Source: Candidatus Kerfeldbacteria bacterium (GTDB taxonomy: Bacteria; Patescibacteriota; Patescibacteriia; SBBC01; CAIJZX01). Taken from it: 64,000 nucleotides of DNA. Shown piece after piece: positions 1 through 64,000 of this stretch (position 1 is its first letter; each line of letters begins with the position of its first letter). The stretch lies in NCBI GenBank assembly GCA_963731735.1, contig CAVSWO010000001.1, forward strand, positions 64,761 through 128,760, given 5' to 3'. A program made the position numbers and the translations under genes. The notes under the pieces are model-generated. The model was not told where the DNA came from. It worked only from the letters and a program-made list of their open reading frames with translations, and searched no databases.

Positions 1-1
1 C

Positions 2-853
2 TTTGATCCGAAGAATAGTCAGCGAATATTTCTCGGTACACGCGGTAATGGCGTTTGGAAGACTGACAATCGGGGAGAACAATGGAAACCAACATCATTG
101 CGAACGGGCAATTACCGCTGCGTGACTTTTGATCCGGACAATGGTGATATCGTCTATACCGCCTCGGGCACGACCGTTCTGAAGAGCCAAGACAGCGGCG
201 ACACCTGGCAAACCGTGTACAACGAATCGCAGCCCGGCCATATTGTCACCTGTGTGTTAGCTGATCCGGTTCTGGGCAATTACGTCTGGGCCGTGACTAG
301 CGGGGGTAAAGTATTATTGAGCGAAGATTTTGGGCAGACCTGGACGCTTAAGCAGACGCTCCCAGCCTTTGAGGCTCGACGCTTATATGTCCCGCCAGAC
401 GCGCCGAGTGAATTGTATGTCTTTACTCAAAAACATGGAATTTTTCATCTGACAGGTTATGGTGCGACGCAGGAAGATTTAACCCCGGCCTTGCAGCAAT
501 TTCCTGGGGCAACCGATATCCGAGCGGTTACTATTCCTGACGGGCCGACCGGCGCCTGGTATCTCGGTACCCAATATGGTTTATTGGTTAGCTCAGATCG
601 AGGCCAGAACTGGAACGCTATCCCGACCCTCGTCACGCCCGGGAGTATCGCGATCGCGAATGTGGCCGTAAATACTTCGGATCCATCGGAGATTTTTCTG
701 ACGGTTGGTCAAAAGCTCCACCACACGTTAGACGGCGGCCAAAGTTGGGAAGTCACCAATCTCCCCACCACGCAGATTATCACGTTGTTGACGATTGACC
801 CCGAAGACATAACCCGTTTATATTATTCAACATTAATTCCAGAAAAATCATGA
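2..853 (+). CDS. BNR/Asp-box repeat protein (sialidase/Ycf48-like beta-propeller), 5' end outside window
   Basis: Four S-x-D-x-G-x-T-W Asp-box motifs (SQDSGDTW, SEDFGQTW, SSDRGQNW, TLDGGQSW). The reading frame is open from window position 2. Confidence 0.7.
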   Translation, partial: FDPKNSQRIFLGTRGNGVWKTDNRGEQWKPTSLRTGNYRCVTFDPDNGDIVYTASGTTVLKSQDSGDTWQTVYNESQPGHIVTCVLADPVLGNYVWAVTSGGKVLLSEDFGQTWTLKQTLPAFEARRLYVPPDAPSELYVFTQKHGIFHLTGYGATQEDLTPALQQFPGATDIRAVTIPDGPTGAWYLGTQYGLLVSSDRGQNWNAIPTLVTPGSIAIANVAVNTSDPSEIFLTVGQKLHHTLDGGQSWEVTNLPTTQIITLLTIDPEDITRLYYSTLIPEKS

Positions 854-1398
854 GCCACGCACCATTCGCCGAACAGCTTGCGCAGTCACAAACCTGGTTG
901 GAACGTGAATTGAATGGACTCCGGACCGGCCGGGCGACGCCGACTTTAGTGGAAAATATTTCGGTGGCCTGTTACGGCAGTTCTACGCCACTCCAGCAAT
1001 TGGCTTCAATTCAGGCACCTGAACCACAAATGCTGGTGATTCAACCTTGGGATCCCGGTCTGATCAAAGATATTGAAAAAGCCATTAGTCAATCAAGTTT
1101 AGGCATCAACCCGATTGTGGACGGGAAAAGTATTCGGTTGCCGTTTCCCCCGATGACTCAAGAACTTCGGGATGCGCTCAGTAAAGTTGTCAAAGAAAAA
1201 TCTGAGCAAGCAAAAGTCAATGTTCGAACCGCGCGTGAGGAGGCGTTAAAAGTCATCAAGCATCAGGAACGGGATGGAGAACTTTCTGAAGATGCGGCCG
1301 AAGCCGAACGAAAATCCATACAGCAGACGATTGACGAGGCGATTGCCACAATTGAACAGACCGCCGAAAAAAAGACCACTGAACTCCAAACGCTCTAA
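850..1398 (+). CDS. frr: ribosome recycling factor
   Basis: 182 aa with RRF-like sequence throughout (LRTGRATPTLVENISVACYGSSTPL..., IRLPFPPMTQELR). Its start overlaps the stop of the previous gene by 4 nt. Confidence 0.9.
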   Translation: MSHAPFAEQLAQSQTWLERELNGLRTGRATPTLVENISVACYGSSTPLQQLASIQAPEPQMLVIQPWDPGLIKDIEKAISQSSLGINPIVDGKSIRLPFPPMTQELRDALSKVVKEKSEQAKVNVRTAREEALKVIKHQERDGELSEDAAEAERKSIQQTIDEAIATIEQTAEKKTTELQTL

Positions 1399-2495
1399 TG
1401 ACGATCCTGATTTTTATTCTTATCTTAAGTCTGCTGGTTTTTGTGCATGAGCTGGGTCATTTTTGGTCGGCTCGCCGGAGCGGCGTCGGGGTGTTGGAAT
1501 TTGGTTTTGGTTTTCCGCCAAAAATTTGGGGGATTAAGCGTGGCCCGACGGAATATACGATCAATCTTATCCCGTTTGGCGGATTTGTTCGGTTAGAAGG
1601 TGAAGTTGACAACGGCTCACAGAGTCCGACCAGTTTTGCTCGAGCGCCAATGCATCGCAAGTTTCTCATATTGGCGGCTGGGGTAATCATGAACTACCTC
1701 TTGGCTTGGGCGCTGCTGACCCTGGTCTATACCGCCGGTGTGACCGTTCAACCCGTCGACCAACCGGTCAATCGTTGGCAGCAGTATAGCCAACAACATA
1801 CCGAAGCCTACATTTCGGATACCGGCGCCGCTCATGCGGCCGGGCTGAACAACGGTGACACAATCGTATCGATTAACGACCAGTCATTTTCCGAGACCGA
1901 TCAGCTGATTGCCTATACGCAAGCCAACAACTATCCGCCCTTAACAATCATTGCGCGCCGGGGCCAGCGAGAATTTTCCCTGCAGGTTACTCCGCAGCGG
2001 TCTGACCAACAAACTCCCGTCTATGGTTTGGGGTTGAGTCAGATTGCGGTCCTGCAGTACCCATGGTATATCGCGCCCTGGTACGGCTTGACGACCACCG
2101 TATCCTTTACTGGCCAAACGTTCGCCGGCTTCGGCAGACTGATTCACGATTTGGTAATTTCCGGTAAAGTCAGCCCGGATCTGGCCGGTCCGGTTGGCAT
2201 TGCTATTTTGACTGGTGAATTTACCCGCCTCGGCTTTATCCCGGTTTTACAGTTTATGGCGGTCCTGTCGATCAGTTTAGCGGTTATAAACTTTATGCCG
2301 TTGCCAGCCCTAGATGGCGGTCGGGCCGTATTCGTGATGATTGAAAAAATTCGCGGCCGCCAAATTAACCCCAGAGTCGAAGGCGCGATTCACGCGGTCG
2401 GCTTCTATTTATTGCTGGCCTTAGTGGTCTTGATCAGCATTCGAGACGTTCATCGATTTGACGTAGTTGACCGGTTATCAAAGTTATTTCACTAG
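1398..2495 (+). CDS. rseP: RIP site-2 zinc metalloprotease (M50) with PDZ domain
   Basis: HELGHF HExxH motif inside the first transmembrane helix, a central PDZ-like segment, and a C-terminal LDGG motif. Confidence 0.85.
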   Translation: MTILIFILILSLLVFVHELGHFWSARRSGVGVLEFGFGFPPKIWGIKRGPTEYTINLIPFGGFVRLEGEVDNGSQSPTSFARAPMHRKFLILAAGVIMNYLLAWALLTLVYTAGVTVQPVDQPVNRWQQYSQQHTEAYISDTGAAHAAGLNNGDTIVSINDQSFSETDQLIAYTQANNYPPLTIIARRGQREFSLQVTPQRSDQQTPVYGLGLSQIAVLQYPWYIAPWYGLTTTVSFTGQTFAGFGRLIHDLVISGKVSPDLAGPVGIAILTGEFTRLGFIPVLQFMAVLSISLAVINFMPLPALDGGRAVFVMIEKIRGRQINPRVEGAIHAVGFYLLLALVVLISIRDVHRFDVVDRLSKLFH

Positions 2496-2498
2496 ACT

Positions 2499-3554
2499 AT
2501 GCTGAATCGCTTACTCGGACGATTTTCCCATGACCTCGGGATCGATCTCGGCACGACCAATACGTTGGTGTATGTTCGTGATCGCGGAATTGTGATGAAT
2601 GAACCGTCGGTGGTCGCGGTCAATAATCGGACCAATCAAGTCTTAGCCGTCGGTGAAGCGGCCCGTCGGATGGTCGGGAAGACACCGGCCCATATTGTAG
2701 CCACCAAACCCTTGGTAGACGGGGTCATTTCTGATTTTGAGGTAACTGAAAAAATGCTGAAATATTTTTTTGATCGAGTTCACCAAGGAACCGTTGGTTG
2801 GTTACCGCGTCCGCGGGTGGTGATTGGAATTCCGCTCGGCGTGACAGAAGTCGAGCGTAAAGCGGTCGAAGACGCGGCCCTGCATGCCGGTGCTCGGGAA
2901 GTCTACCTGATTGAAGAGCCGATGGCCTCAGCAATTGGATCGCGTTTGCCGATTAATGATGCTTCGGGAAACATGGTGGTTGATATCGGCGGCGGTACGG
3001 CCGAGATTGCGGTAATTTCCTTGGGCGGCGTGGTAGCCTGGCGATCACTTCGGTTAGGCGGTAATCGATTGGATCAAGATATTATCCAGTATGCCCGCGA
3101 TCATTTTAATTTACTGTTGGGCGAACGAACTGCTGAAGAGCTCAAGATAAAAATTGGTAACGTCTGGGATACCGGCGAAGTGGTTGAAGCTAAGATGCGT
3201 GGTCGAGATTTGATTACCGGTTTACCGAAAGAAGTTAGCATTACCAGTACCCAAATTCGCGAGGCGCTGCAACGTTCAATTCGAACCATGGTAGAAAATA
3301 TTAAATCCACCATTGAGGGAACACCGCCTGAACTGGTCGCCGACATTTTTGAACGCGGGATATTGCTGTCCGGCGGGGGAGCCTTGCTGCGCGGCCTCGA
3401 TCAAGCTATTCGAGCCGAAACCCAAATTCCGGTCAATGTGACTGATGATCCGCTAACCGCGGTCGTGCGCGGGACCGGCATTGTGCTTGAAGATTTGGAT
3501 TACCTGCGAAACGTCCTGGTGCTTTCAAGCGAAGATCAAGCAACCAGCCTCTAA
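2499..3554 (+). CDS. mreB: rod shape-determining actin homolog MreB
   Basis: DLGTTNTLVYV phosphate-1 motif and DIGGGTAEIAV motif; followed by mreC and mreD. Confidence 0.92.
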   Translation: MLNRLLGRFSHDLGIDLGTTNTLVYVRDRGIVMNEPSVVAVNNRTNQVLAVGEAARRMVGKTPAHIVATKPLVDGVISDFEVTEKMLKYFFDRVHQGTVGWLPRPRVVIGIPLGVTEVERKAVEDAALHAGAREVYLIEEPMASAIGSRLPINDASGNMVVDIGGGTAEIAVISLGGVVAWRSLRLGGNRLDQDIIQYARDHFNLLLGERTAEELKIKIGNVWDTGEVVEAKMRGRDLITGLPKEVSITSTQIREALQRSIRTMVENIKSTIEGTPPELVADIFERGILLSGGGALLRGLDQAIRAETQIPVNVTDDPLTAVVRGTGIVLEDLDYLRNVLVLSSEDQATSL

Positions 3555-3557
3555 CCC

Positions 3558-4355
3558 ATGCGCGCGGTACGACGGCAAACGGGATTTCCCCTTCGCGCAG
3601 CAGGGTTTATAGCCGTGGCCGTGGCGATGGTGATCGGCGTTTGGTATTACGGATTCGGAGCGGTCATCGGAAGCGTGGCGCAGCCGCTTTCGCGAGCTGG
3701 CAGCTGGATCGCGACTACCTTTCGTCCCGCCTCAAGTACTCGCGCCTTAACTGCTGAACGCGACGATTTACGCGCCCAGCTATTAGCGGTTACCACCCAA
3801 TTAACCGAAGCTCAGCGAAAACTTGAAACGGTCAGTACGCTCGAGCAGCTTGAGGACTTCTTACAGCAACAGCCATATACCTCGACGGTAGCCAGCGTGA
3901 TCGCCTATAGCCCTGATCCGGGGGTCCAGAGCGTCGTGATTCAACGCGGTCGAGCCCATGGGTTAGCGCCCGGGCAAGCGGTCGTGACGGAACACGGTGT
4001 GGTGATCGGCACGCTGTCTCGGGTTGATGCGCAAACGTCGATTGTCCGATTGGTTACCGACAGCCAATCCCAATTGCTGGCCAAAGTCCAAAATGATGCG
4101 CAAAGCCGGGGAATCGTGAGCGGGGAGCGAGGTCTATCGCTGGCTATGAAATTCCTGCCGCGGAATGATCAGGTTACCAAGGGTCAAACAGTGGTCACCT
4201 CCGGGCTAGACCCAAACATCCCGCCTGATTTGCTGATCGGGACAGTTGAAGACACGGCCGCTCAAGCCGGTGAACTGTTTCAAACAGCCGTCATTAAAAG
4301 TCCGGTAGAATTTCAGCGACTGCGAGCGGTTGCGGTAATTCAATCGCCGCTATGA
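3558..4355 (+). CDS. mreC: rod shape-determining protein MreC
   Basis: Position after mreB; N-terminal transmembrane helix, coiled-coil, then a beta-rich domain. Confidence 0.7.
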   Translation: MRAVRRQTGFPLRAAGFIAVAVAMVIGVWYYGFGAVIGSVAQPLSRAGSWIATTFRPASSTRALTAERDDLRAQLLAVTTQLTEAQRKLETVSTLEQLEDFLQQQPYTSTVASVIAYSPDPGVQSVVIQRGRAHGLAPGQAVVTEHGVVIGTLSRVDAQTSIVRLVTDSQSQLLAKVQNDAQSRGIVSGERGLSLAMKFLPRNDQVTKGQTVVTSGLDPNIPPDLLIGTVEDTAAQAGELFQTAVIKSPVEFQRLRAVAVIQSPL

Positions 4356-4894
4356 ACCGATCACTCTGGCAGCTGATTGGTTTAGGCGGATTGATGCTGG
4401 TGCTGGCTTTGTTCGATATTACCGTTATTCAACCGATTGGCTGGCTGGGCTCCGGCCTGGGACTGACTGTCTTTAGTGTGGCCGTGATCACCGCCCGGTT
4501 GGGAGCGTGGCCGGGAGTGATAGCCGGGAGCGTGGCCGGTCTGACGTGGCAAACTTTTTCGGGTTTGCCGAGCGCCGTCCACCCAATCGCTTTTTTACTG
4601 AGCGTCGGCATGATAGTAGTCCTTAGCCGTCGGGTCTTAGCCACCCGGTCATTGCTGAGTTTCGTCGGCCTAGTCGCGGTCGGGACCGTTTCCTATCAAC
4701 TGAGCGTTTGGGGCATTACGACCTTCGCCCATGTCATCCAGCCCACCGCGCTCGAACCACGCTGGCCCGTCTGGTGGACGATAGCCGGGGTCCATGCTAT
4801 AACCCACCCACTATTAGCCGGTTTTCTGTGGCGACTGAGCGGGCGAACCCGTGATTACGCCACCGCCGGTTTGACGGTTGATCAATCATTCTAA
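4352..4894 (+). CDS. mreD: rod shape-determining protein MreD (polytopic membrane protein)
   Basis: Position between mreC and PBP2; about 180 aa and very hydrophobic. Confidence 0.6.
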   Translation: MNRSLWQLIGLGGLMLVLALFDITVIQPIGWLGSGLGLTVFSVAVITARLGAWPGVIAGSVAGLTWQTFSGLPSAVHPIAFLLSVGMIVVLSRRVLATRSLLSFVGLVAVGTVSYQLSVWGITTFAHVIQPTALEPRWPVWWTIAGVHAITHPLLAGFLWRLSGRTRDYATAGLTVDQSF

Positions 4895-6806
4895 AATGAA
4901 CGCGGCTTTCGATCTCTTCGGTAATCCAAAAACGCAAACCACCAATCTGGACCAACAACCGGATCTGCTTGACAGTGATCCGCGGTCCTCAATCAGGACT
5001 GAACAGAGTTTATCGACCGTCACCCAAAAACCTTGGTGGCGCTGGGTGTTTATCGGTATGACAGCGGTGGTGGTGCTGGTGGTAGGACGCTTAGTCCAGT
5101 TACAAACGGTTGAAGGCGCCACCTTGCGGGGTCGAGCGGAATACAACCGGTTGCGGATCCAATATTTAGCCGCGCCGCGGGGTTCAATCCTTGACCGGAA
5201 CGGGCAAACCCTGGCCACGAATGTGCCGAATTTCGCTTTGACCGTTGTGCCGAGCGATGTTCCGAGTACTGACGAGGCGTATCAAGCCTGGTTGAAAAAA
5301 CTTCAGCAGTTGATGCAATGGGACGACGCCAAACTGGCTGATGTCAAATCCAAAATCAAGGCCGGCGGAACGGATCCGGTGGTCATGCATGATCATTTAG
5401 GTTATGACCAAGCCTTGCCGTTGATGGTCCAAACAGCTGAACTACCCGGGGTGGCCATTCAATCGCTGCCGACGCGCCAATACCCGTTGGGACCGGCGGC
5501 CTCATCGGTGCTGGGCTATACGGGGATTGTCAATCAAACTGATCTCGACAGCCGTCAAAATTTGCACCCGCAGGATCGGGTCGGAAAAGCCGGATTAGAA
5601 CTGACCTACGACACCACCTTGTTTGGGACGCCGGGACGTCGGGAAATAGAGCGCGATGTCCGGAATCAGCGGATGGAAGTCCTGCACGAGCAAAATCCAA
5701 AACCCGGCCAATCATTACAACTCAGTATTGACGCCGGTTTACAGCAAGTTATGTACGATTCCTTGGCTCAAGCCGTCAAACAAGCCCACGGAACCGGTGG
5801 CGCCGCGGTGGCCATTAATCCGCAAACTGGCGCGGTTCTCGGGATGACCAGTTACCCCAGCTACGATGACAACTGGTTTGTGAATGGATCGTCAAACGAT
5901 CAGATCAGCCAGGTATTGCAAGATCCAGCCAACCCGCTCCTGGACCGGGCGATTGCCGGTGAATATCCGTCGGGTTCGATTATCAAGCCGTTGATTGCAT
6001 CCGCCGCCTTAGCCGAGAAGATAGTGACGCCGAATACCACCGTGCTGAGTACCGGCGGTATCACCATCGGTCATGACACGTTCCCGGACTGGAAAGCTGG
6101 GGGTCATGGAATCACGAATCTTTCCAAAGCGATTGCCGATTCCGTCAATACGTATTTTTATACCGTCGGTGGGGGATACAAAGATCAGCCGGGACTCGGG
6201 GTAGACCGGATTGTCAGCTATTTAGAAAAATTTAACTGGGGTTCACCACTGCAAATTGATCTGCCTGGCGAACGCGGCGGATTTTTACCCACCAAGCAAT
6301 GGCGAGAACAACAACGTCCTTCGCCCTGGCGACTGGGTGATACCTATCACTTGTCAATCGGACAAGGCGATTTATCCATTACCCCTCTTCAAGCGGTGAT
6401 GGGCATTGCGACGGTGGCGAACGGTGGAACCGTCTATCAGCCGCATGTGGTTCAGGCCGTCCTGAATCCAGATGGATCGGTAGCTAAAACGATTGCACCA
6501 AACGTCTTAGAAAAGGTAAATATTTCCCAGCAGGATTTCGCGGCTGTTCGAGCCGGATTGCGTCAGGGAGTAACGGACGGCAGTTCACGCGCATTACAGT
6601 CCTTACCGGTTACCTCCGGCGCAAAAACGGGAACCGCCCAATTTGGCAATCAAGGTAAAACCCATGCCTGGCACGTTGCTTTTGCGCCTTTTGATGACCC
6701 CCAAATCGCGATCGCCGTCATCATTGAAGCCGGCGGTGAAGGCAATGTGACAGCCTTACCGGTAACCAAAGCCGCTTTGAATTGGTATTTCAAGCCTACC
6801 CCCTAG
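4878..6806 (+). CDS. mrdA: penicillin-binding protein 2 (peptidoglycan D,D-transpeptidase)
   Basis: N-terminal transmembrane helix and dimerisation domain, an S-I-I-K (SxxK) active-site motif, and a KTGT motif. Located in the mreBCD operon. Confidence 0.88.
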   Translation: MINHSKMNAAFDLFGNPKTQTTNLDQQPDLLDSDPRSSIRTEQSLSTVTQKPWWRWVFIGMTAVVVLVVGRLVQLQTVEGATLRGRAEYNRLRIQYLAAPRGSILDRNGQTLATNVPNFALTVVPSDVPSTDEAYQAWLKKLQQLMQWDDAKLADVKSKIKAGGTDPVVMHDHLGYDQALPLMVQTAELPGVAIQSLPTRQYPLGPAASSVLGYTGIVNQTDLDSRQNLHPQDRVGKAGLELTYDTTLFGTPGRREIERDVRNQRMEVLHEQNPKPGQSLQLSIDAGLQQVMYDSLAQAVKQAHGTGGAAVAINPQTGAVLGMTSYPSYDDNWFVNGSSNDQISQVLQDPANPLLDRAIAGEYPSGSIIKPLIASAALAEKIVTPNTTVLSTGGITIGHDTFPDWKAGGHGITNLSKAIADSVNTYFYTVGGGYKDQPGLGVDRIVSYLEKFNWGSPLQIDLPGERGGFLPTKQWREQQRPSPWRLGDTYHLSIGQGDLSITPLQAVMGIATVANGGTVYQPHVVQAVLNPDGSVAKTIAPNVLEKVNISQQDFAAVRAGLRQGVTDGSSRALQSLPVTSGAKTGTAQFGNQGKTHAWHVAFAPFDDPQIAIAVIIEAGGEGNVTALPVTKAALNWYFKPTP

Positions 6807-6849
6807 GTGTGGATAACTGATTGACAGGGGAGAGGAGGCAGCGTAGTAT

Positions 6850-7356
6850 ATGCCCGTTGCCGTACGGCTGCCTGATTTGACTATCTCTATGAACGACAAA
6901 GTAACCTATCTCACCAAAGATGGACTCGACAAACTCAAGGTCGAGTTAGATGAACTTGTGCGAGTTCGCCGCAAAGAAATTGCCGCCCGTATCCAAGAAG
7001 CCAAGGAATTAGGCGATTTGTCGGAAAATGCTGAGTACCAAGAAGCCAAAAATGAACAGGCTTTTAACGAGGGCCGGATTGAGGAATTAGAAAATACCAT
7101 CAATCACGCCGAATTGATTCCGGAAAATACCAAAGGATCCCGGACAGCCCGGGTCGGCTCAACCGTCAAAGCGACCCAAAACGGCCAACCAATCACATTT
7201 TCTATCGTCGGTTCGAATGAAGCCGATCCGTTGACCGGAAAAATTTCAAACGAATCTCCGCTTGGCCAAGCCCTGCTCGGGAAAGCGGTCGGTGAACAGG
7301 TTCGGGTGAACACGCCAAAAGGCGAAGCCACCTACCAGATAACCGAACTTTCCTAA
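6850..7356 (+). CDS. greA: transcription elongation factor GreA
   Basis: GreA coiled-coil and FKBP-like C-terminal domain (LTKDGLDKLKVELDELV..., DLSENAEYQEAK). AGGAGG lies 11 nt upstream of the ATG; the alternative Met at 6892 has no Shine-Dalgarno sequence. Confidence 0.85.
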   Translation: MPVAVRLPDLTISMNDKVTYLTKDGLDKLKVELDELVRVRRKEIAARIQEAKELGDLSENAEYQEAKNEQAFNEGRIEELENTINHAELIPENTKGSRTARVGSTVKATQNGQPITFSIVGSNEADPLTGKISNESPLGQALLGKAVGEQVRVNTPKGEATYQITELS

Positions 7357-7404
7357 AGCCCGGTTGAGTTGTTCGGATGGCTGTTTTTGGCTATACTAAC
7401 AGCC

Positions 7405-8862
7405 ATGCCAAAGTCTGATCAAGAACAGATTCGCGCCCAACGGCGCCAGGATTTACTGGCAGCCCAGGTTGAACTTTATCCGGCCCGAACGCAGCGGTCC
7501 ACCCAAATTGAGCCCTTACGTACAGCATGGCAAGACGGTCAGACGCAAACCATCGCCGGCCGAGTCCGGGCCATCCGAATTCAAGGCGGTTCGGCCTTTA
7601 TCCGTCTCGAGGACGAAACGGGTCAGTTGCAAGTTTTTTTTCAAAAGAAAGAGTTAGCCGACTTTGCTCAGCTGGTCGAGAACCTCGACTTGGGTGATTT
7701 TCTCGAAGTCACTGGCAAAACTTTTATTACCAAACGGGGTGAACAAACGATCGACGCCACCCGTGTCCGGTGGTTAGCCAAGGCACTGCGGCCTCTGCCA
7801 TCAGCATGGCACGGCCTGGCTGATATCGAAACTCGCTACCGGTATCGCGAACTCGATTTACTTTCCAATCAAGCGGTTCGTAACATCTTTACGATTCGCG
7901 GAACCATCTTAACGACCATTCGTAATTTTTTAGTGAGCCGCGGGTTCCTTGAAGTCGAAACGCCGATATTGCATCCGATCGCCGGTGGCGCTACCGCCCA
8001 ACCTTTTGTGACGCATCACCAGGCACTGGATATTGATTTGTATCTGCGGGTCGCTCCGGAATTATATTTGAAGCGGCTCATTGTTGGGGGATTAGGCCGG
8101 GTGTTTGAAATCGGCCGGAATTTTAGAAACGAAGGGATCGATCGTGATCACAACCCTGAATTTACCATGATGGAATGTTATGCGGCTTTTACCGATTACA
8201 CCTGGATGATGGAATTGACGGAAGATTTATTCCTTGAAGTGGCACAAGCGGTGAATGGCAAACCGGAAATCTTGATCGGCGATCGAGTCATAAAACTTAA
8301 AAAACCATTTCAAAGGATTTCTTATCGTCAGGCCATTCAACATATGACCAAGATTGATATTGATAGCCTGGATGATACCCAACTCCGCAATCAAGGTCGC
8401 CAGGCGGGTACTGATCTGCCCGACACCATGAGCCGTCCAAAAATGATTGATGAGATTTTTAAAACGCATGTTCGACCAAATTTTATCGAACCCGGATTTG
8501 TCGTCGATTACCCGATTGAACTCTCACCGTTGGCCAAGAAAAAAGCCGACGATCCAAAGTATACGGAACGCTTTCAATTGCTGGCGGGCGGCACGGAACT
8601 CGGGAACGCTTTTAGCGAGTTAAATGATCCGGTTGATCAACAGCAGCGTTTCGCCGATCAGGAAAAACTTCGGACCCAGGGCGATAACGAAGCTCAGCGG
8701 GTTGATGCGGCCTACATCAAATCGTTGGAATATGGATTACCGCCAACCGGCGGATTAGGCATCGGAATCGATCGATTGACCGCTTTACTGACCAACCAAA
8801 AGAACTTGAAAGACGTGCTCTTGTTTCCAACCCTTAAACCGGAAAGTGATGACCAGGGATGA
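7405..8862 (+). CDS. lysS: lysyl-tRNA synthetase, class II
   Basis: FRNEGIDRDHNPEFTMMECY (motif 2) and a C-terminal GGLGIGIDRL (motif 3). Start chosen at MPKSDQEQ; the longer ORF from 7369 would add an implausible hydrophobic N-terminus. Confidence 0.88.
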   Translation: MPKSDQEQIRAQRRQDLLAAQVELYPARTQRSTQIEPLRTAWQDGQTQTIAGRVRAIRIQGGSAFIRLEDETGQLQVFFQKKELADFAQLVENLDLGDFLEVTGKTFITKRGEQTIDATRVRWLAKALRPLPSAWHGLADIETRYRYRELDLLSNQAVRNIFTIRGTILTTIRNFLVSRGFLEVETPILHPIAGGATAQPFVTHHQALDIDLYLRVAPELYLKRLIVGGLGRVFEIGRNFRNEGIDRDHNPEFTMMECYAAFTDYTWMMELTEDLFLEVAQAVNGKPEILIGDRVIKLKKPFQRISYRQAIQHMTKIDIDSLDDTQLRNQGRQAGTDLPDTMSRPKMIDEIFKTHVRPNFIEPGFVVDYPIELSPLAKKKADDPKYTERFQLLAGGTELGNAFSELNDPVDQQQRFADQEKLRTQGDNEAQRVDAAYIKSLEYGLPPTGGLGIGIDRLTALLTNQKNLKDVLLFPTLKPESDDQG

Positions 8863-9400
8863 AGCGGTAAAAATTTTGCATCATTACGTGCAAAATGAAA
8901 ATTTACGTCGGCACATGTACGCCACCGAGGCGGCCATGCGGATGTACGCCGATAAATATTCGGGAGATCCGGAGGAATGGGGATTGGTCGGCTTGCTCCA
9001 TGATTTTGATTGGGAAATCCATCCCAATCTGGACGACCATCCGACCAAAGGGCAAGCACTCTTGGAAGCCCAAGGTGTGCCGGAGCCAATTCGACGAGCG
9101 ATCATGGCCCATGCTCCGCATACCGGCATTCGGCCGCAGACCCAGATGGAAAAATGCATTTTTGCGGTCGACGAATTAAGCGGATTTATCGTCGCCTGTG
9201 CATTGGTAAGGCCGGAAAAAAAATTGGCGGCTGTGCAAGTTGCATCGATTAAAAAGAAATTGAAACAAAAAGCTTTTGCGGCCAATGTCAATCGGGAGGA
9301 GATTGCCCAGGGAGTTGGACTGCTTGATATTCCGGCCGACGAACATTATCAGAATGTCTTGCGCGCCATGCAATCAATTCATCAGGAGTTAGGACTATGA
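8846..9400 (+). CDS. HD/HDIG-domain metal-dependent phosphohydrolase
   Basis: H...HD metal-binding motifs (LLHDFD). Overlaps the lysS stop and the serS start. Confidence 0.65.
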   Translation: MMTRDEAVKILHHYVQNENLRRHMYATEAAMRMYADKYSGDPEEWGLVGLLHDFDWEIHPNLDDHPTKGQALLEAQGVPEPIRRAIMAHAPHTGIRPQTQMEKCIFAVDELSGFIVACALVRPEKKLAAVQVASIKKKLKQKAFAANVNREEIAQGVGLLDIPADEHYQNVLRAMQSIHQELGL

Positions 9401-10626
9401 TCGACCAGCAGACCTTGGAAGGACTACGCCGACGGGGCCGACGTTTTACCGAACTATTAGGCCGAGCGGAACAAGCAGCCGGCTCGACCGATCAAAAGAA
9501 ACTGCGGCAAAAAATTGAACAATTTCAAGCCCAGATAAATCAAGCCAATAAAATCATCCCAAGCCTTTCGCCGGCTGACAAAAAGAAAAAGATCGCGGCT
9601 GTAAAACCCATTTCAGCCAAGATCGCGGAACTCAAAAAGCAGCTCCAGGCATCTGCGATCCTGCGTTTACCGAACCCGCCGGCGACCGATGTTCCGAATG
9701 GCGATGACGATACGGAAAATGTGGTTGAAAAAGAAGTCGGTCAAAAACCGAAAATTGCCGATCCCAAGGAGTATTTAGCGCTGACCGAAAATTTAGGCGT
9801 GATTGACGTCCAACGCGCAGCCAAGGTTTCCGGTTCCCGTTTTGGGTACGTACTCGGGGACCTAGCTGAAATGGAATTCGGCTTGGTCCAATACGCGCAA
9901 GCAGTGATTCTGAAACACGGTTTTACTATGGTGGTTCCACCGGTCATGATTAAGGAAGAAAACATGGCGGCCATGGGTTACCTGGCCGGAGGAGGGGAGA
10001 GCGAGACCTATCATTTTGCCAAGGACCATCTGTATTTGGTTGGCACGTCGGAACAATCGATTGGACCCATGCATCGTGATGAACTATTTTCCGAACCGGA
10101 TCTACCGAAACGCTATCTGGCATTTTCAACCTGTTTTCGGCGCGAAGCGGGGAGTTATGGAAAAGACACCAAGGGGATTTTACGAGTGCATCAATTTGAT
10201 AAGCTTGAAATGTTTTCCCTGACGCTTCCTGAAGATTCCGATCAGGAACATCACCGCCTGTTAAGGTTGCAGGAAGAACTGATGCAAGGCCTTGGCTTGC
10301 CGTACCGGGTAGTCAAACTTTGTACCGGAGATCTGGGCTGGCCAAGTGCTCGGACCTATGACATTGAAACTTGGATGCCGGGCCAAGGGGTCTATCGGGA
10401 AACCCATTCAACGTCAACCACCACCGATTATCAATCACGGGCCCTAAACATTCGAGTCCAACGAGCCGATGGGAGTAAACAGTACGTGCATATGTTGAAT
10501 GGCACGGCGATAGCGGTTGGCCGGATGCTGATAGCCATCGTTGAGAATTATCAACGGTCCGACGGACGGATTGATGTGCCGAAAGTCTTGCAGCGCTGGA
10601 TGCGGACTAAACGAATCGGCAAGTAA
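9397..10626 (+). CDS. serS: seryl-tRNA synthetase
   Basis: N-terminal coiled-coil arm and class II motifs (FSTCFRREAGSYGKDTKGILRVHQFDKLEMF). Confidence 0.9.
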   Translation: MIDQQTLEGLRRRGRRFTELLGRAEQAAGSTDQKKLRQKIEQFQAQINQANKIIPSLSPADKKKKIAAVKPISAKIAELKKQLQASAILRLPNPPATDVPNGDDDTENVVEKEVGQKPKIADPKEYLALTENLGVIDVQRAAKVSGSRFGYVLGDLAEMEFGLVQYAQAVILKHGFTMVVPPVMIKEENMAAMGYLAGGGESETYHFAKDHLYLVGTSEQSIGPMHRDELFSEPDLPKRYLAFSTCFRREAGSYGKDTKGILRVHQFDKLEMFSLTLPEDSDQEHHRLLRLQEELMQGLGLPYRVVKLCTGDLGWPSARTYDIETWMPGQGVYRETHSTSTTTDYQSRALNIRVQRADGSKQYVHMLNGTAIAVGRMLIAIVENYQRSDGRIDVPKVLQRWMRTKRIGK

Positions 10627-10632
10627 CGACGC

Positions 10633-11745
10633 ATGGCAGCATCCCAACGGACGTGGATTGAGATTTCAGGTTCTCATCTACGACACAATTTTGCAGCCTA
10701 TCAAGAGTTGCTTGGCCCGGCAGTCTCGATTATGCCGATCGTGAAAGCTCATGGCTATGGTCATGATGCGCAGCTGGTTATTCAGGCCCTGCGCGGTTTT
10801 CGGACAGCCGGTTATGGCGTCGCACATGGTGATGAGGCGTTGACTATCCGGCAAGCCGGGTATCGCGGCCGGCTGATTGTGCTCAGCTCTTGGCAGCTGT
10901 ATCAACTCCCGGAGTTGCTTAGCCAGTCGATTGAATTGGTGGCCTGGGATTGGCCATCCTTGGCTCGGCTAGAAACTCGGGCGCGGTCCGGAGGTCGGGT
11001 AGCGGTTCATCTCAAATTAGATACGGGAACCAGCCGGATCGGTTGGTTGCCGTCTGACCTCCCAAAACTTTACCGGTATTGCAAGTCAACCAGGCTACAA
11101 ATCAAGGGGGTATTTTCCCATCTGGCCAATGCCGAAGAATCAGGTCGAAACTTTACCCAACAGCAAGTAAAACGTTTTACGACACTAATAACGCCGTTGC
11201 TCTCTATCCAGGGGATACAACCGCATATTGCCTGTACCGCATCACTCGGCCGCTATCCAGAGGCTCATTTTGGCCTTGTACGGCTAGGTTTCGGGCTGTA
11301 CGGGTATTTGCCGTCACCGGCGGTTGAAACATGGAATAAAGCCAATCAGGCTAAATTGCGATTACAACCGGTTTTAACGTGGAAAACCCGAGTCCTTCAG
11401 GTTAAACGCGTGCCGGCCGGTACCGCCATTGGCTACGGGTCAACCGCCAAAGTTAAACGCGCAAGTTGGATCGGGATTTTGCCGGTTGGATACTATGACG
11501 GTTATGATCGGCGATTATCCAATTCCGGCTGGGTACGAATTGGTAACCGGACGGTACCGATCATCGGACGGGTGTGTATGAACCTGACCATGATCAATCT
11601 CGGACAGCGTGCTTGCCGTCCCGGTACGGAAGTTACCTTGGTCGGATCACGGGTGCCAGCCACGGACTTGTGTCAGGCGGCCGGTTTGTTCAGTTACGAA
11701 TTTTTAAGTCGGATAAACCCGGAAGTCAGCCGGAGACTGGTATGA
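10633..11745 (+). CDS. alr: alanine racemase
   Basis: PLP-binding VKAHGYGHD motif; 370 aa. Confidence 0.85.
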   Translation: MAASQRTWIEISGSHLRHNFAAYQELLGPAVSIMPIVKAHGYGHDAQLVIQALRGFRTAGYGVAHGDEALTIRQAGYRGRLIVLSSWQLYQLPELLSQSIELVAWDWPSLARLETRARSGGRVAVHLKLDTGTSRIGWLPSDLPKLYRYCKSTRLQIKGVFSHLANAEESGRNFTQQQVKRFTTLITPLLSIQGIQPHIACTASLGRYPEAHFGLVRLGFGLYGYLPSPAVETWNKANQAKLRLQPVLTWKTRVLQVKRVPAGTAIGYGSTAKVKRASWIGILPVGYYDGYDRRLSNSGWVRIGNRTVPIIGRVCMNLTMINLGQRACRPGTEVTLVGSRVPATDLCQAAGLFSYEFLSRINPEVSRRLV

Positions 11746-12749
11746 GTTGGTGGTCACGCAAAAAACGTAAAGTACCCGAGCCAGCCCGCCCAAAAACCCA
11801 GCAGGCGGAAAATCCATTGTACGCTTCAACTGATCCGTCGATTCAGGCTTTTCGACGACGAGTGCTCTATACGACCGGTACGATTGTGGCCGGCATCGTG
11901 ATCGGATTGGCAATCTATGGACCCTGGTTGCGCGTTACCGACGTGCAGATCCGCGGCACACGCTTACTTGACCCTCGCAGTCTCCAATCGGTTACGCAAA
12001 CGTATCTCGATAGTCAGCGTTGGTTGCTCATACCCAATCGAAACGTTTGGTTGCTTTCGCGAGGTCATTTGGCAAACTATTTAACAAAGAAAATTTCCCA
12101 GCGCCTTTCGATTGAACAGGTCAGCGTTAAGAAAAGCTATCCGCATACAATCACGGTCACGGTGGCCGAACGCGTCCCGATCGTCCGTTGGCAATCAGGG
12201 CAACAGCAAGTCACCGTCGACCGTCATGGGGTAGTGATTGAAAGTATCCAGACAGATACCACCGACCAGATACCGCTGGTCCAGGATCAATCGGGCCGTA
12301 GCGTAACGATTGGCCAGCAAGTCATCGCCGCCAATGGAATGGCCGCTATTCAGGAAATACAGCGGCTGTTGACCGAACGCCAACGGAAAATTGAATATTT
12401 TATTGTCCCATTAGCCAATTGTCCGGCTCCGCCAGTGATCGCTCCTGAAGAGACACCGCCGGGTGACCAAACCAATTCGAATCTTAACGCCGCCCAAACA
12501 CCGGTCGTAAATGTCAATCAGGATACCAATCTGGCTGGGCAGAGCGATCTCGGGGTGAATGCCAGTTCAGCGCCGGACCTGCCAGTCTGCGACCAAGCAA
12601 AGCTCCAACTGGAGAGCGTCGAAATTCATGTCCAGCTGGCTGACGGTCCAAAACTGCTGTTTGACCGATTACAAGATTTACCGAATCAGGTTGCGATTGC
12701 CGAGCGGGTACTTGAAGATCCAGACGAACGCCCAAGCTTCCTATATTGA
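11742..12749 (+). CDS. FtsQ/DivIB-like cell division protein (POTRA domain)
   Basis: The ATG overlaps the alr TGA (ATGA). Basic N-terminus, one transmembrane helix, then a POTRA-like region. The ORF-track start at 11574 runs through alr in another frame and is rejected. Confidence 0.55.
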   Translation: MSWWSRKKRKVPEPARPKTQQAENPLYASTDPSIQAFRRRVLYTTGTIVAGIVIGLAIYGPWLRVTDVQIRGTRLLDPRSLQSVTQTYLDSQRWLLIPNRNVWLLSRGHLANYLTKKISQRLSIEQVSVKKSYPHTITVTVAERVPIVRWQSGQQQVTVDRHGVVIESIQTDTTDQIPLVQDQSGRSVTIGQQVIAANGMAAIQEIQRLLTERQRKIEYFIVPLANCPAPPVIAPEETPPGDQTNSNLNAAQTPVVNVNQDTNLAGQSDLGVNASSAPDLPVCDQAKLQLESVEIHVQLADGPKLLFDRLQDLPNQVAIAERVLEDPDERPSFLY

Positions 12750-12867
12750 TGTCCGGTTTGGGGACCGGGTCTACGTCCAGTAGGTTTCCGCTCTCTTTAG
12801 AGACGTAAAAGAAATATTCTGCGACTCTAGATATTCTTGAAACGCCCTAGATGCTGGGCTCCCCTGG

Positions 12868-14236
12868 CTACGGGAGATACTGTAATGGATTGACCGGGAT
12901 CCCGTCTTTGTAGATAGCGAAGTGTAAATGCGCGCCCGTAGTATGACAGGTCACGCGTAAAATGCCACCCGAATGGCAAGCTATACCGGCACCCCAGGTG
13001 TACGGCAAGCCACCGCTATAGCCGAGTTTTTGACCCTGGACAACAATATCCCCTTCACCGACCGCGATCTTGTGCATATGCAAGTATTCCGTCAGGTAGC
13101 CGTCGCTATGTTCAATAATCAACTGGCTCAGGCAGGCTTCCGGTGACGGACTCGGGAAACAGCGAACTTGTTTGACTATTCCCGCCGCCGGTGCCGAAAC
13201 GATCGTATCTTGTGGAACGGCGATATCGAGCGCCCGATGTCCGGATTGAAAATAGGTGGTTATGACTCCATGGACGGGCCAGATGAAACCATCAAAATTA
13301 AAAGTCGGCTGCTCCCCCGCCGCCCGTTGCTTGATTGCACTCGCGACTTGCTGGATGTACGCATAAGCCGCCTGTTCTTGTTTCACGGCTTGTTCATACA
13401 GAGCTTCTGATGAGTTCTGAGCTGATTCAGCTTGGACCAAGAGACTGGATTGTGTCGATTTCAACCCTTCTTGGCTTTGCGCCTGCAGCTCGAGCTGAAG
13501 TTTGGCCTGTTCGACGGCATCTTTTTGATCCTGCTCGTCACTTTGTTTGGATTCAAGCTCCTGGCGTAGACGTTGCAAAGTTTCGACCGACGATTGAATG
13601 TTATCGGTAACCGTGGCCGTTGATTGGTAGGCGTCGAAAAAATCGTTGAAATTATTGTAGACGAGCAAGAGCGATAGCGTTGAGGTACGAGAATTCTTAT
13701 CGAGCAAACGAATATATTCAGCCAGCTGATCGCGTGAAGAATCGATTTGATCGGACTTGGCGTCTAATTTCGTGCTGGAGCTGCGTTATTTGTAAATCGT
13801 GTTTCTCAATTTCAGTCTGTTTACTCTTAATATCCAAATCCAATAATGCGATTTCATTATTAATCAAAGAAATTTGGGACTGAATCCCCTGGACCTGATC
13901 TTGGTATTGAGAAATTTGCTGTTTGTACTGATCTGCCTGGGTACTGATTTGTTCAATCTCTTTGCGTTTATCTTCAATCTGGTTATTTAAATCAGCAATG
14001 TCTTGGGCTTGCAGATCCTCGGGGTTAGGCGGTGTTGAACCGGTGCAATTCCCTTGCGCATCAACCAGCGGACATGGGCCAGTATCCTGACCAAAAGCCT
14101 GTTTGATACTCGGCCCGGTCATCACAAAAACAGCCAACATGAGCAAGCTGGCCAAAGAGACAGTTATGACTTTTCGTGTGTGTTTTTCGGGCTTCATCCG
14201 AGTTCCAAGGCTACCATGAAATCGAAGGTTTGTCAA
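12868..14236 (-). pseudogene. EnvC/LytM-like M23 metallopeptidase, split by a frameshift near 13710-13800
   Basis: ORF 13718-14236 gives a signal peptide and a Q-rich coiled-coil. ORF 12868-13707 continues the coiled-coil (…LDAKSDQIDSSRDQLAEY… read upstream of its TTG) and ends in a LytM domain (HRALDIAV, HLHF). Confidence 0.6.
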
Positions 14237-15708
14237 CCCTCAAGTTTGGTGGCGATGGTTGTGAGTCGACGGACTGACTCTTCGGGTCCGAGCAGCGCGA
14301 GCAAATCAAATACATCCGGACTCCCCCGACGGAGCGACAAGCCTACTCGCGCCGGCCACAGCACCGCCCCATTCGTCAGGTTAGCATCTTTGATGGCCGC
14401 CAATGCAATGCTTTTCAAGCCAGCTGGATCCCAAGGAGACGGTTGCCGCTTCAGCCACTCCGTAAACCACTGCAGGTCCTGTTTGACCTTTTCCGGAGTA
14501 CCTTTTTTCGGAATTAGCAACTCGCCAGTGAAATCCTTTTGCTCCGTGTCCCAAACGGGTCGAAATACAAAATTTATCAATTCGTTAATTTCCCCCAACC
14601 GTATCATGCGTTCTCGGACTAACTCAATTGCGCGGGTTTCAAAATCTTCACCGGGTGAATCGGATGGAATTTTCCAAAAAGTTTTCAATCGGTCGCGTAA
14701 TTCTTGACTGGGAAATTGACGAATATACCAACCGTTCAGCCAGTCAAGTTTGGCTTGATCGAACTTGGCTCCGGAAGGATTAACGTCTTCGAGACGAAAT
14801 TGCTGCAGCATGTCCTCCATACTCAAAACTTCGTTTTCACCTTTCGGATGCCAACCCATCAGGACAAAAAAGTTACGCATAGCTTCCGGGAGATAGCCCA
14901 GGTCACGAAAGGCCAGCGCCGAGGCGGCCCCGTGGCGTTTTGAAAGTTTTGAACCATCGGATCCTAAAATAAGTGGCAAATGCGCATAGATAGGCGGCGC
15001 CCAGCCTAACGCATGATACAGCCAAATATGTTTCCCGACTGATGGTAACCATTCTTCAGCCCGAATAACATGGGATATTTTCATGGCATGGTCATCGACC
15101 ACCACCGCCAAGTGATAGGTTGGAAACCCGTCGGACTTCAGCAACACACTATCATCCAGTTGATGGAATGCGAAAGTAACCCGCCCCCGAATCAAATCTT
15201 GATGTTCAATCGAACCGCTGGCCGGTAAATTCATCCGAATAACCGCCGCCTCTCCCCCGCGCCGACGAGCCTCGACGTCAGCAGGTTTTAGTGTCGCACA
15301 ATGTTTATCATATCTGGGCGGTTGTTTCGCGGCCGTCTGCTGTTTTCGTAATTGGTCCAAGCGCTCCGGTGTACAGAAGCAGTAATAGGCTTTATTTTCG
15401 GCTACCAATTGTTCGGCATATTTTTTATACCGTTCAAGACGTTGGCTTTGAATATACGGACCGTATGGCCCGCCTTGCTGTGGACCCTCATCAGGCGTTA
15501 GGCCGTACCAATCGAGGGCTTCAAAAATTCGATCCGCACTGCCGGCCACCAGGCGTTTCTGGTCGGTGTCCTCGATCCGGAGGACGAACGTGCCCTGGTG
15601 CTGGCGAGCAAATAACCACTGGAACATGGCGATCCAAATTGTGCCGATGTGGACTTCACCGGTTGGTGATGGTGCTAAGCGGACGCGGACGGAATTATGA
15701 TCGGCCAT
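14233..15708 (-). CDS. gltX: glutamyl-tRNA synthetase
   Basis: PSPTGEVHIGT (HIGH-type motif) and KLSKRHG (KMSKS). Start taken at MADHNSVRV. Confidence 0.88.
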   Translation of the reverse strand: MADHNSVRVRLAPSPTGEVHIGTIWIAMFQWLFARQHQGTFVLRIEDTDQKRLVAGSADRIFEALDWYGLTPDEGPQQGGPYGPYIQSQRLERYKKYAEQLVAENKAYYCFCTPERLDQLRKQQTAAKQPPRYDKHCATLKPADVEARRRGGEAAVIRMNLPASGSIEHQDLIRGRVTFAFHQLDDSVLLKSDGFPTYHLAVVVDDHAMKISHVIRAEEWLPSVGKHIWLYHALGWAPPIYAHLPLILGSDGSKLSKRHGAASALAFRDLGYLPEAMRNFFVLMGWHPKGENEVLSMEDMLQQFRLEDVNPSGAKFDQAKLDWLNGWYIRQFPSQELRDRLKTFWKIPSDSPGEDFETRAIELVRERMIRLGEINELINFVFRPVWDTEQKDFTGELLIPKKGTPEKVKQDLQWFTEWLKRQPSPWDPAGLKSIALAAIKDANLTNGAVLWPARVGLSLRRGSPDVFDLLALLGPEESVRRLTTIATKLEG

Positions 15709-16474
15709 AGTGTCGATGCAAGAGAGTTCGGACAAAGTTCCAGGTGGCATTATACACCCGTTGGCGTCGATGCCGCGGATCGTGGAACTTTCCGGCCTGC
15801 AGCCAGGTCCAAAGCCATTCTAAACCACCGGCCCGGACCCAGCGCGGAGGACGCTGAATGGCGCCGGCCAAATAATCAAAAGTTCGCCCGATTCCGATCG
15901 CTAACTTAACCTGGTGCAAAGCTTGGCGATGCTGCGCTATCCAGAGCTCCTGTTTCGGCGCGCCCAGCGCGACCAGGAGAATATCAGGTTTCGCCCGATG
16001 AATCTTTTCTATTACCCGATGATCAGCTAACCGTTGCCACCAACCGCGGTACCCTGATTCAAATCCCGCGATATGCAGCTTTGGATAGGTACGCTTGAGA
16101 GCCACACTCGCACGTTCGGCAATGCCCGGCGCTCCTCCATACAGAAAAACACTGTATCCCCGCTGCGTGGCGCGTTCGAGTAAAGCCAGAACAAAATCCA
16201 CGCCGGGTACCCGATGTTTGAGCGGCTGTCGAATCAGTCGTGACCCAACCCACAGTCCCATCCCATCCGGTAACGACAAATCACTCTGGTTGAGAATCTT
16301 GAGAAATTTTGGATGTTGACTGGCTTCCAGTAAGAATTCCGGGCCGGGCGTCACCACCTGGTGAAAGCCTCCAGACCGAATCATCTGCTCAGCGCGATCG
16401 ACCGCCTCACCTAAACTCAGATCGTCAATCCGGACATCCAGCATCGTATGGGTAGGTTTCGGCATAGATTGCAT
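15695..16474 (-). CDS. WecB/TagA/CpsF-family glycosyltransferase (UDP-ManNAc(A) transferase-like)
   Basis: Family-typical sequence (LSLPDGMGLWVGSRL..., YGGAPGIAERA..., ALGAPKQELW). The exact start is uncertain, with in-frame Met candidates at 16522, 16474, 16465 and 16444. Confidence 0.7.
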   Translation of the reverse strand: MQSMPKPTHTMLDVRIDDLSLGEAVDRAEQMIRSGGFHQVVTPGPEFLLEASQHPKFLKILNQSDLSLPDGMGLWVGSRLIRQPLKHRVPGVDFVLALLERATQRGYSVFLYGGAPGIAERASVALKRTYPKLHIAGFESGYRGWWQRLADHRVIEKIHRAKPDILLVALGAPKQELWIAQHRQALHQVKLAIGIGRTFDYLAGAIQRPPRWVRAGGLEWLWTWLQAGKFHDPRHRRQRVYNATWNFVRTLLHRHYGRS

Positions 16475-16506
16475 TCTACTCGAAAAAGTGCTATACTTCA
16501 AGCAGT

Positions 16507-17943
16507 ATGTGGAAACAAACACTCACCCTGGTTGCCATTATTTTGGGAATGGTTTGGTTTGCCCCAACAGCCAAAGCCGCGCCGGGTAGCTTTAACGCTA
16601 ACCTGGTGATTTTTGATGATGAAATGACAAATTATCAGGGTTTCTCGACTGATTGGGTACAAGCCTTCCTGAACAACCAACCCGGGGTCTTGAAGAGCTA
16701 CACAACCGGAGGAAAATCCGCCGCCCAAATAATTTATGAAACGGCTGCCAAGTATCATATCAATCCGCAGTTCCTGCTGGCCAATATGCAGAAAGAATCA
16801 AGTATCTTAACCCGCACAAGTTTTGGCAGCCTCGGTCAACAATACTACTTAGACTGGGTTATGTTCTACGGATGGTGCGACAGCTGCTCAACCGGGTCCA
16901 ATAAAGGTTTTGCTAATCAAGTCGAGGCGGCGGCCTGGCAATTTCGACGCTATGTTGATCAAATTGCCGTCAATGGATATACCACCTATGGCGGTTGGGG
17001 TCCGGGGATAACTAAATCAATGCAATGCATCGCGAGTGACGCAAATCGCGGACTGTGTACCAATGGCACGACCATTCAAATCACTCCAGGGAATGCCGCC
17101 ACCGCCGCCTTGTACGCTTACACGCCGCATCCCGGCGGCAACTATAGTTTTTGGTCGATTTGGAAAACGTTTCGATTCGATTTAGTTCGGAAATATCCGG
17201 ACGGTTCATTAATCCGAGCGGCCGGTGACCCACGGGTGTGGTTGATTCAAAACGGCCGGAAACGCTGGTTCACCAATAGCACGGTCTTTACCTCGGGGTA
17301 CAGTTTCGCGGACGTGATTAGCGTTCCGAGTGACCACCTCTTGCTGTATCCGACCGGGACCGAAATTAGTTACCCGAACTATTCGCTGCTGGCTTCGCCA
17401 TCAGGCGGCATTTATCTCCTTTCGAATGACACCAAACGTCCGATAAAATCACGACAAGCCTTTAATGCGGCCGGTTTTGATTGGGGTCGGATTATTCATG
17501 TCGATTGGAAGGAACTAAACAAATATCCAGACGGCACGGAAGTGACTGTCAATAACGCCTACCCGGCTGGTCATTTGCTCCAAAATAATCAAACCGGCGC
17601 GGTATATTTTGTGAAGGATAGCAAGCGTTACCCAATTGTCTGTCGCGAAATTCTCTATTCGCAATTCAACCACTCCCCGATTTCGGCCGTGGCACCCGCT
17701 GAAATCGCTAAATTTACTGAAGGGCCGCCGGTTGGATTTAAAGATGGTGACCTGGTGACCGCCGGCAGTACCGCGTACTTTATTTCACAAGGCTATAAAT
17801 TACCGATCGCCGATCCGGAAACCTTTAACGCCTATCGGTTCGGTTGGGGTAATCTTCGGCACGTCAGCGATTCCTGTCTGAAAGTCCATCCAACCGGTCC
17901 GCAGTTAACCGTGACCCAACCCGTCCAATCAGCGAGTCAATAA
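16507..17943 (+). CDS. secreted protein: glucosaminidase-like N-terminal domain plus C-terminal 60-aa tandem repeats (putative cell-wall hydrolase)
   Basis: Signal peptide (MWKQTLTLVAIILGMVWFAPTAKA). AAQIIYETAAKYHINPQFLLANMQKESS resembles the FlgJ/LytD glucosaminidase motif. Repeated YPDG…W/F modules. Confidence 0.45.
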   Translation: MWKQTLTLVAIILGMVWFAPTAKAAPGSFNANLVIFDDEMTNYQGFSTDWVQAFLNNQPGVLKSYTTGGKSAAQIIYETAAKYHINPQFLLANMQKESSILTRTSFGSLGQQYYLDWVMFYGWCDSCSTGSNKGFANQVEAAAWQFRRYVDQIAVNGYTTYGGWGPGITKSMQCIASDANRGLCTNGTTIQITPGNAATAALYAYTPHPGGNYSFWSIWKTFRFDLVRKYPDGSLIRAAGDPRVWLIQNGRKRWFTNSTVFTSGYSFADVISVPSDHLLLYPTGTEISYPNYSLLASPSGGIYLLSNDTKRPIKSRQAFNAAGFDWGRIIHVDWKELNKYPDGTEVTVNNAYPAGHLLQNNQTGAVYFVKDSKRYPIVCREILYSQFNHSPISAVAPAEIAKFTEGPPVGFKDGDLVTAGSTAYFISQGYKLPIADPETFNAYRFGWGNLRHVSDSCLKVHPTGPQLTVTQPVQSASQ

Positions 17944-17946
17944 TCC

Positions 17947-18718
17947 ATGGCGATTGTTTTTGCCGCAGTTGTGCCGCATTCACCACTGCTCGTTCCGGGT
18001 ATCGCAAAAAATCATCAACGTCTTTCGAATGGGGACCCGTCAAATGGTGGCGCAGCTGGGAGAGGAACTGCACGCCGCACAACCTGACGTTTGGGTGGTG
18101 TTAAGCCCGCATGGTCCGGCCCTTACCGGCAGCGTCGGGATAGCAGTCGATGAAAAACTCCAAGGGAGTTTAGTTGATTTTGGCGATATCCAAGATCGGT
18201 TGGAGCTCCCAGGCAGTCCAAAATTAGCTCATAGTTTGCGTCAACGGGCGGAAGACCAGGCGGCCGCCGTTAATTTGTATACCCCAGCCAGTCTTGATTA
18301 TGGCGTGGTGGTGCCGGTGATGCTGTTACAAGGACCGACCCCGGCGGCCGTCTTGCCGATTGATTTGGGAGGGTTACAGGAGTCCACGGCTATTCATTTC
18401 GGACGGGTGCTTGGCGACTGGGCCACCGAACGTCATGAACGAATTGCGGTGCTGGCTTCGGCTGACTGGTCCCGGCGTGAACAACCCGAACATCCGAACC
18501 AAGAACGCCCAACGCCGGAGGAGCGCCTCGTCTCGGAGGCAATTTCGGCTGTTGATCCGGCTCGCATGGTGCAACCCCAACCGTCCGACACCTGCGGTCA
18601 TCTACCAGTACTGACATTACTGGCCGCAATGCAAACACTCAACGCCCACGGCGTAATTCGATCATTTGAAGCACCCTATGGCGTTGGTTTGCTGACAGCG
18701 GCTATCATGCCACATTGA
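17947..18718 (+). CDS. LigB/Memo-superfamily (class III extradiol dioxygenase-like) protein; apparent +1 frameshift in an A6 run near 18004-18010
   Basis: Frame 1 from the ATG at 17947 gives MAIVFAAVVPHSPLLVPGIAK. Frame 2 continues …TRQMVAQLGEELHAAQPDVWVVLSPHGP…. Removing one A fuses them into IAKIINVFRMGTRQ…. Confidence 0.5.
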
Positions 18719-18719
18719 T

Positions 18720-20462
18720 ATGCTGGTTAACGTTGTTCCGCTGCGACGGCTAAGCGCAGATCACGATTGGTTTACCTACGAGCTGCCGGATGAAGTTCTG
18801 GTTCCCATCGGAAGCTTGGTCGAAGTGCCTTTTGGGCGACAACAAATCCGCGGCATAGTCTGGGAACCGGCCAGTCAGGCTCCGGCCCATCTCAAAAAAG
18901 TAACCCGCCCGCTGATCCCGAGTACGGTGGTATCACCATGGCTTCGTTTATTGGCATCGCTTGTTGCCCAAACCTATCAGGTGTCATTGGCCTCGATCCT
19001 GCAGACCGCGCTACCAACTTTTCCCAAGAAAATCACCGATGATTGGATTCCGGCCAGGCAACAGTCCGCCGTCTCAAAACCGGACCCACAAACACTTTGG
19101 TATCGCGATCGGAAGTTTGCTTTGGAAGCGCTGGAAAATTGGATTAGCCAGTCACCGACGCGCCCGACGTTGGCTGTATTTCCTACTATTGAAACCGCGA
19201 CGGAAGCTTATAACCGGTTAGCTAAAAAGTACTCCCCCACCCTCGTAACCAGTCAACTGCCACCCGCCGCCATCAGAAAAATATATCGCGGTATTTTAAC
19301 TGGATCGATTCAAACAGTGATCGGTACAGTTTCGGGGCTCTGGTTACCTTGGCCGTCATTTCCCTCGCTGTGGGTTGATCAGGAAGAACACCCCGGACAC
19401 AAGCAACTCCGACAACATCCCCGTTTACACCTGCCGTCGTTGCTGGCGTCGCTGCCAACTGACCAAACCGTGACGACTCCGGCTCCGAGCGTCTCGTGGT
19501 ATCATCTTCACCAACCCCCCAGCCCTCCTCCAGCCGGTCAACGCATGCTTTGGCGATTGGATCAGCCCCTCGTCCATCCATGGATTACGGCGGAGTTTGG
19601 CGATGCTCTTCAACGAGCAACCCCTCGTCAACCGATTTTTTGTATCCTTCCCCGCCACGGCGATGCGCATCTGTTCCGTTGTCCTGAATGTAGTTTTATT
19701 TTACGCTGCAAACACTGCCAGACCATTGCCAGAATTACCAACCAGCAGTCGCCACAAACCTGTCAAATTTGCCGCCAACCAATCGCCGTGCCGACGGTCT
19801 GCCCGAATTGCCAAAGTCCGAAATTTGGACCAAGCGGTTTATCACGCACAACTTTTTTTCAACAACTCGCCAGTCGCTATCCGGAGCTGACTGTTCAATC
19901 GACCTGGCCGGCCGACCAAGAATTTGCGCTTGGCATCGGTACCTATCAGGACGTCCGTCATTTGCAAAACGATCGTGATTGGCAAGCCGGAGTGTTTGTC
20001 AGCGGTGACAGTTTGCGTTCCTGGCCGGATTTTTCCGCGGATGAACGGGCCTGGCAATATACCGCCCGAGTAGCCAGTCAATTGCCCGCTACACCAATCG
20101 CCATCCAAACGTACAATCATCAGGATGTTTTTTGGCAACGTTGGGTAACCCATAATGACCAGGCCTGGTACGCCCATGAACTTTCGCTACGAACCACCTT
20201 GGCATTACCGCCGATGGTTGATTCCTGGATCATGACCTATCCCGGTCCGGCGCCGGAGCAAGCCGTTTCGGTTGCGCTCCAAGCGCTTGAAAAATTCACT
20301 GCGCGCATTACGGTCCGGCGCTTACCACGCGAGGTCGGCCAACGTTCTGAACGACTTTGGATCGCCGCCAAGGGTATCCAAACGGTCACCGAGATTCTCC
20401 CGGCTACACTCTTCCCGTTCCCCTGGCAACGAGACCCGCATGTGACGTCGTGGTTGACTTGA
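18720..20462 (+). CDS. priA: primosomal protein N' (PriA) homolog with degenerate helicase ATPase motifs
   Basis: PriA-type N-terminal 3'-DNA-binding domain, four CxxC zinc-binding pairs (CPECSF…CKHCQ…CQICRQ…CPNCQ), and a C-terminal FSADERAWQY motif. Sits upstream of def and fmt. No GxGKT Walker A, and the DEAH box reads DQEEH. Confidence 0.7.
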   Translation: MLVNVVPLRRLSADHDWFTYELPDEVLVPIGSLVEVPFGRQQIRGIVWEPASQAPAHLKKVTRPLIPSTVVSPWLRLLASLVAQTYQVSLASILQTALPTFPKKITDDWIPARQQSAVSKPDPQTLWYRDRKFALEALENWISQSPTRPTLAVFPTIETATEAYNRLAKKYSPTLVTSQLPPAAIRKIYRGILTGSIQTVIGTVSGLWLPWPSFPSLWVDQEEHPGHKQLRQHPRLHLPSLLASLPTDQTVTTPAPSVSWYHLHQPPSPPPAGQRMLWRLDQPLVHPWITAEFGDALQRATPRQPIFCILPRHGDAHLFRCPECSFILRCKHCQTIARITNQQSPQTCQICRQPIAVPTVCPNCQSPKFGPSGLSRTTFFQQLASRYPELTVQSTWPADQEFALGIGTYQDVRHLQNDRDWQAGVFVSGDSLRSWPDFSADERAWQYTARVASQLPATPIAIQTYNHQDVFWQRWVTHNDQAWYAHELSLRTTLALPPMVDSWIMTYPGPAPEQAVSVALQALEKFTARITVRRLPREVGQRSERLWIAAKGIQTVTEILPATLFPFPWQRDPHVTSWLT

Positions 20463-20496
20463 AATTCGTTCGTTTTTCCCGTACACTCCGCCCCGT

Positions 20497-21006
20497 ATGC
20501 GATCGCGCACAAAATTACCACTCTGGTTGTTAGCCAAGCCCAAGCAGGCGGAGGTACTCCGGATGCCCGCCTCACCTGTCGTGCATGCCGACATTCAAAC
20601 GGATGCCTTTCAAGACTTGATTGATGATATGCTCCAGACGATGGTCCAGGCTCACGGAGTTGGTTTGGCCGCCCCACAAATCGGCCGTTCGATTCGACTG
20701 GCGGTGATTGACGGTTACGCGAATCATCGTGACCAACCCTACGTGTTAATTAACCCGACGCTCAGTCGCATGAGCAGTCAGCAAAATGACCTGGAAGAAG
20801 GGTGCTTATCAATTCCGAAAGTTTTTGGCGAAGTCCCTCGCGCTTCTCGCCTCCAATTGGACGCGCTTGATCGCGACGGCCAATCCTATACCATCCAGGC
20901 CGAGGATTTTTTCGCCCGGGTAATTCAGCACGAAGTTGATCATCTGAATGGACGGCTGTATATCGATCGGATGCATCATCTCACCAAGGGTACGTTACCA
21001 TCATGA
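20497..21006 (+). CDS. def: peptide deformylase
   Basis: GVGLAAPQIG, EGCLSIP and HEVDHLNG motifs. Confidence 0.9.
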   Translation: MRSRTKLPLWLLAKPKQAEVLRMPASPVVHADIQTDAFQDLIDDMLQTMVQAHGVGLAAPQIGRSIRLAVIDGYANHRDQPYVLINPTLSRMSSQQNDLEEGCLSIPKVFGEVPRASRLQLDALDRDGQSYTIQAEDFFARVIQHEVDHLNGRLYIDRMHHLTKGTLPS

Positions 21007-21944
21007 CCACGCGTTTAGTCCTGTTCGGTTCGGGTGAATTTGGGGTACCAAGCTTTCAAGCCCTGGCACAAGATCCACGTTTTACCGTCGTCAGCGTTGT
21101 TAGTCAGCCACCCAAGCCATCTGATCGCGGTCAGCAGCTGCGCCCCACACCGGTCCAGGTTTGGGCCGAGGCCGCTGAGTTACCGGTAATTACTCCCGGT
21201 TCAGTTCGCGATCCGGACGTTGGTAAACAACTCGCGGCCTTACAGGCAGATGCCTGGGTTGTCATCGCCTATGGGTTTATTCTCCCACCGGAACTCCTGG
21301 CTCTGCCGCCTCGCGGTATTCTCAACGTTCACGCCTCATTACTCCCAAAATATCGGGGGGCCAGCCCGATTGTGGCCGCCTTGGTCGCAGGTGATCAGCA
21401 AACCGGCGTAACTTTTATGCAAATTGACGCCGGCGTGGACACGGGTGGCAGCCTGCGAACCTACACCGAACTGATCAAACCGGATGACACCACGCCAGTA
21501 TTGGCCGAACGCTTAGCTCGACTGGCGGCCCAACATTTGCCAGATGATCTCCAAGCCTGGCTCAACCAAGAAATTACACCGGTGCCACAACCGTCAGATG
21601 GAGCCAGCCGCGCGCCAAAATTATCCCGCCCAGACGGTTATGCCACCTGGAATTCAGCCGTCGAATGGGAACGGAAAGTCCGAGCCTACACCCCGTGGCC
21701 ATCCGTTTGGACGACCTGGCGCGGGCAGCGATTAAAAATCCTGGCGGCTAAAGTCGTCAAGGGTCAACCAACAGAACCTCCAGGAACCGTGATCCCAGGA
21801 TCTAACCAATCGTGGATGATTGCCTGTCAAGACGGCTACCTTGAACCGATCCAAATTCAGTTGGCCGGCAAACGCCCGCAGGCGGCCGATTTGTTGGTCA
21901 AGAATTTTCCAGACCTGATCGGCACGCGTCTCGGAAACGACTAA
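21003..21944 (+). CDS. fmt: methionyl-tRNA formyltransferase
   Basis: NVHASLLPKYRGASPI formyltransferase motif. Start overlaps the def stop. Confidence 0.9.
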   Translation: MTTRLVLFGSGEFGVPSFQALAQDPRFTVVSVVSQPPKPSDRGQQLRPTPVQVWAEAAELPVITPGSVRDPDVGKQLAALQADAWVVIAYGFILPPELLALPPRGILNVHASLLPKYRGASPIVAALVAGDQQTGVTFMQIDAGVDTGGSLRTYTELIKPDDTTPVLAERLARLAAQHLPDDLQAWLNQEITPVPQPSDGASRAPKLSRPDGYATWNSAVEWERKVRAYTPWPSVWTTWRGQRLKILAAKVVKGQPTEPPGTVIPGSNQSWMIACQDGYLEPIQIQLAGKRPQAADLLVKNFPDLIGTRLGND

Positions 21945-23350
21945 CGGGATTTTTCGGTAACTACGAACCCCATGTAGCGTCCCAGCATCATGCGAGTTTG
22001 CGCGTCAATAGCCGGAATTGATCCGAAGATAATCATTGTTACCGGCAGGAAAGTCCACTGCACGATCATCATGATCCAGCGATACCAGGGCACATGTTTG
22101 GGACGCCGGGGTAGAATACTCATACTAATAACGGCTGAGGCAAACAAGCCTATCATGGCTAGCCCCATCAGCAACTGAATGGTAACTGGTCCGTTTTGAA
22201 CGAGTGGCGAACTGGGATGGGTTTGTCGGGCAACAAAAAACGGTAGCCACCCGAGGACCAAAATGAGCAGCGGTGCAATTGCCCAGGAATATATACCCTC
22301 CAGCTGAATCCAGGTGTATTTCAATTTGGTATGGACCGATAACGACCGATTGTGCAAGAAATTCCAAACGGTAAAGGGGAAATTTTCAACCCCGCCGTAT
22401 GCCCAACGTTGAATTTGGTAATACTGATTTCGCATACTGGTCCAGAATTTCGGTGCCTGGACGGTATCCATAGATATCGGAAGGTAGAGCGGAGTAACGG
22501 TATAGTGGCCGTCATAATGTAAAAAACATTGGACAAAAATTCTAGAATCTTCATTCACCACGTCCGTTTGCCAATATCCGACCTCAATCAAAGCTTGTAA
22601 GGGCATGCTATGGGAGGAAAACGTAAACATCCGGTCAGATCGTTGGGTTTCACTCAACAGCCAAAAAGTTGTGCTGCTCGCCACAATCCGCATTAAAAAC
22701 AAGGATTCCCAAACGTTGTTATGAAATAGCGGAATCGGTTGGAAGCTGGTCCGTTGTCGGTTCGGATGGGTTAGGAACGCATGGGTCAAATAGCTAAAGT
22801 ACTGGGGGTGAGCGATCGTATCGGCATCAAAGGTCGAAACCAGGACATGCTCATACGGAATTTGCCGTTGGTCGATCCACGTCCGCAGGCGTTGGGCAGC
22901 CCAGGTACAATTCGCTCCTTTAGCCGCGATTTCTCCCGGAATATTAGCCGGATGCTCGGTGACTAAAAATTCCAAAAAGACTGATTGAAACTCCTGTTGC
23001 ACCTGCATGGCAATCGGGCGGACACGTTCCGTTTCGCGTTCCTCAGTCGCGAGTACGATAATCATCCGATCTTTCGGGTAATCCACTGACTGCAACGAAC
23101 GCAGAGTCGCCCGTAAAACCTCAATCGGTTCTTTATAGGTCGGAATGATGATGGCGTGATAGACGCGGTTCCAATTCGGAAGTACTTGCAGCCGGGCCAA
23201 CCAATGAACGTGTCGTTCGCGTTGAAAGCGACGAAAACCAAGTAAAATATACCCCATCACATATAAGACGCGAATCAACCAATAGACATCGAAGAGTAAA
23301 ATAAACACAATTGCCCACAAGGGTGCGATCAAACGATACGGCAATTGCAA
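21941..23350 (-). CDS. processive family-2 glycosyltransferase (cellulose/chitin/hyaluronan-synthase-like membrane synthase)
   Basis: TFDADT (D,D,D) and QIQRWAYG (QxxRW) motifs, with multiple transmembrane helices at both ends. TTG start at 23350. A possibly longer N-terminus lies in another frame (see findings). Confidence 0.7.
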   Translation of the reverse strand: MQLPYRLIAPLWAIVFILLFDVYWLIRVLYVMGYILLGFRRFQRERHVHWLARLQVLPNWNRVYHAIIIPTYKEPIEVLRATLRSLQSVDYPKDRMIIVLATEERETERVRPIAMQVQQEFQSVFLEFLVTEHPANIPGEIAAKGANCTWAAQRLRTWIDQRQIPYEHVLVSTFDADTIAHPQYFSYLTHAFLTHPNRQRTSFQPIPLFHNNVWESLFLMRIVASSTTFWLLSETQRSDRMFTFSSHSMPLQALIEVGYWQTDVVNEDSRIFVQCFLHYDGHYTVTPLYLPISMDTVQAPKFWTSMRNQYYQIQRWAYGGVENFPFTVWNFLHNRSLSVHTKLKYTWIQLEGIYSWAIAPLLILVLGWLPFFVARQTHPSSPLVQNGPVTIQLLMGLAMIGLFASAVISMSILPRRPKHVPWYRWIMMIVQWTFLPVTMIIFGSIPAIDAQTRMMLGRYMGFVVTEKSR

Positions 23351-23492
23351 TGACCAACGATGACCAAACCAGGCCGCCAGGAATCATTTCCAACCAGCGG
23401 TACCGTTGTCGTTCAGTCCGATTCGTAATCAGGCGCTTAATCCATGGACGCATAGTGGGGGCTACCCTACCATTCAAGTTACCCGGAGTCAA

Positions 23493-24992
23493 TTAGCCTA
23501 GGCTGACTACTTGCGTACGCCGCAAAGCGGCTTTGGCCAGCGCCAATCGATCCTGGTTAAAACTGTACAACGTGTAAACTGGGTGTCCGCGTTCTACCCG
23601 TTCGCCGATTTTATGGTGTAGATAAATACCGCCCAGTTTATGCTCCGGAGCTCCCAGCGTTCGCGCCACTTCATCAATCGCCCGGTTATGAATGGCCTTG
23701 ATCCGCCCACTTTTTGCGGCCCGGACATCATAAGACACCGCCTGATGCATCAAGACTTCGGCATCGATAGCTGAATTTCCACCCTGGGCCCGAATAATCT
23801 GTCGCATCTTCTTGACCGCCGATCCGTCGGCTAAGGCCGTCCGGGCTTGTTCCAGGCCTAACCGGTAGGAAGTACGTCCGGTCAAAGCTAACAGCGTCGC
23901 GACAAGTTCAAGGGCTTTTTCTTCAAGGTCTAGCGGGCGGTTGGCTTTTTGTTGCAGGACCCGCATGACGTCACGCGCCTCGAGCGCCGGTCCAATTCCT
24001 TGGCCAACCGGTTGATTGGCCGGGTCCATCCGGACCGTAATTTTGATCTTGAAAGCTTTGGCCACCGCCTGAAATTTCTTTTCAAGCAGTTTGGCGGTTT
24101 TTACGTTCGGAATTTTTGTATCTGGCCCATACGGCATATCAATGACTAAGTACTTGATGCCCATGGCCACTTTTTTGGCCATAATACTGACAATCATCTT
24201 GTCGTAAGGTTCAAGCGAGAGTGGCTTCGAGACCCGGATAATGATATCGTCGGCCGGGGCAATACTTAGTCCCCCGCCCCATATCAAACACCCGTTCGTG
24301 TGGTTGACGATTGATCGGACTTTGTCGCCAGTAAACCCGACCGGCGCCAGAACCTCCATCGTATCCGATGTCCCCGAAGGTGAAGTGATTGCACGCGAAG
24401 AAGTTTTTGGAATGGTTAGGCCCAGGGCCGCGATCACCGGAATGGCCACCATGGTTGTTCGATTTCCGGCCAAACCCCCGACCGAGTGTTTATCGACAAC
24501 ATACGGGCTGGGCCACCGAAACATTTCTCCAGTTTGGGCCATGGCTTCCACCATCCAAACCAATTCATCAAGCGAATACGGTTTGACGTACCCGGAACTG
24601 ACAAAATAGGTCGTTTCGATGGTCCCGAGTCGGCGGCTGACGATATCTTGAATAATTGAATGCATTTCCTCCCGGGTAATTTTTCGTCCTTGGAGTTTTT
24701 TCTTAATGGCCGCCACCGAAACTGGCCGGGCGATGACTTCAATCGTAAGTAGGTCTCCGGCCGTGGGCTTTAAGACTTTCCAGACTTCATCGAACAGTCC
24801 AATTTCCCCGTGACGGATCGAATGGTGGGTGATATCGGCGACCACCACCATACTTTTCCGTTGATAGGTTATTTTTAATCGATCTCCGGGAGTAATCCCG
24901 AAACTGGCTGCGTCATGACCGCGTAAGACCACAATCCGTGAATCGTTGCCGGTATGAATATCGATTGGTTGGAGTTTCAGGGCAAAGGACAC
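23493..24992 (-). CDS. deoA: AMP phosphorylase (archaeal-type thymidine-phosphorylase-family enzyme with N-terminal extension)
   Basis: 499 aa. Close match along its length to Thermococcus AMPpase (KHSVGG, KTSSRAITS, IWGGGLSIAPADD, LVIDMPYG, NRAIDEVARTLGAPEHKLGGIYLH), with an N-terminal domain of about 85 aa that bacterial thymidine phosphorylases lack. Confidence 0.8.
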   Translation of the reverse strand: MSFALKLQPIDIHTGNDSRIVVLRGHDAASFGITPGDRLKITYQRKSMVVVADITHHSIRHGEIGLFDEVWKVLKPTAGDLLTIEVIARPVSVAAIKKKLQGRKITREEMHSIIQDIVSRRLGTIETTYFVSSGYVKPYSLDELVWMVEAMAQTGEMFRWPSPYVVDKHSVGGLAGNRTTMVAIPVIAALGLTIPKTSSRAITSPSGTSDTMEVLAPVGFTGDKVRSIVNHTNGCLIWGGGLSIAPADDIIIRVSKPLSLEPYDKMIVSIMAKKVAMGIKYLVIDMPYGPDTKIPNVKTAKLLEKKFQAVAKAFKIKITVRMDPANQPVGQGIGPALEARDVMRVLQQKANRPLDLEEKALELVATLLALTGRTSYRLGLEQARTALADGSAVKKMRQIIRAQGGNSAIDAEVLMHQAVSYDVRAAKSGRIKAIHNRAIDEVARTLGAPEHKLGGIYLHHKIGERVERGHPVYTLYSFNQDRLALAKAALRRTQVVSLG

Positions 24993-24996
24993 GAGT

Positions 24997-25983
24997 CTAG
25001 GGCTTCAAGGACGTGATAATTGAGCGATGGGTCGGACGCTGAGCGGTCAACAATCCGGCTTTGGCGCCAATGTGCTGAATGACCGATTGCGCGTTACTGG
25101 TTCCAAATTGAAGTCCGGCCGGAATATCTCCCGGATGACGAATATATGAACTGATAAACCCGCTGCCAAAGGCATCGCCGGCTCCGGTCGTATCAACGGT
25201 CCGGACTAACCGAGTCGTGCAGTGCCAGGCTTGGGTAGCCGTACCGGCGACCGACCCGTCTGACCCCAGGGTGATGAGGACTACCCCGCCGACAAATTGT
25301 CGCAGGCGGTCCAAGGCTTCCCGGTGCTGATATTGGTGAAGTCCGAACAACCCGGCGGCTTCTTCCTGATTCAAACTGACCATGGCCGCCTTTCGAAGCA
25401 ACGGTTTTAACCGGGTTAAACCGAGTGCCAATTCGGCCTGTCCGGGATTCCAGGCGATGTTCATTTTTGCCGCTTGGGCCCGTTTCCAGACATATTCGAG
25501 ATCTCGCCGACTGCCGCCAAGTGAAGTTATGTAGAGCCATTTTGCGCGAAAACGGTGCCAGGGTACTTTTGTCACGGCGATCGACTGCGAGGCACCGCGA
25601 AATACCAAAGCCGTTCGCTCACCCCGCGGCGTCAGCAGTAAGACCGAATACCCGGTTGGTTGTTTGAGGTCCCGCATGAGCAGGGCGGTATCGACCTTTT
25701 CCTGCCGTAATTCCCGCTCAATCAGTTTGGCTCGATCATCGTGATTTCCAACCTCGCCAATAAACGCCGTTCGGAATTTTTGTCGGGCAAAGGCCACGGC
25801 GGTGTTGGTGGCTCCTCCACCCGTGCTAAAAACCACTTCGTCAATTGCTATTTTTGATCCGAGCGCAAAACATTCTGCCTCGCCGGTTGAAAAACTTTGG
25901 TCCGGGATAACTCGCAGCGCTCGGCTCTTGAGAAAAACGTCTCGGGTGGCCGATCCGACGGTGACGACATCGTAGTGTTTCAT
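24997..25983 (-). CDS. PfkB-family carbohydrate/nucleoside kinase (ribokinase-like)
   Basis: GGGATNTAVAFA and TTGAGDAFGSGF PfkB signatures. Confidence 0.8.
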   Translation of the reverse strand: MKHYDVVTVGSATRDVFLKSRALRVIPDQSFSTGEAECFALGSKIAIDEVVFSTGGGATNTAVAFARQKFRTAFIGEVGNHDDRAKLIERELRQEKVDTALLMRDLKQPTGYSVLLLTPRGERTALVFRGASQSIAVTKVPWHRFRAKWLYITSLGGSRRDLEYVWKRAQAAKMNIAWNPGQAELALGLTRLKPLLRKAAMVSLNQEEAAGLFGLHQYQHREALDRLRQFVGGVVLITLGSDGSVAGTATQAWHCTTRLVRTVDTTGAGDAFGSGFISSYIRHPGDIPAGLQFGTSNAQSVIQHIGAKAGLLTAQRPTHRSIITSLKP

Positions 25984-26825
25984 GCTTTCCTCCGGCTCCC
26001 AAATAGTATCATTTTCTTTTCCACCTCACGTTGCATCGCCTCGCGTCCAGCTGCCAAATAGACTCGCGGATCATAGAGTGATGCCTGTGAGCGCAAGGTC
26101 TTTCGAACCGCCGACGTGAAGGTCTCCTGTGAATCCGTATCAATATTTATTTTACAAATACCGAGTCGAATCGCTCGTTTAATCGCAGCCGGCGGTGTAC
26201 TGGAAGCTCCATGCAGCACTAACGGAACATGCACGACTTTCCGGATTTGTTGCAGGCGCGGAAAATGTAAATGTTCATGGGGCTGCGGTGGACCGTGGGC
26301 ATTGCCAATCGCGACCGCAAACGCCACCACGCCAGTGCGGCCAACAAAGTCGGCGGCTTGAGTCGGATCGGTCATCGCTAAACTCGGATCGCGGTTAATT
26401 TCGAACTGGTATTTCACCTGCCCCAATTCACCCTCCACGCCGATTTTTCGGCGTTTTCCGAAAGCCACCACCCGCTTGGTTTGGGCAATATTTTTCGCAT
26501 ACGGCAGTCGACTGCCATCAAACATAATGCCGGTATACCCAGCCGCCAGGCAGGCCTGGGCTTCCTTAACGGAATGTCCATGATCGAGATTCAAAACGAC
26601 CGGAACCGGGGTAACGGACGCCAGTACTCGCACAATGGCCGCCAGGGCCTGACGATTACCGTACGCAATCGCTCGTTCCGACGTATTGATGATGACCGGT
26701 GAACGTTGGGCTCGGGCGGCTTGGAGCACCGCCTGAATCTGTTCAAGGTTGGCGACGTTAAAAGCGCCAACCGCGTACCGTCCACGTTGCGCTTTTTGTA
26801 ACACCGTCTGTAAGGTCGCAAGCAT
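25980..26825 (-). CDS. fba: class II fructose/tagatose-bisphosphate aldolase
   Basis: LNLDHGHS, IMFDGS, IGNAHG and LVLHGASS motifs. Confidence 0.85.
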   Translation of the reverse strand: MLATLQTVLQKAQRGRYAVGAFNVANLEQIQAVLQAARAQRSPVIINTSERAIAYGNRQALAAIVRVLASVTPVPVVLNLDHGHSVKEAQACLAAGYTGIMFDGSRLPYAKNIAQTKRVVAFGKRRKIGVEGELGQVKYQFEINRDPSLAMTDPTQAADFVGRTGVVAFAVAIGNAHGPPQPHEHLHFPRLQQIRKVVHVPLVLHGASSTPPAAIKRAIRLGICKINIDTDSQETFTSAVRKTLRSQASLYDPRVYLAAGREAMQREVEKKMILFGSRRKA

Positions 26826-26842
26826 GCCTGTAGTTTAGCATA

Positions 26843-27490
26843 TTACCGGACTTTCGACACCGCATTCTGCAGTTGTCGTAAGGCCTGCGCCGGATCCCGG
26901 GATCGTAATAAAAATGAGCCGACCACCAAGCGTGAAGCCCCGGCCGCAACGAGGCGCGGAGCGGTTTGTGGCGTCACCCCACCATCGGCCGTAATCGTGC
27001 ATCGCGGGTACCGGACGTGGAGTTGTCGAACTCGTTCAACCGTACCCGGCCAAAATCTTCCTCCATAGGCTCCCGGTCGAACGCCCATGACCGTACACTC
27101 CGAAACGCGTGAAAGCCAGGGTGTCAATTTGCCGATCGGCGTGTCCGGATTGATCGCCAAGCTAACAGGAATTTTTCGCGATCGAAAAAGTGCGAGCAGG
27201 ACCGGCAGTTTCGGCTGTAATTCGACCGGAATAATTATGCGTTGTTTGGCGCCTGGCAGCAACAATGGTAGCCAATTTTCCGGCTGGACAACCATGCAAT
27301 GCCATTCTGTCCGCGTCGGTAATTTTTTCGAACGTAAAAACGTTTGTGACACCGAACGTGTCTTCACAAACCGTCCGTCCATTACATCAATATGGAGTTC
27401 CCGACTAAGTTCAAGCGCCAGGGCCAGCCGCCGGTCAAACTGCTGAGCGGTACCCGCCAGGACAGCCGGAATAATTTTAACGCGCATGTT
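26843..27490 (-). CDS. rpe: ribulose-phosphate 3-epimerase
   Basis: HIDVMDGRFV hallmark motif. Start taken at MRVKIIPAVLAG; the ORF track extends it upstream into rpiB. Confidence 0.85.
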   Translation of the reverse strand, partial: NMRVKIIPAVLAGTAQQFDRRLALALELSRELHIDVMDGRFVKTRSVSQTFLRSKKLPTRTEWHCMVVQPENWLPLLLPGAKQRIIIPVELQPKLPVLLALFRSRKIPVSLAINPDTPIGKLTPWLSRVSECTVMGVRPGAYGGRFWPGTVERVRQLHVRYPRCTITADGGVTPQTAPRLVAAGASRLVVGSFLLRSRDPAQALRQLQNAVSKVR

Positions 27491-27941
27491 CGATCCGAGC
27501 GATTTCATGTAATCGACGGGTGTGCCGCCGTTGCTGAGAATAATCCGTGCGCAGCCAGGTTTGCACAATTTGTTTGGCCTTTGGCAGGGTCAAATGATCA
27601 GCCGCGAGCGATAAGACATTCGTGTCTTCATCACGCCGGGATGCACGAGCAACCGCCCTCGACCAGCCTTGCACCGCTCGAATGCCTAAAAATTTGTTAG
27701 CCACCAAAGCCATGCCGACACCGGACCGGCACGACAAAATGGCCCGACTGTCGGGTTGTCGCTGCACCAGGCGAACGGCGCGAGCGGCCCAAATTGGATA
27801 ATCATCCGTTTGGTTTGGCCGGGCTGGCTCAAGCGACCGGACCTCCCAGCCCTGAGCCGACAGCCAGGCAGCTAACGAACGACTGAGTTTCCAGCCGCCA
27901 TGATCGGAAGCGAGGATTAATACCGGCTTAGTTTTTGCCAT
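27477..27941 (-). CDS. rpiB: ribose-5-phosphate isomerase B
   Basis: ILASDHGG and CRSGVGMALVANK (RpiB/LacAB). Start at MAKTKPVLIL. Confidence 0.85.
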   Translation of the reverse strand: MAKTKPVLILASDHGGWKLSRSLAAWLSAQGWEVRSLEPARPNQTDDYPIWAARAVRLVQRQPDSRAILSCRSGVGMALVANKFLGIRAVQGWSRAVARASRRDEDTNVLSLAADHLTLPKAKQIVQTWLRTDYSQQRRHTRRLHEIARIEHAR

Positions 27942-27945
27942 GGAT

Positions 27946-28128
27946 TTAGGAGTTGGTTTGGGTGGTGAACGAACGATCGGTTTCGACGCCTGCGTTAATC
28001 GGCGCGGAGGTATTGGTGTTGCTGATGGCGCTGTTGCTTGGCGTTGTTCGCGAGCTCGACCACCACCAAACACCGCCAGCCAGGATACCCAGGACGATGA
28101 TAACCACGATAATTGTGTTTGTTTTCAT
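27946..28128 (-). CDS. small hypothetical membrane/secreted protein, 60 aa, Ser/Thr/Asn-rich
   Basis: Hydrophobic N-terminus (MKTNTIIVVIIVLGILAGGVWWW). Its stop abuts the rpiB start. No clear Shine-Dalgarno sequence. Confidence 0.3.
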   Translation of the reverse strand: MKTNTIIVVIIVLGILAGGVWWWSSSRTTPSNSAISNTNTSAPINAGVETDRSFTTQTNS

Positions 28129-28137
28129 ACGCGACGT

Positions 28138-28449
28138 TTAATTACTTTGATAGAGTGAAAGCATGTGTTTAGCCTTAGCCGAAATTTTTGTCGGATTCCA
28201 AGGCGGATCAAAGGTGACGGTGATCTGAACATCCGCCACACCCGGTATTTTTTTGACCGCTTCGGTCAATTGATCATGAAAATACGGGACCAACGGGCAG
28301 CCGGGTGTCGTCAGAGTCATGGTGATACCCACTCGCTCCCCCGTCATTTTGACATCGTAGATCAATCCCAGACTCACGACGTCAATACCGAGTTCGGGAT
28401 CGTTGACGGTTGAAAGAGCCTCAAAAACTTTTTCTCGGCTAGGCGCCAT
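28138..28449 (-). CDS. DUF59/MIP18-family Fe-S cluster assembly protein (SufT-like)
   Basis: LGIDVVSLGLIYDV…TTPGCP motif; 103 aa. Confidence 0.75.
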   Translation of the reverse strand: MAPSREKVFEALSTVNDPELGIDVVSLGLIYDVKMTGERVGITMTLTTPGCPLVPYFHDQLTEAVKKIPGVADVQITVTFDPPWNPTKISAKAKHMLSLYQSN

Positions 28450-29377
28450 GTTTCGCCGCCTGCTCGCTCAGATATTTTTCAGCTTCAAGCGCAGCCATAC
28501 ATCCCCAGCCAGCGGCCGTAACCGCTTGACGATAGCGCCAATCAGCCACGTCACCACCGATGAATATTCCCGGGATTGATGAGAAAACTTGATTGGTGAC
28601 TTGTAAATATCCCGGCCCAACGAGTTCAAGTTGATCGGCAAAAATTTTTGTATTCGGTTGATGCCCAATGGCTAGGAAAACGCCCTGAACCGCTAACTCC
28701 TGTTCCTGCCCGGTCGAAACATTTTTTAGTTTGATACCCGAGACTGTTTGTTCGCCCAAAACATCGACGACTTCCGTTTGGTAGAGAAATGAAATTTTCG
28801 GATCGGCTTCGGCTCGATGGACCATGGCTTTACTGGCCCGGAGTTTATCTGATCGGACCAGGACGGTAACTTTGGTGGCAAACTTAGTCAAGTACGTAGC
28901 CTCTTCCATGGCCGAATCTCCGCCACCAATGACCACCACCGCTTTATTGCGGAAGAAGAACCCATCACACGTAGCACAGGCCGACACACCTTTGCCTCGC
29001 AGACGCCGTTCATTTGGCAACCCGAGCCATTTGGCCGAAGCGCCGGTTGCAATAATCACGCTCTCGGCTTGATATGCATCGTCACCGGCCCATACGTGAT
29101 ACGGACTGGATGAAAAATCAACTCGGGTGGCCGCCGCTTGGACGATGGTGGTACCAAAGTGTTCCGCCTGTTGTTGGAATGCCTGCATCAATTCCGGGCC
29201 CAGGATACCCTTCGGAAAGCCGGGATAATTTTCGACCTCAGTGGTATTCATCAGCTGTCCGCCGGGTTCAGGACCGGCTAGAAGGATAGGTTTGAGATCG
29301 GCCCGAGCGGCATAAATTGCGGCCGTATACCCGGCTGGACCGGATCCGAGAATTAAGACTTTGGTGTGGGTAGCCAT
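28439..29377 (-). CDS. trxB: thioredoxin-disulfide reductase
   Basis: GSGPAGYTAAIYAAR FAD motif and CATCDG redox-active disulfide. Confidence 0.9.
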   Translation of the reverse strand: MATHTKVLILGSGPAGYTAAIYAARADLKPILLAGPEPGGQLMNTTEVENYPGFPKGILGPELMQAFQQQAEHFGTTIVQAAATRVDFSSSPYHVWAGDDAYQAESVIIATGASAKWLGLPNERRLRGKGVSACATCDGFFFRNKAVVVIGGGDSAMEEATYLTKFATKVTVLVRSDKLRASKAMVHRAEADPKISFLYQTEVVDVLGEQTVSGIKLKNVSTGQEQELAVQGVFLAIGHQPNTKIFADQLELVGPGYLQVTNQVFSSIPGIFIGGDVADWRYRQAVTAAGWGCMAALEAEKYLSEQAAKHGA

Positions 29378-29547
29378 AGAAAAAGATTCGTTCCGTTGCT
29401 AACAGCATAGCATATTCACCGATCTTTTTCGATGCAGAGATTCTGACTATCCTAAATATTTTTTGGCTAATTACAGCACTTTTTCGCTTGCCTGATCGGG
29501 TTCGACCTGCCGGTTCCTTGACGGAGATAGGCGAAAACCCTTGGTTT

Positions 29548-29556
29548 TGCTATACT
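29548..29556 (+). promoter_or_regulatory. candidate extended -10 promoter element (TGcTATACT) for hup
   Basis: TGnTATACT lies about 50 nt upstream of the hup ATG in a divergent intergenic region. No good -35 element. Confidence 0.3.
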
Positions 29557-29607
29557 TTACGTAGGTTTACCATTTAATATTGCCCTACGCCTATGGCAGG
29601 AAAAGCA

Positions 29608-29886
29608 ATGACGAAATCCGCATTCCTCGGAATGCTGGCCGAAAAATCCGGCTTAAGCCGTAAAGACGCCACCGCGATGTGGGATTTCATAGTCGAAACC
29701 GCCTACTCAGAGGCGAAGTCGAGCGGTGAGTTTACGCTCCCGGGTCTCGGCAAGCTGGTCAAGAAGCAGCGCTCCGCCCGAACCGGTCGGAACCCTGCGA
29801 CTGGCGAAACGATCCAGATCCCGGCCAAAACCGTGGTCAAATTCCGGGTCGCCAAAGCCGCCAAGGATTCAATCCTCGGTAAGTAA
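29608..29886 (+). CDS. hup: DNA-binding protein HU
   Basis: HU fold sequence (MTKSAFLGMLAEKSGLSRKDA…RNPATGETIQIPA). AGGAAAA lies 5 nt upstream of the ATG at 29608. Confidence 0.85.
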   Translation: MTKSAFLGMLAEKSGLSRKDATAMWDFIVETAYSEAKSSGEFTLPGLGKLVKKQRSARTGRNPATGETIQIPAKTVVKFRVAKAAKDSILGK

Positions 29887-29924
29887 CGCTTTCCATATCC
29901 CCCACTCCGCCCTCGGCGGAGTGG

Positions 29925-31334
29925 TTATGGTAGGCGCAGTGTTTGGCCAATCGTTGGTTCAATAATCGACCACTGCGGATGGCGCTGCCGAAGCAGCGTG
30001 GCCAGGGCTGCCGCTCGATCCGGTTCGGAATGGGTGAGGGCAACCAAGTGTAGCCCCGGGATTTTTTCGGCATAGGCCATCAATTCATTCGCATCGGCAT
30101 GCGCGCTTAAATCATTGAGAATGTCGAGTTTGGCCCGGACCGGATAGCGACGGCCATATATGCGTATATGCTTTGCTCCTTGGACCATATGCCGACCCAT
30201 GGTATGAATGGCTTGGTACCCGGTAAACATTACCGTAGTGGTCGGATCGGAAACAAAATTCTTCAGATGGTGCAAGACCCGTCCGCCGGACAACATGCCG
30301 GACGCGCTAATCACCATCCACGGTCCCGGCCGTTTGAGTATCGCCTTTGATTCATCCACGCTTTGAGTAAATTCAAGGTTTGTAAAATCCAAGGGATTTT
30401 CATTTGGTCGTGAAAAATCCTGACGTGATTCTTTGTCGTAATCATTTTGATGTTTGGCGAAGACTTTAGTGATTCGGCTGGCTAACGGACTATCGATGAT
30501 AATTGGGATCCGCGGAATTTTTCCTTCGTCCGTCATCCGGTGCAAAATATAGATTAATTGCTGGGTGCGACCCATCGAAAAGGCCGGTACAATCACGCGG
30601 CCATGCAATTTGACGGCCCGCTGAATGGACGCAATCAAGGCGCCTTCAACCTCATGTTCCGGATGGTGAAGCCGGGTTCCGTACGTCGCCTCCATCAGCA
30701 AGATATCCGCCGCCTCTTGAATTGGCTGCGGATCACGCAATAACGGCCTCCCAGGACGCCCTAAATCGCCCGTATACGCGAGTTGACGGGCTTGTCCGTG
30801 TTCTTGACCGCGAATGACGGTCACGGCTGATCCGAGGATATGACCGGCATCGTAAAGCTTTGCCTCCACGCCTTCGGCCACGGTCGTCCAGGCATGATGA
30901 TCGGTATTGTAAGGCAAATGGACGAAATGCTGCATGACCGCCGGAATGTCATCCTGGGTATACAATGGCTCACCCGCATCCGGATCCTGAATGCCGTGTT
31001 TGCGTAAATACATGGCATCCTGTTCTTGGATATGCGCCGCATCGAGTAAAATCAATTCGGCTAAATCCCGGGTTGCGCCGGTGGCAAATATTTTTCCGCG
31101 GAATCCTTGTTTGACTAAGACTGGTAAAAGCCCAACGTGGTCGAAATGGGCGTGCGAAATAATGACGGCATCGATTTCAGCCGCCGCAAAACCCAACTGC
31201 TTATTCCGCTCTCGCGCCTCCTCGCGGTGACCTTGGTATGCCCCGCAATCCAATAATATCTTTTTACCGGCGATTTCTACGAGATGTTTCGAACCGGTAA
31301 CTTCACCGGCAGCTCCAAAAAAAGTGACATTCAT
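29925..31334 (-). CDS. beta-CASP family MBL-fold ribonuclease (RNase J/CPSF73-like)
   Basis: IISHAHFDHVG MBL motif, with beta-CASP and RNA-specificity C-terminal regions. Confidence 0.75.
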   Translation of the reverse strand: MNVTFFGAAGEVTGSKHLVEIAGKKILLDCGAYQGHREEARERNKQLGFAAAEIDAVIISHAHFDHVGLLPVLVKQGFRGKIFATGATRDLAELILLDAAHIQEQDAMYLRKHGIQDPDAGEPLYTQDDIPAVMQHFVHLPYNTDHHAWTTVAEGVEAKLYDAGHILGSAVTVIRGQEHGQARQLAYTGDLGRPGRPLLRDPQPIQEAADILLMEATYGTRLHHPEHEVEGALIASIQRAVKLHGRVIVPAFSMGRTQQLIYILHRMTDEGKIPRIPIIIDSPLASRITKVFAKHQNDYDKESRQDFSRPNENPLDFTNLEFTQSVDESKAILKRPGPWMVISASGMLSGGRVLHHLKNFVSDPTTTVMFTGYQAIHTMGRHMVQGAKHIRIYGRRYPVRAKLDILNDLSAHADANELMAYAEKIPGLHLVALTHSEPDRAAALATLLRQRHPQWSIIEPTIGQTLRLP

Positions 31335-33016
31335 TGTAATGCATGGGTTGCCCAGGCGCGACGTTCCTGATTTCTAAATTTCGCGATAGCCGTTGTTCGA
31401 GGTTTGGCTGCCAGCAGCCGACCAAGATGCTGCCCAGACGCCAAGGTCGGGATAAAGACGTAATCTGATCCAGACCCATACAACAGATTTGCTTCGGCCA
31501 CCGTTTCGGCCCGCATCAGGATCTGTGGACGCTTAGTTTTCGGCCATCCGCGAACAATCGACTGGAGAAAATGGAGATTATTTTCGACATCAGGACTGGT
31601 TGAAATGATGTAGCGGGCCTGGCGTAAACCAACCGCTTCCTCTAAATCCGGATCGGTTATATCTCCGTAAACCGCCGCGTAGCCTTGGCGGGAAAGCTTC
31701 GTAACGATATCGGGATCAAAATCAATCACCCCAACCTGTTTTTTCGGCAACTCTTTGATGATATTTTGACCGGTCCGATGGGCGCCGATTAGAATGATCG
31801 GCCGATTGACGGTGGTCGTGAAACGGCGATCAGGTTTGGGTGAATCGCGTTCAAAGTATCGTAACCAGTGTTCTAACCATAAATATATTTTTTCGCCATA
31901 CAATATCATATACGATGACAACGCGATGGTAATCACCCCAACCAACGTTATCAGGGTAACCTCGGCTTTGCCGATATGCCCGACCTTATACCCCAAGGCC
32001 GCTAAGACCAAACTGAACTCGGAAATTTGTGCCACCGTTACCCCAGCTAAAAAACTGGTCCGACGGTGGTAGCCCATCGCCCCCATAATCATCAAGACTA
32101 TCAACGGGTTGCCAATCAGCACAAACAACGAGAAGACGACGGCTGGCCAGCCAATGCCTTGTAAGTCCGATAACGCCAGCGTCGATCCAAGCGACACAAA
32201 AAACAGCAACAGAAAGAAATCCCGCAGGGGTTTAATTCGATTACTGATTTGAAAATGTTCGGCCGAATTGGCCAGGGCCAGCCCAGCCAAGAAACCCCCA
32301 ATTTCGATGGAGAATCCCAAGCGCTGCACAATCGCCGCTATAATGAAGACCCAGGCAATACTCGAAACGAACAAGAGTTCCGTTGAGCGGGCGACCTGAT
32401 TGAAGATTTTTGGCATCACGGACCGACCGAGCCAAGCCATCAAGCCAAATAACACAATCCCGCGTAAGAGAATCGCGATGGCTGTTGACCAGTTAATCCC
32501 CTGCCCGGCATGCACTCCAGCCAGGATCAGCAGGATCAGGATAGCCACGAAGTCCTGTACCAGTAACAATCCGACGCTAATTTTTCCGTACAGACTGTGC
32601 ATGTCGCGTTTTTCGGACAATAACTTAACGATAATTATGGTACTGGAAAACGTTAGCGCGATAGCGATGTACGCCGCCGCCAACGACCCGAAACCCAATA
32701 ACAGGCCCAGTATGAATCCGCCGACAAAGGTAAAGGCGATTTGTCCTAACCCAATCACGACCGACGCGGCGCCGACTAGCCGCAAGGAGGAGATATTAAT
32801 TTCCATGCCGATCAGGAAAAGTAAAAACATGATCCCGAGATCGGAAAACGTTTGGTAGAGCGGATTGGTGGCAATCGGTGACAACTGGAAAATTCCTATC
32901 ACCACGCCGACAGCCAAAAAAGCCAAAATGAGCGGCTGTTTGAACACTCGCGCTACCAGACCAAAAACACCGGCCAGGCCAAAGAGGAAGGCGAGTTCAA
33001 GGATCTCGTGGTTCAT
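31331..33016 (-). CDS. CPA2 monovalent cation:proton antiporter with C-terminal RCK/TrkA-N domain (KefB-like)
   Basis: About 12 transmembrane helices, then a GxGxxG Rossmann segment (ILIGAHRTGQ). Its stop overlaps the beta-CASP gene start. Confidence 0.8.
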   Translation of the reverse strand: MNHEILELAFLFGLAGVFGLVARVFKQPLILAFLAVGVVIGIFQLSPIATNPLYQTFSDLGIMFLLFLIGMEINISSLRLVGAASVVIGLGQIAFTFVGGFILGLLLGFGSLAAAYIAIALTFSSTIIIVKLLSEKRDMHSLYGKISVGLLLVQDFVAILILLILAGVHAGQGINWSTAIAILLRGIVLFGLMAWLGRSVMPKIFNQVARSTELLFVSSIAWVFIIAAIVQRLGFSIEIGGFLAGLALANSAEHFQISNRIKPLRDFFLLLFFVSLGSTLALSDLQGIGWPAVVFSLFVLIGNPLIVLMIMGAMGYHRRTSFLAGVTVAQISEFSLVLAALGYKVGHIGKAEVTLITLVGVITIALSSYMILYGEKIYLWLEHWLRYFERDSPKPDRRFTTTVNRPIILIGAHRTGQNIIKELPKKQVGVIDFDPDIVTKLSRQGYAAVYGDITDPDLEEAVGLRQARYIISTSPDVENNLHFLQSIVRGWPKTKRPQILMRAETVAEANLLYGSGSDYVFIPTLASGQHLGRLLAAKPRTTAIAKFRNQERRAWATHALQ

Positions 33017-33082
33017 GCTGCTTGGTGTTTTTGTTCCATTTCTGCCATCCAGTATACCACAAAATACTGCGGCCGTGCGCCT

Positions 33083-33157
33083 TTAATTTCCAAAGATGTT
33101 GAATAACACCGCCAGTACAATAACTGTGACAATAATGATGATGGCGAATTTATTCAT
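33083..33157 (-). CDS. 24-aa hydrophobic micropeptide (MNKFAIIIIVTVIVLAVLFNIFGN)
   Basis: Found manually; it is below the ORF-track cutoff. AAGGAA lies about 15 nt upstream. Sits just downstream of the antiporter. Confidence 0.25.
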   Translation of the reverse strand: MNKFAIIIIVTVIVLAVLFNIFGN

Positions 33158-33174
33158 GGCGATATTTTAGTGTT

Positions 33175-33199
33175 CCTTTTTGGCTCCGGGACTTGGATT
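33175..33199. repeat. 25-nt direct copy of the tRNA-Gln 3' end (ttttggctccgggacttggattcg)
   Basis: Identical to 33331-33355. The two copies bracket a GC-rich segment of about 137 bp. Confidence 0.7.
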
Positions 33200-33332
33200 C
33201 GCCGTCGCCGTGCCGTGCGCGGCTCTGGCCGGGGCCTGCGCTCTTGCGCCACTGGCGCAAGTGCTCGGCCCTTCGAATCATCTGGGGTAAAGGGAATGGG
33301 ACTACCTGATTTCAAAAATTAGGTAATTCTTT

Positions 33333-33406
33333 TGGCTCCGGGACTTGGATTCGAACCAAGATACCCGCCTCCAAAGGGCGGTGTCCTACCATTAGACGAT
33401 CCCGGA
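33333..33406 (-). tRNA. tRNA-Gln (anticodon UUG)
   Basis: Manual cloverleaf: 7-bp acceptor stem TCCGGGA/TCCCGGA, D-arm GTCT-AATGGTA-GGAC, anticodon loop CTTTGGA, T-arm CTTGG-TTCGAAT-CCAAG, encoded CCA. Confidence 0.8.
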
Positions 33407-33501
33407 ATCAGGCGCGGATCACGCGTCATCAATTATGCATGAACGAAGCCGTGCGAGTATAACCGAAAAATCCCTATTATTCAAGCCCCCCGACGGAAAG
33501 C

Positions 33502-34419
33502 CTACACGCGTAAATAGCGGCCAATCGCCAGCACCGAAGAGATAGCTGAAAGCCCAACTCCTAACCCGATCTCTAGCCCTAAAATCTGCCAGACATGACT
33601 ATGGACATACCCCAACAAATTAATGTCGTACTGACCGAAGAAGCGTGAAATGGTCGGATTGATCAAGGACAGAACCGGTAAAATGAGCAACAGGGTAACC
33701 ACACTGGCCACCAGTCCGTACAGGATGCTGGTGATGATAAACGGACCGCGGACAAAGGTATCGGATGCGCCAACCAGTTTCATGATTCCGATTTCTTCAC
33801 GATGTGAATAAATGGTTACCCGAATCGCGTTAAAGACCATCAGAATCGCAATCACCCCGAATAAGAGGGTTAACCAAATGGTCGCGCCTTGAATACGTCC
33901 GACAATCAACGACAGCCGACTGATTAATGTTTGATTGCTTGCAAATTCATTTCCCGTGTCTTCTACGATGGTGCTGTAGCGATCACTTTTGACGAAAGCT
34001 GCGATCGCGTCATAATCGTCAAGTGATCGGGCGGTGACAACCAATCCAGCCCCCAACGGGTTTTCACCCAGTGCATCGAGGGCTGCATTCACCAACTTTG
34101 ACTGCCCTTGGGTTTTCCGCAGCGCGTCAAGACGCTCGGCCCGGGTAACCAAAGTCACGTCTTGAACATCATGCCGGGCCAACAAATCCTGGCGAACTTC
34201 CTGTACTCGATCTTCAGAGGTGGTCGGCGTAAAATAGACTGATAAATTCACGTGATTCTTGACCGCTACCAAGGTTTGCTGGCCAACCACGTTTAAGCCC
34301 AAAACCAAACTCATTAAAAACAGGTTGAGGGTCACAATTAATACCGTCACCAACGATAGCCAGATATTTCGCCAGAAATTCTGACTGCCGAACTTGATCA
34401 TGCGCCACAAAGTAATCAT
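33502..34419 (-). CDS. ftsX: cell division permease-like protein FtsX
   Basis: Four-transmembrane FtsX topology with a large periplasmic loop. Located downstream of ftsE. Confidence 0.8.
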   Translation of the reverse strand: MITLWRMIKFGSQNFWRNIWLSLVTVLIVTLNLFLMSLVLGLNVVGQQTLVAVKNHVNLSVYFTPTTSEDRVQEVRQDLLARHDVQDVTLVTRAERLDALRKTQGQSKLVNAALDALGENPLGAGLVVTARSLDDYDAIAAFVKSDRYSTIVEDTGNEFASNQTLISRLSLIVGRIQGATIWLTLLFGVIAILMVFNAIRVTIYSHREEIGIMKLVGASDTFVRGPFIITSILYGLVASVVTLLLILPVLSLINPTISRFFGQYDINLLGYVHSHVWQILGLEIGLGVGLSAISSVLAIGRYLRV

Positions 34420-34422
34420 AGA

Positions 34423-35103
34423 CTAGAGGATATATTTCCCGGCTTTTTGATCGGCAATCACGTGTCCGTGATCCAAAGTAATCACTCGTTTTTTTAGCAT
34501 GTTCACAATCTCGCGATTATGAGTGACCAACACCACCGTGGTCCCAAATTCATTAATTTTCTTGAGCAGATTGATAATCTCCTGGGCATTGATCGTATCC
34601 AAATTCCCGGTCGGTTCATCGGCCACGAGTAATTTCGGTCGGTGAGCTAAAGCCCGAGCAATTACCACCCGCTGTTGTTCGCCTCCCGATACTTGCTCCG
34701 GGTAGCGATCCATCTTTTGGTCGAGACCGACTATCTTCAGTAATTGCGGAACGACGGATACTATCTTGGCGGTTGGTTGCCCGGCCACTTCCAATGCAAA
34801 GGCCACGTTCTCAAACAGCGTCTTTCGCGGTAAAAGTTTAAAATCCTGAAAAACAACACCGATTTGCCGGCGCAGGATAGGAATTTCATGAAAACTAATG
34901 CGGGTTATATCCCAGCCACCAATCTCGATTTTTCCGCGATCGGGTCGTTCCTCGGCAATGATTAACTTGGCCAGGGTGGTTTTACCTGAACCGGACTGGC
35001 CGACAATTGACACAAACTCCCCAGCCTCAATCCGCAACGACACATCTTCCAGACCCACGTGTTTGTGCTGGTAGAGTTTCGTTACATGTTCAAAAATGAC
35101 CAT
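34423..35103 (-). CDS. ftsE: cell division ABC ATPase FtsE
   Basis: Walker A motif GQSGSGKTT, an ABC signature, and Walker B. Confidence 0.85.
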   Translation of the reverse strand: MVIFEHVTKLYQHKHVGLEDVSLRIEAGEFVSIVGQSGSGKTTLAKLIIAEERPDRGKIEIGGWDITRISFHEIPILRRQIGVVFQDFKLLPRKTLFENVAFALEVAGQPTAKIVSVVPQLLKIVGLDQKMDRYPEQVSGGEQQRVVIARALAHRPKLLVADEPTGNLDTINAQEIINLLKKINEFGTTVVLVTHNREIVNMLKKRVITLDHGHVIADQKAGKYIL

Positions 35104-35133
35104 GAAGAGTTTTGTTTTGCAAGTCCTGGTAGT

Positions 35134-36756
35134 TTACGGTGCCCAGCGATGATTGGCAAATGCCCAGTTCGTAATTGCGGCCGCATCGTTGAAGCGCTCA
35201 GTTTCGCTGGCCGAAGCCAGCAAAGCCGTCACCACCTGGGTACCCTGACTTTTACTGGCCGAACGCGTCACAAAAGTATACTTGGCTTCATCGATATAGC
35301 CGGTTTTCCCACCCGTGATGATCAGCGAATTATCGACTTTTCCGCTCCCCAGGAGCTTATCGGTCGTCACGAATCGGTGAGTTTGTCCGGAGTTCTTGGT
35401 TGTGAACGTGTAGTCACGGCGGACGGTCACGAATCGAATCGGTTCATATTCATGCAGGATTTGCGCCGTCATGCGGGCCAGTTCCTCAGCCGTTGAAACA
35501 TTACCGCTGTTTAATCCACTCACCCCGACGAAGTGGGTCCGGCCAAGTCCCCACGCTTGCGCCTTGGCATTCATTTTCGCCACAAATTCATCGCGACTCA
35601 TGCCCGTAGCCCGAGCCAAGGCATCGGCTGCATTGTTGGCTGATCCGACCAGCATCGCGTAAAACAAATCCCGCTCTTCCAGGGTGTCGCCTGGCGCGAC
35701 ACGGAGATAGTCATACCGTCCGCCGTAACCGGCTGTATCTTCCGCCCCATAGGTAAAGATCCGATGTAAATCAGGCTGGGTATCGAGATAGACGGCAGCG
35801 GTCATTAACTTCGTCAGACTGGCAATCGGTACGACGTCGTCTTTGCGATACCAGGCCAGGAGTTGATTGGTCGTTTGATCGTAGACCGCGAATGGCCGGG
35901 GGCGAATGGATGGGAATGGAATGCCATTATTGCCGACTAAATGCACGGCCGGTAAGGTTTCAACTTTACCCAGCGAAAAAGCGGCGGTGGCGGTACCGAG
36001 CACCTGGGCGGAAACTGGCGAAACATTGACGCGCGTTAATCCGGCATTACTCGCGCCGAGTTGACTATACGCGGCCCACGACAAATCGATTACCCGTCCA
36101 GCCGGCTGGCCCCAGGTTGAAACGATTTTGACTTCAACGGTTTTCCCGGTTTCAAGACTGCGCACCCGAACCAAGCTGCCAACTGGAAAGTCATTGGAAG
36201 TGCCATGCAGCGTGGGATATCGCGATGAGCAAAAATTCTTACAGTACCACGAGGCTACCCCCTCTTCTTGGTTGCGATCTTCCAAAATTGCATACAACCC
36301 GCGTTGGATACCGGAAGGCGCTTGACCGAGCGTATGATCGGCGTTCAACCGGGTCGGCAGCGGATTCCAGATTTTGGCGTCCAGATCATAAACCCAAACT
36401 TGGCGGATCCAAGTACTATCGCCAAATGGTAAACCTACGGCCACCGATAACGGCTGGGCTGGGTTAATATGGGTATTACCGTCAATCGACAGTCGATAAA
36501 CTTGCCCGAGGATTTTTCGATTGGGCGGGAGGGCCGGCAGATCACCTTCGTGAACCGTCCAGGTAACTTGCCCAGGGGCAACGATGCCATTCGGAAAAAT
36601 TCCCGCATTGGCACCCGCAACCGTGAAGGTCTTCCCCCATCGGACGTACGTGGCGGAGTAATCAAAGGCCGGCGTTTCGGTGGCACTGGCTGGGCGCAAA
36701 AGCCAAAAACCACTTGCCACGACGATAGCCAGCAGGTACACTACGATTCGTTTCAT
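35134..36756 (-). CDS. D-alanyl-D-alanine carboxypeptidase (S11, PBP5/6-like) with an N-terminal RlpA-like double-psi beta-barrel domain
   Basis: Signal peptide from MKRIVVYLLAIVVASG. RlpA-like GVASWY…SLVRVRSLETGKTVEVKIV. SLTK (SxxK), SGN and KTGY motifs. The ORF-track start at 36996 runs across tRNA-Gly and is rejected. Confidence 0.7.
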   Translation of the reverse strand: MKRIVVYLLAIVVASGFWLLRPASATETPAFDYSATYVRWGKTFTVAGANAGIFPNGIVAPGQVTWTVHEGDLPALPPNRKILGQVYRLSIDGNTHINPAQPLSVAVGLPFGDSTWIRQVWVYDLDAKIWNPLPTRLNADHTLGQAPSGIQRGLYAILEDRNQEEGVASWYCKNFCSSRYPTLHGTSNDFPVGSLVRVRSLETGKTVEVKIVSTWGQPAGRVIDLSWAAYSQLGASNAGLTRVNVSPVSAQVLGTATAAFSLGKVETLPAVHLVGNNGIPFPSIRPRPFAVYDQTTNQLLAWYRKDDVVPIASLTKLMTAAVYLDTQPDLHRIFTYGAEDTAGYGGRYDYLRVAPGDTLEERDLFYAMLVGSANNAADALARATGMSRDEFVAKMNAKAQAWGLGRTHFVGVSGLNSGNVSTAEELARMTAQILHEYEPIRFVTVRRDYTFTTKNSGQTHRFVTTDKLLGSGKVDNSLIITGGKTGYIDEAKYTFVTRSASKSQGTQVVTALLASASETERFNDAAAITNWAFANHRWAP

Positions 36757-36758
36757 GT

Positions 36759-36832
36759 GCGGGTATGGTTTAGTGGTAAAACACGACCTTCCCAAGGTTG
36801 AGTCGGGGGTTCGATTCCCCCTACCCGCTCCA
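36759..36832 (+). tRNA. tRNA-Gly (anticodon CCC)
   Basis: Manual cloverleaf: acceptor GCGGGTA/TACCCGC, anticodon loop TTCCCAA, T-arm GGGGG-TTCGATT-CCCCC, encoded CCA. Confidence 0.85.
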
Positions 36833-36908
36833 AGGAGCCTGCGATCGATTCGTTTGCATCCGATTTTTGGGTAAACGAAAAACTTGGCATGCTGTCCACA
36901 GCAGTCTA

Positions 36909-37733
36909 TCAAACCCTGGGCGAGTCGGCAAGAACGGTTGCAAGAAAGTCTTGAATTTTGGCTAAAATATCGGCTCGCGCGGCGGGTTCCAGCCAAGGGC
37001 GATGGTGGGTGGTTGGCAAAGCGATTTGTCGCTTGATGGGGCTAGCCAGATGATGGGCAATCGTATCGGCGCTGTTGGTCACCACGTACTGATCTTGCGC
37101 CGTCTGCATAATCAACGCCGGAGTATGAATTTGACCGAGCACCGGTTTAACGTACTGATCAAATATTGTATAGGTTTCAAAAATACTGGCAATCGGCCAA
37201 ACCGCTAAAGAACCGGATTTCTCCATCCGCGCATAGTCATCAGCCGTCAAACCGGATTTTTTGTAATAGGGCGTAAACAATTTGAGTAAACGGAGTAAAA
37301 TCCGCTGAAAGGGCCCACCGCGTTGGTATTTGAGCGGGGTATTCAGGGTTATAACTGCGGTTACTCGATCGGGGTGGCGGGCCGTATAATCGAGGGCCAA
37401 AGCGCCGCCAAACGAAACGCCAAACAGCACTACTCGCTGACATTGGCTGCCAACAAAATCCGCGGCCGCTTCGATCGAAGCTTGCCATTGTTGATGGGTT
37501 GTCTGGCGGAGTTGATCCGGACCTTGTCCATGACCGGCCACGCGGGTGCCAAAAACTGCGTATCCTTGGTCTTGGAGATCTTCAGCCAGGGTGCGTAAAT
37601 CACCGATACTCCCCCCAAAGCCATGAATCAGTATGATGCCAGTCGGTCCGCCGGGGAGCCAAAAGGGTTGCGCGCCAGGGTGTACCTGCGTTGACGAGCC
37701 CGGTAATTTTGGGGTATGGTGTTCGTTGCTCAT
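36909..37733 (-). CDS. alpha/beta hydrolase (esterase/lipase-like)
   Basis: HGFGG oxyanion motif and GVSFGG nucleophile elbow. Confidence 0.7.
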   Translation of the reverse strand: MSNEHHTPKLPGSSTQVHPGAQPFWLPGGPTGIILIHGFGGSIGDLRTLAEDLQDQGYAVFGTRVAGHGQGPDQLRQTTHQQWQASIEAAADFVGSQCQRVVLFGVSFGGALALDYTARHPDRVTAVITLNTPLKYQRGGPFQRILLRLLKLFTPYYKKSGLTADDYARMEKSGSLAVWPIASIFETYTIFDQYVKPVLGQIHTPALIMQTAQDQYVVTNSADTIAHHLASPIKRQIALPTTHHRPWLEPAARADILAKIQDFLATVLADSPRV

Positions 37734-38807
37734 CTAGGAGAGGGGCGGCTGGCCGGTGTAGCTCAGTGGTAGAGCAATGCTTTCGTAAAGCAGAGGTCGT
37801 CGGTTCAATCCCGACCACCGGCTCCATGCCAATCGATTGGTTGAATATCGGTCGGACAATTGCACGTTGGCCTGGCGATTGTTCCAGTCTAATCCGCGGA
37901 GCCAGACGCGCACGCCGGCTGATTTAAGATAGGCATCAATGTAATCGTCAACTGACGGGGCGGCAATAAAAATTTGTCGGACATGGACTTGCCGCTGCCC
38001 ATCTTGTTCGCGTTCTTCCACGACTTTAATAATGTGGAATCCGAACTTGGTATGGATCAAATCACTGGTTTCGCCGACATTCAGGTTAAAAGCCGCATTT
38101 TCAATTTCTTCAGCCAACGTCCCGCGAGTAATGAAACCCAAATCTCCGCCTTGGGCCGCGTAGGCGTCTTCACTGTACGTTTTCGCCAAATCTTCAAAAG
38201 ACTGATCTCCGGCTTGGAGCAGCTTGAGGACTTGTTCGGCTTGTTTTTTAACATCCGCATTCAACTGGTCATTAAACGACAGATATTCGCGCAATTTCTC
38301 ACGAGCAACTGCCACGCGAATAATATTGGCCTTAAACTGCTCGGGGCTCCAATCGTAGAGTTCTTGTATCGTTTGTTCGGTAGCCTTTCGATCACCCCCT
38401 TGGACCAACTGAGCGGTAAAAGCTTGATCGACGTCAGCCTGGGAGAGTTGAATTTTTTGTCGGTTCAGCAGGGCCAAGGTGGCGGTATCCCGAATCACTT
38501 TGTCCATTGCTTGCTGGCGAATATCGGAGGCTGAAACGGCCGGAAAAACCGTTGGGTTGTTAGCGTGCAACTGGGCCGAATAGTGTCCTAAGCCCTGGCG
38601 AATTTCGATCCAATTTGCTAACCAGATCGGATGCCAGCCAATACTGGCGGCCGGCAACGGTACAACCGTCGCAATTTTCTGTACCCAGGGTTGTTCTTGA
38701 CCGGCTCCGTACACTGTCACCGCTAGGGCGCCAATTGCCAGCAGCGCCAAACCCACCAAGCCGAGTAGGCTGCCGAATATCCAACGATGTGACCAATGCA
38801 TACTCAT
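37734..38807 (-). CDS. parvulin-type peptidyl-prolyl isomerase (PrsA/SurA-like), membrane-anchored
   Basis: N-terminal transmembrane helix. FEDLAKTYSED…GGDLGFITRG…FGFHIIKV parvulin motifs. The last roughly 30 codons run antisense through tRNA-Thr, so the true C-terminus is uncertain. Confidence 0.7.
   Translation of the reverse strand: MSMHWSHRWIFGSLLGLVGLALLAIGALAVTVYGAGQEQPWVQKIATVVPLPAASIGWHPIWLANWIEIRQGLGHYSAQLHANNPTVFPAVSASDIRQQAMDKVIRDTATLALLNRQKIQLSQADVDQAFTAQLVQGGDRKATEQTIQELYDWSPEQFKANIIRVAVAREKLREYLSFNDQLNADVKKQAEQVLKLLQAGDQSFEDLAKTYSEDAYAAQGGDLGFITRGTLAEEIENAAFNLNVGETSDLIHTKFGFHIIKVVEEREQDGQRQVHVRQIFIAAPSVDDYIDAYLKSAGVRVWLRGLDWNNRQANVQLSDRYSTNRLAWSRWSGLNRRPLLYESIALPLSYTGQPPLS
37752..37826 (+). 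tRNA. tRNA-Thr (anticodon CGU)
   Basis: Manual cloverleaf: acceptor GCCGGTG/CACCGGC, D-arm GCTC-AGTGGTA-GAGC, anticodon loop TTCGTAA, T-arm GTCGG-TTCAATC-CCGAC, encoded CCA. Confidence 0.85.
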
Positions 38808-38837
38808 AGCTTACGGAAAATCATGGCGTTTGGAAAG

Positions 38838-39254
38838 TTAACCGGACCGAGGACCAAAAAAATAGTGCCACCAGCGCTGCGGTAGTGAGCCGGAATTTTC
38901 TGCAGCCGAGGCGTTATCGGCATTGGTGATGATTTGTCCGTTCGTATCCTTGACGCTGCCAGCCGGCACAACAATCACCTTCTCGCCGGGTTTTCGAAGT
39001 CCGAGCTGGAGACGCGCTTCACGCTCCTGATAGGTTTGGCTGCCCAGGTAAGCAATCAATTCCTGCAGCTGCTCTTGGCGGTGCTCCTCTTGGGTAATTT
39101 GCGTTTGTAATCGGGCTACCTGAGAGCTGACTTGTCGGGTTCGAAAAACTTCCCGAACTATAGCGACCGAAAAAACAGCCACCAGTCCGCCGGCAATGAT
39201 AACGGCCCACCAGCTCGGATGAAAATTTTCCCAAGCACGTGATTTACGCGTCAT
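38838..39254 (-). CDS. FtsB/DivIC-family septum formation initiator
   Basis: Transmembrane helix followed by a coiled-coil (QVARLQTQITQEEHRQEQLQELIAYL). Start taken at MTRKSRAW; overlaps the upstream gene by 11 nt. Confidence 0.6.
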   Translation of the reverse strand: MTRKSRAWENFHPSWWAVIIAGGLVAVFSVAIVREVFRTRQVSSQVARLQTQITQEEHRQEQLQELIAYLGSQTYQEREARLQLGLRKPGEKVIVVPAGSVKDTNGQIITNADNASAAENSGSLPQRWWHYFFGPRSG

Positions 39255-39852
39255 GCTGGCGCTCCTCAGCTGGGGGTTGAGCCGTTTGATCGAGTGTCGT
39301 TCGAAGCGCCTGCAAGGCTTCGGCCACCGCTTCCGGTTTTGCGGCCGGCGGGCGCTGATCAGTCCGGCTCTGAATATCAACAATCATTTGTTGCAAAGCC
39401 ATCGGGTCATGCACACCGTCCATTTCTAAATTCGTGGTATTCCCGGCGGTTTGTATGATGACCGTGCCATACCGAAAAATTGTCTGGGCCATGCCGCGAG
39501 TGGTATACCGGACATCCTGTATCTTGGCGTAGGGTGCTTCGGCCACCGTCCGTTGCCACAAGCCATGCTGATCAATATCAATTATTCGCTGATTGGTCAG
39601 GACTAGCACATTCCGAGACCAAATGTATAAACTCCGGGCTATCCAGATCGCCGCCACCAGCGCCACCAGCAAAAATCCGAGGAGTCCCCGGCCGCGCCAT
39701 TGCAACCACCAGGCCAACAGAAAAAAATCGAGCACAAACAGCAGACCGCCGCCCAGCAGGCTCGGCAAAAATGTGACCCAGAAACGGCGGATTATCTGGA
39801 TCGGCTCTTCACCTGGCTTCAGGTGTTTGCTAAGATAACGGTGAATCCACAT
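39244..39852 (-). CDS. bacterial PH-domain (bPH_2/YdbS-like) membrane protein
   Basis: Two N-terminal transmembrane helices, then a PH-like domain (LVLTNQRIIDID…). Confidence 0.55.
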   Translation of the reverse strand: MWIHRYLSKHLKPGEEPIQIIRRFWVTFLPSLLGGGLLFVLDFFLLAWWLQWRGRGLLGFLLVALVAAIWIARSLYIWSRNVLVLTNQRIIDIDQHGLWQRTVAEAPYAKIQDVRYTTRGMAQTIFRYGTVIIQTAGNTTNLEMDGVHDPMALQQMIVDIQSRTDQRPPAAKPEAVAEALQALRTTLDQTAQPPAEERQHDA

Positions 39853-39950
39853 ATGAAACGACGAGTTGCTCAGCGCATTTGGATAATTATTTCCATCTTG
39901 ATGGTGGCGGGCATGCTATTGTTTACCTTAGCACCTCTGCTGCAAGCTTC

Positions 39951-41732
39951 CTAGCGCTTCAGGACAGCAAAATAGGCTGATTGCGGGATATCCACCCGTC
40001 CGTGTTGGCGCATCCGCTGTTTGCCCTTTTTTTGCTTTTCCAGCAGCTTGCGTTTTCGGGTGACATCCCCGCCATAGAGCTTGGCCGTCACGTCTTTCCG
40101 CATCGCCGGCAAGGTTTCACTGGCGATGATTTTTCCGCCAATCGCGGCTTGAATTTTGATCTCGAACATTTGCCGCGGTAAGAGTTTTTTGAGACGTTCC
40201 GTAATTGCCCGGCCGACCGAATAGCTGGCATCACGGTACACCATGGAAGCCAGCGAATCGATCGGTTCGCCGGCCACCAGCACATCCAGGCGTACCACGT
40301 CGGCCAGCTGGTAGCCATCCAGGCGGTAATGCACCGTCGCATACCCGGCGGTCACGCTTTTAATGGTATCGTAAAAATCAACTAAAATTGAGGCCAACGG
40401 CACGGAAAAATGCAGCACCGCCCGGTCGGCTTCAAGATATTCAATGGTGGTAAATTCCCCACGGTACCGTTGCAGTGTTTCCATCACCGGCCCGATTGAT
40501 CCGCTGGGCGTAATCACGTCGAGCGCGAGGAGCGGTTCCTCAATCCGATCCAAACTCGCCGGATCCGGCAAATCGAGTGGACTGCGGATGACAATCGGCT
40601 GCGATTGCCCACGCTGAAAAACATGGTAGGCCACCGAGGGCGTGGTCATCGTGACTGACACATGGTACTCGCGTTCGAGACGCTCCCGAACGATATCGAG
40701 ATGCAAAAGTCCAAGAAAGCCGCAACGAAACCCCGGACCCAAGGCCGGCGAATGTTCAGGTTCAAATTGGAGCGAGGCGTCGTTTAATTGGAGCCGTTCC
40801 AAAGCTTCGCGGAGATCAGCGTAGTTATCACCTTGTTCAGGAAAAATTCCGGCAAACACCATCGGTTGAATGTCGCGATAGCCGGGCAGGGCCTGGGTCT
40901 GGGCACCCTCAATCGTCACGGTATCACCGACCTTGGCTTGGGCGACAGTTTTCAGTCCGGTCACGATGTAACCAATTTGGCCGGTGGTGAGCGCGGGAAC
41001 AGCTTGGCGGCCGGGAGAAAATATTCCGACATCCAGCGCAGTCGTGCGAGCTCGCGTCCCTCGTAAGATTATTTTTTGGTTGGGCTGAACCTGACCGTCC
41101 ACCACCCGAATATAGGTGACGACCCCTTGATATTCATCATAGGTCGAATCAAATATCAGCGCCCGGAGCGGCTGGTCGGGTTGACCGCTGGGAGGCGGTA
41201 TCGCGGCGATAATCCGCTCGAGTATCTGGTCGATTCCCTGGCCGGTTTTACCGGAGGCTTCAAGCACCGCAGCCGGATCGATGGATAGCAACGAGGCGAC
41301 CTCGGCTTTGACTTTAACCGAATCAGCATTCGGTAAATCAACTTTATTGACAATCGGGATAATTACTAATTCTTCTTGTTTCGCTAAATCTAAATTGGCC
41401 AGTGTTTGAGCCTGGATGCCCTGAGTAGCGTCAACAATCAAGAGCGCGCCTTCAACCGCGGCCAGCGAGCGGGAAACTTCGTAGGCAAAGTCGACATGGC
41501 CCGGAGTATCGATCAAATTTAGTTCATAGCCCTGCCAATGCATCCGAACCGGCGCCAACTTGACCGTGATCCCGCGTTCTCGCTCAATATCCATCTGATC
41601 GAGTAATTGAGCCCGCATTTCACGTTTGGTGATGGTTTTGGTGTGCTCCAACAAACGATCGGCCAGGGTTGATTTGCCGTGGTCAATATGCGCGATGATC
41701 GAAAAATTTCTGATCCGACTGAGTGGCGTCAT
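39951..41732 (-). CDS. lepA: elongation factor 4 (LepA)
   Basis: G-domain AHIDHGKST and DTPGHVDF, plus the LepA-specific C-terminus. Confidence 0.92.
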   Translation of the reverse strand: MTPLSRIRNFSIIAHIDHGKSTLADRLLEHTKTITKREMRAQLLDQMDIERERGITVKLAPVRMHWQGYELNLIDTPGHVDFAYEVSRSLAAVEGALLIVDATQGIQAQTLANLDLAKQEELVIIPIVNKVDLPNADSVKVKAEVASLLSIDPAAVLEASGKTGQGIDQILERIIAAIPPPSGQPDQPLRALIFDSTYDEYQGVVTYIRVVDGQVQPNQKIILRGTRARTTALDVGIFSPGRQAVPALTTGQIGYIVTGLKTVAQAKVGDTVTIEGAQTQALPGYRDIQPMVFAGIFPEQGDNYADLREALERLQLNDASLQFEPEHSPALGPGFRCGFLGLLHLDIVRERLEREYHVSVTMTTPSVAYHVFQRGQSQPIVIRSPLDLPDPASLDRIEEPLLALDVITPSGSIGPVMETLQRYRGEFTTIEYLEADRAVLHFSVPLASILVDFYDTIKSVTAGYATVHYRLDGYQLADVVRLDVLVAGEPIDSLASMVYRDASYSVGRAITERLKKLLPRQMFEIKIQAAIGGKIIASETLPAMRKDVTAKLYGGDVTRKRKLLEKQKKGKQRMRQHGRVDIPQSAYFAVLKR

Positions 41733-43333
41733 GGATTGGCTGGTTTACTGCCGCGCCGGAGTTTTGCGAGTAAGCGATCAACTCCGTGCCGTATCAAATA
41801 GGCTTCATCTAAACGAAATAACGTGGCAAAAATGGTATAGCTCAAAACGCCGACGATCCCGGCGCCAACCGCTTGGGCCAGTACGCCAATCGCCCGCGAC
41901 AAATCGAGGCCGAAACTGACAAAGAATATTTTTGAGCCTTGCACCGCCACCGCCATCAAGATGGAGACACCGATAATTTTGAGTGTCGATTGGATTATCC
42001 GATCATCATCCAGCGAACCTAGCCGCCGATGGAGCGTCCAGGTTAATAAACCCGCGTTCACCACGCTGGAAATAGTATAGGCCACCGCCAAACCTTGAAC
42101 ACCCATAATTGGACTCAGTAAGACCGAGCCGGTAATCGCCAGGGCTACGGCAATCACGGTGTATTTGACCGGCGTCTTGGTGTCCTGCATCGCGTAGAAT
42201 GAGCGGGCCAGAACCGGAATCAACGACTGGGCAAAAAATGAGAGGGCAAAAAATCCCAAGGTTTGGGCGGTCGCGATGGTCTCCGCCCAGGTGACTTGAC
42301 CGGCGCCGATAATTACTCGAACGAATTGCGCGCGTAACTGCAGAAATAAGACCGTCAGCGGAATGATAATAAACAGAATCTGTCGGACAATCTGGGAAAA
42401 ATGTTGAATAAATTCCTTCCGTCGATTCTGTCCGAGCAGTTCGACAAAGACCGGAAACGCCACCGTCGCGATTGAAACACCGACGATACTAATCGGCACG
42501 TCCTGAATGTCATTCGCCCAGCGAAAAACCGAGAGATTCGATGGACCGAGACGGGTGGCGATCGGAATCGTGGCGAGTTGATTCAATTGGGTCACCGACT
42601 GTCCGATCGTGCGAGGTACCACGAGTTTTCCAATTTGCCGGACCCCTGGGTGCCGATACCCGGCACTTGGTCCGAACCGCCATCCGATCCGCCACGCCGC
42701 GATAAAGTTCGAAGACACGTGTAAGAAAGCTCCCACCACCGCTCCCCAGGCCACGCCGGCTTCACCCAGAAATGGCACCAACACAACAATCCCGAAAATT
42801 ATGCCTAGATTATTCAGCATCGGCGCCAGCGAAACCGCTAAGAAGTGGCGGAACGACTGTAAGACGCCGGCAAACACGTTGCTCATCGCGAACAACAGCA
42901 TGTTCATCGAAAGGATGCGGGTCAGCAGGATGGCGGTGTGCTGGGAATCCGCACCGAATTCACGCCCGACCAATAATTTCACAATCGGTCCGGCTCCGAA
43001 TAGCAGCGTGATTCCCAAAATGGTAAATAGCCAGACCAAAACATTCAAAATCGAACGAGAAATCCGCCAAGCCTCGTCCGGGTTTTTTTGCCGGTAAGCA
43101 ATAAAAACCGGCATAAAGGCCGTCAGCAATGAACCTAAAATCAGCGTCCCGTACAGGAAATCCGGAATCGCAAAAGCAGCGTAGATAGGATCCGCTCCCT
43201 CGGCCCCAAAGGTTGAAGCAATCAGGCGCTGGCGGATTAACCCCAGCCCCTTACTGATTATCCAACTCGATCCGACTAAGACCGCTCCTCCGACAATAGT
43301 GGTCTGGAGCTTCAGAAATATTTTCCGCCACAT
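41729..43333 (-). CDS. murJ: lipid II flippase MurJ (MviN)
   Basis: 534 aa with about 14 transmembrane helices and a MurJ-like N-terminus (LIRQRLIASTFGAEGADPIYAAFAIPDFLY). Confidence 0.85.
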   Translation of the reverse strand: MWRKIFLKLQTTIVGGAVLVGSSWIISKGLGLIRQRLIASTFGAEGADPIYAAFAIPDFLYGTLILGSLLTAFMPVFIAYRQKNPDEAWRISRSILNVLVWLFTILGITLLFGAGPIVKLLVGREFGADSQHTAILLTRILSMNMLLFAMSNVFAGVLQSFRHFLAVSLAPMLNNLGIIFGIVVLVPFLGEAGVAWGAVVGAFLHVSSNFIAAWRIGWRFGPSAGYRHPGVRQIGKLVVPRTIGQSVTQLNQLATIPIATRLGPSNLSVFRWANDIQDVPISIVGVSIATVAFPVFVELLGQNRRKEFIQHFSQIVRQILFIIIPLTVLFLQLRAQFVRVIIGAGQVTWAETIATAQTLGFFALSFFAQSLIPVLARSFYAMQDTKTPVKYTVIAVALAITGSVLLSPIMGVQGLAVAYTISSVVNAGLLTWTLHRRLGSLDDDRIIQSTLKIIGVSILMAVAVQGSKIFFVSFGLDLSRAIGVLAQAVGAGIVGVLSYTIFATLFRLDEAYLIRHGVDRLLAKLRRGSKPANP

Positions 43334-43554
43334 AGGTGTGGGCCGACTCTACCATTTTTTTTGCCTTTTCGCAACTCCAAATCCGGCCGAATCAGGAGCG
43401 GTCCCACGCTGCGGTATCAAACGGAGGAGACGTTTGGTCCTTCAGTGTTGGGACATCGCTGATTCGGCCAGATCTGGGCAGCCCGTTTGGTTGTGCTGTA
43501 AAAAAGTGTATGCCCTTCTCACCAATCCGCCAAATTTGACGACCAGGTGAGAAG

Positions 43555-43581
43555 GGAGAGCACTCAAAACGAGTGCTCTCC
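43555..43581. terminator. perfect 11-bp stem hairpin GGAGAGCACTC-aaaac-GAGTGCTCTCC, nested inside a second inverted repeat (cccttctcacc…ggtgagaaggg)
   Basis: Lies just 3' of the minus-strand small-gene cluster (stop at 43597). No U-run follows on either strand, so it is not a canonical intrinsic terminator. Confidence 0.35.
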
Positions 43582-43596
43582 ACGAAATGACCAATG

Positions 43597-43827
43597 TTAC
43601 CGTAAGGCTTGCCGGGCATCGTAGTGCGGCTGCCGCTCGAGCAGGACCGTAACCGGGCTGGCGGTCGGATCCGGAATGAAGTCGTTGAGTTCATCCAGTT
43701 CCGAAACCGTCAATCGAGCATACAGCACTTGCTGGAGTCGGAGCTTGTCCCGGAAAACGGAGACCACGGCCAGGCTGAGCACGATCACCATACCCAGCAA
43801 CATCCAGGTACTCCAGATCCAAATCAT
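43597..43827 (-). CDS. hypothetical small membrane-anchored protein (76 aa)
   Basis: GGAGGG about 4 nt upstream of the ATG. The ATG overlaps the upstream ORF's TGA (ATGA). N-terminal transmembrane helix MIWIWSTWMLLGMVIVLSLAVV. Confidence 0.5.
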   Translation of the reverse strand: MIWIWSTWMLLGMVIVLSLAVVSVFRDKLRLQQVLYARLTVSELDELNDFIPDPTASPVTVLLERQPHYDARQALR

Positions 43828-44041
43828 GGTCCCTCCATTGGGAACAGCAGTTGGGTACCGGCCAAAACCGTCAAACGTTCATCGTCGGACAGAAAGATGC
43901 AGGCTTCGACCGGACAGCGGTAAGACCGCCGCCGGTGCCAGGGCTCCAGTCGCTGCGTAACGCAGTGGGAGCCGGCCGGAATTGGCCGTTTGCACAGCCA
44001 ACAGACACAGCGCCGGGGGGCAATGACGGCCTCAGGCACGC
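43824..44041 (-). CDS. hypothetical Cys-rich (zinc-ribbon-like) small protein
   Basis: CVCWLCK…HC…CPVEAC. Frame open from just after the upstream TAG. No ATG, so a GTG near 44041 is possible, or an ATG at 44084 that would overlap the upstream gene. Confidence 0.35.
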
Positions 44042-44043
44042 GA

Positions 44044-44466
44044 CTACACGCACCACCCCTCGAACCAATCGACGATCTCGTCATCGAAGTCCTCGAATGC
44101 GTTCTGGAGATCCTCCGACTCATCCGCTCGGTCGTAGTCATCTGCCGTCATCTCCACTCGCGGATCGACCGCGAAATAGACTTCATTGAGCAGCCGCTGA
44201 TGCTCAGCATCCAGCCATTCCTGGATCTGTTCCGCCAAGCTCAGCTTGGACAGGGAGTCGATCTTTCGACGACGACTCATCCGTTCCTGGCGATCATCGA
44301 AATGCCGACGCCGCCAGCCGGTCGGGTGCAGCTGACGCTTGGCCAGTTGCGGTTGTCCATGGCGAACTTTCGCATCCACCGGGTGACATGAGATGACCGG
44401 AACAATCAGCGTCCAGAGTGGTTCAACACTGACCCGATCTTCCTTGGATGAATTGAGTCCTTGCAT
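44044..44466 (-). CDS. hypothetical protein with strongly acidic C-terminus (140 aa)
   Basis: AGGAGGGG lies 5 nt upstream of the ATG. C-terminus MTADDYDRADESEDLQNAFEDFDDEIVDWFEGWCV. Confidence 0.5.
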   Translation of the reverse strand: MQGLNSSKEDRVSVEPLWTLIVPVISCHPVDAKVRHGQPQLAKRQLHPTGWRRRHFDDRQERMSRRRKIDSLSKLSLAEQIQEWLDAEHQRLLNEVYFAVDPRVEMTADDYDRADESEDLQNAFEDFDDEIVDWFEGWCV

Positions 44467-44692
44467 CACATCCCCTCCTGGGTTGGTGATTGGTCAATTT
44501 TTGACAAGGTGCTTCCTCTCATGAGCGCCCGATGTGGAGGAACATCAGACGCTCGTGAGAGTGGGAGGACGAATTGTCGGAATTCGCCCTCCCTGGTTGT
44601 TGGTAGAAAGAACGTTAGGTAAACGGCTTCACGCGCATCACCACCTTTCTCCGCCCCGGAATCAGTCCGATGGGCGTGTGGAATTCGGTCGG

Positions 44693-45181
44693 CTAGGCCG
44701 CCCGCTGACGCTGCTTCCGCTGCCGCCGGTCCTGCTCCTTCGGCTTGGATGCCGACGACTGCTCGTCCTTGACCGGATAACGGCGACGCTTGCGCCGCTT
44801 GCCGCTGCGATGCTTCTCGGGACCGATGTAGATCGGCGTCGATACCATCCGTTCGGTCGGAACCGTCTGCTCAACTACTGTTTCGGACCGCAACCAAAGT
44901 TCATGGGCGTGGTCGTGCAGTTTGTCCCGCTCCTCCTCGATCCGGATCGACAGTCCCCGGATATCGATGTAGAGCTGGTTGATCCGATCCGTGGCCCAGG
45001 CAATACACCTGGTTTCGTAGACCGTAGGTTTGGGACCGCAGGACTGTACCCGGTTCGTGAGATTCATGATCTCGAACTCGCAGTCGGAACGCCGGCTGGT
45101 CAACTTCTCCAAGCATCGGACCGCCTTCTGCAGTCCGTCTTCATGAAACTGGATAGACAGGGGTGTGAAGACCGCGTTCAT
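44693..45181 (-). CDS. hypothetical protein with 4 Cys and an extremely basic C-terminal tail (162 aa)
   Basis: AGGAGG lies 6 nt upstream of the ATG. Tail …HRSGKRRKRRRYPVKDEQSSASKPKEQDRRQRKQRQRAA. Confidence 0.55.
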   Translation of the reverse strand: MNAVFTPLSIQFHEDGLQKAVRCLEKLTSRRSDCEFEIMNLTNRVQSCGPKPTVYETRCIAWATDRINQLYIDIRGLSIRIEEERDKLHDHAHELWLRSETVVEQTVPTERMVSTPIYIGPEKHRSGKRRKRRRYPVKDEQSSASKPKEQDRRQRKQRQRAA

Positions 45182-45279
45182 GGCAACCCTCCTGGTTGAG
45201 GTAGTCAACAGTTTTGAAAGATCTCCTCCCTTGAGCATTCCATCGTGAGCGGCTCACGCCATGCTTGATGAAATGCTCG

Positions 45280-45317
45280 AGGGAGGGTCAGGAGATGCGC
45301 GCAGTGCGTGCATCTCC
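45280..45317. promoter_or_regulatory. 13-bp perfect inverted repeat GGTCAGGAGATGC-(11 nt)-GCATCTCCTGACC
   Basis: In the intergenic gap between the stop of the 58-aa basic gene and the start of the 162-aa gene. Confidence 0.35.
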
Positions 45318-45330
45318 TGACCGGGGTACA

Positions 45331-45507
45331 TCACGGGCGACCGAAGAGCCGCTTCCAGAACGGCCGCCGACGCTGCTTGCGCCGCTTGGCCGGACGAACA
45401 CGATCTCCGCTGGTCCTGACGCGTTTCAGCTGCCGACGCTGCTTGGTGCTGGACAGCCAGCCCTTGGGATCAAGCGCCAATTGCAGATCTTTGAAAAATC
45501 CGGTCAT
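45331..45507 (-). CDS. hypothetical small protein with basic tail (58 aa)
   Basis: GGGGGA lies 5 nt upstream of the ATG. Sequence MTGFFKDLQLALDPKGWLSSTKQRRQLKRVRTSGDRVRPAKRRKQRRRPFWKRLFGRP. Confidence 0.5.
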   Translation of the reverse strand: MTGFFKDLQLALDPKGWLSSTKQRRQLKRVRTSGDRVRPAKRRKQRRRPFWKRLFGRP

Positions 45508-45700
45508 TGAATCCCCCGTCGTGCTAGGCACGGTAGAAGATGACATCGTGCAGCGAGACTCCCATTCCCTCACGAGCCATGGCCAACACATTCTTCGCGC
45601 GATTCGGTCCCATCCTGTACCTCCATGCGCTTGAGGTGTGAACGATGCTTCCCTGAGGCCAACCACATGTTGGCTGGAAGCGTTTGATGCTTCGCCTGCT

Positions 45701-46099
45701 TTACAGCTTCGGCCATGGGGTAAAACACCACAGCAGGAACAGAACGCCGATCGCCTTGGCCAACCCGGTTACCACCATGCGAACTTTGGTGTTCGCCTGA
45801 TCCAGGTCATACGCAAAAGATGAGTATTCTCCCTGCATGGTCTGGTTAACCTGGGTGGAAATCTGGCGCAATGATTGCAAGGTGTTGCCACAGTGTGTAG
45901 CCATTGAAAGGCCGATCAGTAGACCAAAAATCGCGAGTGCTCGGCCCATCCAAAGTTGATGGACGATGTGATTCACGATCCAGGCCGACCCAATCATCAA
46001 CATCGAGAAGATGAAGAGAACTGTGAAGGTGATCAATTCTTGCCGAAAGACTCGATATTGCGTCAGCAACGACCGAATAAAGATCTCCTTGGGATACAT
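45701..46099 (-). CDS. hypothetical 3-transmembrane membrane protein (133 aa)
   Basis: AAGGGG lies 6 nt upstream of the ATG, and hydrophobic helices are present. The conserved leader motif lies upstream. Confidence 0.5.
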   Translation of the reverse strand: MYPKEIFIRSLLTQYRVFRQELITFTVLFIFSMLMIGSAWIVNHIVHQLWMGRALAIFGLLIGLSMATHCGNTLQSLRQISTQVNQTMQGEYSSFAYDLDQANTKVRMVVTGLAKAIGVLFLLWCFTPWPKL

Positions 46100-46226
46100 G
46101 GTCAACCCCTTGTCAAGGTATACGGATTGAAAGGTTCAAATCTCTCTTGAGTATCCGATGTGGAGGAACATCAGATACTCGAGGGAAGCGGGGTTTTGAG
46201 AAGACCTCGCCAACCCCTTGGATTGC

Positions 46227-46457
46227 TCAGGCAGATTGCCGGTGACTTTGCTGTTCCAACCAGATGCGATTGTGGGAGCGGATAACCTCACGGATATCCT
46301 CACCCATCAAGTCACAGGCTGCCCGGAGCATCCGCACATCGGTGGTTTCGCCGTTCGTGAAATTGACGATGATGTGGTAAGCCTCGGTAACTTCGGATAC
46401 CGGCTGCGAAGCCTGATCCGAATTGATGCCAAACAGCATCTGCATGAAGCGCCACAT
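46227..46457 (-). CDS. hypothetical small protein (77 aa)
   Basis: AAGGAA lies 7 nt upstream of the ATG. Sequence MWRFMQMLFGINSDQ…. The upstream ORF-track extension has no start context. Confidence 0.45.
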   Translation of the reverse strand: MWRFMQMLFGINSDQASQPVSEVTEAYHIIVNFTNGETTDVRMLRAACDLMGEDIREVIRSHNRIWLEQQSHRQSA

Positions 46458-47305
46458 GGAATATTCCTTTCCGGGCGGCAAGGGGTATGATTGATGCAAG
46501 GAACACAGCAGGAGGCGAGCGAGACGCGATTTTGCCGAACCGAGGTCAGACGTATCGCGTGATGTCCGTGTGCCGAGGCTTTGAGAGTTAGACCCTCGTA
46601 GCCTGAAGCTCAGGACGGCCGGAATCAATCCATGCTTGAAAGCAAATTGACCGCCGGTGCTCTCCCCTCCTTGTGCATTCCGTGAAGGCAGGAAGTAAAG
46701 TTGTAAGATGCTCTCGGAACAACACGATGGCTTTGATCATCCGTCGATTCCTCCGATGGTAGGCAAGTAGAATGAACGTGGAATTTCGGAACATATCGGG
46801 AGGCAAGCGTACCGCGTTTATTCGCCCGAAGGTGAATGTCGCGGTGATGTTGACGCGGTCTGGCTTTGGAAGTCGAGACCTCCGAGGCTAGGCAACGAAA
46901 ACGGCTGGAATGGATCCATGCTTGTAGCGAATCCAGAACCAGTGCTCTCCCCTCCCCGTATGTTCCCCCGTCGCGGATACAACCGTGACCGACGGGGACT
47001 TCAATCCATAGGTTCCTGCGACTCAAGACACGCGGCCCGAAGCCGCAGAACCAACGGATTGAAATGAAAACAGGTGTGGTAGTTGAGGACAATGTCGACA
47101 ACACACCACACCCGTTTGCTTGGATATGAGAATATGTTTCGAACAACGTCTCCTCAACGCGTTCTTCCGAATAATTGTAGGGTGCGCTCGAAGCTGTCTC
47201 CTCTTCAGTTCTCAAGCGTAACGAAGCAGCATACAGCAGCCCTTTCAATATGTCAAGAGGGCGCTGGCGCTACCCTGTGCTATTTTGGCTAATCTTAGCT
47301 TAATT

Positions 47306-49444
47306 CTATTTTTCTACCAACGAAAATACCCGTGAAACTGATGAGTCTGTTTTCCAACTGACCGATTGTTTTTGCGACTGACCGCTGGTCGGTGAATAGG
47401 ACCGAATCGCACCCTTGGCCAACTTGGCCGTAACCTGCCAATCCCGGCTGGGCGCGCCCGGTTGTTTTTGCCAGGTCAGCGACCAATCGGTATCGGTTCG
47501 GGGGGTCGAAAACGTGAAGGTGAGCGTATCGGATTTTCCGGGCGCCAATAAACTCCAGGCCCCAAACACTTTACGGCCACTTTCTTCCGTTATCCGTAAG
47601 CCGCGATCCGGTTCCACTAGAATTTTGCCCTCGGCTTGGTCAAGTTTTTTCGAGCGCTGTGTCTCGTCAGCCGGCGTCATATAAAAACCAGCCGGTAACG
47701 TAGCGGCTCCGGATACGTTCTTGAAGGTGGCGCTGGCCGGTGCATAGACTCGGATAAAGTCCCGATTGGTTTGGCCCGTCAAAGGATCATCAGTCTGTCC
47801 GTGATGCTGACGGTGAACGGCGACGGTGTAATTGACGACGTCAGACTTTATATCGGCGGTAACGGCCACCGCGGTATCGATGACCCGATCCGTTTTTCCG
47901 CCACCCAAATTTGTATCAACCACCGCCAGACTATCCCCAGTTTTTGGGGTGACCAACGCCCCATCCCAGCCTAAGCGGGTAACCGCGTCTTGAACGGCGG
48001 TAGCTCGGCTGGTAATTAGAACGTTGGATTCGGCCGCCTGGGTCAGTGTAATGGCCACCGCCTGGAGGGCTTCCGGCGCCGTAAATTTCGTCATGGCTTT
48101 GAATAAAGCGGGAATCAGGTCCAGTAAAAATTCTTTGGGATTATTCAAGGCAATATCATAGCCAAATTCAACTTGCAGTTCCGTGGCCCGGACAAAATTA
48201 TCAGCCGTAATTTCCGTTTGGTAGCCCTGGGGAGTGATCGGCCCGGTCAACCGGAGTAGATCCTCGACCAGGGCGGGGGTTAGATAGATCACCCCCTGTG
48301 GTCGAAAGCCGCGCGCCTGTTCGTAAAAGTCTAGCAGAAAATCCGATGATGTCGGAACATCAAAAAACCAGTTGGCGTCATGGAAGGTCCAGTACGGCGC
48401 GACGGATAATATCGGTTCGGGCGGCAAGCTCGTATGCGGAATTTGAGCCGTCAAATCAAATGGCCCGGTCACCGGCGCATCCAATACCTTAAAGGTTCCC
48501 CGATCGAATTTGACCAATAAGAAGGTGCCGATAAATCCCCCGGTGGCCCGGAGTTCGTCATTGTTTTCAAAGACCACCAGATACTCTTGAGGTTTCGCCT
48601 GACCAAATAAGCCGGTCAATAAGGTTACCACGTCATGCAATCGGGTACTGCTCCCGATCAACGAAGCGTCAGCCAATTGCCAAGCGTGAAATTGTTCGCG
48701 ATAGGCGGCCGGAACGGCGCCGAGTTGAACTTGATGTAACGCATCGCGGGCGGCTTCAATATGGGCGATAACCGGCTCCAGCCGATCGGGCTGGGCCAGC
48801 AACGGCGTCAAAAAACCTAAATTGCCGGAAATGATCCCCTTAGTGTTTACCTGTGGCAAAGGATCGACCGGCGGCGCGGCCGCGATTAAATCGCTGGCCA
48901 AACGACCGGCTTCCGAGGCTTCCCGCCCGGCGCTCAAGAGGGCTTCAGCTGAGCGAACCCGACTGCCAGCCCACGGCACCGTCCGGACCACCGACAACGG
49001 GAGGCCGAAATCATGACGCAAGGTGGTCTCGGCGGTTTGTAATTCGTTGGCGGCCTGGCCAAATTTCTGGCCGGCGGTTTTGGGTTGATTTTGACTGAGG
49101 GCTTGACCGGCAGCCTGTAGCGTTTGGAGGGCCTGTTTGGCCTGATCCTGGACCCGTCCGACGGTGCCAGCCGCCTGGACAATTTTCCAGCCGCCCCAAA
49201 CGCAACCGGACACAACGCCCACTAACACGACAAACTTAGCGGTTTCTCGAAGAAAGCGAGTCCGGTCAAACCGTGAACGACTTGGGTTATGCGTTGGCGA
49301 TGCTGCGTGTTTGGTCCCCGACCAACGTGGAAATTTCCGGCGTGGCCGCTTTTCCTGACGGGCACGATCTTCCGCTACCTGACGGAGATCCAGGACATTA
49401 TTCGGTTGTGCGCTCACGGATGCCTCCAACTGATTGATAAACAC
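47306..49444 (-). CDS. large membrane-anchored hypothetical protein (DUF4012-like, polysaccharide-locus associated)
   Basis: 712 aa. Basic N-terminus, one transmembrane helix (FVVLVGVVSGCVWGGW), then a long extracytoplasmic domain. Its position next to GT4 and Wzz genes is typical for DUF4012 proteins. Confidence 0.5.
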   Translation of the reverse strand: MFINQLEASVSAQPNNVLDLRQVAEDRARQEKRPRRKFPRWSGTKHAASPTHNPSRSRFDRTRFLRETAKFVVLVGVVSGCVWGGWKIVQAAGTVGRVQDQAKQALQTLQAAGQALSQNQPKTAGQKFGQAANELQTAETTLRHDFGLPLSVVRTVPWAGSRVRSAEALLSAGREASEAGRLASDLIAAAPPVDPLPQVNTKGIISGNLGFLTPLLAQPDRLEPVIAHIEAARDALHQVQLGAVPAAYREQFHAWQLADASLIGSSTRLHDVVTLLTGLFGQAKPQEYLVVFENNDELRATGGFIGTFLLVKFDRGTFKVLDAPVTGPFDLTAQIPHTSLPPEPILSVAPYWTFHDANWFFDVPTSSDFLLDFYEQARGFRPQGVIYLTPALVEDLLRLTGPITPQGYQTEITADNFVRATELQVEFGYDIALNNPKEFLLDLIPALFKAMTKFTAPEALQAVAITLTQAAESNVLITSRATAVQDAVTRLGWDGALVTPKTGDSLAVVDTNLGGGKTDRVIDTAVAVTADIKSDVVNYTVAVHRQHHGQTDDPLTGQTNRDFIRVYAPASATFKNVSGAATLPAGFYMTPADETQRSKKLDQAEGKILVEPDRGLRITEESGRKVFGAWSLLAPGKSDTLTFTFSTPRTDTDWSLTWQKQPGAPSRDWQVTAKLAKGAIRSYSPTSGQSQKQSVSWKTDSSVSRVFSLVEK

Positions 49445-50531
49445 TGAGCGTTGCGCGCGCCATATCGGACCAAGAGAATCGGGTCAGTCGTTCTTTGCCG
49501 GCTGCGATCAACTGCTCACGCTCTAGTTTATCATGAAGTGCGTGATCAATCGACCGGGCGATGGCCTGAGTATCCTGCGGGTCAAAATAGCGGGCGGCCG
49601 CTCCGAAGATTTCCGGTAAGCATGAAGCCTTCGACGCGTAGACCGGAATTCCGGCCTGCATCGCTTCCAACCCCGGCAAGCCGAAGCCTTCATACAGTGA
49701 CGGGAAAAAATAGGCTTGGGCATGCTGGTACAATGCGGCTAGTTGATGGTCTTCCGCAAAACCGAACCATTGCAGGCCGGTTATGTTTCGATCAGCCGCG
49801 TACTGCTGGAGTCGACGAGAAAAATAATCACGTTTTCCAACCAAGACGAGTTGCGCCTGCGTGGCCGCGTTTGCAATCTGCCAGGCATCAATTAACCGTT
49901 CCAAATTTTTATGCGGATAAGAATTTCCGACATACAGTACGTAGGGCGGCCGAATTCCTTTCGCGGTCAGGCTTGACCACTCGGCCGGCGGCGGCAGCGG
50001 ATCAACGGCTTCATAGGTCACCGTTAATTTTTCGATTGGCACGTGAAACTGTCGATGCACATCTTGTTTGGTATATTCCGAAACACAAATGATGGCCTGG
50101 GCTCGGCGAATAGCTCGGGTAATCACCCACCGATAGGCCAGGTACTTGATCCAATAAAAGAGCGGGCCTAAGGTCGAAGCCCGGGCCGTCGGGTATCGAT
50201 GCAGCGTTAAATCGTGAATCGTTACCACAAAGGCGCCGCGGTACCCAACCGGGACATTAAAATGCGGGAAGTGCATCAAATCAAGTTTGGCTTGATGTAA
50301 AATTTTTGGAAATTGGCGTTGCTCAGTCAGGCTATACCAGCGAAAGTCAGCCCGAACTTTTGTCCAGCGCTCATTCGGCGGTTCCCAGTGTTCCCAAGCT
50401 TCCGATCGCAAAAAGACCACGTACTGATTGTGGGTATCCTGACGTGCTAAATGCGTCAACAGGCGTTCGACGTAGCGACCCAGGCCGCTTTCCTGTGGGC
50501 CGAAAAACCGCGCGTCAATACCGATTCGCAC
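49398..50531 (-). CDS. GT4-family glycosyltransferase
   Basis: C-terminal EGFGLPGLEAM motif (the GT-B E-x7-E region) and N-terminal IGIDARF. Confidence 0.8.
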   Translation of the reverse strand: MRIGIDARFFGPQESGLGRYVERLLTHLARQDTHNQYVVFLRSEAWEHWEPPNERWTKVRADFRWYSLTEQRQFPKILHQAKLDLMHFPHFNVPVGYRGAFVVTIHDLTLHRYPTARASTLGPLFYWIKYLAYRWVITRAIRRAQAIICVSEYTKQDVHRQFHVPIEKLTVTYEAVDPLPPPAEWSSLTAKGIRPPYVLYVGNSYPHKNLERLIDAWQIANAATQAQLVLVGKRDYFSRRLQQYAADRNITGLQWFGFAEDHQLAALYQHAQAYFFPSLYEGFGLPGLEAMQAGIPVYASKASCLPEIFGAAARYFDPQDTQAIARSIDHALHDKLEREQLIAAGKERLTRFSWSDMARATLSVYQSVGGIRERTTE

Positions 50532-50540
50532 CGAAGACTC

Positions 50541-51152
50541 CTAGCGCAAATAATGTCGGAAAGCCGCCACTCCGACGCCGAAAACAAAACTCAAAACTAA
50601 GGCGATCCCGGCGTAGACCCAGGCATTCGGTCGGCTGGGCGCAATGGCCGCTTCAGATCCAATAATCTCGTAGAGCGATTTACCGGCGGCGTCTTGGTTG
50701 AGGCTGGCCGTCCGATTTTTGAGCACGGTCGAGACTGCTTGTGCAACCGCTTGAGCGCGCTTCTCTGTCCGTTCGGTAAACCGGACGACAATGTTCTGGG
50801 CTGAATATCGTTTGACGTGAAATCGAGAGGTTAAGGCGCTTAAGGAATCGGCCTCGGGATCAAGTTTGGCTTCGGTGTAAATATCATTCACCACCGAGGC
50901 CGTATCAAACCAACTGACCACCGTTTGAGAAAAAATATCAGCCGCCTGCAGCGCATAGTAACCGTCGTATTGATAATCCGGCGTAGCTTCGGCATTGATC
51001 CGGGTCACGGCAAAGCCCTCAGATGCGGCATACCGAACGGGTTGGACGGCGGCTGCAATAAAGGCGGCGGCGGTGGCCACCAACATCATCGACCCAATTA
51101 ACCAGCGTTGCGCCCAGTACAATTTAATATAATCGCGGAGTTCCATTGCCAT
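50541..51152 (-). CDS. Wzz/Cap5A-like polysaccharide chain-length determinant protein
   Basis: Transmembrane helix at the N-terminus and at the C-terminus, flanking a periplasmic domain of about 150 aa. Confidence 0.6.
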   Translation of the reverse strand: MAMELRDYIKLYWAQRWLIGSMMLVATAAAFIAAAVQPVRYAASEGFAVTRINAEATPDYQYDGYYALQAADIFSQTVVSWFDTASVVNDIYTEAKLDPEADSLSALTSRFHVKRYSAQNIVVRFTERTEKRAQAVAQAVSTVLKNRTASLNQDAAGKSLYEIIGSEAAIAPSRPNAWVYAGIALVLSFVFGVGVAAFRHYLR

Positions 51153-51158
51153 ATGCGC

Positions 51159-52265
51159 TTATGGTAGCTGAGCTTGGTGCTTTTGCCAAGCCTGGTCGAT
51201 GGCCTGCCGCAAGTGGCGTTGGAAGGTTGGCACGCTAAAGCGTTCCGCCCATTCGCGAATTGCGGCTGGATCGTACTCGGTCGGGGTAAAGCGGATGACC
51301 GCGTCAGCCAACGATTCCCACTCCTGCTCCTGAAAAAATACCCCGGTGGAACCGGTCTGGACCGTTTCCCGGGCTCCGCCGGCCGCAAAGGCGATCACCG
51401 GCCGGCCGGTGGCCATGGCTTCGACCGCGGTAATGCCGAAATCTTCCTCCTGGGGATTAATAAAGGCGGTGGCTTGGCCGTATAACTGATTTAACGCCTG
51501 GTCCGGCACTCGGCCCAAGAATTCAATATTCGGTTTGGCCATCCGTTGTAACTGTTTCAGGGTCGGACCCGAGCCATAAATTTTCAGCGGCACATTCAAT
51601 TTATTAAAGGCTTGGACGACTAAATCAAAACGCTTATAGGGTACTAACCGACCGCCGGTCACGTAGTAGCCGCCGTCGCCGGTTCCCAGGGTAAACCGTT
51701 CAACGTTGACCGGTGGGTACAAGACCTGACTCTCGCGCCGATAGTACTTGTGAATTCGGTGCTGCACGGTTTTACTATTGGCCAAGAATTGATCAACCCG
51801 GTCAGCCGCCAGGCGGTCCCACATCCGAATCCGGTTGAGAAAGAAGGGGGCGATGGAGCGTAAAGGTTTGGTATACCGCAATTCATTCACATACTCAATC
51901 GTGTCGCTCCACAGGTACCGGGTCGGACTGTGCAAATAGCAGATGTGCAGGGTCTGGGGTTGGGTGATGATGCCTTTGGCAAAACTGGCTGAACTCGAAA
52001 TCACCAAGTCATAACCGCGGAGATCGAGCCGCTCGATGGCGGTCGGCATCCACGGCAAATACCATTGGTAAAAACGCCGGCCACCCGGCCATCGCTGAAT
52101 GAACGAGGTCCGGATGTCCCGGCCCTTGAAAAATTCGTTGGCGTTTTTTTGATTGTAGACCAGGGTATACAGCGGCGCCTCGGGAAACATCTGCATCATC
52201 ACCTGAACCACGCGCTCGGCGCCGCCATCTTGGGCCAGATGATCATGGACGATTGCGACTTTCAT
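51159..52265 (-). CDS. GT4-family glycosyltransferase
   Basis: GT-B fold signatures (VAIVHDHL…, …GRPVIAFAAGGARETV). Confidence 0.8.
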   Translation of the reverse strand: MKVAIVHDHLAQDGGAERVVQVMMQMFPEAPLYTLVYNQKNANEFFKGRDIRTSFIQRWPGGRRFYQWYLPWMPTAIERLDLRGYDLVISSSASFAKGIITQPQTLHICYLHSPTRYLWSDTIEYVNELRYTKPLRSIAPFFLNRIRMWDRLAADRVDQFLANSKTVQHRIHKYYRRESQVLYPPVNVERFTLGTGDGGYYVTGGRLVPYKRFDLVVQAFNKLNVPLKIYGSGPTLKQLQRMAKPNIEFLGRVPDQALNQLYGQATAFINPQEEDFGITAVEAMATGRPVIAFAAGGARETVQTGSTGVFFQEQEWESLADAVIRFTPTEYDPAAIREWAERFSVPTFQRHLRQAIDQAWQKHQAQLP

Positions 52266-52266
52266 G

Positions 52267-53649
52267 CTAGGCGGCGGTTTTCATGGCCACCACCGAACCC
52301 GGCGTACGAACCAAAATCGTCAAATCTAACCCGAGCGACCAATGTTCGATATAATACGTGTCCAAGCGGACCTCTTCTTCAAAGCTTAAATTGGACCGAC
52401 CGGAAATTTGGGCCATGCCGGTCAGCCCGGGTTTGATGGTCAGCAGTTTCTTATGGTGCTTTTCATACCGGGCGACTTCTTCCGGTTCATGCGGCCGCGG
52501 CCCGACTAAACTCATTTCGCCCCGCAAAATATTCCATAACTGCGGCAATTCATCTAAACTCGTCTTCCGTAAAAATTTTCCCACCCGGGTGATGCGCGGA
52601 TCATTGGCAATTTTAAAGAGTGGTCCGTCGGCCCGTTCGTTGTGCTCCATCAGCTGAGATTTCATGGCATGGGCATTCCGCACCATCGACCGGAATTTCC
52701 AAAGTCCGAAACGCCGTTGCCCCTCCCCAACCCGTTCGAGGCGGATAAAAATCGGCCCGGCCGAATCAAGTTTAACCGCGATCGCGATTAGCACGCCCGG
52801 AATACAGGCGATCAGCAAGCCTAAGACGGCCCCGAGCATATCAAAGGCCCGCTTGCCGATCCGTCCCCAGCCGTCCAGCGGGGTGCGCTTGAGTTCCATA
52901 ACCGGAATGCCGGCCAACGAATCAAGCTCAACCTGCGTGGCATGCGCGTCAAACACATCGGCCGCATAGGAGAACCGCACGTTATATTCAAGACAGCGAT
53001 CGATCAACACCTGGGTTTGGCTGCGTGGCAGATTGGCATCAGCTTGAATCACTAAATCGATTTGGTGCGAGCGTAAAAGTTCATCGAGTTCATCAAAAAT
53101 TTCCGGGCCGGCCGTTTCCCAATGCTTGGTAACATGCAGGCCAATATTTTTTGAATGAACCCGCTCCAGCAATTCATGAGTCGTCGGGTCATTCCCGATT
53201 ACGATAATTTGCCGGACGCCAATCCCCCGTCGGTACAGCAAGTGCCGTACCAGGCGCATCAAAAGGTGCGTTAGCCAGACAAACACAATCGCCAGCAGCC
53301 AACCGGCTAAAATGATAAACCGCGACGAAAAAAATTCGCGCTGGAAAAAAATCAGCACGATAATCAGCAGCACGCCGGTTGAAATACCCAGGAAAATCCG
53401 CCCCAGTTCGGCCGTTAATCGTTGCGGTCGAATCGGATAGACACCGGCTAAACCTAAAATTGCGACCCAGCCAATGGCCACGATTATCACGGTTCGAATG
53501 TATCCGCCGAAGGGAATCGGGTTGGCCGCCGGTAAAACCCCGGTCAACTGATCAAAACGAACGGTGTACGCGAACCAGCCGGCCATCACCAAGACGGTGA
53601 TGTCGAGCAGGACCTGGAATGCCGCAAACGAGAGTTCTGTACGCTTCAT
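52267..53649 (-). CDS. polyprenyl-phosphate sugar phosphotransferase (WbaP/CpsE-like initiating transferase)
   Basis: FKFRSM…DELPQLWNILRGEMSLVGPRP C-terminal catalytic domain, with 4-5 N-terminal transmembrane helices. Confidence 0.85.
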   Translation of the reverse strand: MKRTELSFAAFQVLLDITVLVMAGWFAYTVRFDQLTGVLPAANPIPFGGYIRTVIIVAIGWVAILGLAGVYPIRPQRLTAELGRIFLGISTGVLLIIVLIFFQREFFSSRFIILAGWLLAIVFVWLTHLLMRLVRHLLYRRGIGVRQIIVIGNDPTTHELLERVHSKNIGLHVTKHWETAGPEIFDELDELLRSHQIDLVIQADANLPRSQTQVLIDRCLEYNVRFSYAADVFDAHATQVELDSLAGIPVMELKRTPLDGWGRIGKRAFDMLGAVLGLLIACIPGVLIAIAVKLDSAGPIFIRLERVGEGQRRFGLWKFRSMVRNAHAMKSQLMEHNERADGPLFKIANDPRITRVGKFLRKTSLDELPQLWNILRGEMSLVGPRPHEPEEVARYEKHHKKLLTIKPGLTGMAQISGRSNLSFEEEVRLDTYYIEHWSLGLDLTILVRTPGSVVAMKTAA

Positions 53650-53659
53650 GTGTATTCAT

Positions 53660-54305
53660 GCCCGGCTTCAGACCACCGATAAGCCGAATTCTGTCAACCT
53701 CCGCCGGAGGCTACGGTTGACAAGTTCCCTTTCCGGGGATGCTTGCCGGCCGAAGTCTCCGACGCAGGCCGGATGATCATCTCTCTTGGACGGACATTGC
53801 TGCCCGCCTCATGCGATCTACCCGCCCCGCACACCGAGCTGGTGTGGGAGCCTATGCGATCTTGCACCGGAGAGGGTTTACCCGTCCCGATAGTCACCTA
53901 TCGGGACCGTGGGCTCTTACTTTACCCGCCGAAGCGAGGTATCCCTCACGATGGAGGGCCCACGATTTCACCCTTACTTGAGTCTTGCCCTTGGGTTGGC
54001 ATCTCAGCTGTGACTGCCGGTCAGAGACCCGCAGACTGGCCAGTGTGATGCTCCAAGGTGAAGTGCCTGAATAATTCAGACGAAGCAATTCCCGAGCGGT
54101 ATGTTTCTGTTGCACTAATCCCTAGGCTTGGCCCCCACGCCAATACACACGCGCCGGTGTGCATTGGTGTGGGGGTTACTCCCGGTTGCCGTTAGCAACT
54201 CTCCTTGACCCTGCATGTCTGCAGGAGGTGTTCGGACTTTCCTCCCACCGAAACGCACTTGCGTGCACACCGGCGGGCGATCATCTGGTGGTCTGAAAAG
54301 GGCTG
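53660..54305 (-). ncRNA. rnpB: RNase P RNA, bacterial type A, with large insertions (about 645 nt)
   Basis: Minus-strand matches to universally conserved M1 RNA blocks: GGAAAGUCCGAACACC (P4 5'), GUGCAACAGAAACAUACCGC, CAAGUAAGGGUGAAA, GUAAAGUAAGAGCCCACGG, GGGUAAACCCUCUCCGGUGCAAG, ACAGAAUUCGGCUUAUCGGUGGUCUG (P4 3'/P1). P1 pairs CAGACCACC with GGUGGUCUG. Ends are approximate. Confidence 0.75.
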
Positions 54306-54351
54306 GTGCAGCGTACAACAAAGCCGACCGTTTGTCAATCGGAAGTTGCAA

Positions 54352-55452
54352 TTATCCGATGCGCTTTTCTTCGAACCCGAAGGTGAAAATCGCCAAGGCG
54401 ATCATGACCACCGCCCAGCCCGAAATCCAGTAGAGCTGCGTAGCTACGTCGCCAATCCCGGCGCCGTTGGCCACTACATCACGCAAGCCGGTGGCAAACG
54501 GGTGGAGCGGAAAATAGACCACCAAATGCTGTAACCATTGCGGCATGCTGGTGGTTGGAAAGAAAACCCCGGACAGGAAAAGCATCGGGAAGACGATCAG
54601 GTTGGCGATAGCCGGAACCGCGTCCACTGTTTTGGCAATGCCCGAAATGGTAAAGCCCAGTCCCAGGAACATCACGCCGCCCAGGATCACGAACAAGGCA
54701 ATCAGCCACCAGGCGCCATAGACATGGGTATGGAAAATCAGGGCCCCAAAGGCCAGCAAGACAATGGCTTGGAACACCGCCACGATGAGACGGGTAATCA
54801 CCTGAGCGGTCACAAACTGCTGCGGCTTCATCGGCGTAGCCAATAACCGTTTCAGAATCCCCTTCTCTTTATAATCGGTGAAGACGAAGGCTACCGAGAA
54901 GACCGCCATTTGCATCACCGACATGGCCACGATGCCGGGCACGAGGAAATCAATGTAACTGACATCCTTGGCGTTGATGTTTTGAACGTCCAGATTGAAC
55001 AGCGTCGGCGCCTGGGCGTAGGCCAGGGTGGTTCGATCCAAAACTTGGTTAATAATGGCCAGCGCTGTTTGAGCTGATTGTTCTTGGCTAACATTTTTAA
55101 AAACCGTGATTGTTTGCGGTTCGGTGACGGCCTGACCCGGGGCCGGAAATAACTGGTCAGGAATTTGCAGTACTAATGAGCGATCACCATTCTCGAGCGC
55201 TTGTTTTTCCGCCGCTAAGCTCCCCTTGGTGATATCCAAGACATCAATCGAGCCCAGGCTAGCAACAAACTCGGTGGTTGCCTGGTCCGGCTGGTGTAAT
55301 ACGACACCCAAATTTATTTTCTGCGGTTTATCAAAACCAATCAACCCGAAAATACCGATAAAAATAAACGGCATGAACAAGGTGAAGAACAGGGCCTGCC
55401 GGTTGCGCAGGAACATTTTAATTGAAGCCAGGGTCAGAACTTTTGTGGTCAT
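54352..55452 (-). CDS. ABC-2 family exporter permease
   Basis: Six-transmembrane ABC-2 topology with a large first extracytoplasmic loop. Confidence 0.75.
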   Translation of the reverse strand: MTTKVLTLASIKMFLRNRQALFFTLFMPFIFIGIFGLIGFDKPQKINLGVVLHQPDQATTEFVASLGSIDVLDITKGSLAAEKQALENGDRSLVLQIPDQLFPAPGQAVTEPQTITVFKNVSQEQSAQTALAIINQVLDRTTLAYAQAPTLFNLDVQNINAKDVSYIDFLVPGIVAMSVMQMAVFSVAFVFTDYKEKGILKRLLATPMKPQQFVTAQVITRLIVAVFQAIVLLAFGALIFHTHVYGAWWLIALFVILGGVMFLGLGFTISGIAKTVDAVPAIANLIVFPMLFLSGVFFPTTSMPQWLQHLVVYFPLHPFATGLRDVVANGAGIGDVATQLYWISGWAVVMIALAIFTFGFEEKRIG

Positions 55453-55456
55453 AGCA

Positions 55457-56386
55457 TTATTCGCGTAAACTTCGGCCAGTCAGCTTTAAGAAGACATCTT
55501 CGAGCGTGGCAGTCTGCATGTGGAGGTTCGTGACCGTTACCCCGGCTTTGGCTTTCAGTGCAAAGGTGGCCGGCAAGACCGTTTCCGGCTGCTTGGTAAC
55601 GATCCGAACGGTATGATCAATTAATTCGGCCTGCTCTACGCCAGGAATGGCTTGAATCATCGCTATATCAGGTTGTTTATCTACATGTAATTCAATGGTC
55701 GAGCCGACATCGGCTAACTTCAGCAGGCCTTTCGGCGTGTCGAGGGCGATGATTTTGGCGTTGTCCATAATCGCAATCCGGTCACACAGCACTTCCGCCT
55801 CTTCCATGTAGTGGGTGGTCAGGATAATCGTGACACCCTTGGCTTTGATTTGGTTAATCAAATCCCAAAGGTTGCGGCGAGCCTGCGGATCAAGCCCGGT
55901 CGTCGGTTCATCCAGAAACAAGACTTTCGGCTGGTTGACCAGAGCGACCGCGATCGAGAGCCGTTGTTTCTGTCCGCCTGAGAGTTCTTTGACCTGGCTC
56001 TTAAACTTTTCTTCAAGTTGCACTTCGCGCAGTAATTCCAGCGCGTCAACCTTGCGGTTGTACATGGCCGCGAAGGTGTCGATCAGTTCCTTCAAGTTGA
56101 GATTATCGAAAAACGACGAAGATTGCAGCTGAACCCCGATCACCGCTTTGACCTCGCGGGCATGCTTAGCCACATCCTTACCGTCCAAAATAACCGTCCC
56201 GCCGGTAATCTGTTTCAAGCCTTCAATCATCTCCAGGGTGGTGGTTTTCCCGGCGCCGTTTGGACCGAGAATACCGAAGGTCTCGCCTTCGGTCACCGCA
56301 AAACTAATGCCATCAACGGCCGTAAAGTCGTTATAGCGTTTGGTCAGCTTTTCAACAGTGATGATCGATTGCATATTGATGAGCAT
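55457..56386 (-). CDS. ABC transporter ATP-binding protein
   Basis: Walker A motif GPNGAGKTT, signature LSGGQKQR, and Walker B ILFLDEPT. Confidence 0.88.
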   Translation of the reverse strand: MLINMQSIITVEKLTKRYNDFTAVDGISFAVTEGETFGILGPNGAGKTTTLEMIEGLKQITGGTVILDGKDVAKHAREVKAVIGVQLQSSSFFDNLNLKELIDTFAAMYNRKVDALELLREVQLEEKFKSQVKELSGGQKQRLSIAVALVNQPKVLFLDEPTTGLDPQARRNLWDLINQIKAKGVTIILTTHYMEEAEVLCDRIAIMDNAKIIALDTPKGLLKLADVGSTIELHVDKQPDIAMIQAIPGVEQAELIDHTVRIVTKQPETVLPATFALKAKAGVTVTNLHMQTATLEDVFLKLTGRSLRE

Positions 56387-56399
56387 GCAGTTTACACGA

Positions 56400-57164
56400 T
56401 TATTCGGTTTTTTGGAACTGCCAGACGGCTAAGCCCATAAAGACCGCGGAAAACCCCAGTAAGAACAATATATTTACGTACAGCGGATGCACGAGAACAA
56501 TACTATTCGATCCCAACAAGACGCTCCGAAAGGCGTCAACGCCGTAGGCTAACGGATTAATATTCGTCAGCGCCCGCATCCAGCCGGGAATGCTCTGGAG
56601 CGGGAAAAAGGCTCCCGACAGGAAGAATAACGGGAACAATAAGAACTGCATGACCAGGCCGAAGCTTTCGGTCGATTTCATCCGTGAGGCCAGCAGAATA
56701 CCGAGTCCCGAAATTGCGAACGCCAGCAGCGCGGCCAGGCCCAGCAGCGCCAAGACCGAACCGACCGATAAATGGACGCCAATCAGCGGTGCCAAGAGCA
56801 GCAAAATTGCGGCTTGAGCCAGGGAGTTTGTGGTGCCGCCCAGGGCCTTGGCAATCGCAATCGATACCCGTGAAACCGGAGCCACCAGGATCTCCTTGAG
56901 AAATCCAAACTCGCGGTCGTAGACGATTGAAATTGCGGAAGTCAGGGCGATGCCCATGGTGCCCATGGCGATAATTCCCGGATACATGAACTTCAGGAAG
57001 TCGCCCCCGACGGCCGCCGATTGAATACTGTTTTGCAGTCCCATGCCGAAGATAGCCAGAAACAAGAGCGGTTGGGTAACCGACGTAATCGCCCGGGTCC
57101 GGTTGCGCCAGTAGCGGAGCATTTCCCGGTACCAAATGATGACGATGCCGCGAAGTTCATTCAT
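56400..57164 (-). CDS. ABC-2 family exporter permease
   Basis: Six transmembrane helices. Confidence 0.75.
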   Translation of the reverse strand: MNELRGIVIIWYREMLRYWRNRTRAITSVTQPLLFLAIFGMGLQNSIQSAAVGGDFLKFMYPGIIAMGTMGIALTSAISIVYDREFGFLKEILVAPVSRVSIAIAKALGGTTNSLAQAAILLLLAPLIGVHLSVGSVLALLGLAALLAFAISGLGILLASRMKSTESFGLVMQFLLFPLFFLSGAFFPLQSIPGWMRALTNINPLAYGVDAFRSVLLGSNSIVLVHPLYVNILFLLGFSAVFMGLAVWQFQKTE

Positions 57165-57167
57165 AGA

Positions 57168-58145
57168 TTAAAATCCCCGTCGCATACCCCGGAAGGCCTG
57201 GCGTTTGCGTTCAGATGAATCTTGGGTATCGCGTAACGCATGTCCGGTCACATTCAAAAATACATCTTCCAGACTCGGTTCATGAATTTCAATCGAACGA
57301 ATTGGAGTTGAGGTGGCTTTAATCATATCCGGTAAACGGGTGGCTGCGTCAGCAATTTCGATCCGTAACGTTTGGCCGTGAATTTTACTCGTCAATTGCA
57401 ATTTCGCCTGCAGTTCAGCCGCCAGACCGGCCGGATCCTGAGTCGTCAAGGTAATCACGTCTCCGCCGACTGCGTCTTTCAGCTTTTCCGGCGTGTCCAG
57501 TCGCACTATTTTTCCATGATCAATAATCCCGATCCGATCGCAGTACTCGGCTTCGTTCATGTAGTGCGTGGTTAAGAAAATTGTCATGTGTTTCTCGCGC
57601 TTGAGTTTCAGAATATAGGTCCATAAATGATTTCGGGTTTGCGGATCCAGGCCGAGCGTCGGTTCGTCCAGAAACAGAATCTTCGGGTAATGCAGCAACC
57701 CGCGGGCGATCTCCAAACGACGTTTCATGCCGCCGGAGAATGTCTCCACCTTGTCTTTCCGCCGGTCCCAAAGCTCGACCAAGTCAAGCACCTCCCGTAA
57801 ACGCTCCGGGTAGACATCCGACGGAACCCGGTAGAGCCGCGCATGCAGCATTAAATTCTCTTCCGCGGTCAATTTTAAATCGAGGGCCGGCTCCTGAAAG
57901 ACCAGGCCGATTGATTGGCGCACTTCGTTCCGGTGTTTCACCACATCAAAACCCGCCAACTGGACGTGCCCGCTGGTCGGTTTGAGGAGTGTACATAAAA
58001 TGCTGATGGTGGTGGTTTTCCCGGCTCCATTCGGACCCAGAAAGCCAAAAATCTCCCCTTCGCTGACCTTGAAGGAAATGCTATCAACGGCCGTAAAGTC
58101 GCCGTAACGCTTGGTCAGTTGCGCCACTTCGATAACGTCGCTCAT
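57168..58145 (-). CDS. ABC transporter ATP-binding protein
   Basis: Walker A motif GPNGAGKTT, signature FSGGMKRR, and Walker B ILFLDEPT. Confidence 0.88.
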   Translation of the reverse strand: MSDVIEVAQLTKRYGDFTAVDSISFKVSEGEIFGFLGPNGAGKTTTISILCTLLKPTSGHVQLAGFDVVKHRNEVRQSIGLVFQEPALDLKLTAEENLMLHARLYRVPSDVYPERLREVLDLVELWDRRKDKVETFSGGMKRRLEIARGLLHYPKILFLDEPTLGLDPQTRNHLWTYILKLKREKHMTIFLTTHYMNEAEYCDRIGIIDHGKIVRLDTPEKLKDAVGGDVITLTTQDPAGLAAELQAKLQLTSKIHGQTLRIEIADAATRLPDMIKATSTPIRSIEIHEPSLEDVFLNVTGHALRDTQDSSERKRQAFRGMRRGF

Positions 58146-58384
58146 GTTTTGGATTTCTTGAGAACTTCCCGCAAGCCTTCCAGCCGCTGGCTCAAATGGT
58201 CGGCAAACCGCTCGAGTTGTTCAGATTTGGTCAGGGCCAGGATATTCCCGCCCATCCCAAAGACCAGCAATTTATCGCCGGTTTTGAGGCCCAAGGCTTT
58301 CCGGGCCTCGGCCGGCACTACCACTTGTCCTTTTTCACCCAGGGTGGTCGCGCCGAAGAAGTGTTTTTTATGGGAATGTTTCAT
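58142..58384 (-). CDS. AbrB/MazE/SpoVT-family DNA-binding protein (80 aa)
   Basis: Swapped-hairpin motif (GEKGQVVVPAEARKALGLKTGDKLLVF). First gene of the ABC operon, overlapping the next start. Confidence 0.7.
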   Translation of the reverse strand: MKHSHKKHFFGATTLGEKGQVVVPAEARKALGLKTGDKLLVFGMGGNILALTKSEQLERFADHLSQRLEGLREVLKKSKT

Positions 58385-58467
58385 CGAGTGTGGATAATCC
58401 TACTTGTAAGAATTGTAGGAATTCCAGTATAGCAAGCCGGCCGCGGTTGTCAAGCCTCCCCTCCGGA

Positions 58468-59073
58468 TTAGTTGCCCGCGAACAACCGGCGAATGATTTG
58501 TCGCACCTGGGGAAGATGTGGTTGCGAGAAGTGCCCACTCCGTTTGGTGACGACAATCTTGGCTCGGGGCCAAGCCCGATGATAGGCCTGCAACTCGGCA
58601 AACGGGACAATTGGGTCATCTTGGCTATGCAGCAGCCAGATTTGGGGTACTTGGTGTGCCACCCGGGACAGCGATCGCGGTAATCTAAAGTCCCCTATCT
58701 CCTCGGTTTGATTGTGTGGCGCGGCAACCAAAATTAATCCCCGTATGCTTTTCCGGAAGGTGGTGGTGGCCAAATATTTTGCGAGAAAAATCCCGCCCAG
58801 AGAGTGACCAATTAAGACCACGCCGGGATGGATATATGGCAGCATCCGCTCAAACCAGATTTTCCATTCACGATAGACCGCATTATTTTTATTGGGCATG
58901 CGCGGTTGCAACACCTCATAGCTGCGTCCCAGATCACTCGCTAAGTTCGTTTTCCAATCTGGATGTGGCAGAAACGTGTCTTTTGAGACTGGCCAGCGTC
59001 GCAAGGCGCGAAGATACCGGGCCGGTGACGCGAATGAATCTCCACCGTGGATTACAACAATTTGATGTTTCAT
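58468..59073 (-). CDS. alpha/beta hydrolase (serine esterase-like, about 200 aa)
   Basis: IVVIHGGDSF and GHSLGG nucleophile elbow. Start taken at MKHQIVVIHGG. Confidence 0.65.
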   Translation of the reverse strand: MKHQIVVIHGGDSFASPARYLRALRRWPVSKDTFLPHPDWKTNLASDLGRSYEVLQPRMPNKNNAVYREWKIWFERMLPYIHPGVVLIGHSLGGIFLAKYLATTTFRKSIRGLILVAAPHNQTEEIGDFRLPRSLSRVAHQVPQIWLLHSQDDPIVPFAELQAYHRAWPRAKIVVTKRSGHFSQPHLPQVRQIIRRLFAGN

Positions 59074-59255
59074 AGAGAGATTTGCAATTTCCGATACGGT
59101 TAGTCTACAGGAAAATGCCGGAAAAAGCATTTTCATTTGGCGGCCAGCGGAGTTCCCCGCTCCAACCGATTGAATCAAGGATTGATTGACAATTCCGGCA
59201 CAATTGGCTAGGTTCACAACCTCAATCGAAGGAGCAGCTCTTTCACGGAGGAACT

Positions 59256-59519
59256 ATGACCCGCCAAACGGTTACCCACCGGAAGCGATCGAAAATCAAT
59301 CAGGCCTTCGCTACGGCCGCGATTGACTCCCTCGGTTCCGCTCCCGGGCCGGTGAGTGACGCGATGTTGCTGGGAGATGATTACCTGGTTTTGCTGACCC
59401 GGATCAACCAACTGCTCGGAAATCCGGCCGACCATTTCCACGGCCTGGGCGCCCAATCGACGATTGGCCAAGCCAAGACTTTCTTCATGGCTTTGCACAT
59501 CCCGCTCCCGCCCGTCTAA
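59256..59519 (+). CDS. hypothetical protein (87 aa)
   Basis: GGAGGA lies 5 nt upstream of the ATG, and a terminator follows. Confidence 0.45.
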   Translation: MTRQTVTHRKRSKINQAFATAAIDSLGSAPGPVSDAMLLGDDYLVLLTRINQLLGNPADHFHGLGAQSTIGQAKTFFMALHIPLPPV

Positions 59520-59526
59520 CTATGTC

Positions 59527-59560
59527 TGCCCCGGATGCATCAACGCCGGGGCTTTTTTTC
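59527..59560 (+). terminator. intrinsic terminator (GCCCCGG…CCGGGGC followed by TTTTTTTCTT)
   Basis: GC-rich hairpin followed by a run of seven T residues, immediately after the 87-aa ORF. Confidence 0.6.
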
Positions 59561-59660
59561 TTAGTACCAGTCGGCTTGACGCCCAGGGGAGAATTCTTTA
59601 TAGTCAGCCTTCGTTCATTCAGCGCCTTGTTCACCCCTGGTACAACATGGAGGTTCGCCA

Positions 59661-59813
59661 ATGATTTGGCAGGCATTGCACAACGTTGGCCGCATCTTGG
59701 AGGCCCTGTCACCGCTTTGGATGGTCATGTTTTTCTTCGCGGCTGCCATCGCGATGCTGTATGCCTTACGGCGGTTGGACCGCCTTTTCGGCACCCGCGG
59801 GCACCGCAAGTAA
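59661..59813 (+). CDS. small hypothetical membrane protein (50 aa)
   Basis: GGAGG lies 8 nt upstream of the ATG. One transmembrane helix (LWMVMFFFAAAIAMLYAL). Found manually. Confidence 0.4.
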   Translation: MIWQALHNVGRILEALSPLWMVMFFFAAAIAMLYALRRLDRLFGTRGHRK

Positions 59814-59825
59814 CCCGCTCCCCTA

Positions 59826-59858
59826 ATCGACCGGACACCCGTCCGGTCGTTTTTTTAT
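59826..59858 (+). terminator. intrinsic terminator (GACCGGAC-accc-GTCCGGTC followed by GTTTTTTTAT)
   Basis: Perfect 8-bp stem followed by a T7 run. Sits between convergent genes, so it may be bidirectional. Confidence 0.6.
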
Positions 59859-61102
59859 CGTTCGTAGGTTACGGCCGCGTCGGAAAAATTCTCCACGCTG
59901 GCGCAGGATTTCCCGGGAAAGGCTTCGGCCGTGATATTCCGGGTAGCCGTCATTTGGACCAGGAAGCAGCCTTGGACATCCGGGTATTTATGCAAGCTGA
60001 TGGGCCCGGTTGGGAGCGTCATCCCATCCCAGTTTTGTCCGTTCACGTACGACCGGTAGTCTACCAGCGTGTATTTGACCAGGCCGGTCTCGAGACTGAC
60101 CTCAGCCGGATTCGGGCTATCTTCTTTTGCCGCGAACTGCTTGGCGCCGCCCGGCCAGTTGCCGATCGACAGGACCCAGGCTGAGGGGTCCAGGTAATCC
60201 GGCGCCAGTGACAAATGTCCCGTCCAGTAATTTCCAGCGGATTCACCCCGAAGACCGTTATACCCGTGGGTACCGGTTTGGAACCAATTGCCGATCAGCC
60301 GCCCGTCCACGTCGTAGTCAATTTTTCCGCTTCGGGGTTCGACTTGGCGGGCGTACTTAGCCAAGGCCAAGGCTTTGGCCTCATCCGTATAGTAATTCAG
60401 CGGATCAGCCGTGTACTGTTTCCAGGCTTCGGCTGAGTAGTCATCCAAATTCACGAACCCGGTCAGTTTATGCTCGGTGTCCCAGACGGCATAATCGAGC
60501 GTTTGCCCGCCGATTTTCCCGATCAGTTGCCCGGCCGTGACCGGCAAATCAATGTTGTTCCCCTGGGCCGCATAGGCCGCTTGAATGTCCGGCGCCAGGC
60601 TGGTAACCAGGTCATAGTAATACAACAGTCGACAGCTGATAGCGAAGACTAAGCGGTAATCGGTCACCGTCTGATCGGCGTAGTCCCCAAATCCGTTATG
60701 CTGCCGAGTGCTGATTCCAACCAAGCGCGCGTCAGCCACGGCGTAGACGTTATACGTATCCGGGGCCGAATTGAAATCGGTTGGGGAAAAATATTGGTGA
60801 TCGATTGGCGTGACATGCGCGCCGACAACCAAGCCATACGGAAGAATCATGGCATAATCTTCTTGATTCATCGGCAAACGCGGAATCAGCGGTTTATCAC
60901 TGCCGACGCAGTGTTGCGCGCTCAATTCTTTCCCGGCCTGATCGGCCGCCAGGATAGCCGGCTGCTTGGTCGTGGCGGTAGCCGGGGTGCCTGATTGGTT
61001 TGTCTGACTGTCCCGGTTTGTTCGGGTCGAGCCGTACCAAACACCCAGCCCGACCAGCAGTACCACGCCGACGGCGGTCAACCAAAGAATAGGATTACGC
61101 AT
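59855..61102 (-). CDS. secreted/membrane-anchored hypothetical protein (415 aa)
   Basis: Start at MRNPILWLTAVGVVLLVGLGVWYG (signal anchor). The ORF-track extension to 61654 runs into the high-GC region with Arg/Ala-rich nonsense and is rejected. Confidence 0.55.
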   Translation of the reverse strand: MRNPILWLTAVGVVLLVGLGVWYGSTRTNRDSQTNQSGTPATATTKQPAILAADQAGKELSAQHCVGSDKPLIPRLPMNQEDYAMILPYGLVVGAHVTPIDHQYFSPTDFNSAPDTYNVYAVADARLVGISTRQHNGFGDYADQTVTDYRLVFAISCRLLYYYDLVTSLAPDIQAAYAAQGNNIDLPVTAGQLIGKIGGQTLDYAVWDTEHKLTGFVNLDDYSAEAWKQYTADPLNYYTDEAKALALAKYARQVEPRSGKIDYDVDGRLIGNWFQTGTHGYNGLRGESAGNYWTGHLSLAPDYLDPSAWVLSIGNWPGGAKQFAAKEDSPNPAEVSLETGLVKYTLVDYRSYVNGQNWDGMTLPTGPISLHKYPDVQGCFLVQMTATRNITAEAFPGKSCASVENFSDAAVTYER

Positions 61103-61139
61103 AGGTTTACTTTTACGTTGTTGGCAGCATGTAATGGAA

Positions 61140-62330
61140 CCGGTGGCGGCAAGGGCGACGAAGCTCCACCAAACTCGACGCGGTGCGCGCCGAGCTGGGG
61201 GCCGAGGCGATCCCCGTGGTGCTGGGTGATGGGGACGACGAGGCATCGCTGGGCAGCGCTCGCGGAGCGCACCCACGTGGTGTGCACGACGGTCGGGCCC
61301 TACGCCCGCTACGGCGCCGAGCTGGTCGGCGCGTGCGCCCGCGCCGGCACCGACTACTGCGACCTGTGCGGCGAGACCCAGTTCATCCGGCGCATGATCG
61401 ACGCCCACCACGAGACGCGCGCGCGACAGCGGCGCCCGCATCGTCCACTGCTGCGGCTTCGACTCGATCCCGTCGGACCTCGGCGTCCTGCTCCTGCAGG
61501 AGAGATGACGCGCCTCCACGGCCACCCGGCCGAGCGGGTGACCTCGTTCTTCGGCGAGAGCCGCGGCAAGTTCAGCGGCGGCACGGTCGCCAGCATGCTG
61601 AACGTCGCCGACGAGATCGCGGCGCGACCGGTCGGTGCTGCGCGTCCTCGGCAACCCCTACGCGCTCGATCCCGATCCGCGAGCGCGGCGGCCCCGACAA
61701 GGGCGACGCCAAGGGCATCGGCTACGACGCGGCCTGCACGCGTTCACCGCGCCGTTCGTGATGGCGGCGATCAACACCCGCGTGGTCCGGCGCAGCCACG
61801 CCCTGCTCGGCTACCCGTACGGCGCGCGACTTCCGCTACGACGAGGCGGTGCTCACCGGCGCGGGCCCTTCGGCTGGCCAAGGCCGGCGGGCGTCGGCCG
61901 GCCCCGGCGGCGCATGGCGGCCTGCGCGATCGGACCGCTGCGGCGCGCGGCTGTCGCGCTTCCTGCCCAGCCCGGGCGGGGCCGCGCCGAGGCGCGCGAG
62001 GCGGGCTTCTTCGATATCGCGTTCTTCGCGAGCATCCCGACGACAAGCGCACGAGCCTGCGCGCCCGGGTGACCGGCGACCGCGACCCGGGCTACGGCTC
62101 GACCTCGAAGATGCTCGGCGAGAGCGCGGTGTGCCTGGCGAAGCGACCCGCCGGGGCGGGCGGAGGCTTCTGGACGCCGGCCTCGGCCATGGGCGACGCG
62201 CTGCTCGCGCGTCGCCAAGAACGCGGGCTGACCTTCACGATCATCGGTTCAGCCACGCTCAAAGGGGGACGTTCCCTCCTCCGTCGCCCAACTCCACTTT
62301 TCGAGCCCGCGGCTTCGCCGCCGGGCTGAG
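61140..62330 (+). pseudogene. saccharopine-dehydrogenase-family (Sacchrp_dh_NADP / trans-acting enoyl reductase-like) gene fragment, 5'-truncated with multiple frameshifts
   Basis: Recognisable segments lie in different frames (…TTVGPYARYGAELVGACARAGTDYCDLCGETQFIRRMIDAHHE…; …CGFDSIPSDLGVLLLQE…; …MTRLHGHPAERVTSFFGESRGKFSGGTVASMLNVADEIAARP…). No N-terminal Rossmann segment. GC about 70%. Confidence 0.5.
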
Positions 62331-62339
62331 TTGGGCAAC

Positions 62340-62760
62340 AAAGCAGGAACGTCCCCCCTGGTTGCCTAGGCGTCCTTGAGCTCGATCAGGATCTCGGATA
62401 GGTCTTCTTGCCGACGTTGACGCCCACTCGGTGCCGCCCTTGGGCACCGGCACGGTGTTGCCGCCTCGGCGGGACCACGCCGACGAAGGATCCATGCCGC
62501 TGTCCTTCGGCGGGACGCCCGCCACCAGATCGCCCCGAGAGATCGCCAGGTAGTAGTCGTGCTCGTGGTGGTGGAGGTCCGAGGCCTCGCCGGGCGCGAG
62601 CATCATCTCCCAGATCTGACCCGTTGTCGTCCTCGAAGAGCACGCTGGGTGCCGACGCCGCCGATCGGGTCGCCGGCGTGCTCTTCGCGGAACTTCTCCA
62701 GTCGCTCGCGGATCTCCGGGGTCAGCTCTCCGTACTGGGGCATCGAGAACGGGGCGGGCA
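62340..62760 (-). pseudogene. cupin-like small protein gene, frameshifted
   Basis: Segments MPAPFSMPQYGELTPEIRERLEKFREEHAGDP…, then …LFEDDNGSDLG…, then …EASDLHHHEHDYYLAISRGDLVAGVPPKDSG… fall in three frames of the minus strand. Confidence 0.35.
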
Positions 62761-62796
62761 TGGGTCTCTCCTCTCGCTCGTGCGGGGCGGATTCTA

Positions 62797-64000
62797 TCAG
62801 GACTTCCCGGCCGCGGCCTTCTTGCGCTCGTAGAGCGCCCTGCGCAGGTTCGGGCTGGTGACGCCCTCCGGGATCTCCTCCAGGGGTCGGGCGATGTCCT
62901 CGGGCATCACGGCCACGCGCTCGGCGTCGGGCCGCAGCGCCTCGAGGTCGAAGCCGTAGAGCGCCGCCGCGTTCTCGCCCAGCATCATGCGCACCTCGCG
63001 CTCGGGTCCACCTCGGAGAAGGCCAGGCGCATGTTCTCCCGCGAGTAGGGGTAGCAGCCCTCGTAGTGGGGGTAGTCGTTGCCCCAGAGGATGCGGTCGA
63101 CGCCCACGATCTCGCGGCCCTCGATGTCCGCGGGCGAGGGAAGCTCGCGCCGTACCAGCAGTTGCGCTTGGCGTAGAAGCTGGGCGGCTCCGCGCAGGGT
63201 CTTCGACTTCGAGATACTCGACCTCGCCCATCATGCCCAGTCTTCATGCCCATGTGGATGCCGTCCATGCGGCGCATCAGCCCCGGCGCCCAGGCGCAGC
63301 CCGACTCGGTGAGGATGTAGCGGAGCTTCGGGAAGCGCTCGAAGACGCCGCCCAGGATCAGCTGGCAGTAGCCGCGCTGGACGAAGAAGGGCATCTCCAG
63401 CACCCAGAGCGCCTCGGCGCCCTGGTCGTCGCCGTAGCTCGGGCGAGCCCTGGCCCGAGTGCTGGTTGATCACCAGGTCGCAGTCCTGGATCGCCGCCCA
63501 CAGCCGGTCGTAGTCCGGCGGCGTAGAGCGGCTGCGAGGTGCACGTCGTCGAGGGCGAGGGCAGGGGCAGCAGCACGCCGCCGCGCAGACCGTGCTCGGC
63601 GATCCAGCTGCACGTCCTCGATGGCGTCGTCCACGTCGTTCAGGTGGATCAGGCCGATGCCCGCGCGGCGCGCGGGCTCCTCGGCGCAGAAGTCGGCCAG
63701 CCAGCGGTTGTGGGCGCGCGTGCCCGCGCAGCCAGCGCTCGTACTGCTCGGGCTTCGGCGGCGGCGACACGTGGAAGGCCTTGTCGTAGAAGGGCGGCAC
63801 CGTGTTGGGGAAGATCACCTCGGCCACCACGCCGTCGCTCTCCAGGTCGGCGCGGCGCTCGGCCGAGTCCCAGTTCTTGGTCTTCTTGCCGCCGACGTGC
63901 TTCTTCGACGGGTTGCGGTAGGCGCCGCGCCAGGCGTCGAAGTCGTCGCGGTATTGCGGGTCGAGGTACTCGCGGTAGCTGTCGATGGCGGCGCCGGCGT
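62797..64000 (-). pseudogene. amidohydrolase-2-family (metal-dependent hydrolase/decarboxylase-like) gene, frameshifted, 5' end beyond window
   Basis: C-terminal …MMLGENAAALYGFDLEALRPDAERVAVMPEDIARPLEEIPEG. Upstream pieces …GYCQLILGGVFERFPKLRYILTESGCAWAPGLMRRMDGIHMG… and …PDYDRLWAAIQDCDLVINQHSGQGSPE… and MVAEVIFPNTVPPFYDKAFHV… lie in different frames. Confidence 0.45.

Follow-up and report, generated by a model that had tools for sequence, protein, structure and literature searches.

Error-rich Myxococcota-type DNA at the end of a 64-kb Patescibacteria window, very probably a chimeric join

The window analyzed here is a 64-kb stretch of a metagenome-derived Patescibacteria (CPR) contig, and the features of interest lie at its right-hand end (Table 1). 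An intact host gene for a 415-aa protein is followed, after a short remnant of its upstream region, by 2.9 kb of high-GC DNA, the tail, which carries three broken genes that we call A, B and C. Genes A and B are convergent, and gene C runs off the end of the window. A spurious open reading frame on the strand opposite gene A crosses the junction and continues into the host gene.

Table 1. Features on either side of the junction in the 64-kb window
Feature	Coordinates	Strand	Basis
Intact host gene, 415-aa secreted or membrane-anchored protein	59855..61102	-	Open frame, ATG 61,102
Spurious 599-aa junction-crossing ORF, opposite gene A and then in the host gene	59855..61654	-	P0241
AT-richer host remnant, 38 nt, upstream region of the 415-aa gene	61103..61140	.	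GC, likeness to host upstream regions
Gene A, 5′-truncated saccharopine-dehydrogenase-family gene, Myxococcota type	61141..62242	+	Frameshift-aware and DNA alignments
Gene B, short cupin-like gene pointing toward gene A	62375..62749	-	L009, L089, PDB matches
Gene C, Amidohydro_2 gene for a TIM-barrel metal-dependent hydrolase, cut at its 5′ end by the window edge	62806..64000	-	PF04909

Up to the junction, the last host feature that can be verified as clean is the 415-aa gene, whose ATG lies where the original prediction had placed it. Its product has more than 700 homologues, and all of the named ones belong to Patescibacteria lineages (Nomurabacteria, Kerfeldbacteria, Berkelbacteria, WWE3 and Patescibacteria); searches of Pfam and NCBIfam with the protein gave no match. 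A frameshift-aware aligner detects no frameshift in the gene against the homologues P0244 and P0245, and comparison of the host sequence with the independent short-read Logan contigs L081 and L085 gives no gap in 13,641 nt. Same-strain Logan contigs (99.8–99.9% identity) span 45,546–59,349 and end 1.8 kb before the junction. Run ERR11594398 is an example of a sample carrying the strain. A search of the protein collection for further copies with ≥90% identity to the 415-aa product found none, and a metagenome-contig scan with the protein found no relative. Among relatives, the upstream neighbor varies, being GreA in two loci (L087 and L088) and, in a third (L086), a small cupin unrelated to gene B. 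Because this upstream context is not conserved, the native neighbor of the 415-aa gene cannot be predicted from them.

The base composition of the window changes in a single step. GC lies between 0.49 and 0.57 in 2-kb bins over positions 1–60,000 and between 0.67 and 0.78 in 400-nt windows from 61,200 onward, with the step from ∼0.53 to ∼0.70–0.78 falling at 61,140/61,141. A two-segment maximum-likelihood fit puts the change point at 61,140, which matches the first base with homology to gene A, 61,141, at both the protein level (four alignments) and the DNA level (one alignment). These results confirm the abrupt GC jump that had been predicted near 61,100, and the two sides also differ in tetranucleotide signature: the tail lies at a distance of 0.064 from the host mean, and host pieces at 0.022 at most. 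The 38-nt remnant next to the 415-aa gene looks like upstream sequence from elsewhere in the host, and GC is 0.48 across 61,101–61,150. The breakpoint lies within this remnant or at its right edge. Repeats and microhomology sought at the junction occur at chance level only for GC-rich DNA, and adapter sequences (SMRTbell, ONT and Illumina) score no better there than in random host pieces. Hallmarks of integration were sought at the one boundary of the foreign segment that lies inside the window; there is no integrase-like ORF in 58,000–64,000 and no direct repeat beyond chance, and the tRNA closest to the junction is at 37,752.

Of the three gene families named in the original prediction, those of genes A and C are upheld and that of gene B is a tentative assignment, each on a different kind of evidence. 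Gene A is, as proposed, a saccharopine-dehydrogenase gene cut at the junction. Alignments to four homologues (P0121, P0123, P0126 and P0131; 64–70% identity) and the DNA alignment to the locus L089 all start at the same first base, which corresponds to residue ∼34–38 of ∼410, with ∼36 N-terminal codons and the start of the Rossmann part missing. PF03435 is present in the gene A homologues, of which those with a named source come from Myxococcota. The corrected fragment itself has no match in Pfam, because most of the N-terminal domain, the NADP-binding Rossmann part that PF03435 describes, was cut off at the junction; the family assignment is based on full-length PF03435-bearing proteins that align to 98% of the fragment with 60–64% identity. 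Gene B has no match in Pfam or NCBIfam, and its cupin-like character is suggested by a PDB match to 9u8n_A, “Cupin type-2 domain-containing protein” (E = 8.7e-5, residues 33–128), with further weak PDB matches to oxalate oxidase. The assignment of gene C to the amidohydrolase-2 family is the most direct, since its corrected protein matches PF04909 with E = 1.9e-25 (90.6 bits against a gathering cutoff of 26.4), and this domain is present in 120 of 120 gene C homologues among the matches listed.

All three genes are broken by multiple frame changes, as had been noted. The frameshift-aware aligner counts 9–12 frameshifting indels in gene A, 6 in gene B, which is 76% identical at the amino acid level to its homologue in L009, and 9–10 in gene C, for which DNA alignment gives 11 events. 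Over its 2,860 nt, the tail thus has ∼28 indel events, located between 61,252 and 63,730, or ∼1 per 100 nt, against none in 13.6 kb of host sequence, and the probability of finding no event in the 1,248-nt host gene at the rate of the tail is 5e-6. The error switch falls within ∼110 nt of the junction, and composition, gene taxonomy and error rate all change within ≤150 nt. Against L089, gene B (84% nucleotide identity) shows three single-base insertions and three to four deletions, and the indel spectrum is mixed in genes A and B. In gene C, 12 nt are inserted versus 1 nt deleted, mostly as non-homopolymer single-base insertions, and the events fall at the same positions whichever of 11–14 relatives is used for comparison, i.e., they are specific to the window sequence. 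Once corrected, none of the three genes contains an in-frame stop. Because the indels are window-specific, biased to insertion in gene C and set in stop-free frames, they do not appear to be evolutionary; judged from the sequence, the frameshifts would be sequencing or consensus errors in otherwise functional genes and not decay.

The nearest relatives of genes A and C are found in Myxococcota and “Deltaproteobacteria” MAGs, and gene C is 89% identical at the nucleotide level to L004, a Myxococcota MAG. The tetranucleotide signature points the same way, with the tail at 0.019–0.026 from Myxococcota/Deltaproteobacteria loci versus 0.064 from the host; for Patescibacteria relatives, the order is reversed. 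An origin in Actinobacteria is rejected, and the earlier label “actinobacterial-type” was mistaken: the nearest named homologues are Myxococcota, Deltaproteobacteria and some Halieaceae, with none from Actinobacteria, and the host is a member of Patescibacteria. The best match in a genome-contig scan has 80% amino acid identity. In L089 (71% GC), intact homologues of A and B stand in the same convergent arrangement, and the tail appears to be one colinear segment of a natural genome with high GC. The full A-B-C order was sought in L001–L088 and is absent there; only the A-B adjacency was recovered, in L089. One locus has B at 2.5 kb from C in an orientation that differs from that of the window, and the neighbors of P0004 and P0121 are unlike those in the tail.

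Taken with the clean host side, we consider it very probable that the last 2.9 kb is error-rich Myxococcota-type DNA misjoined to a clean Patescibacteria contig. Because error rate, composition and taxonomy switch together, we favor a chimeric join between phyla, with noisy, low-coverage sequence on the foreign side, and the join itself is most likely artefactual. The sequence from 61,141 on would be foreign to the CPR genome, a high-GC Myxococcota-type stretch from the same sample that an assembler or a chimeric read may have joined to it. Low long-read coverage may account for the errors: too few noisy single-molecule reads would leave ∼1% single-base indels in the consensus. The original prediction offered two explanations for the tail, and the first, a chimera, a contaminant or error-rich sequence, stands on the switch of composition, taxonomy and indel rate at one point.

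Such artefacts have precedents. Published long-read metagenome assemblies contain contigs that join different phyla, along with unsupported indels, and sudden shifts in GC, coverage and gene taxonomy serve as flags (bioRxiv 10.1101/2025.04.22.649783). The chimeric contigs from metaFlye, metaMDBG and hifiasm-meta share with the tail a shift in GC and taxonomy, frame-breaking indels and a cross-phylum join; the published chimeras are defined by the clipping of 100% of reads and a shift in coverage, whereas the tail is known from its sequence. Gene calls frameshifted by residual indels in noisy long-read consensus are likewise a recognized problem (proovframe, bioRxiv 10.1101/2021.08.23.457338; Sereika et al. 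2022, PMC9262707). The tail resembles such cases in its ∼1% single-base indels, which split otherwise conserved genes and yield to protein-guided frame correction. Here, in contrast, errors occur only in the last 2.9 kb, and the mostly non-homopolymer insertions of gene C differ from the homopolymer indels typical of nanopore consensus.

A genuine and very recent integration, such as the acquisition by a CPR episymbiont of DNA from its host or a neighbor, would leave the same foreign block and would make the frameshifts a technical matter of consensus building or polishing that failed at 70–78% GC. Short-read polishing can under-cover high-GC regions, the functional appearance of the corrected genes fits a very recent arrival, and the public record does contain the junction. 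We nevertheless regard this reading as very unlikely. The two sides of a single molecule should have equal long-read depth, and ∼1% random, non-homopolymer insertions should not be one-sided, yet the error switch falls almost at the junction. The 415-aa gene would moreover retain just 38 nt of its upstream region, the boundary shows none of the integration hallmarks sought, and the fusion occurs in no other assembly among 5.8 billion protein clusters. Like a genomic island or a recent horizontal transfer, the tail is a compositionally foreign block with its nearest relatives in another phylum; it differs in having no tRNA, integrase or direct repeat at its boundary, in the quality switch at that boundary and in a junction for which the searches gave no second instance. 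A highly improbable reading is that of a real junction in a CPR cell, or a sub-population represented by very few reads, that carries a very recently integrated fragment of Myxococcota chromosome with frameshifts from low-depth consensus noise. If true, such a junction would directly document that DNA had been taken up from a physical host or neighbor, and would help point to the identity of that host.

The second explanation of the original prediction, an ancient horizontal acquisition since decayed, is not borne out. An old transfer of Myxococcota-type DNA into Patescibacteria followed by pseudogene decay is suggested at first sight by the foreign composition and the broken or truncated genes, which have the look of a decaying island, and by the presence of the junction in the deposited contig. 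As in the pseudogenes of reductive genomes, adjacent genes each have multiple frameshifts. The likeness ends at the stop-free frames of all three corrected genes, and ∼28 indels would normally come with many times more substitutions. Tests of selection (dN/dS and branch length) cover gene C only, and for this gene the result is that of a functional sequence: the corrected gene has no long branch and its amino acid identity to relatives, 0.78–0.83, is within the range among intact orthologues. Its dN/dS is 0.29–0.49 compared with 0.16–0.40 among intact orthologues, the highest value, 0.49 against L004, being slightly over that range, so that neither excess substitutions nor the relaxed dN/dS of a decaying gene is seen. 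Mira, Ochman and Moran are said to have reported in 2001 that pseudogene decay in bacteria is biased to deletions, which is the opposite of the insertion bias in gene C. Finally, GC (0.70–0.78) and the tetranucleotide signature have not drifted to host values, and the boundary is without tRNA, integrase or flanking repeat. Together, these observations make old acquisition extremely unlikely.

An origin of the junction in the preparation of the 64-kb window, for instance by placing two contigs of one bin end to end, would fit the very abrupt switch and the one gene cut at the boundary, but we give it virtually no weight: P0241, which NCBI and ENA list on one contig of 135,050 bp, matches the translation of the junction-crossing 599-aa ORF in every residue except the initiator, and the join therefore predates the cutting of the window.

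The tail is thus most likely a data-quality problem in the public record and not a case of gene transfer or of decaying genes, and the main value of the analysis is to flag a public MAG contig with a cross-phylum chimeric tail. Read uncritically, the tail would point to gene transfer from Myxococcota to CPR or to decaying pseudogenes in a CPR genome, and statistics on contamination and pseudogenes would be inflated by it. The analysis further illustrates a way to separate consensus error from decay without reads, by asking whether indels are specific to one sequence against many relatives, what their spectrum is, whether the corrected genes are free of stops and long branches, and whether error and composition switch at the same place. 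The fused 599-aa “protein” called across the join is present in protein databases as P0241.

The high-GC tail that begins beyond position 61,140 most likely stems from a mis-join in the assembly of a public MAG. GC content holds at 0.49-0.57 in 2-kb bins over positions 1-60,000 and at 0.67-0.78 in 400-nt windows from 61,200 onward, and in a two-segment likelihood scan the best-fitting change point is 61,140; the jump described in the original prediction is thus both real and sharp. The ATG of the minus-strand 415-aa host gene lies at 61,102, at the coordinate first assigned to it, and is separated from gene A, which begins at 61,141, by 38 AT-richer nucleotides that resemble the upstream regions of other host genes. 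At the junction no adapter-like sequence rose above background, and we found no meaningful repeat there and no tRNA or integrase nearby.

Six-frame translation of the tail gives three genes that hop between frames. The best homologues of gene A are 60-64% identical across 98% of the fragment, and all four frameshift-aware protein-to-DNA alignments start at 61,141 and pair that position with residue 34-38 of the homologue; its Rossmann start was therefore lost at the junction. Gene B had no match in Pfam. A frameshift-aware aligner counts 9-12 frameshifts in A, 6 in B, and 9-10 in C, which bears out the multiple frame changes that had been claimed for each gene, and the corrected paths of all three contain no in-frame stops. 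With the same aligner, the adjacent 415-aa gene shows no frameshift against two homologues.

Features of the window and of its matches (window positions)
Feature	Positions	Strand	Description
Gene A	61,141-62,242	+	saccharopine-dehydrogenase family; homologues about 410 aa with PF03435
Gene B	62,375-62,749	-	small; PDB match to a cupin type-2 domain protein, E=8.7e-5
Gene C	62,806 to beyond 64,000	-	Amidohydro_2, PF04909, 90.6 bits
415-aa gene	59,855-61,102	-	last host gene
ORF of P0241	59,855-61,654	-	599 aa, crosses the junction
L081	56,100-59,349		independent short-read contig
L085	45,546-55,936		independent short-read contig
MazE/AbrB-type gene	58,142-58,390	-	small, antitoxin-like; PF04014, E=3e-8
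RNase P RNA	53,664-54,296	-	class A bacterial; 175.8 bits; 633 nt vs 367-position model
620-aa ORF	35,134-36,996	-	DPBB_1 plus Peptidase_S11; listed start TTG
tRNA-Gly(CCC)	36,759-36,832	+

The indels of gene C were located by DNA alignments to 14 relatives and by a multiple alignment with 11 relatives. They fall at identical positions in every comparison (63,730, 63,607, 63,550/49, 63,536, 63,519, 63,443, 63,240, 63,214, 63,194, 63,137, and 63,001/00) and are therefore specific to the window sequence. Twelve bases are inserted vs one deleted, mostly single bases between two unlike neighbours; the deletion alone sits in a C-run. Gene B, compared with the metagenome contig L089, has three single-base insertions and 3-4 deletions. 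The tail as a whole carries ∼28 indel events in 2,860 nt, or ∼1 per 100 nt, scattered across its entire length, with the nearest to the junction ∼110 nt away.

The host part matches the Logan short-read contigs L081 and L085 (run ERR11594398) at 99.8-99.9% identity, with 14 mismatches and 0 gaps in 13,641 nt. At the indel rate of the tail, the 1,248-nt host gene beside the junction would have a probability of 5e-6 of staying intact. All three properties, composition, gene taxonomy, and sequence quality, switch within ≤150 nt. A single population of molecules read at uniform depth would not behave in this way; a well-covered contig joined to a stretch backed by very few noisy reads would be expected to produce such a triple switch. 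The joint switch supports the reading favored in the original prediction, a chimera or error-rich low-coverage sequence, and we consider a genuine, very recent integration, seen in few reads only, to be highly improbable. Long-read metagenome assemblers are documented to yield contigs that join different phyla, as well as indels that no reads support; abrupt changes in GC, coverage, and gene-level taxonomy give such contigs away (bioRxiv 10.1101/2025.04.22.649783). The window shows the shifts in composition and taxonomy and, for coverage, an indirect proxy, the switch in indel rate. Gene-breaking residual indels in long-read sequence are a known problem (proovframe, bioRxiv 10.1101/2021.08.23.457338; Sereika et al. 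2022, PMC9262707).

The alternative of an ancient decayed acquisition is rejected. Bacterial pseudogene decay is deletion-biased, and drift long enough to fix 11 indels would be expected to lengthen the branch, introduce stops, and relax dN/dS; gene C shows none of these marks. Without the window-specific indels, gene C is a 392-codon open frame with no stop, whose protein has 0.78-0.83 identity to eleven relatives; its distance is no greater than that among intact orthologues, and the average identity of L004, the closest genome match, is lower. In the selection tests, which cover gene C only, corrected dN/dS is 0.29-0.49 vs 0.16-0.40 among intact pairs (Nei-Gojobori), the value against L004 (0.49) being slightly above the intact-pair range. 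Nor has the GC of the tail drifted toward the host value. On the best reading, the indels arose in sequencing or consensus building, and the genes themselves are functional.

The actinobacterial label originally given to the tail does not hold. The top genome matches of gene C are all Myxococcota or "Deltaproteobacteria" MAGs, with some Halieaceae lower in the list and the closest, L004 (Myxococcota bacterium JB082), at 89% DNA identity; the named homologues of gene A are Myxococcota. The tetranucleotide distance of the tail is 0.019-0.026 to the loci of these relatives vs 0.064 to the host mean. L089, which is an independent contig of 71% GC, has unbroken counterparts of A (64%) and B (82%) that lie side by side and converge just as they do in the window, which makes the tail a colinear segment of a natural genome of high GC. 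Gene C homologues 84-87% identical in DNA to the Myxococcota-type sequence occur in several TPA MAGs that serve as GTDB representatives and are labelled "uncultured Spirochaetales" or "Spirochaetaceae" (L005, L007, L014, L015, L027, L028, and others), which suggests that the taxonomy of these records is mislabelled.

The public protein P0241 (NCBI and ENA), encoded on a 135,050-bp contig, is residue for residue the ORF that starts on the antisense strand of gene A, crosses the junction, and continues through the host gene. It thereby fuses the Patescibacteria protein of 415 aa to 184 residues translated from the antisense of the Myxococcota-type gene. Both the join and the errors are therefore part of the deposited record, and through its annotation a chimeric protein has entered sequence databases. 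Because P0241 spans the join in the deposited record, a junction created by the cutting of the window is ruled out. Searches of contig and protein collections with the 415-aa protein found no independent assembly reaching the junction, and synteny among relatives gives no prediction of the gene's native neighbour. The tail is of low biological interest, and the record deserves a flag as contamination.

The 415-aa protein has >700 homologues, the named ones from Nomurabacteria, Kerfeldbacteria, Berkelbacteria, WWE3, and "Patescibacteria group", and the contigs of its relatives have a GC of 46-48% and tetranucleotide signatures that resemble the host part and differ widely from the tail. By these homologues and signatures, the window is a contig of Patescibacteria (CPR) whose tail is of Myxococcota type. 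The protein has an N-terminal hydrophobic segment, its homologues are 45-77% identical with all named ones in Patescibacteria lineages, and it had no match in Pfam or NCBIfam; it is a putative conserved CPR surface or secreted family of unassigned function. Outside the tail, long intact ORFs are densely packed, including LepA, MurJ, a PBP2-type transpeptidase, a class II aminoacyl-tRNA synthetase, and PriA, with three tRNAs and one RNase P RNA.

The Patescibacteria strain present in run ERR11594398 is practically that of the window (14 SNPs and no indels over 13.6 kb, 45,546-59,349). The MazE/AbrB-type gene lies directly upstream of an ABC transporter ATPase, with no obvious toxin partner adjoining it. 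A Shine-Dalgarno-like purine-rich motif is absent from the 20 nt before the start in most of ∼25 ATG-start host genes (1-61,100). The RNase P RNA is an unusually large ribozyme, with four large expansions of roughly 51, 120, 45, and 60 nt in peripheral helices. The tRNA-Gly(CCC) falls within the 5′ part of the 620-aa ORF, and translation of that gene must therefore begin downstream of the listed TTG.
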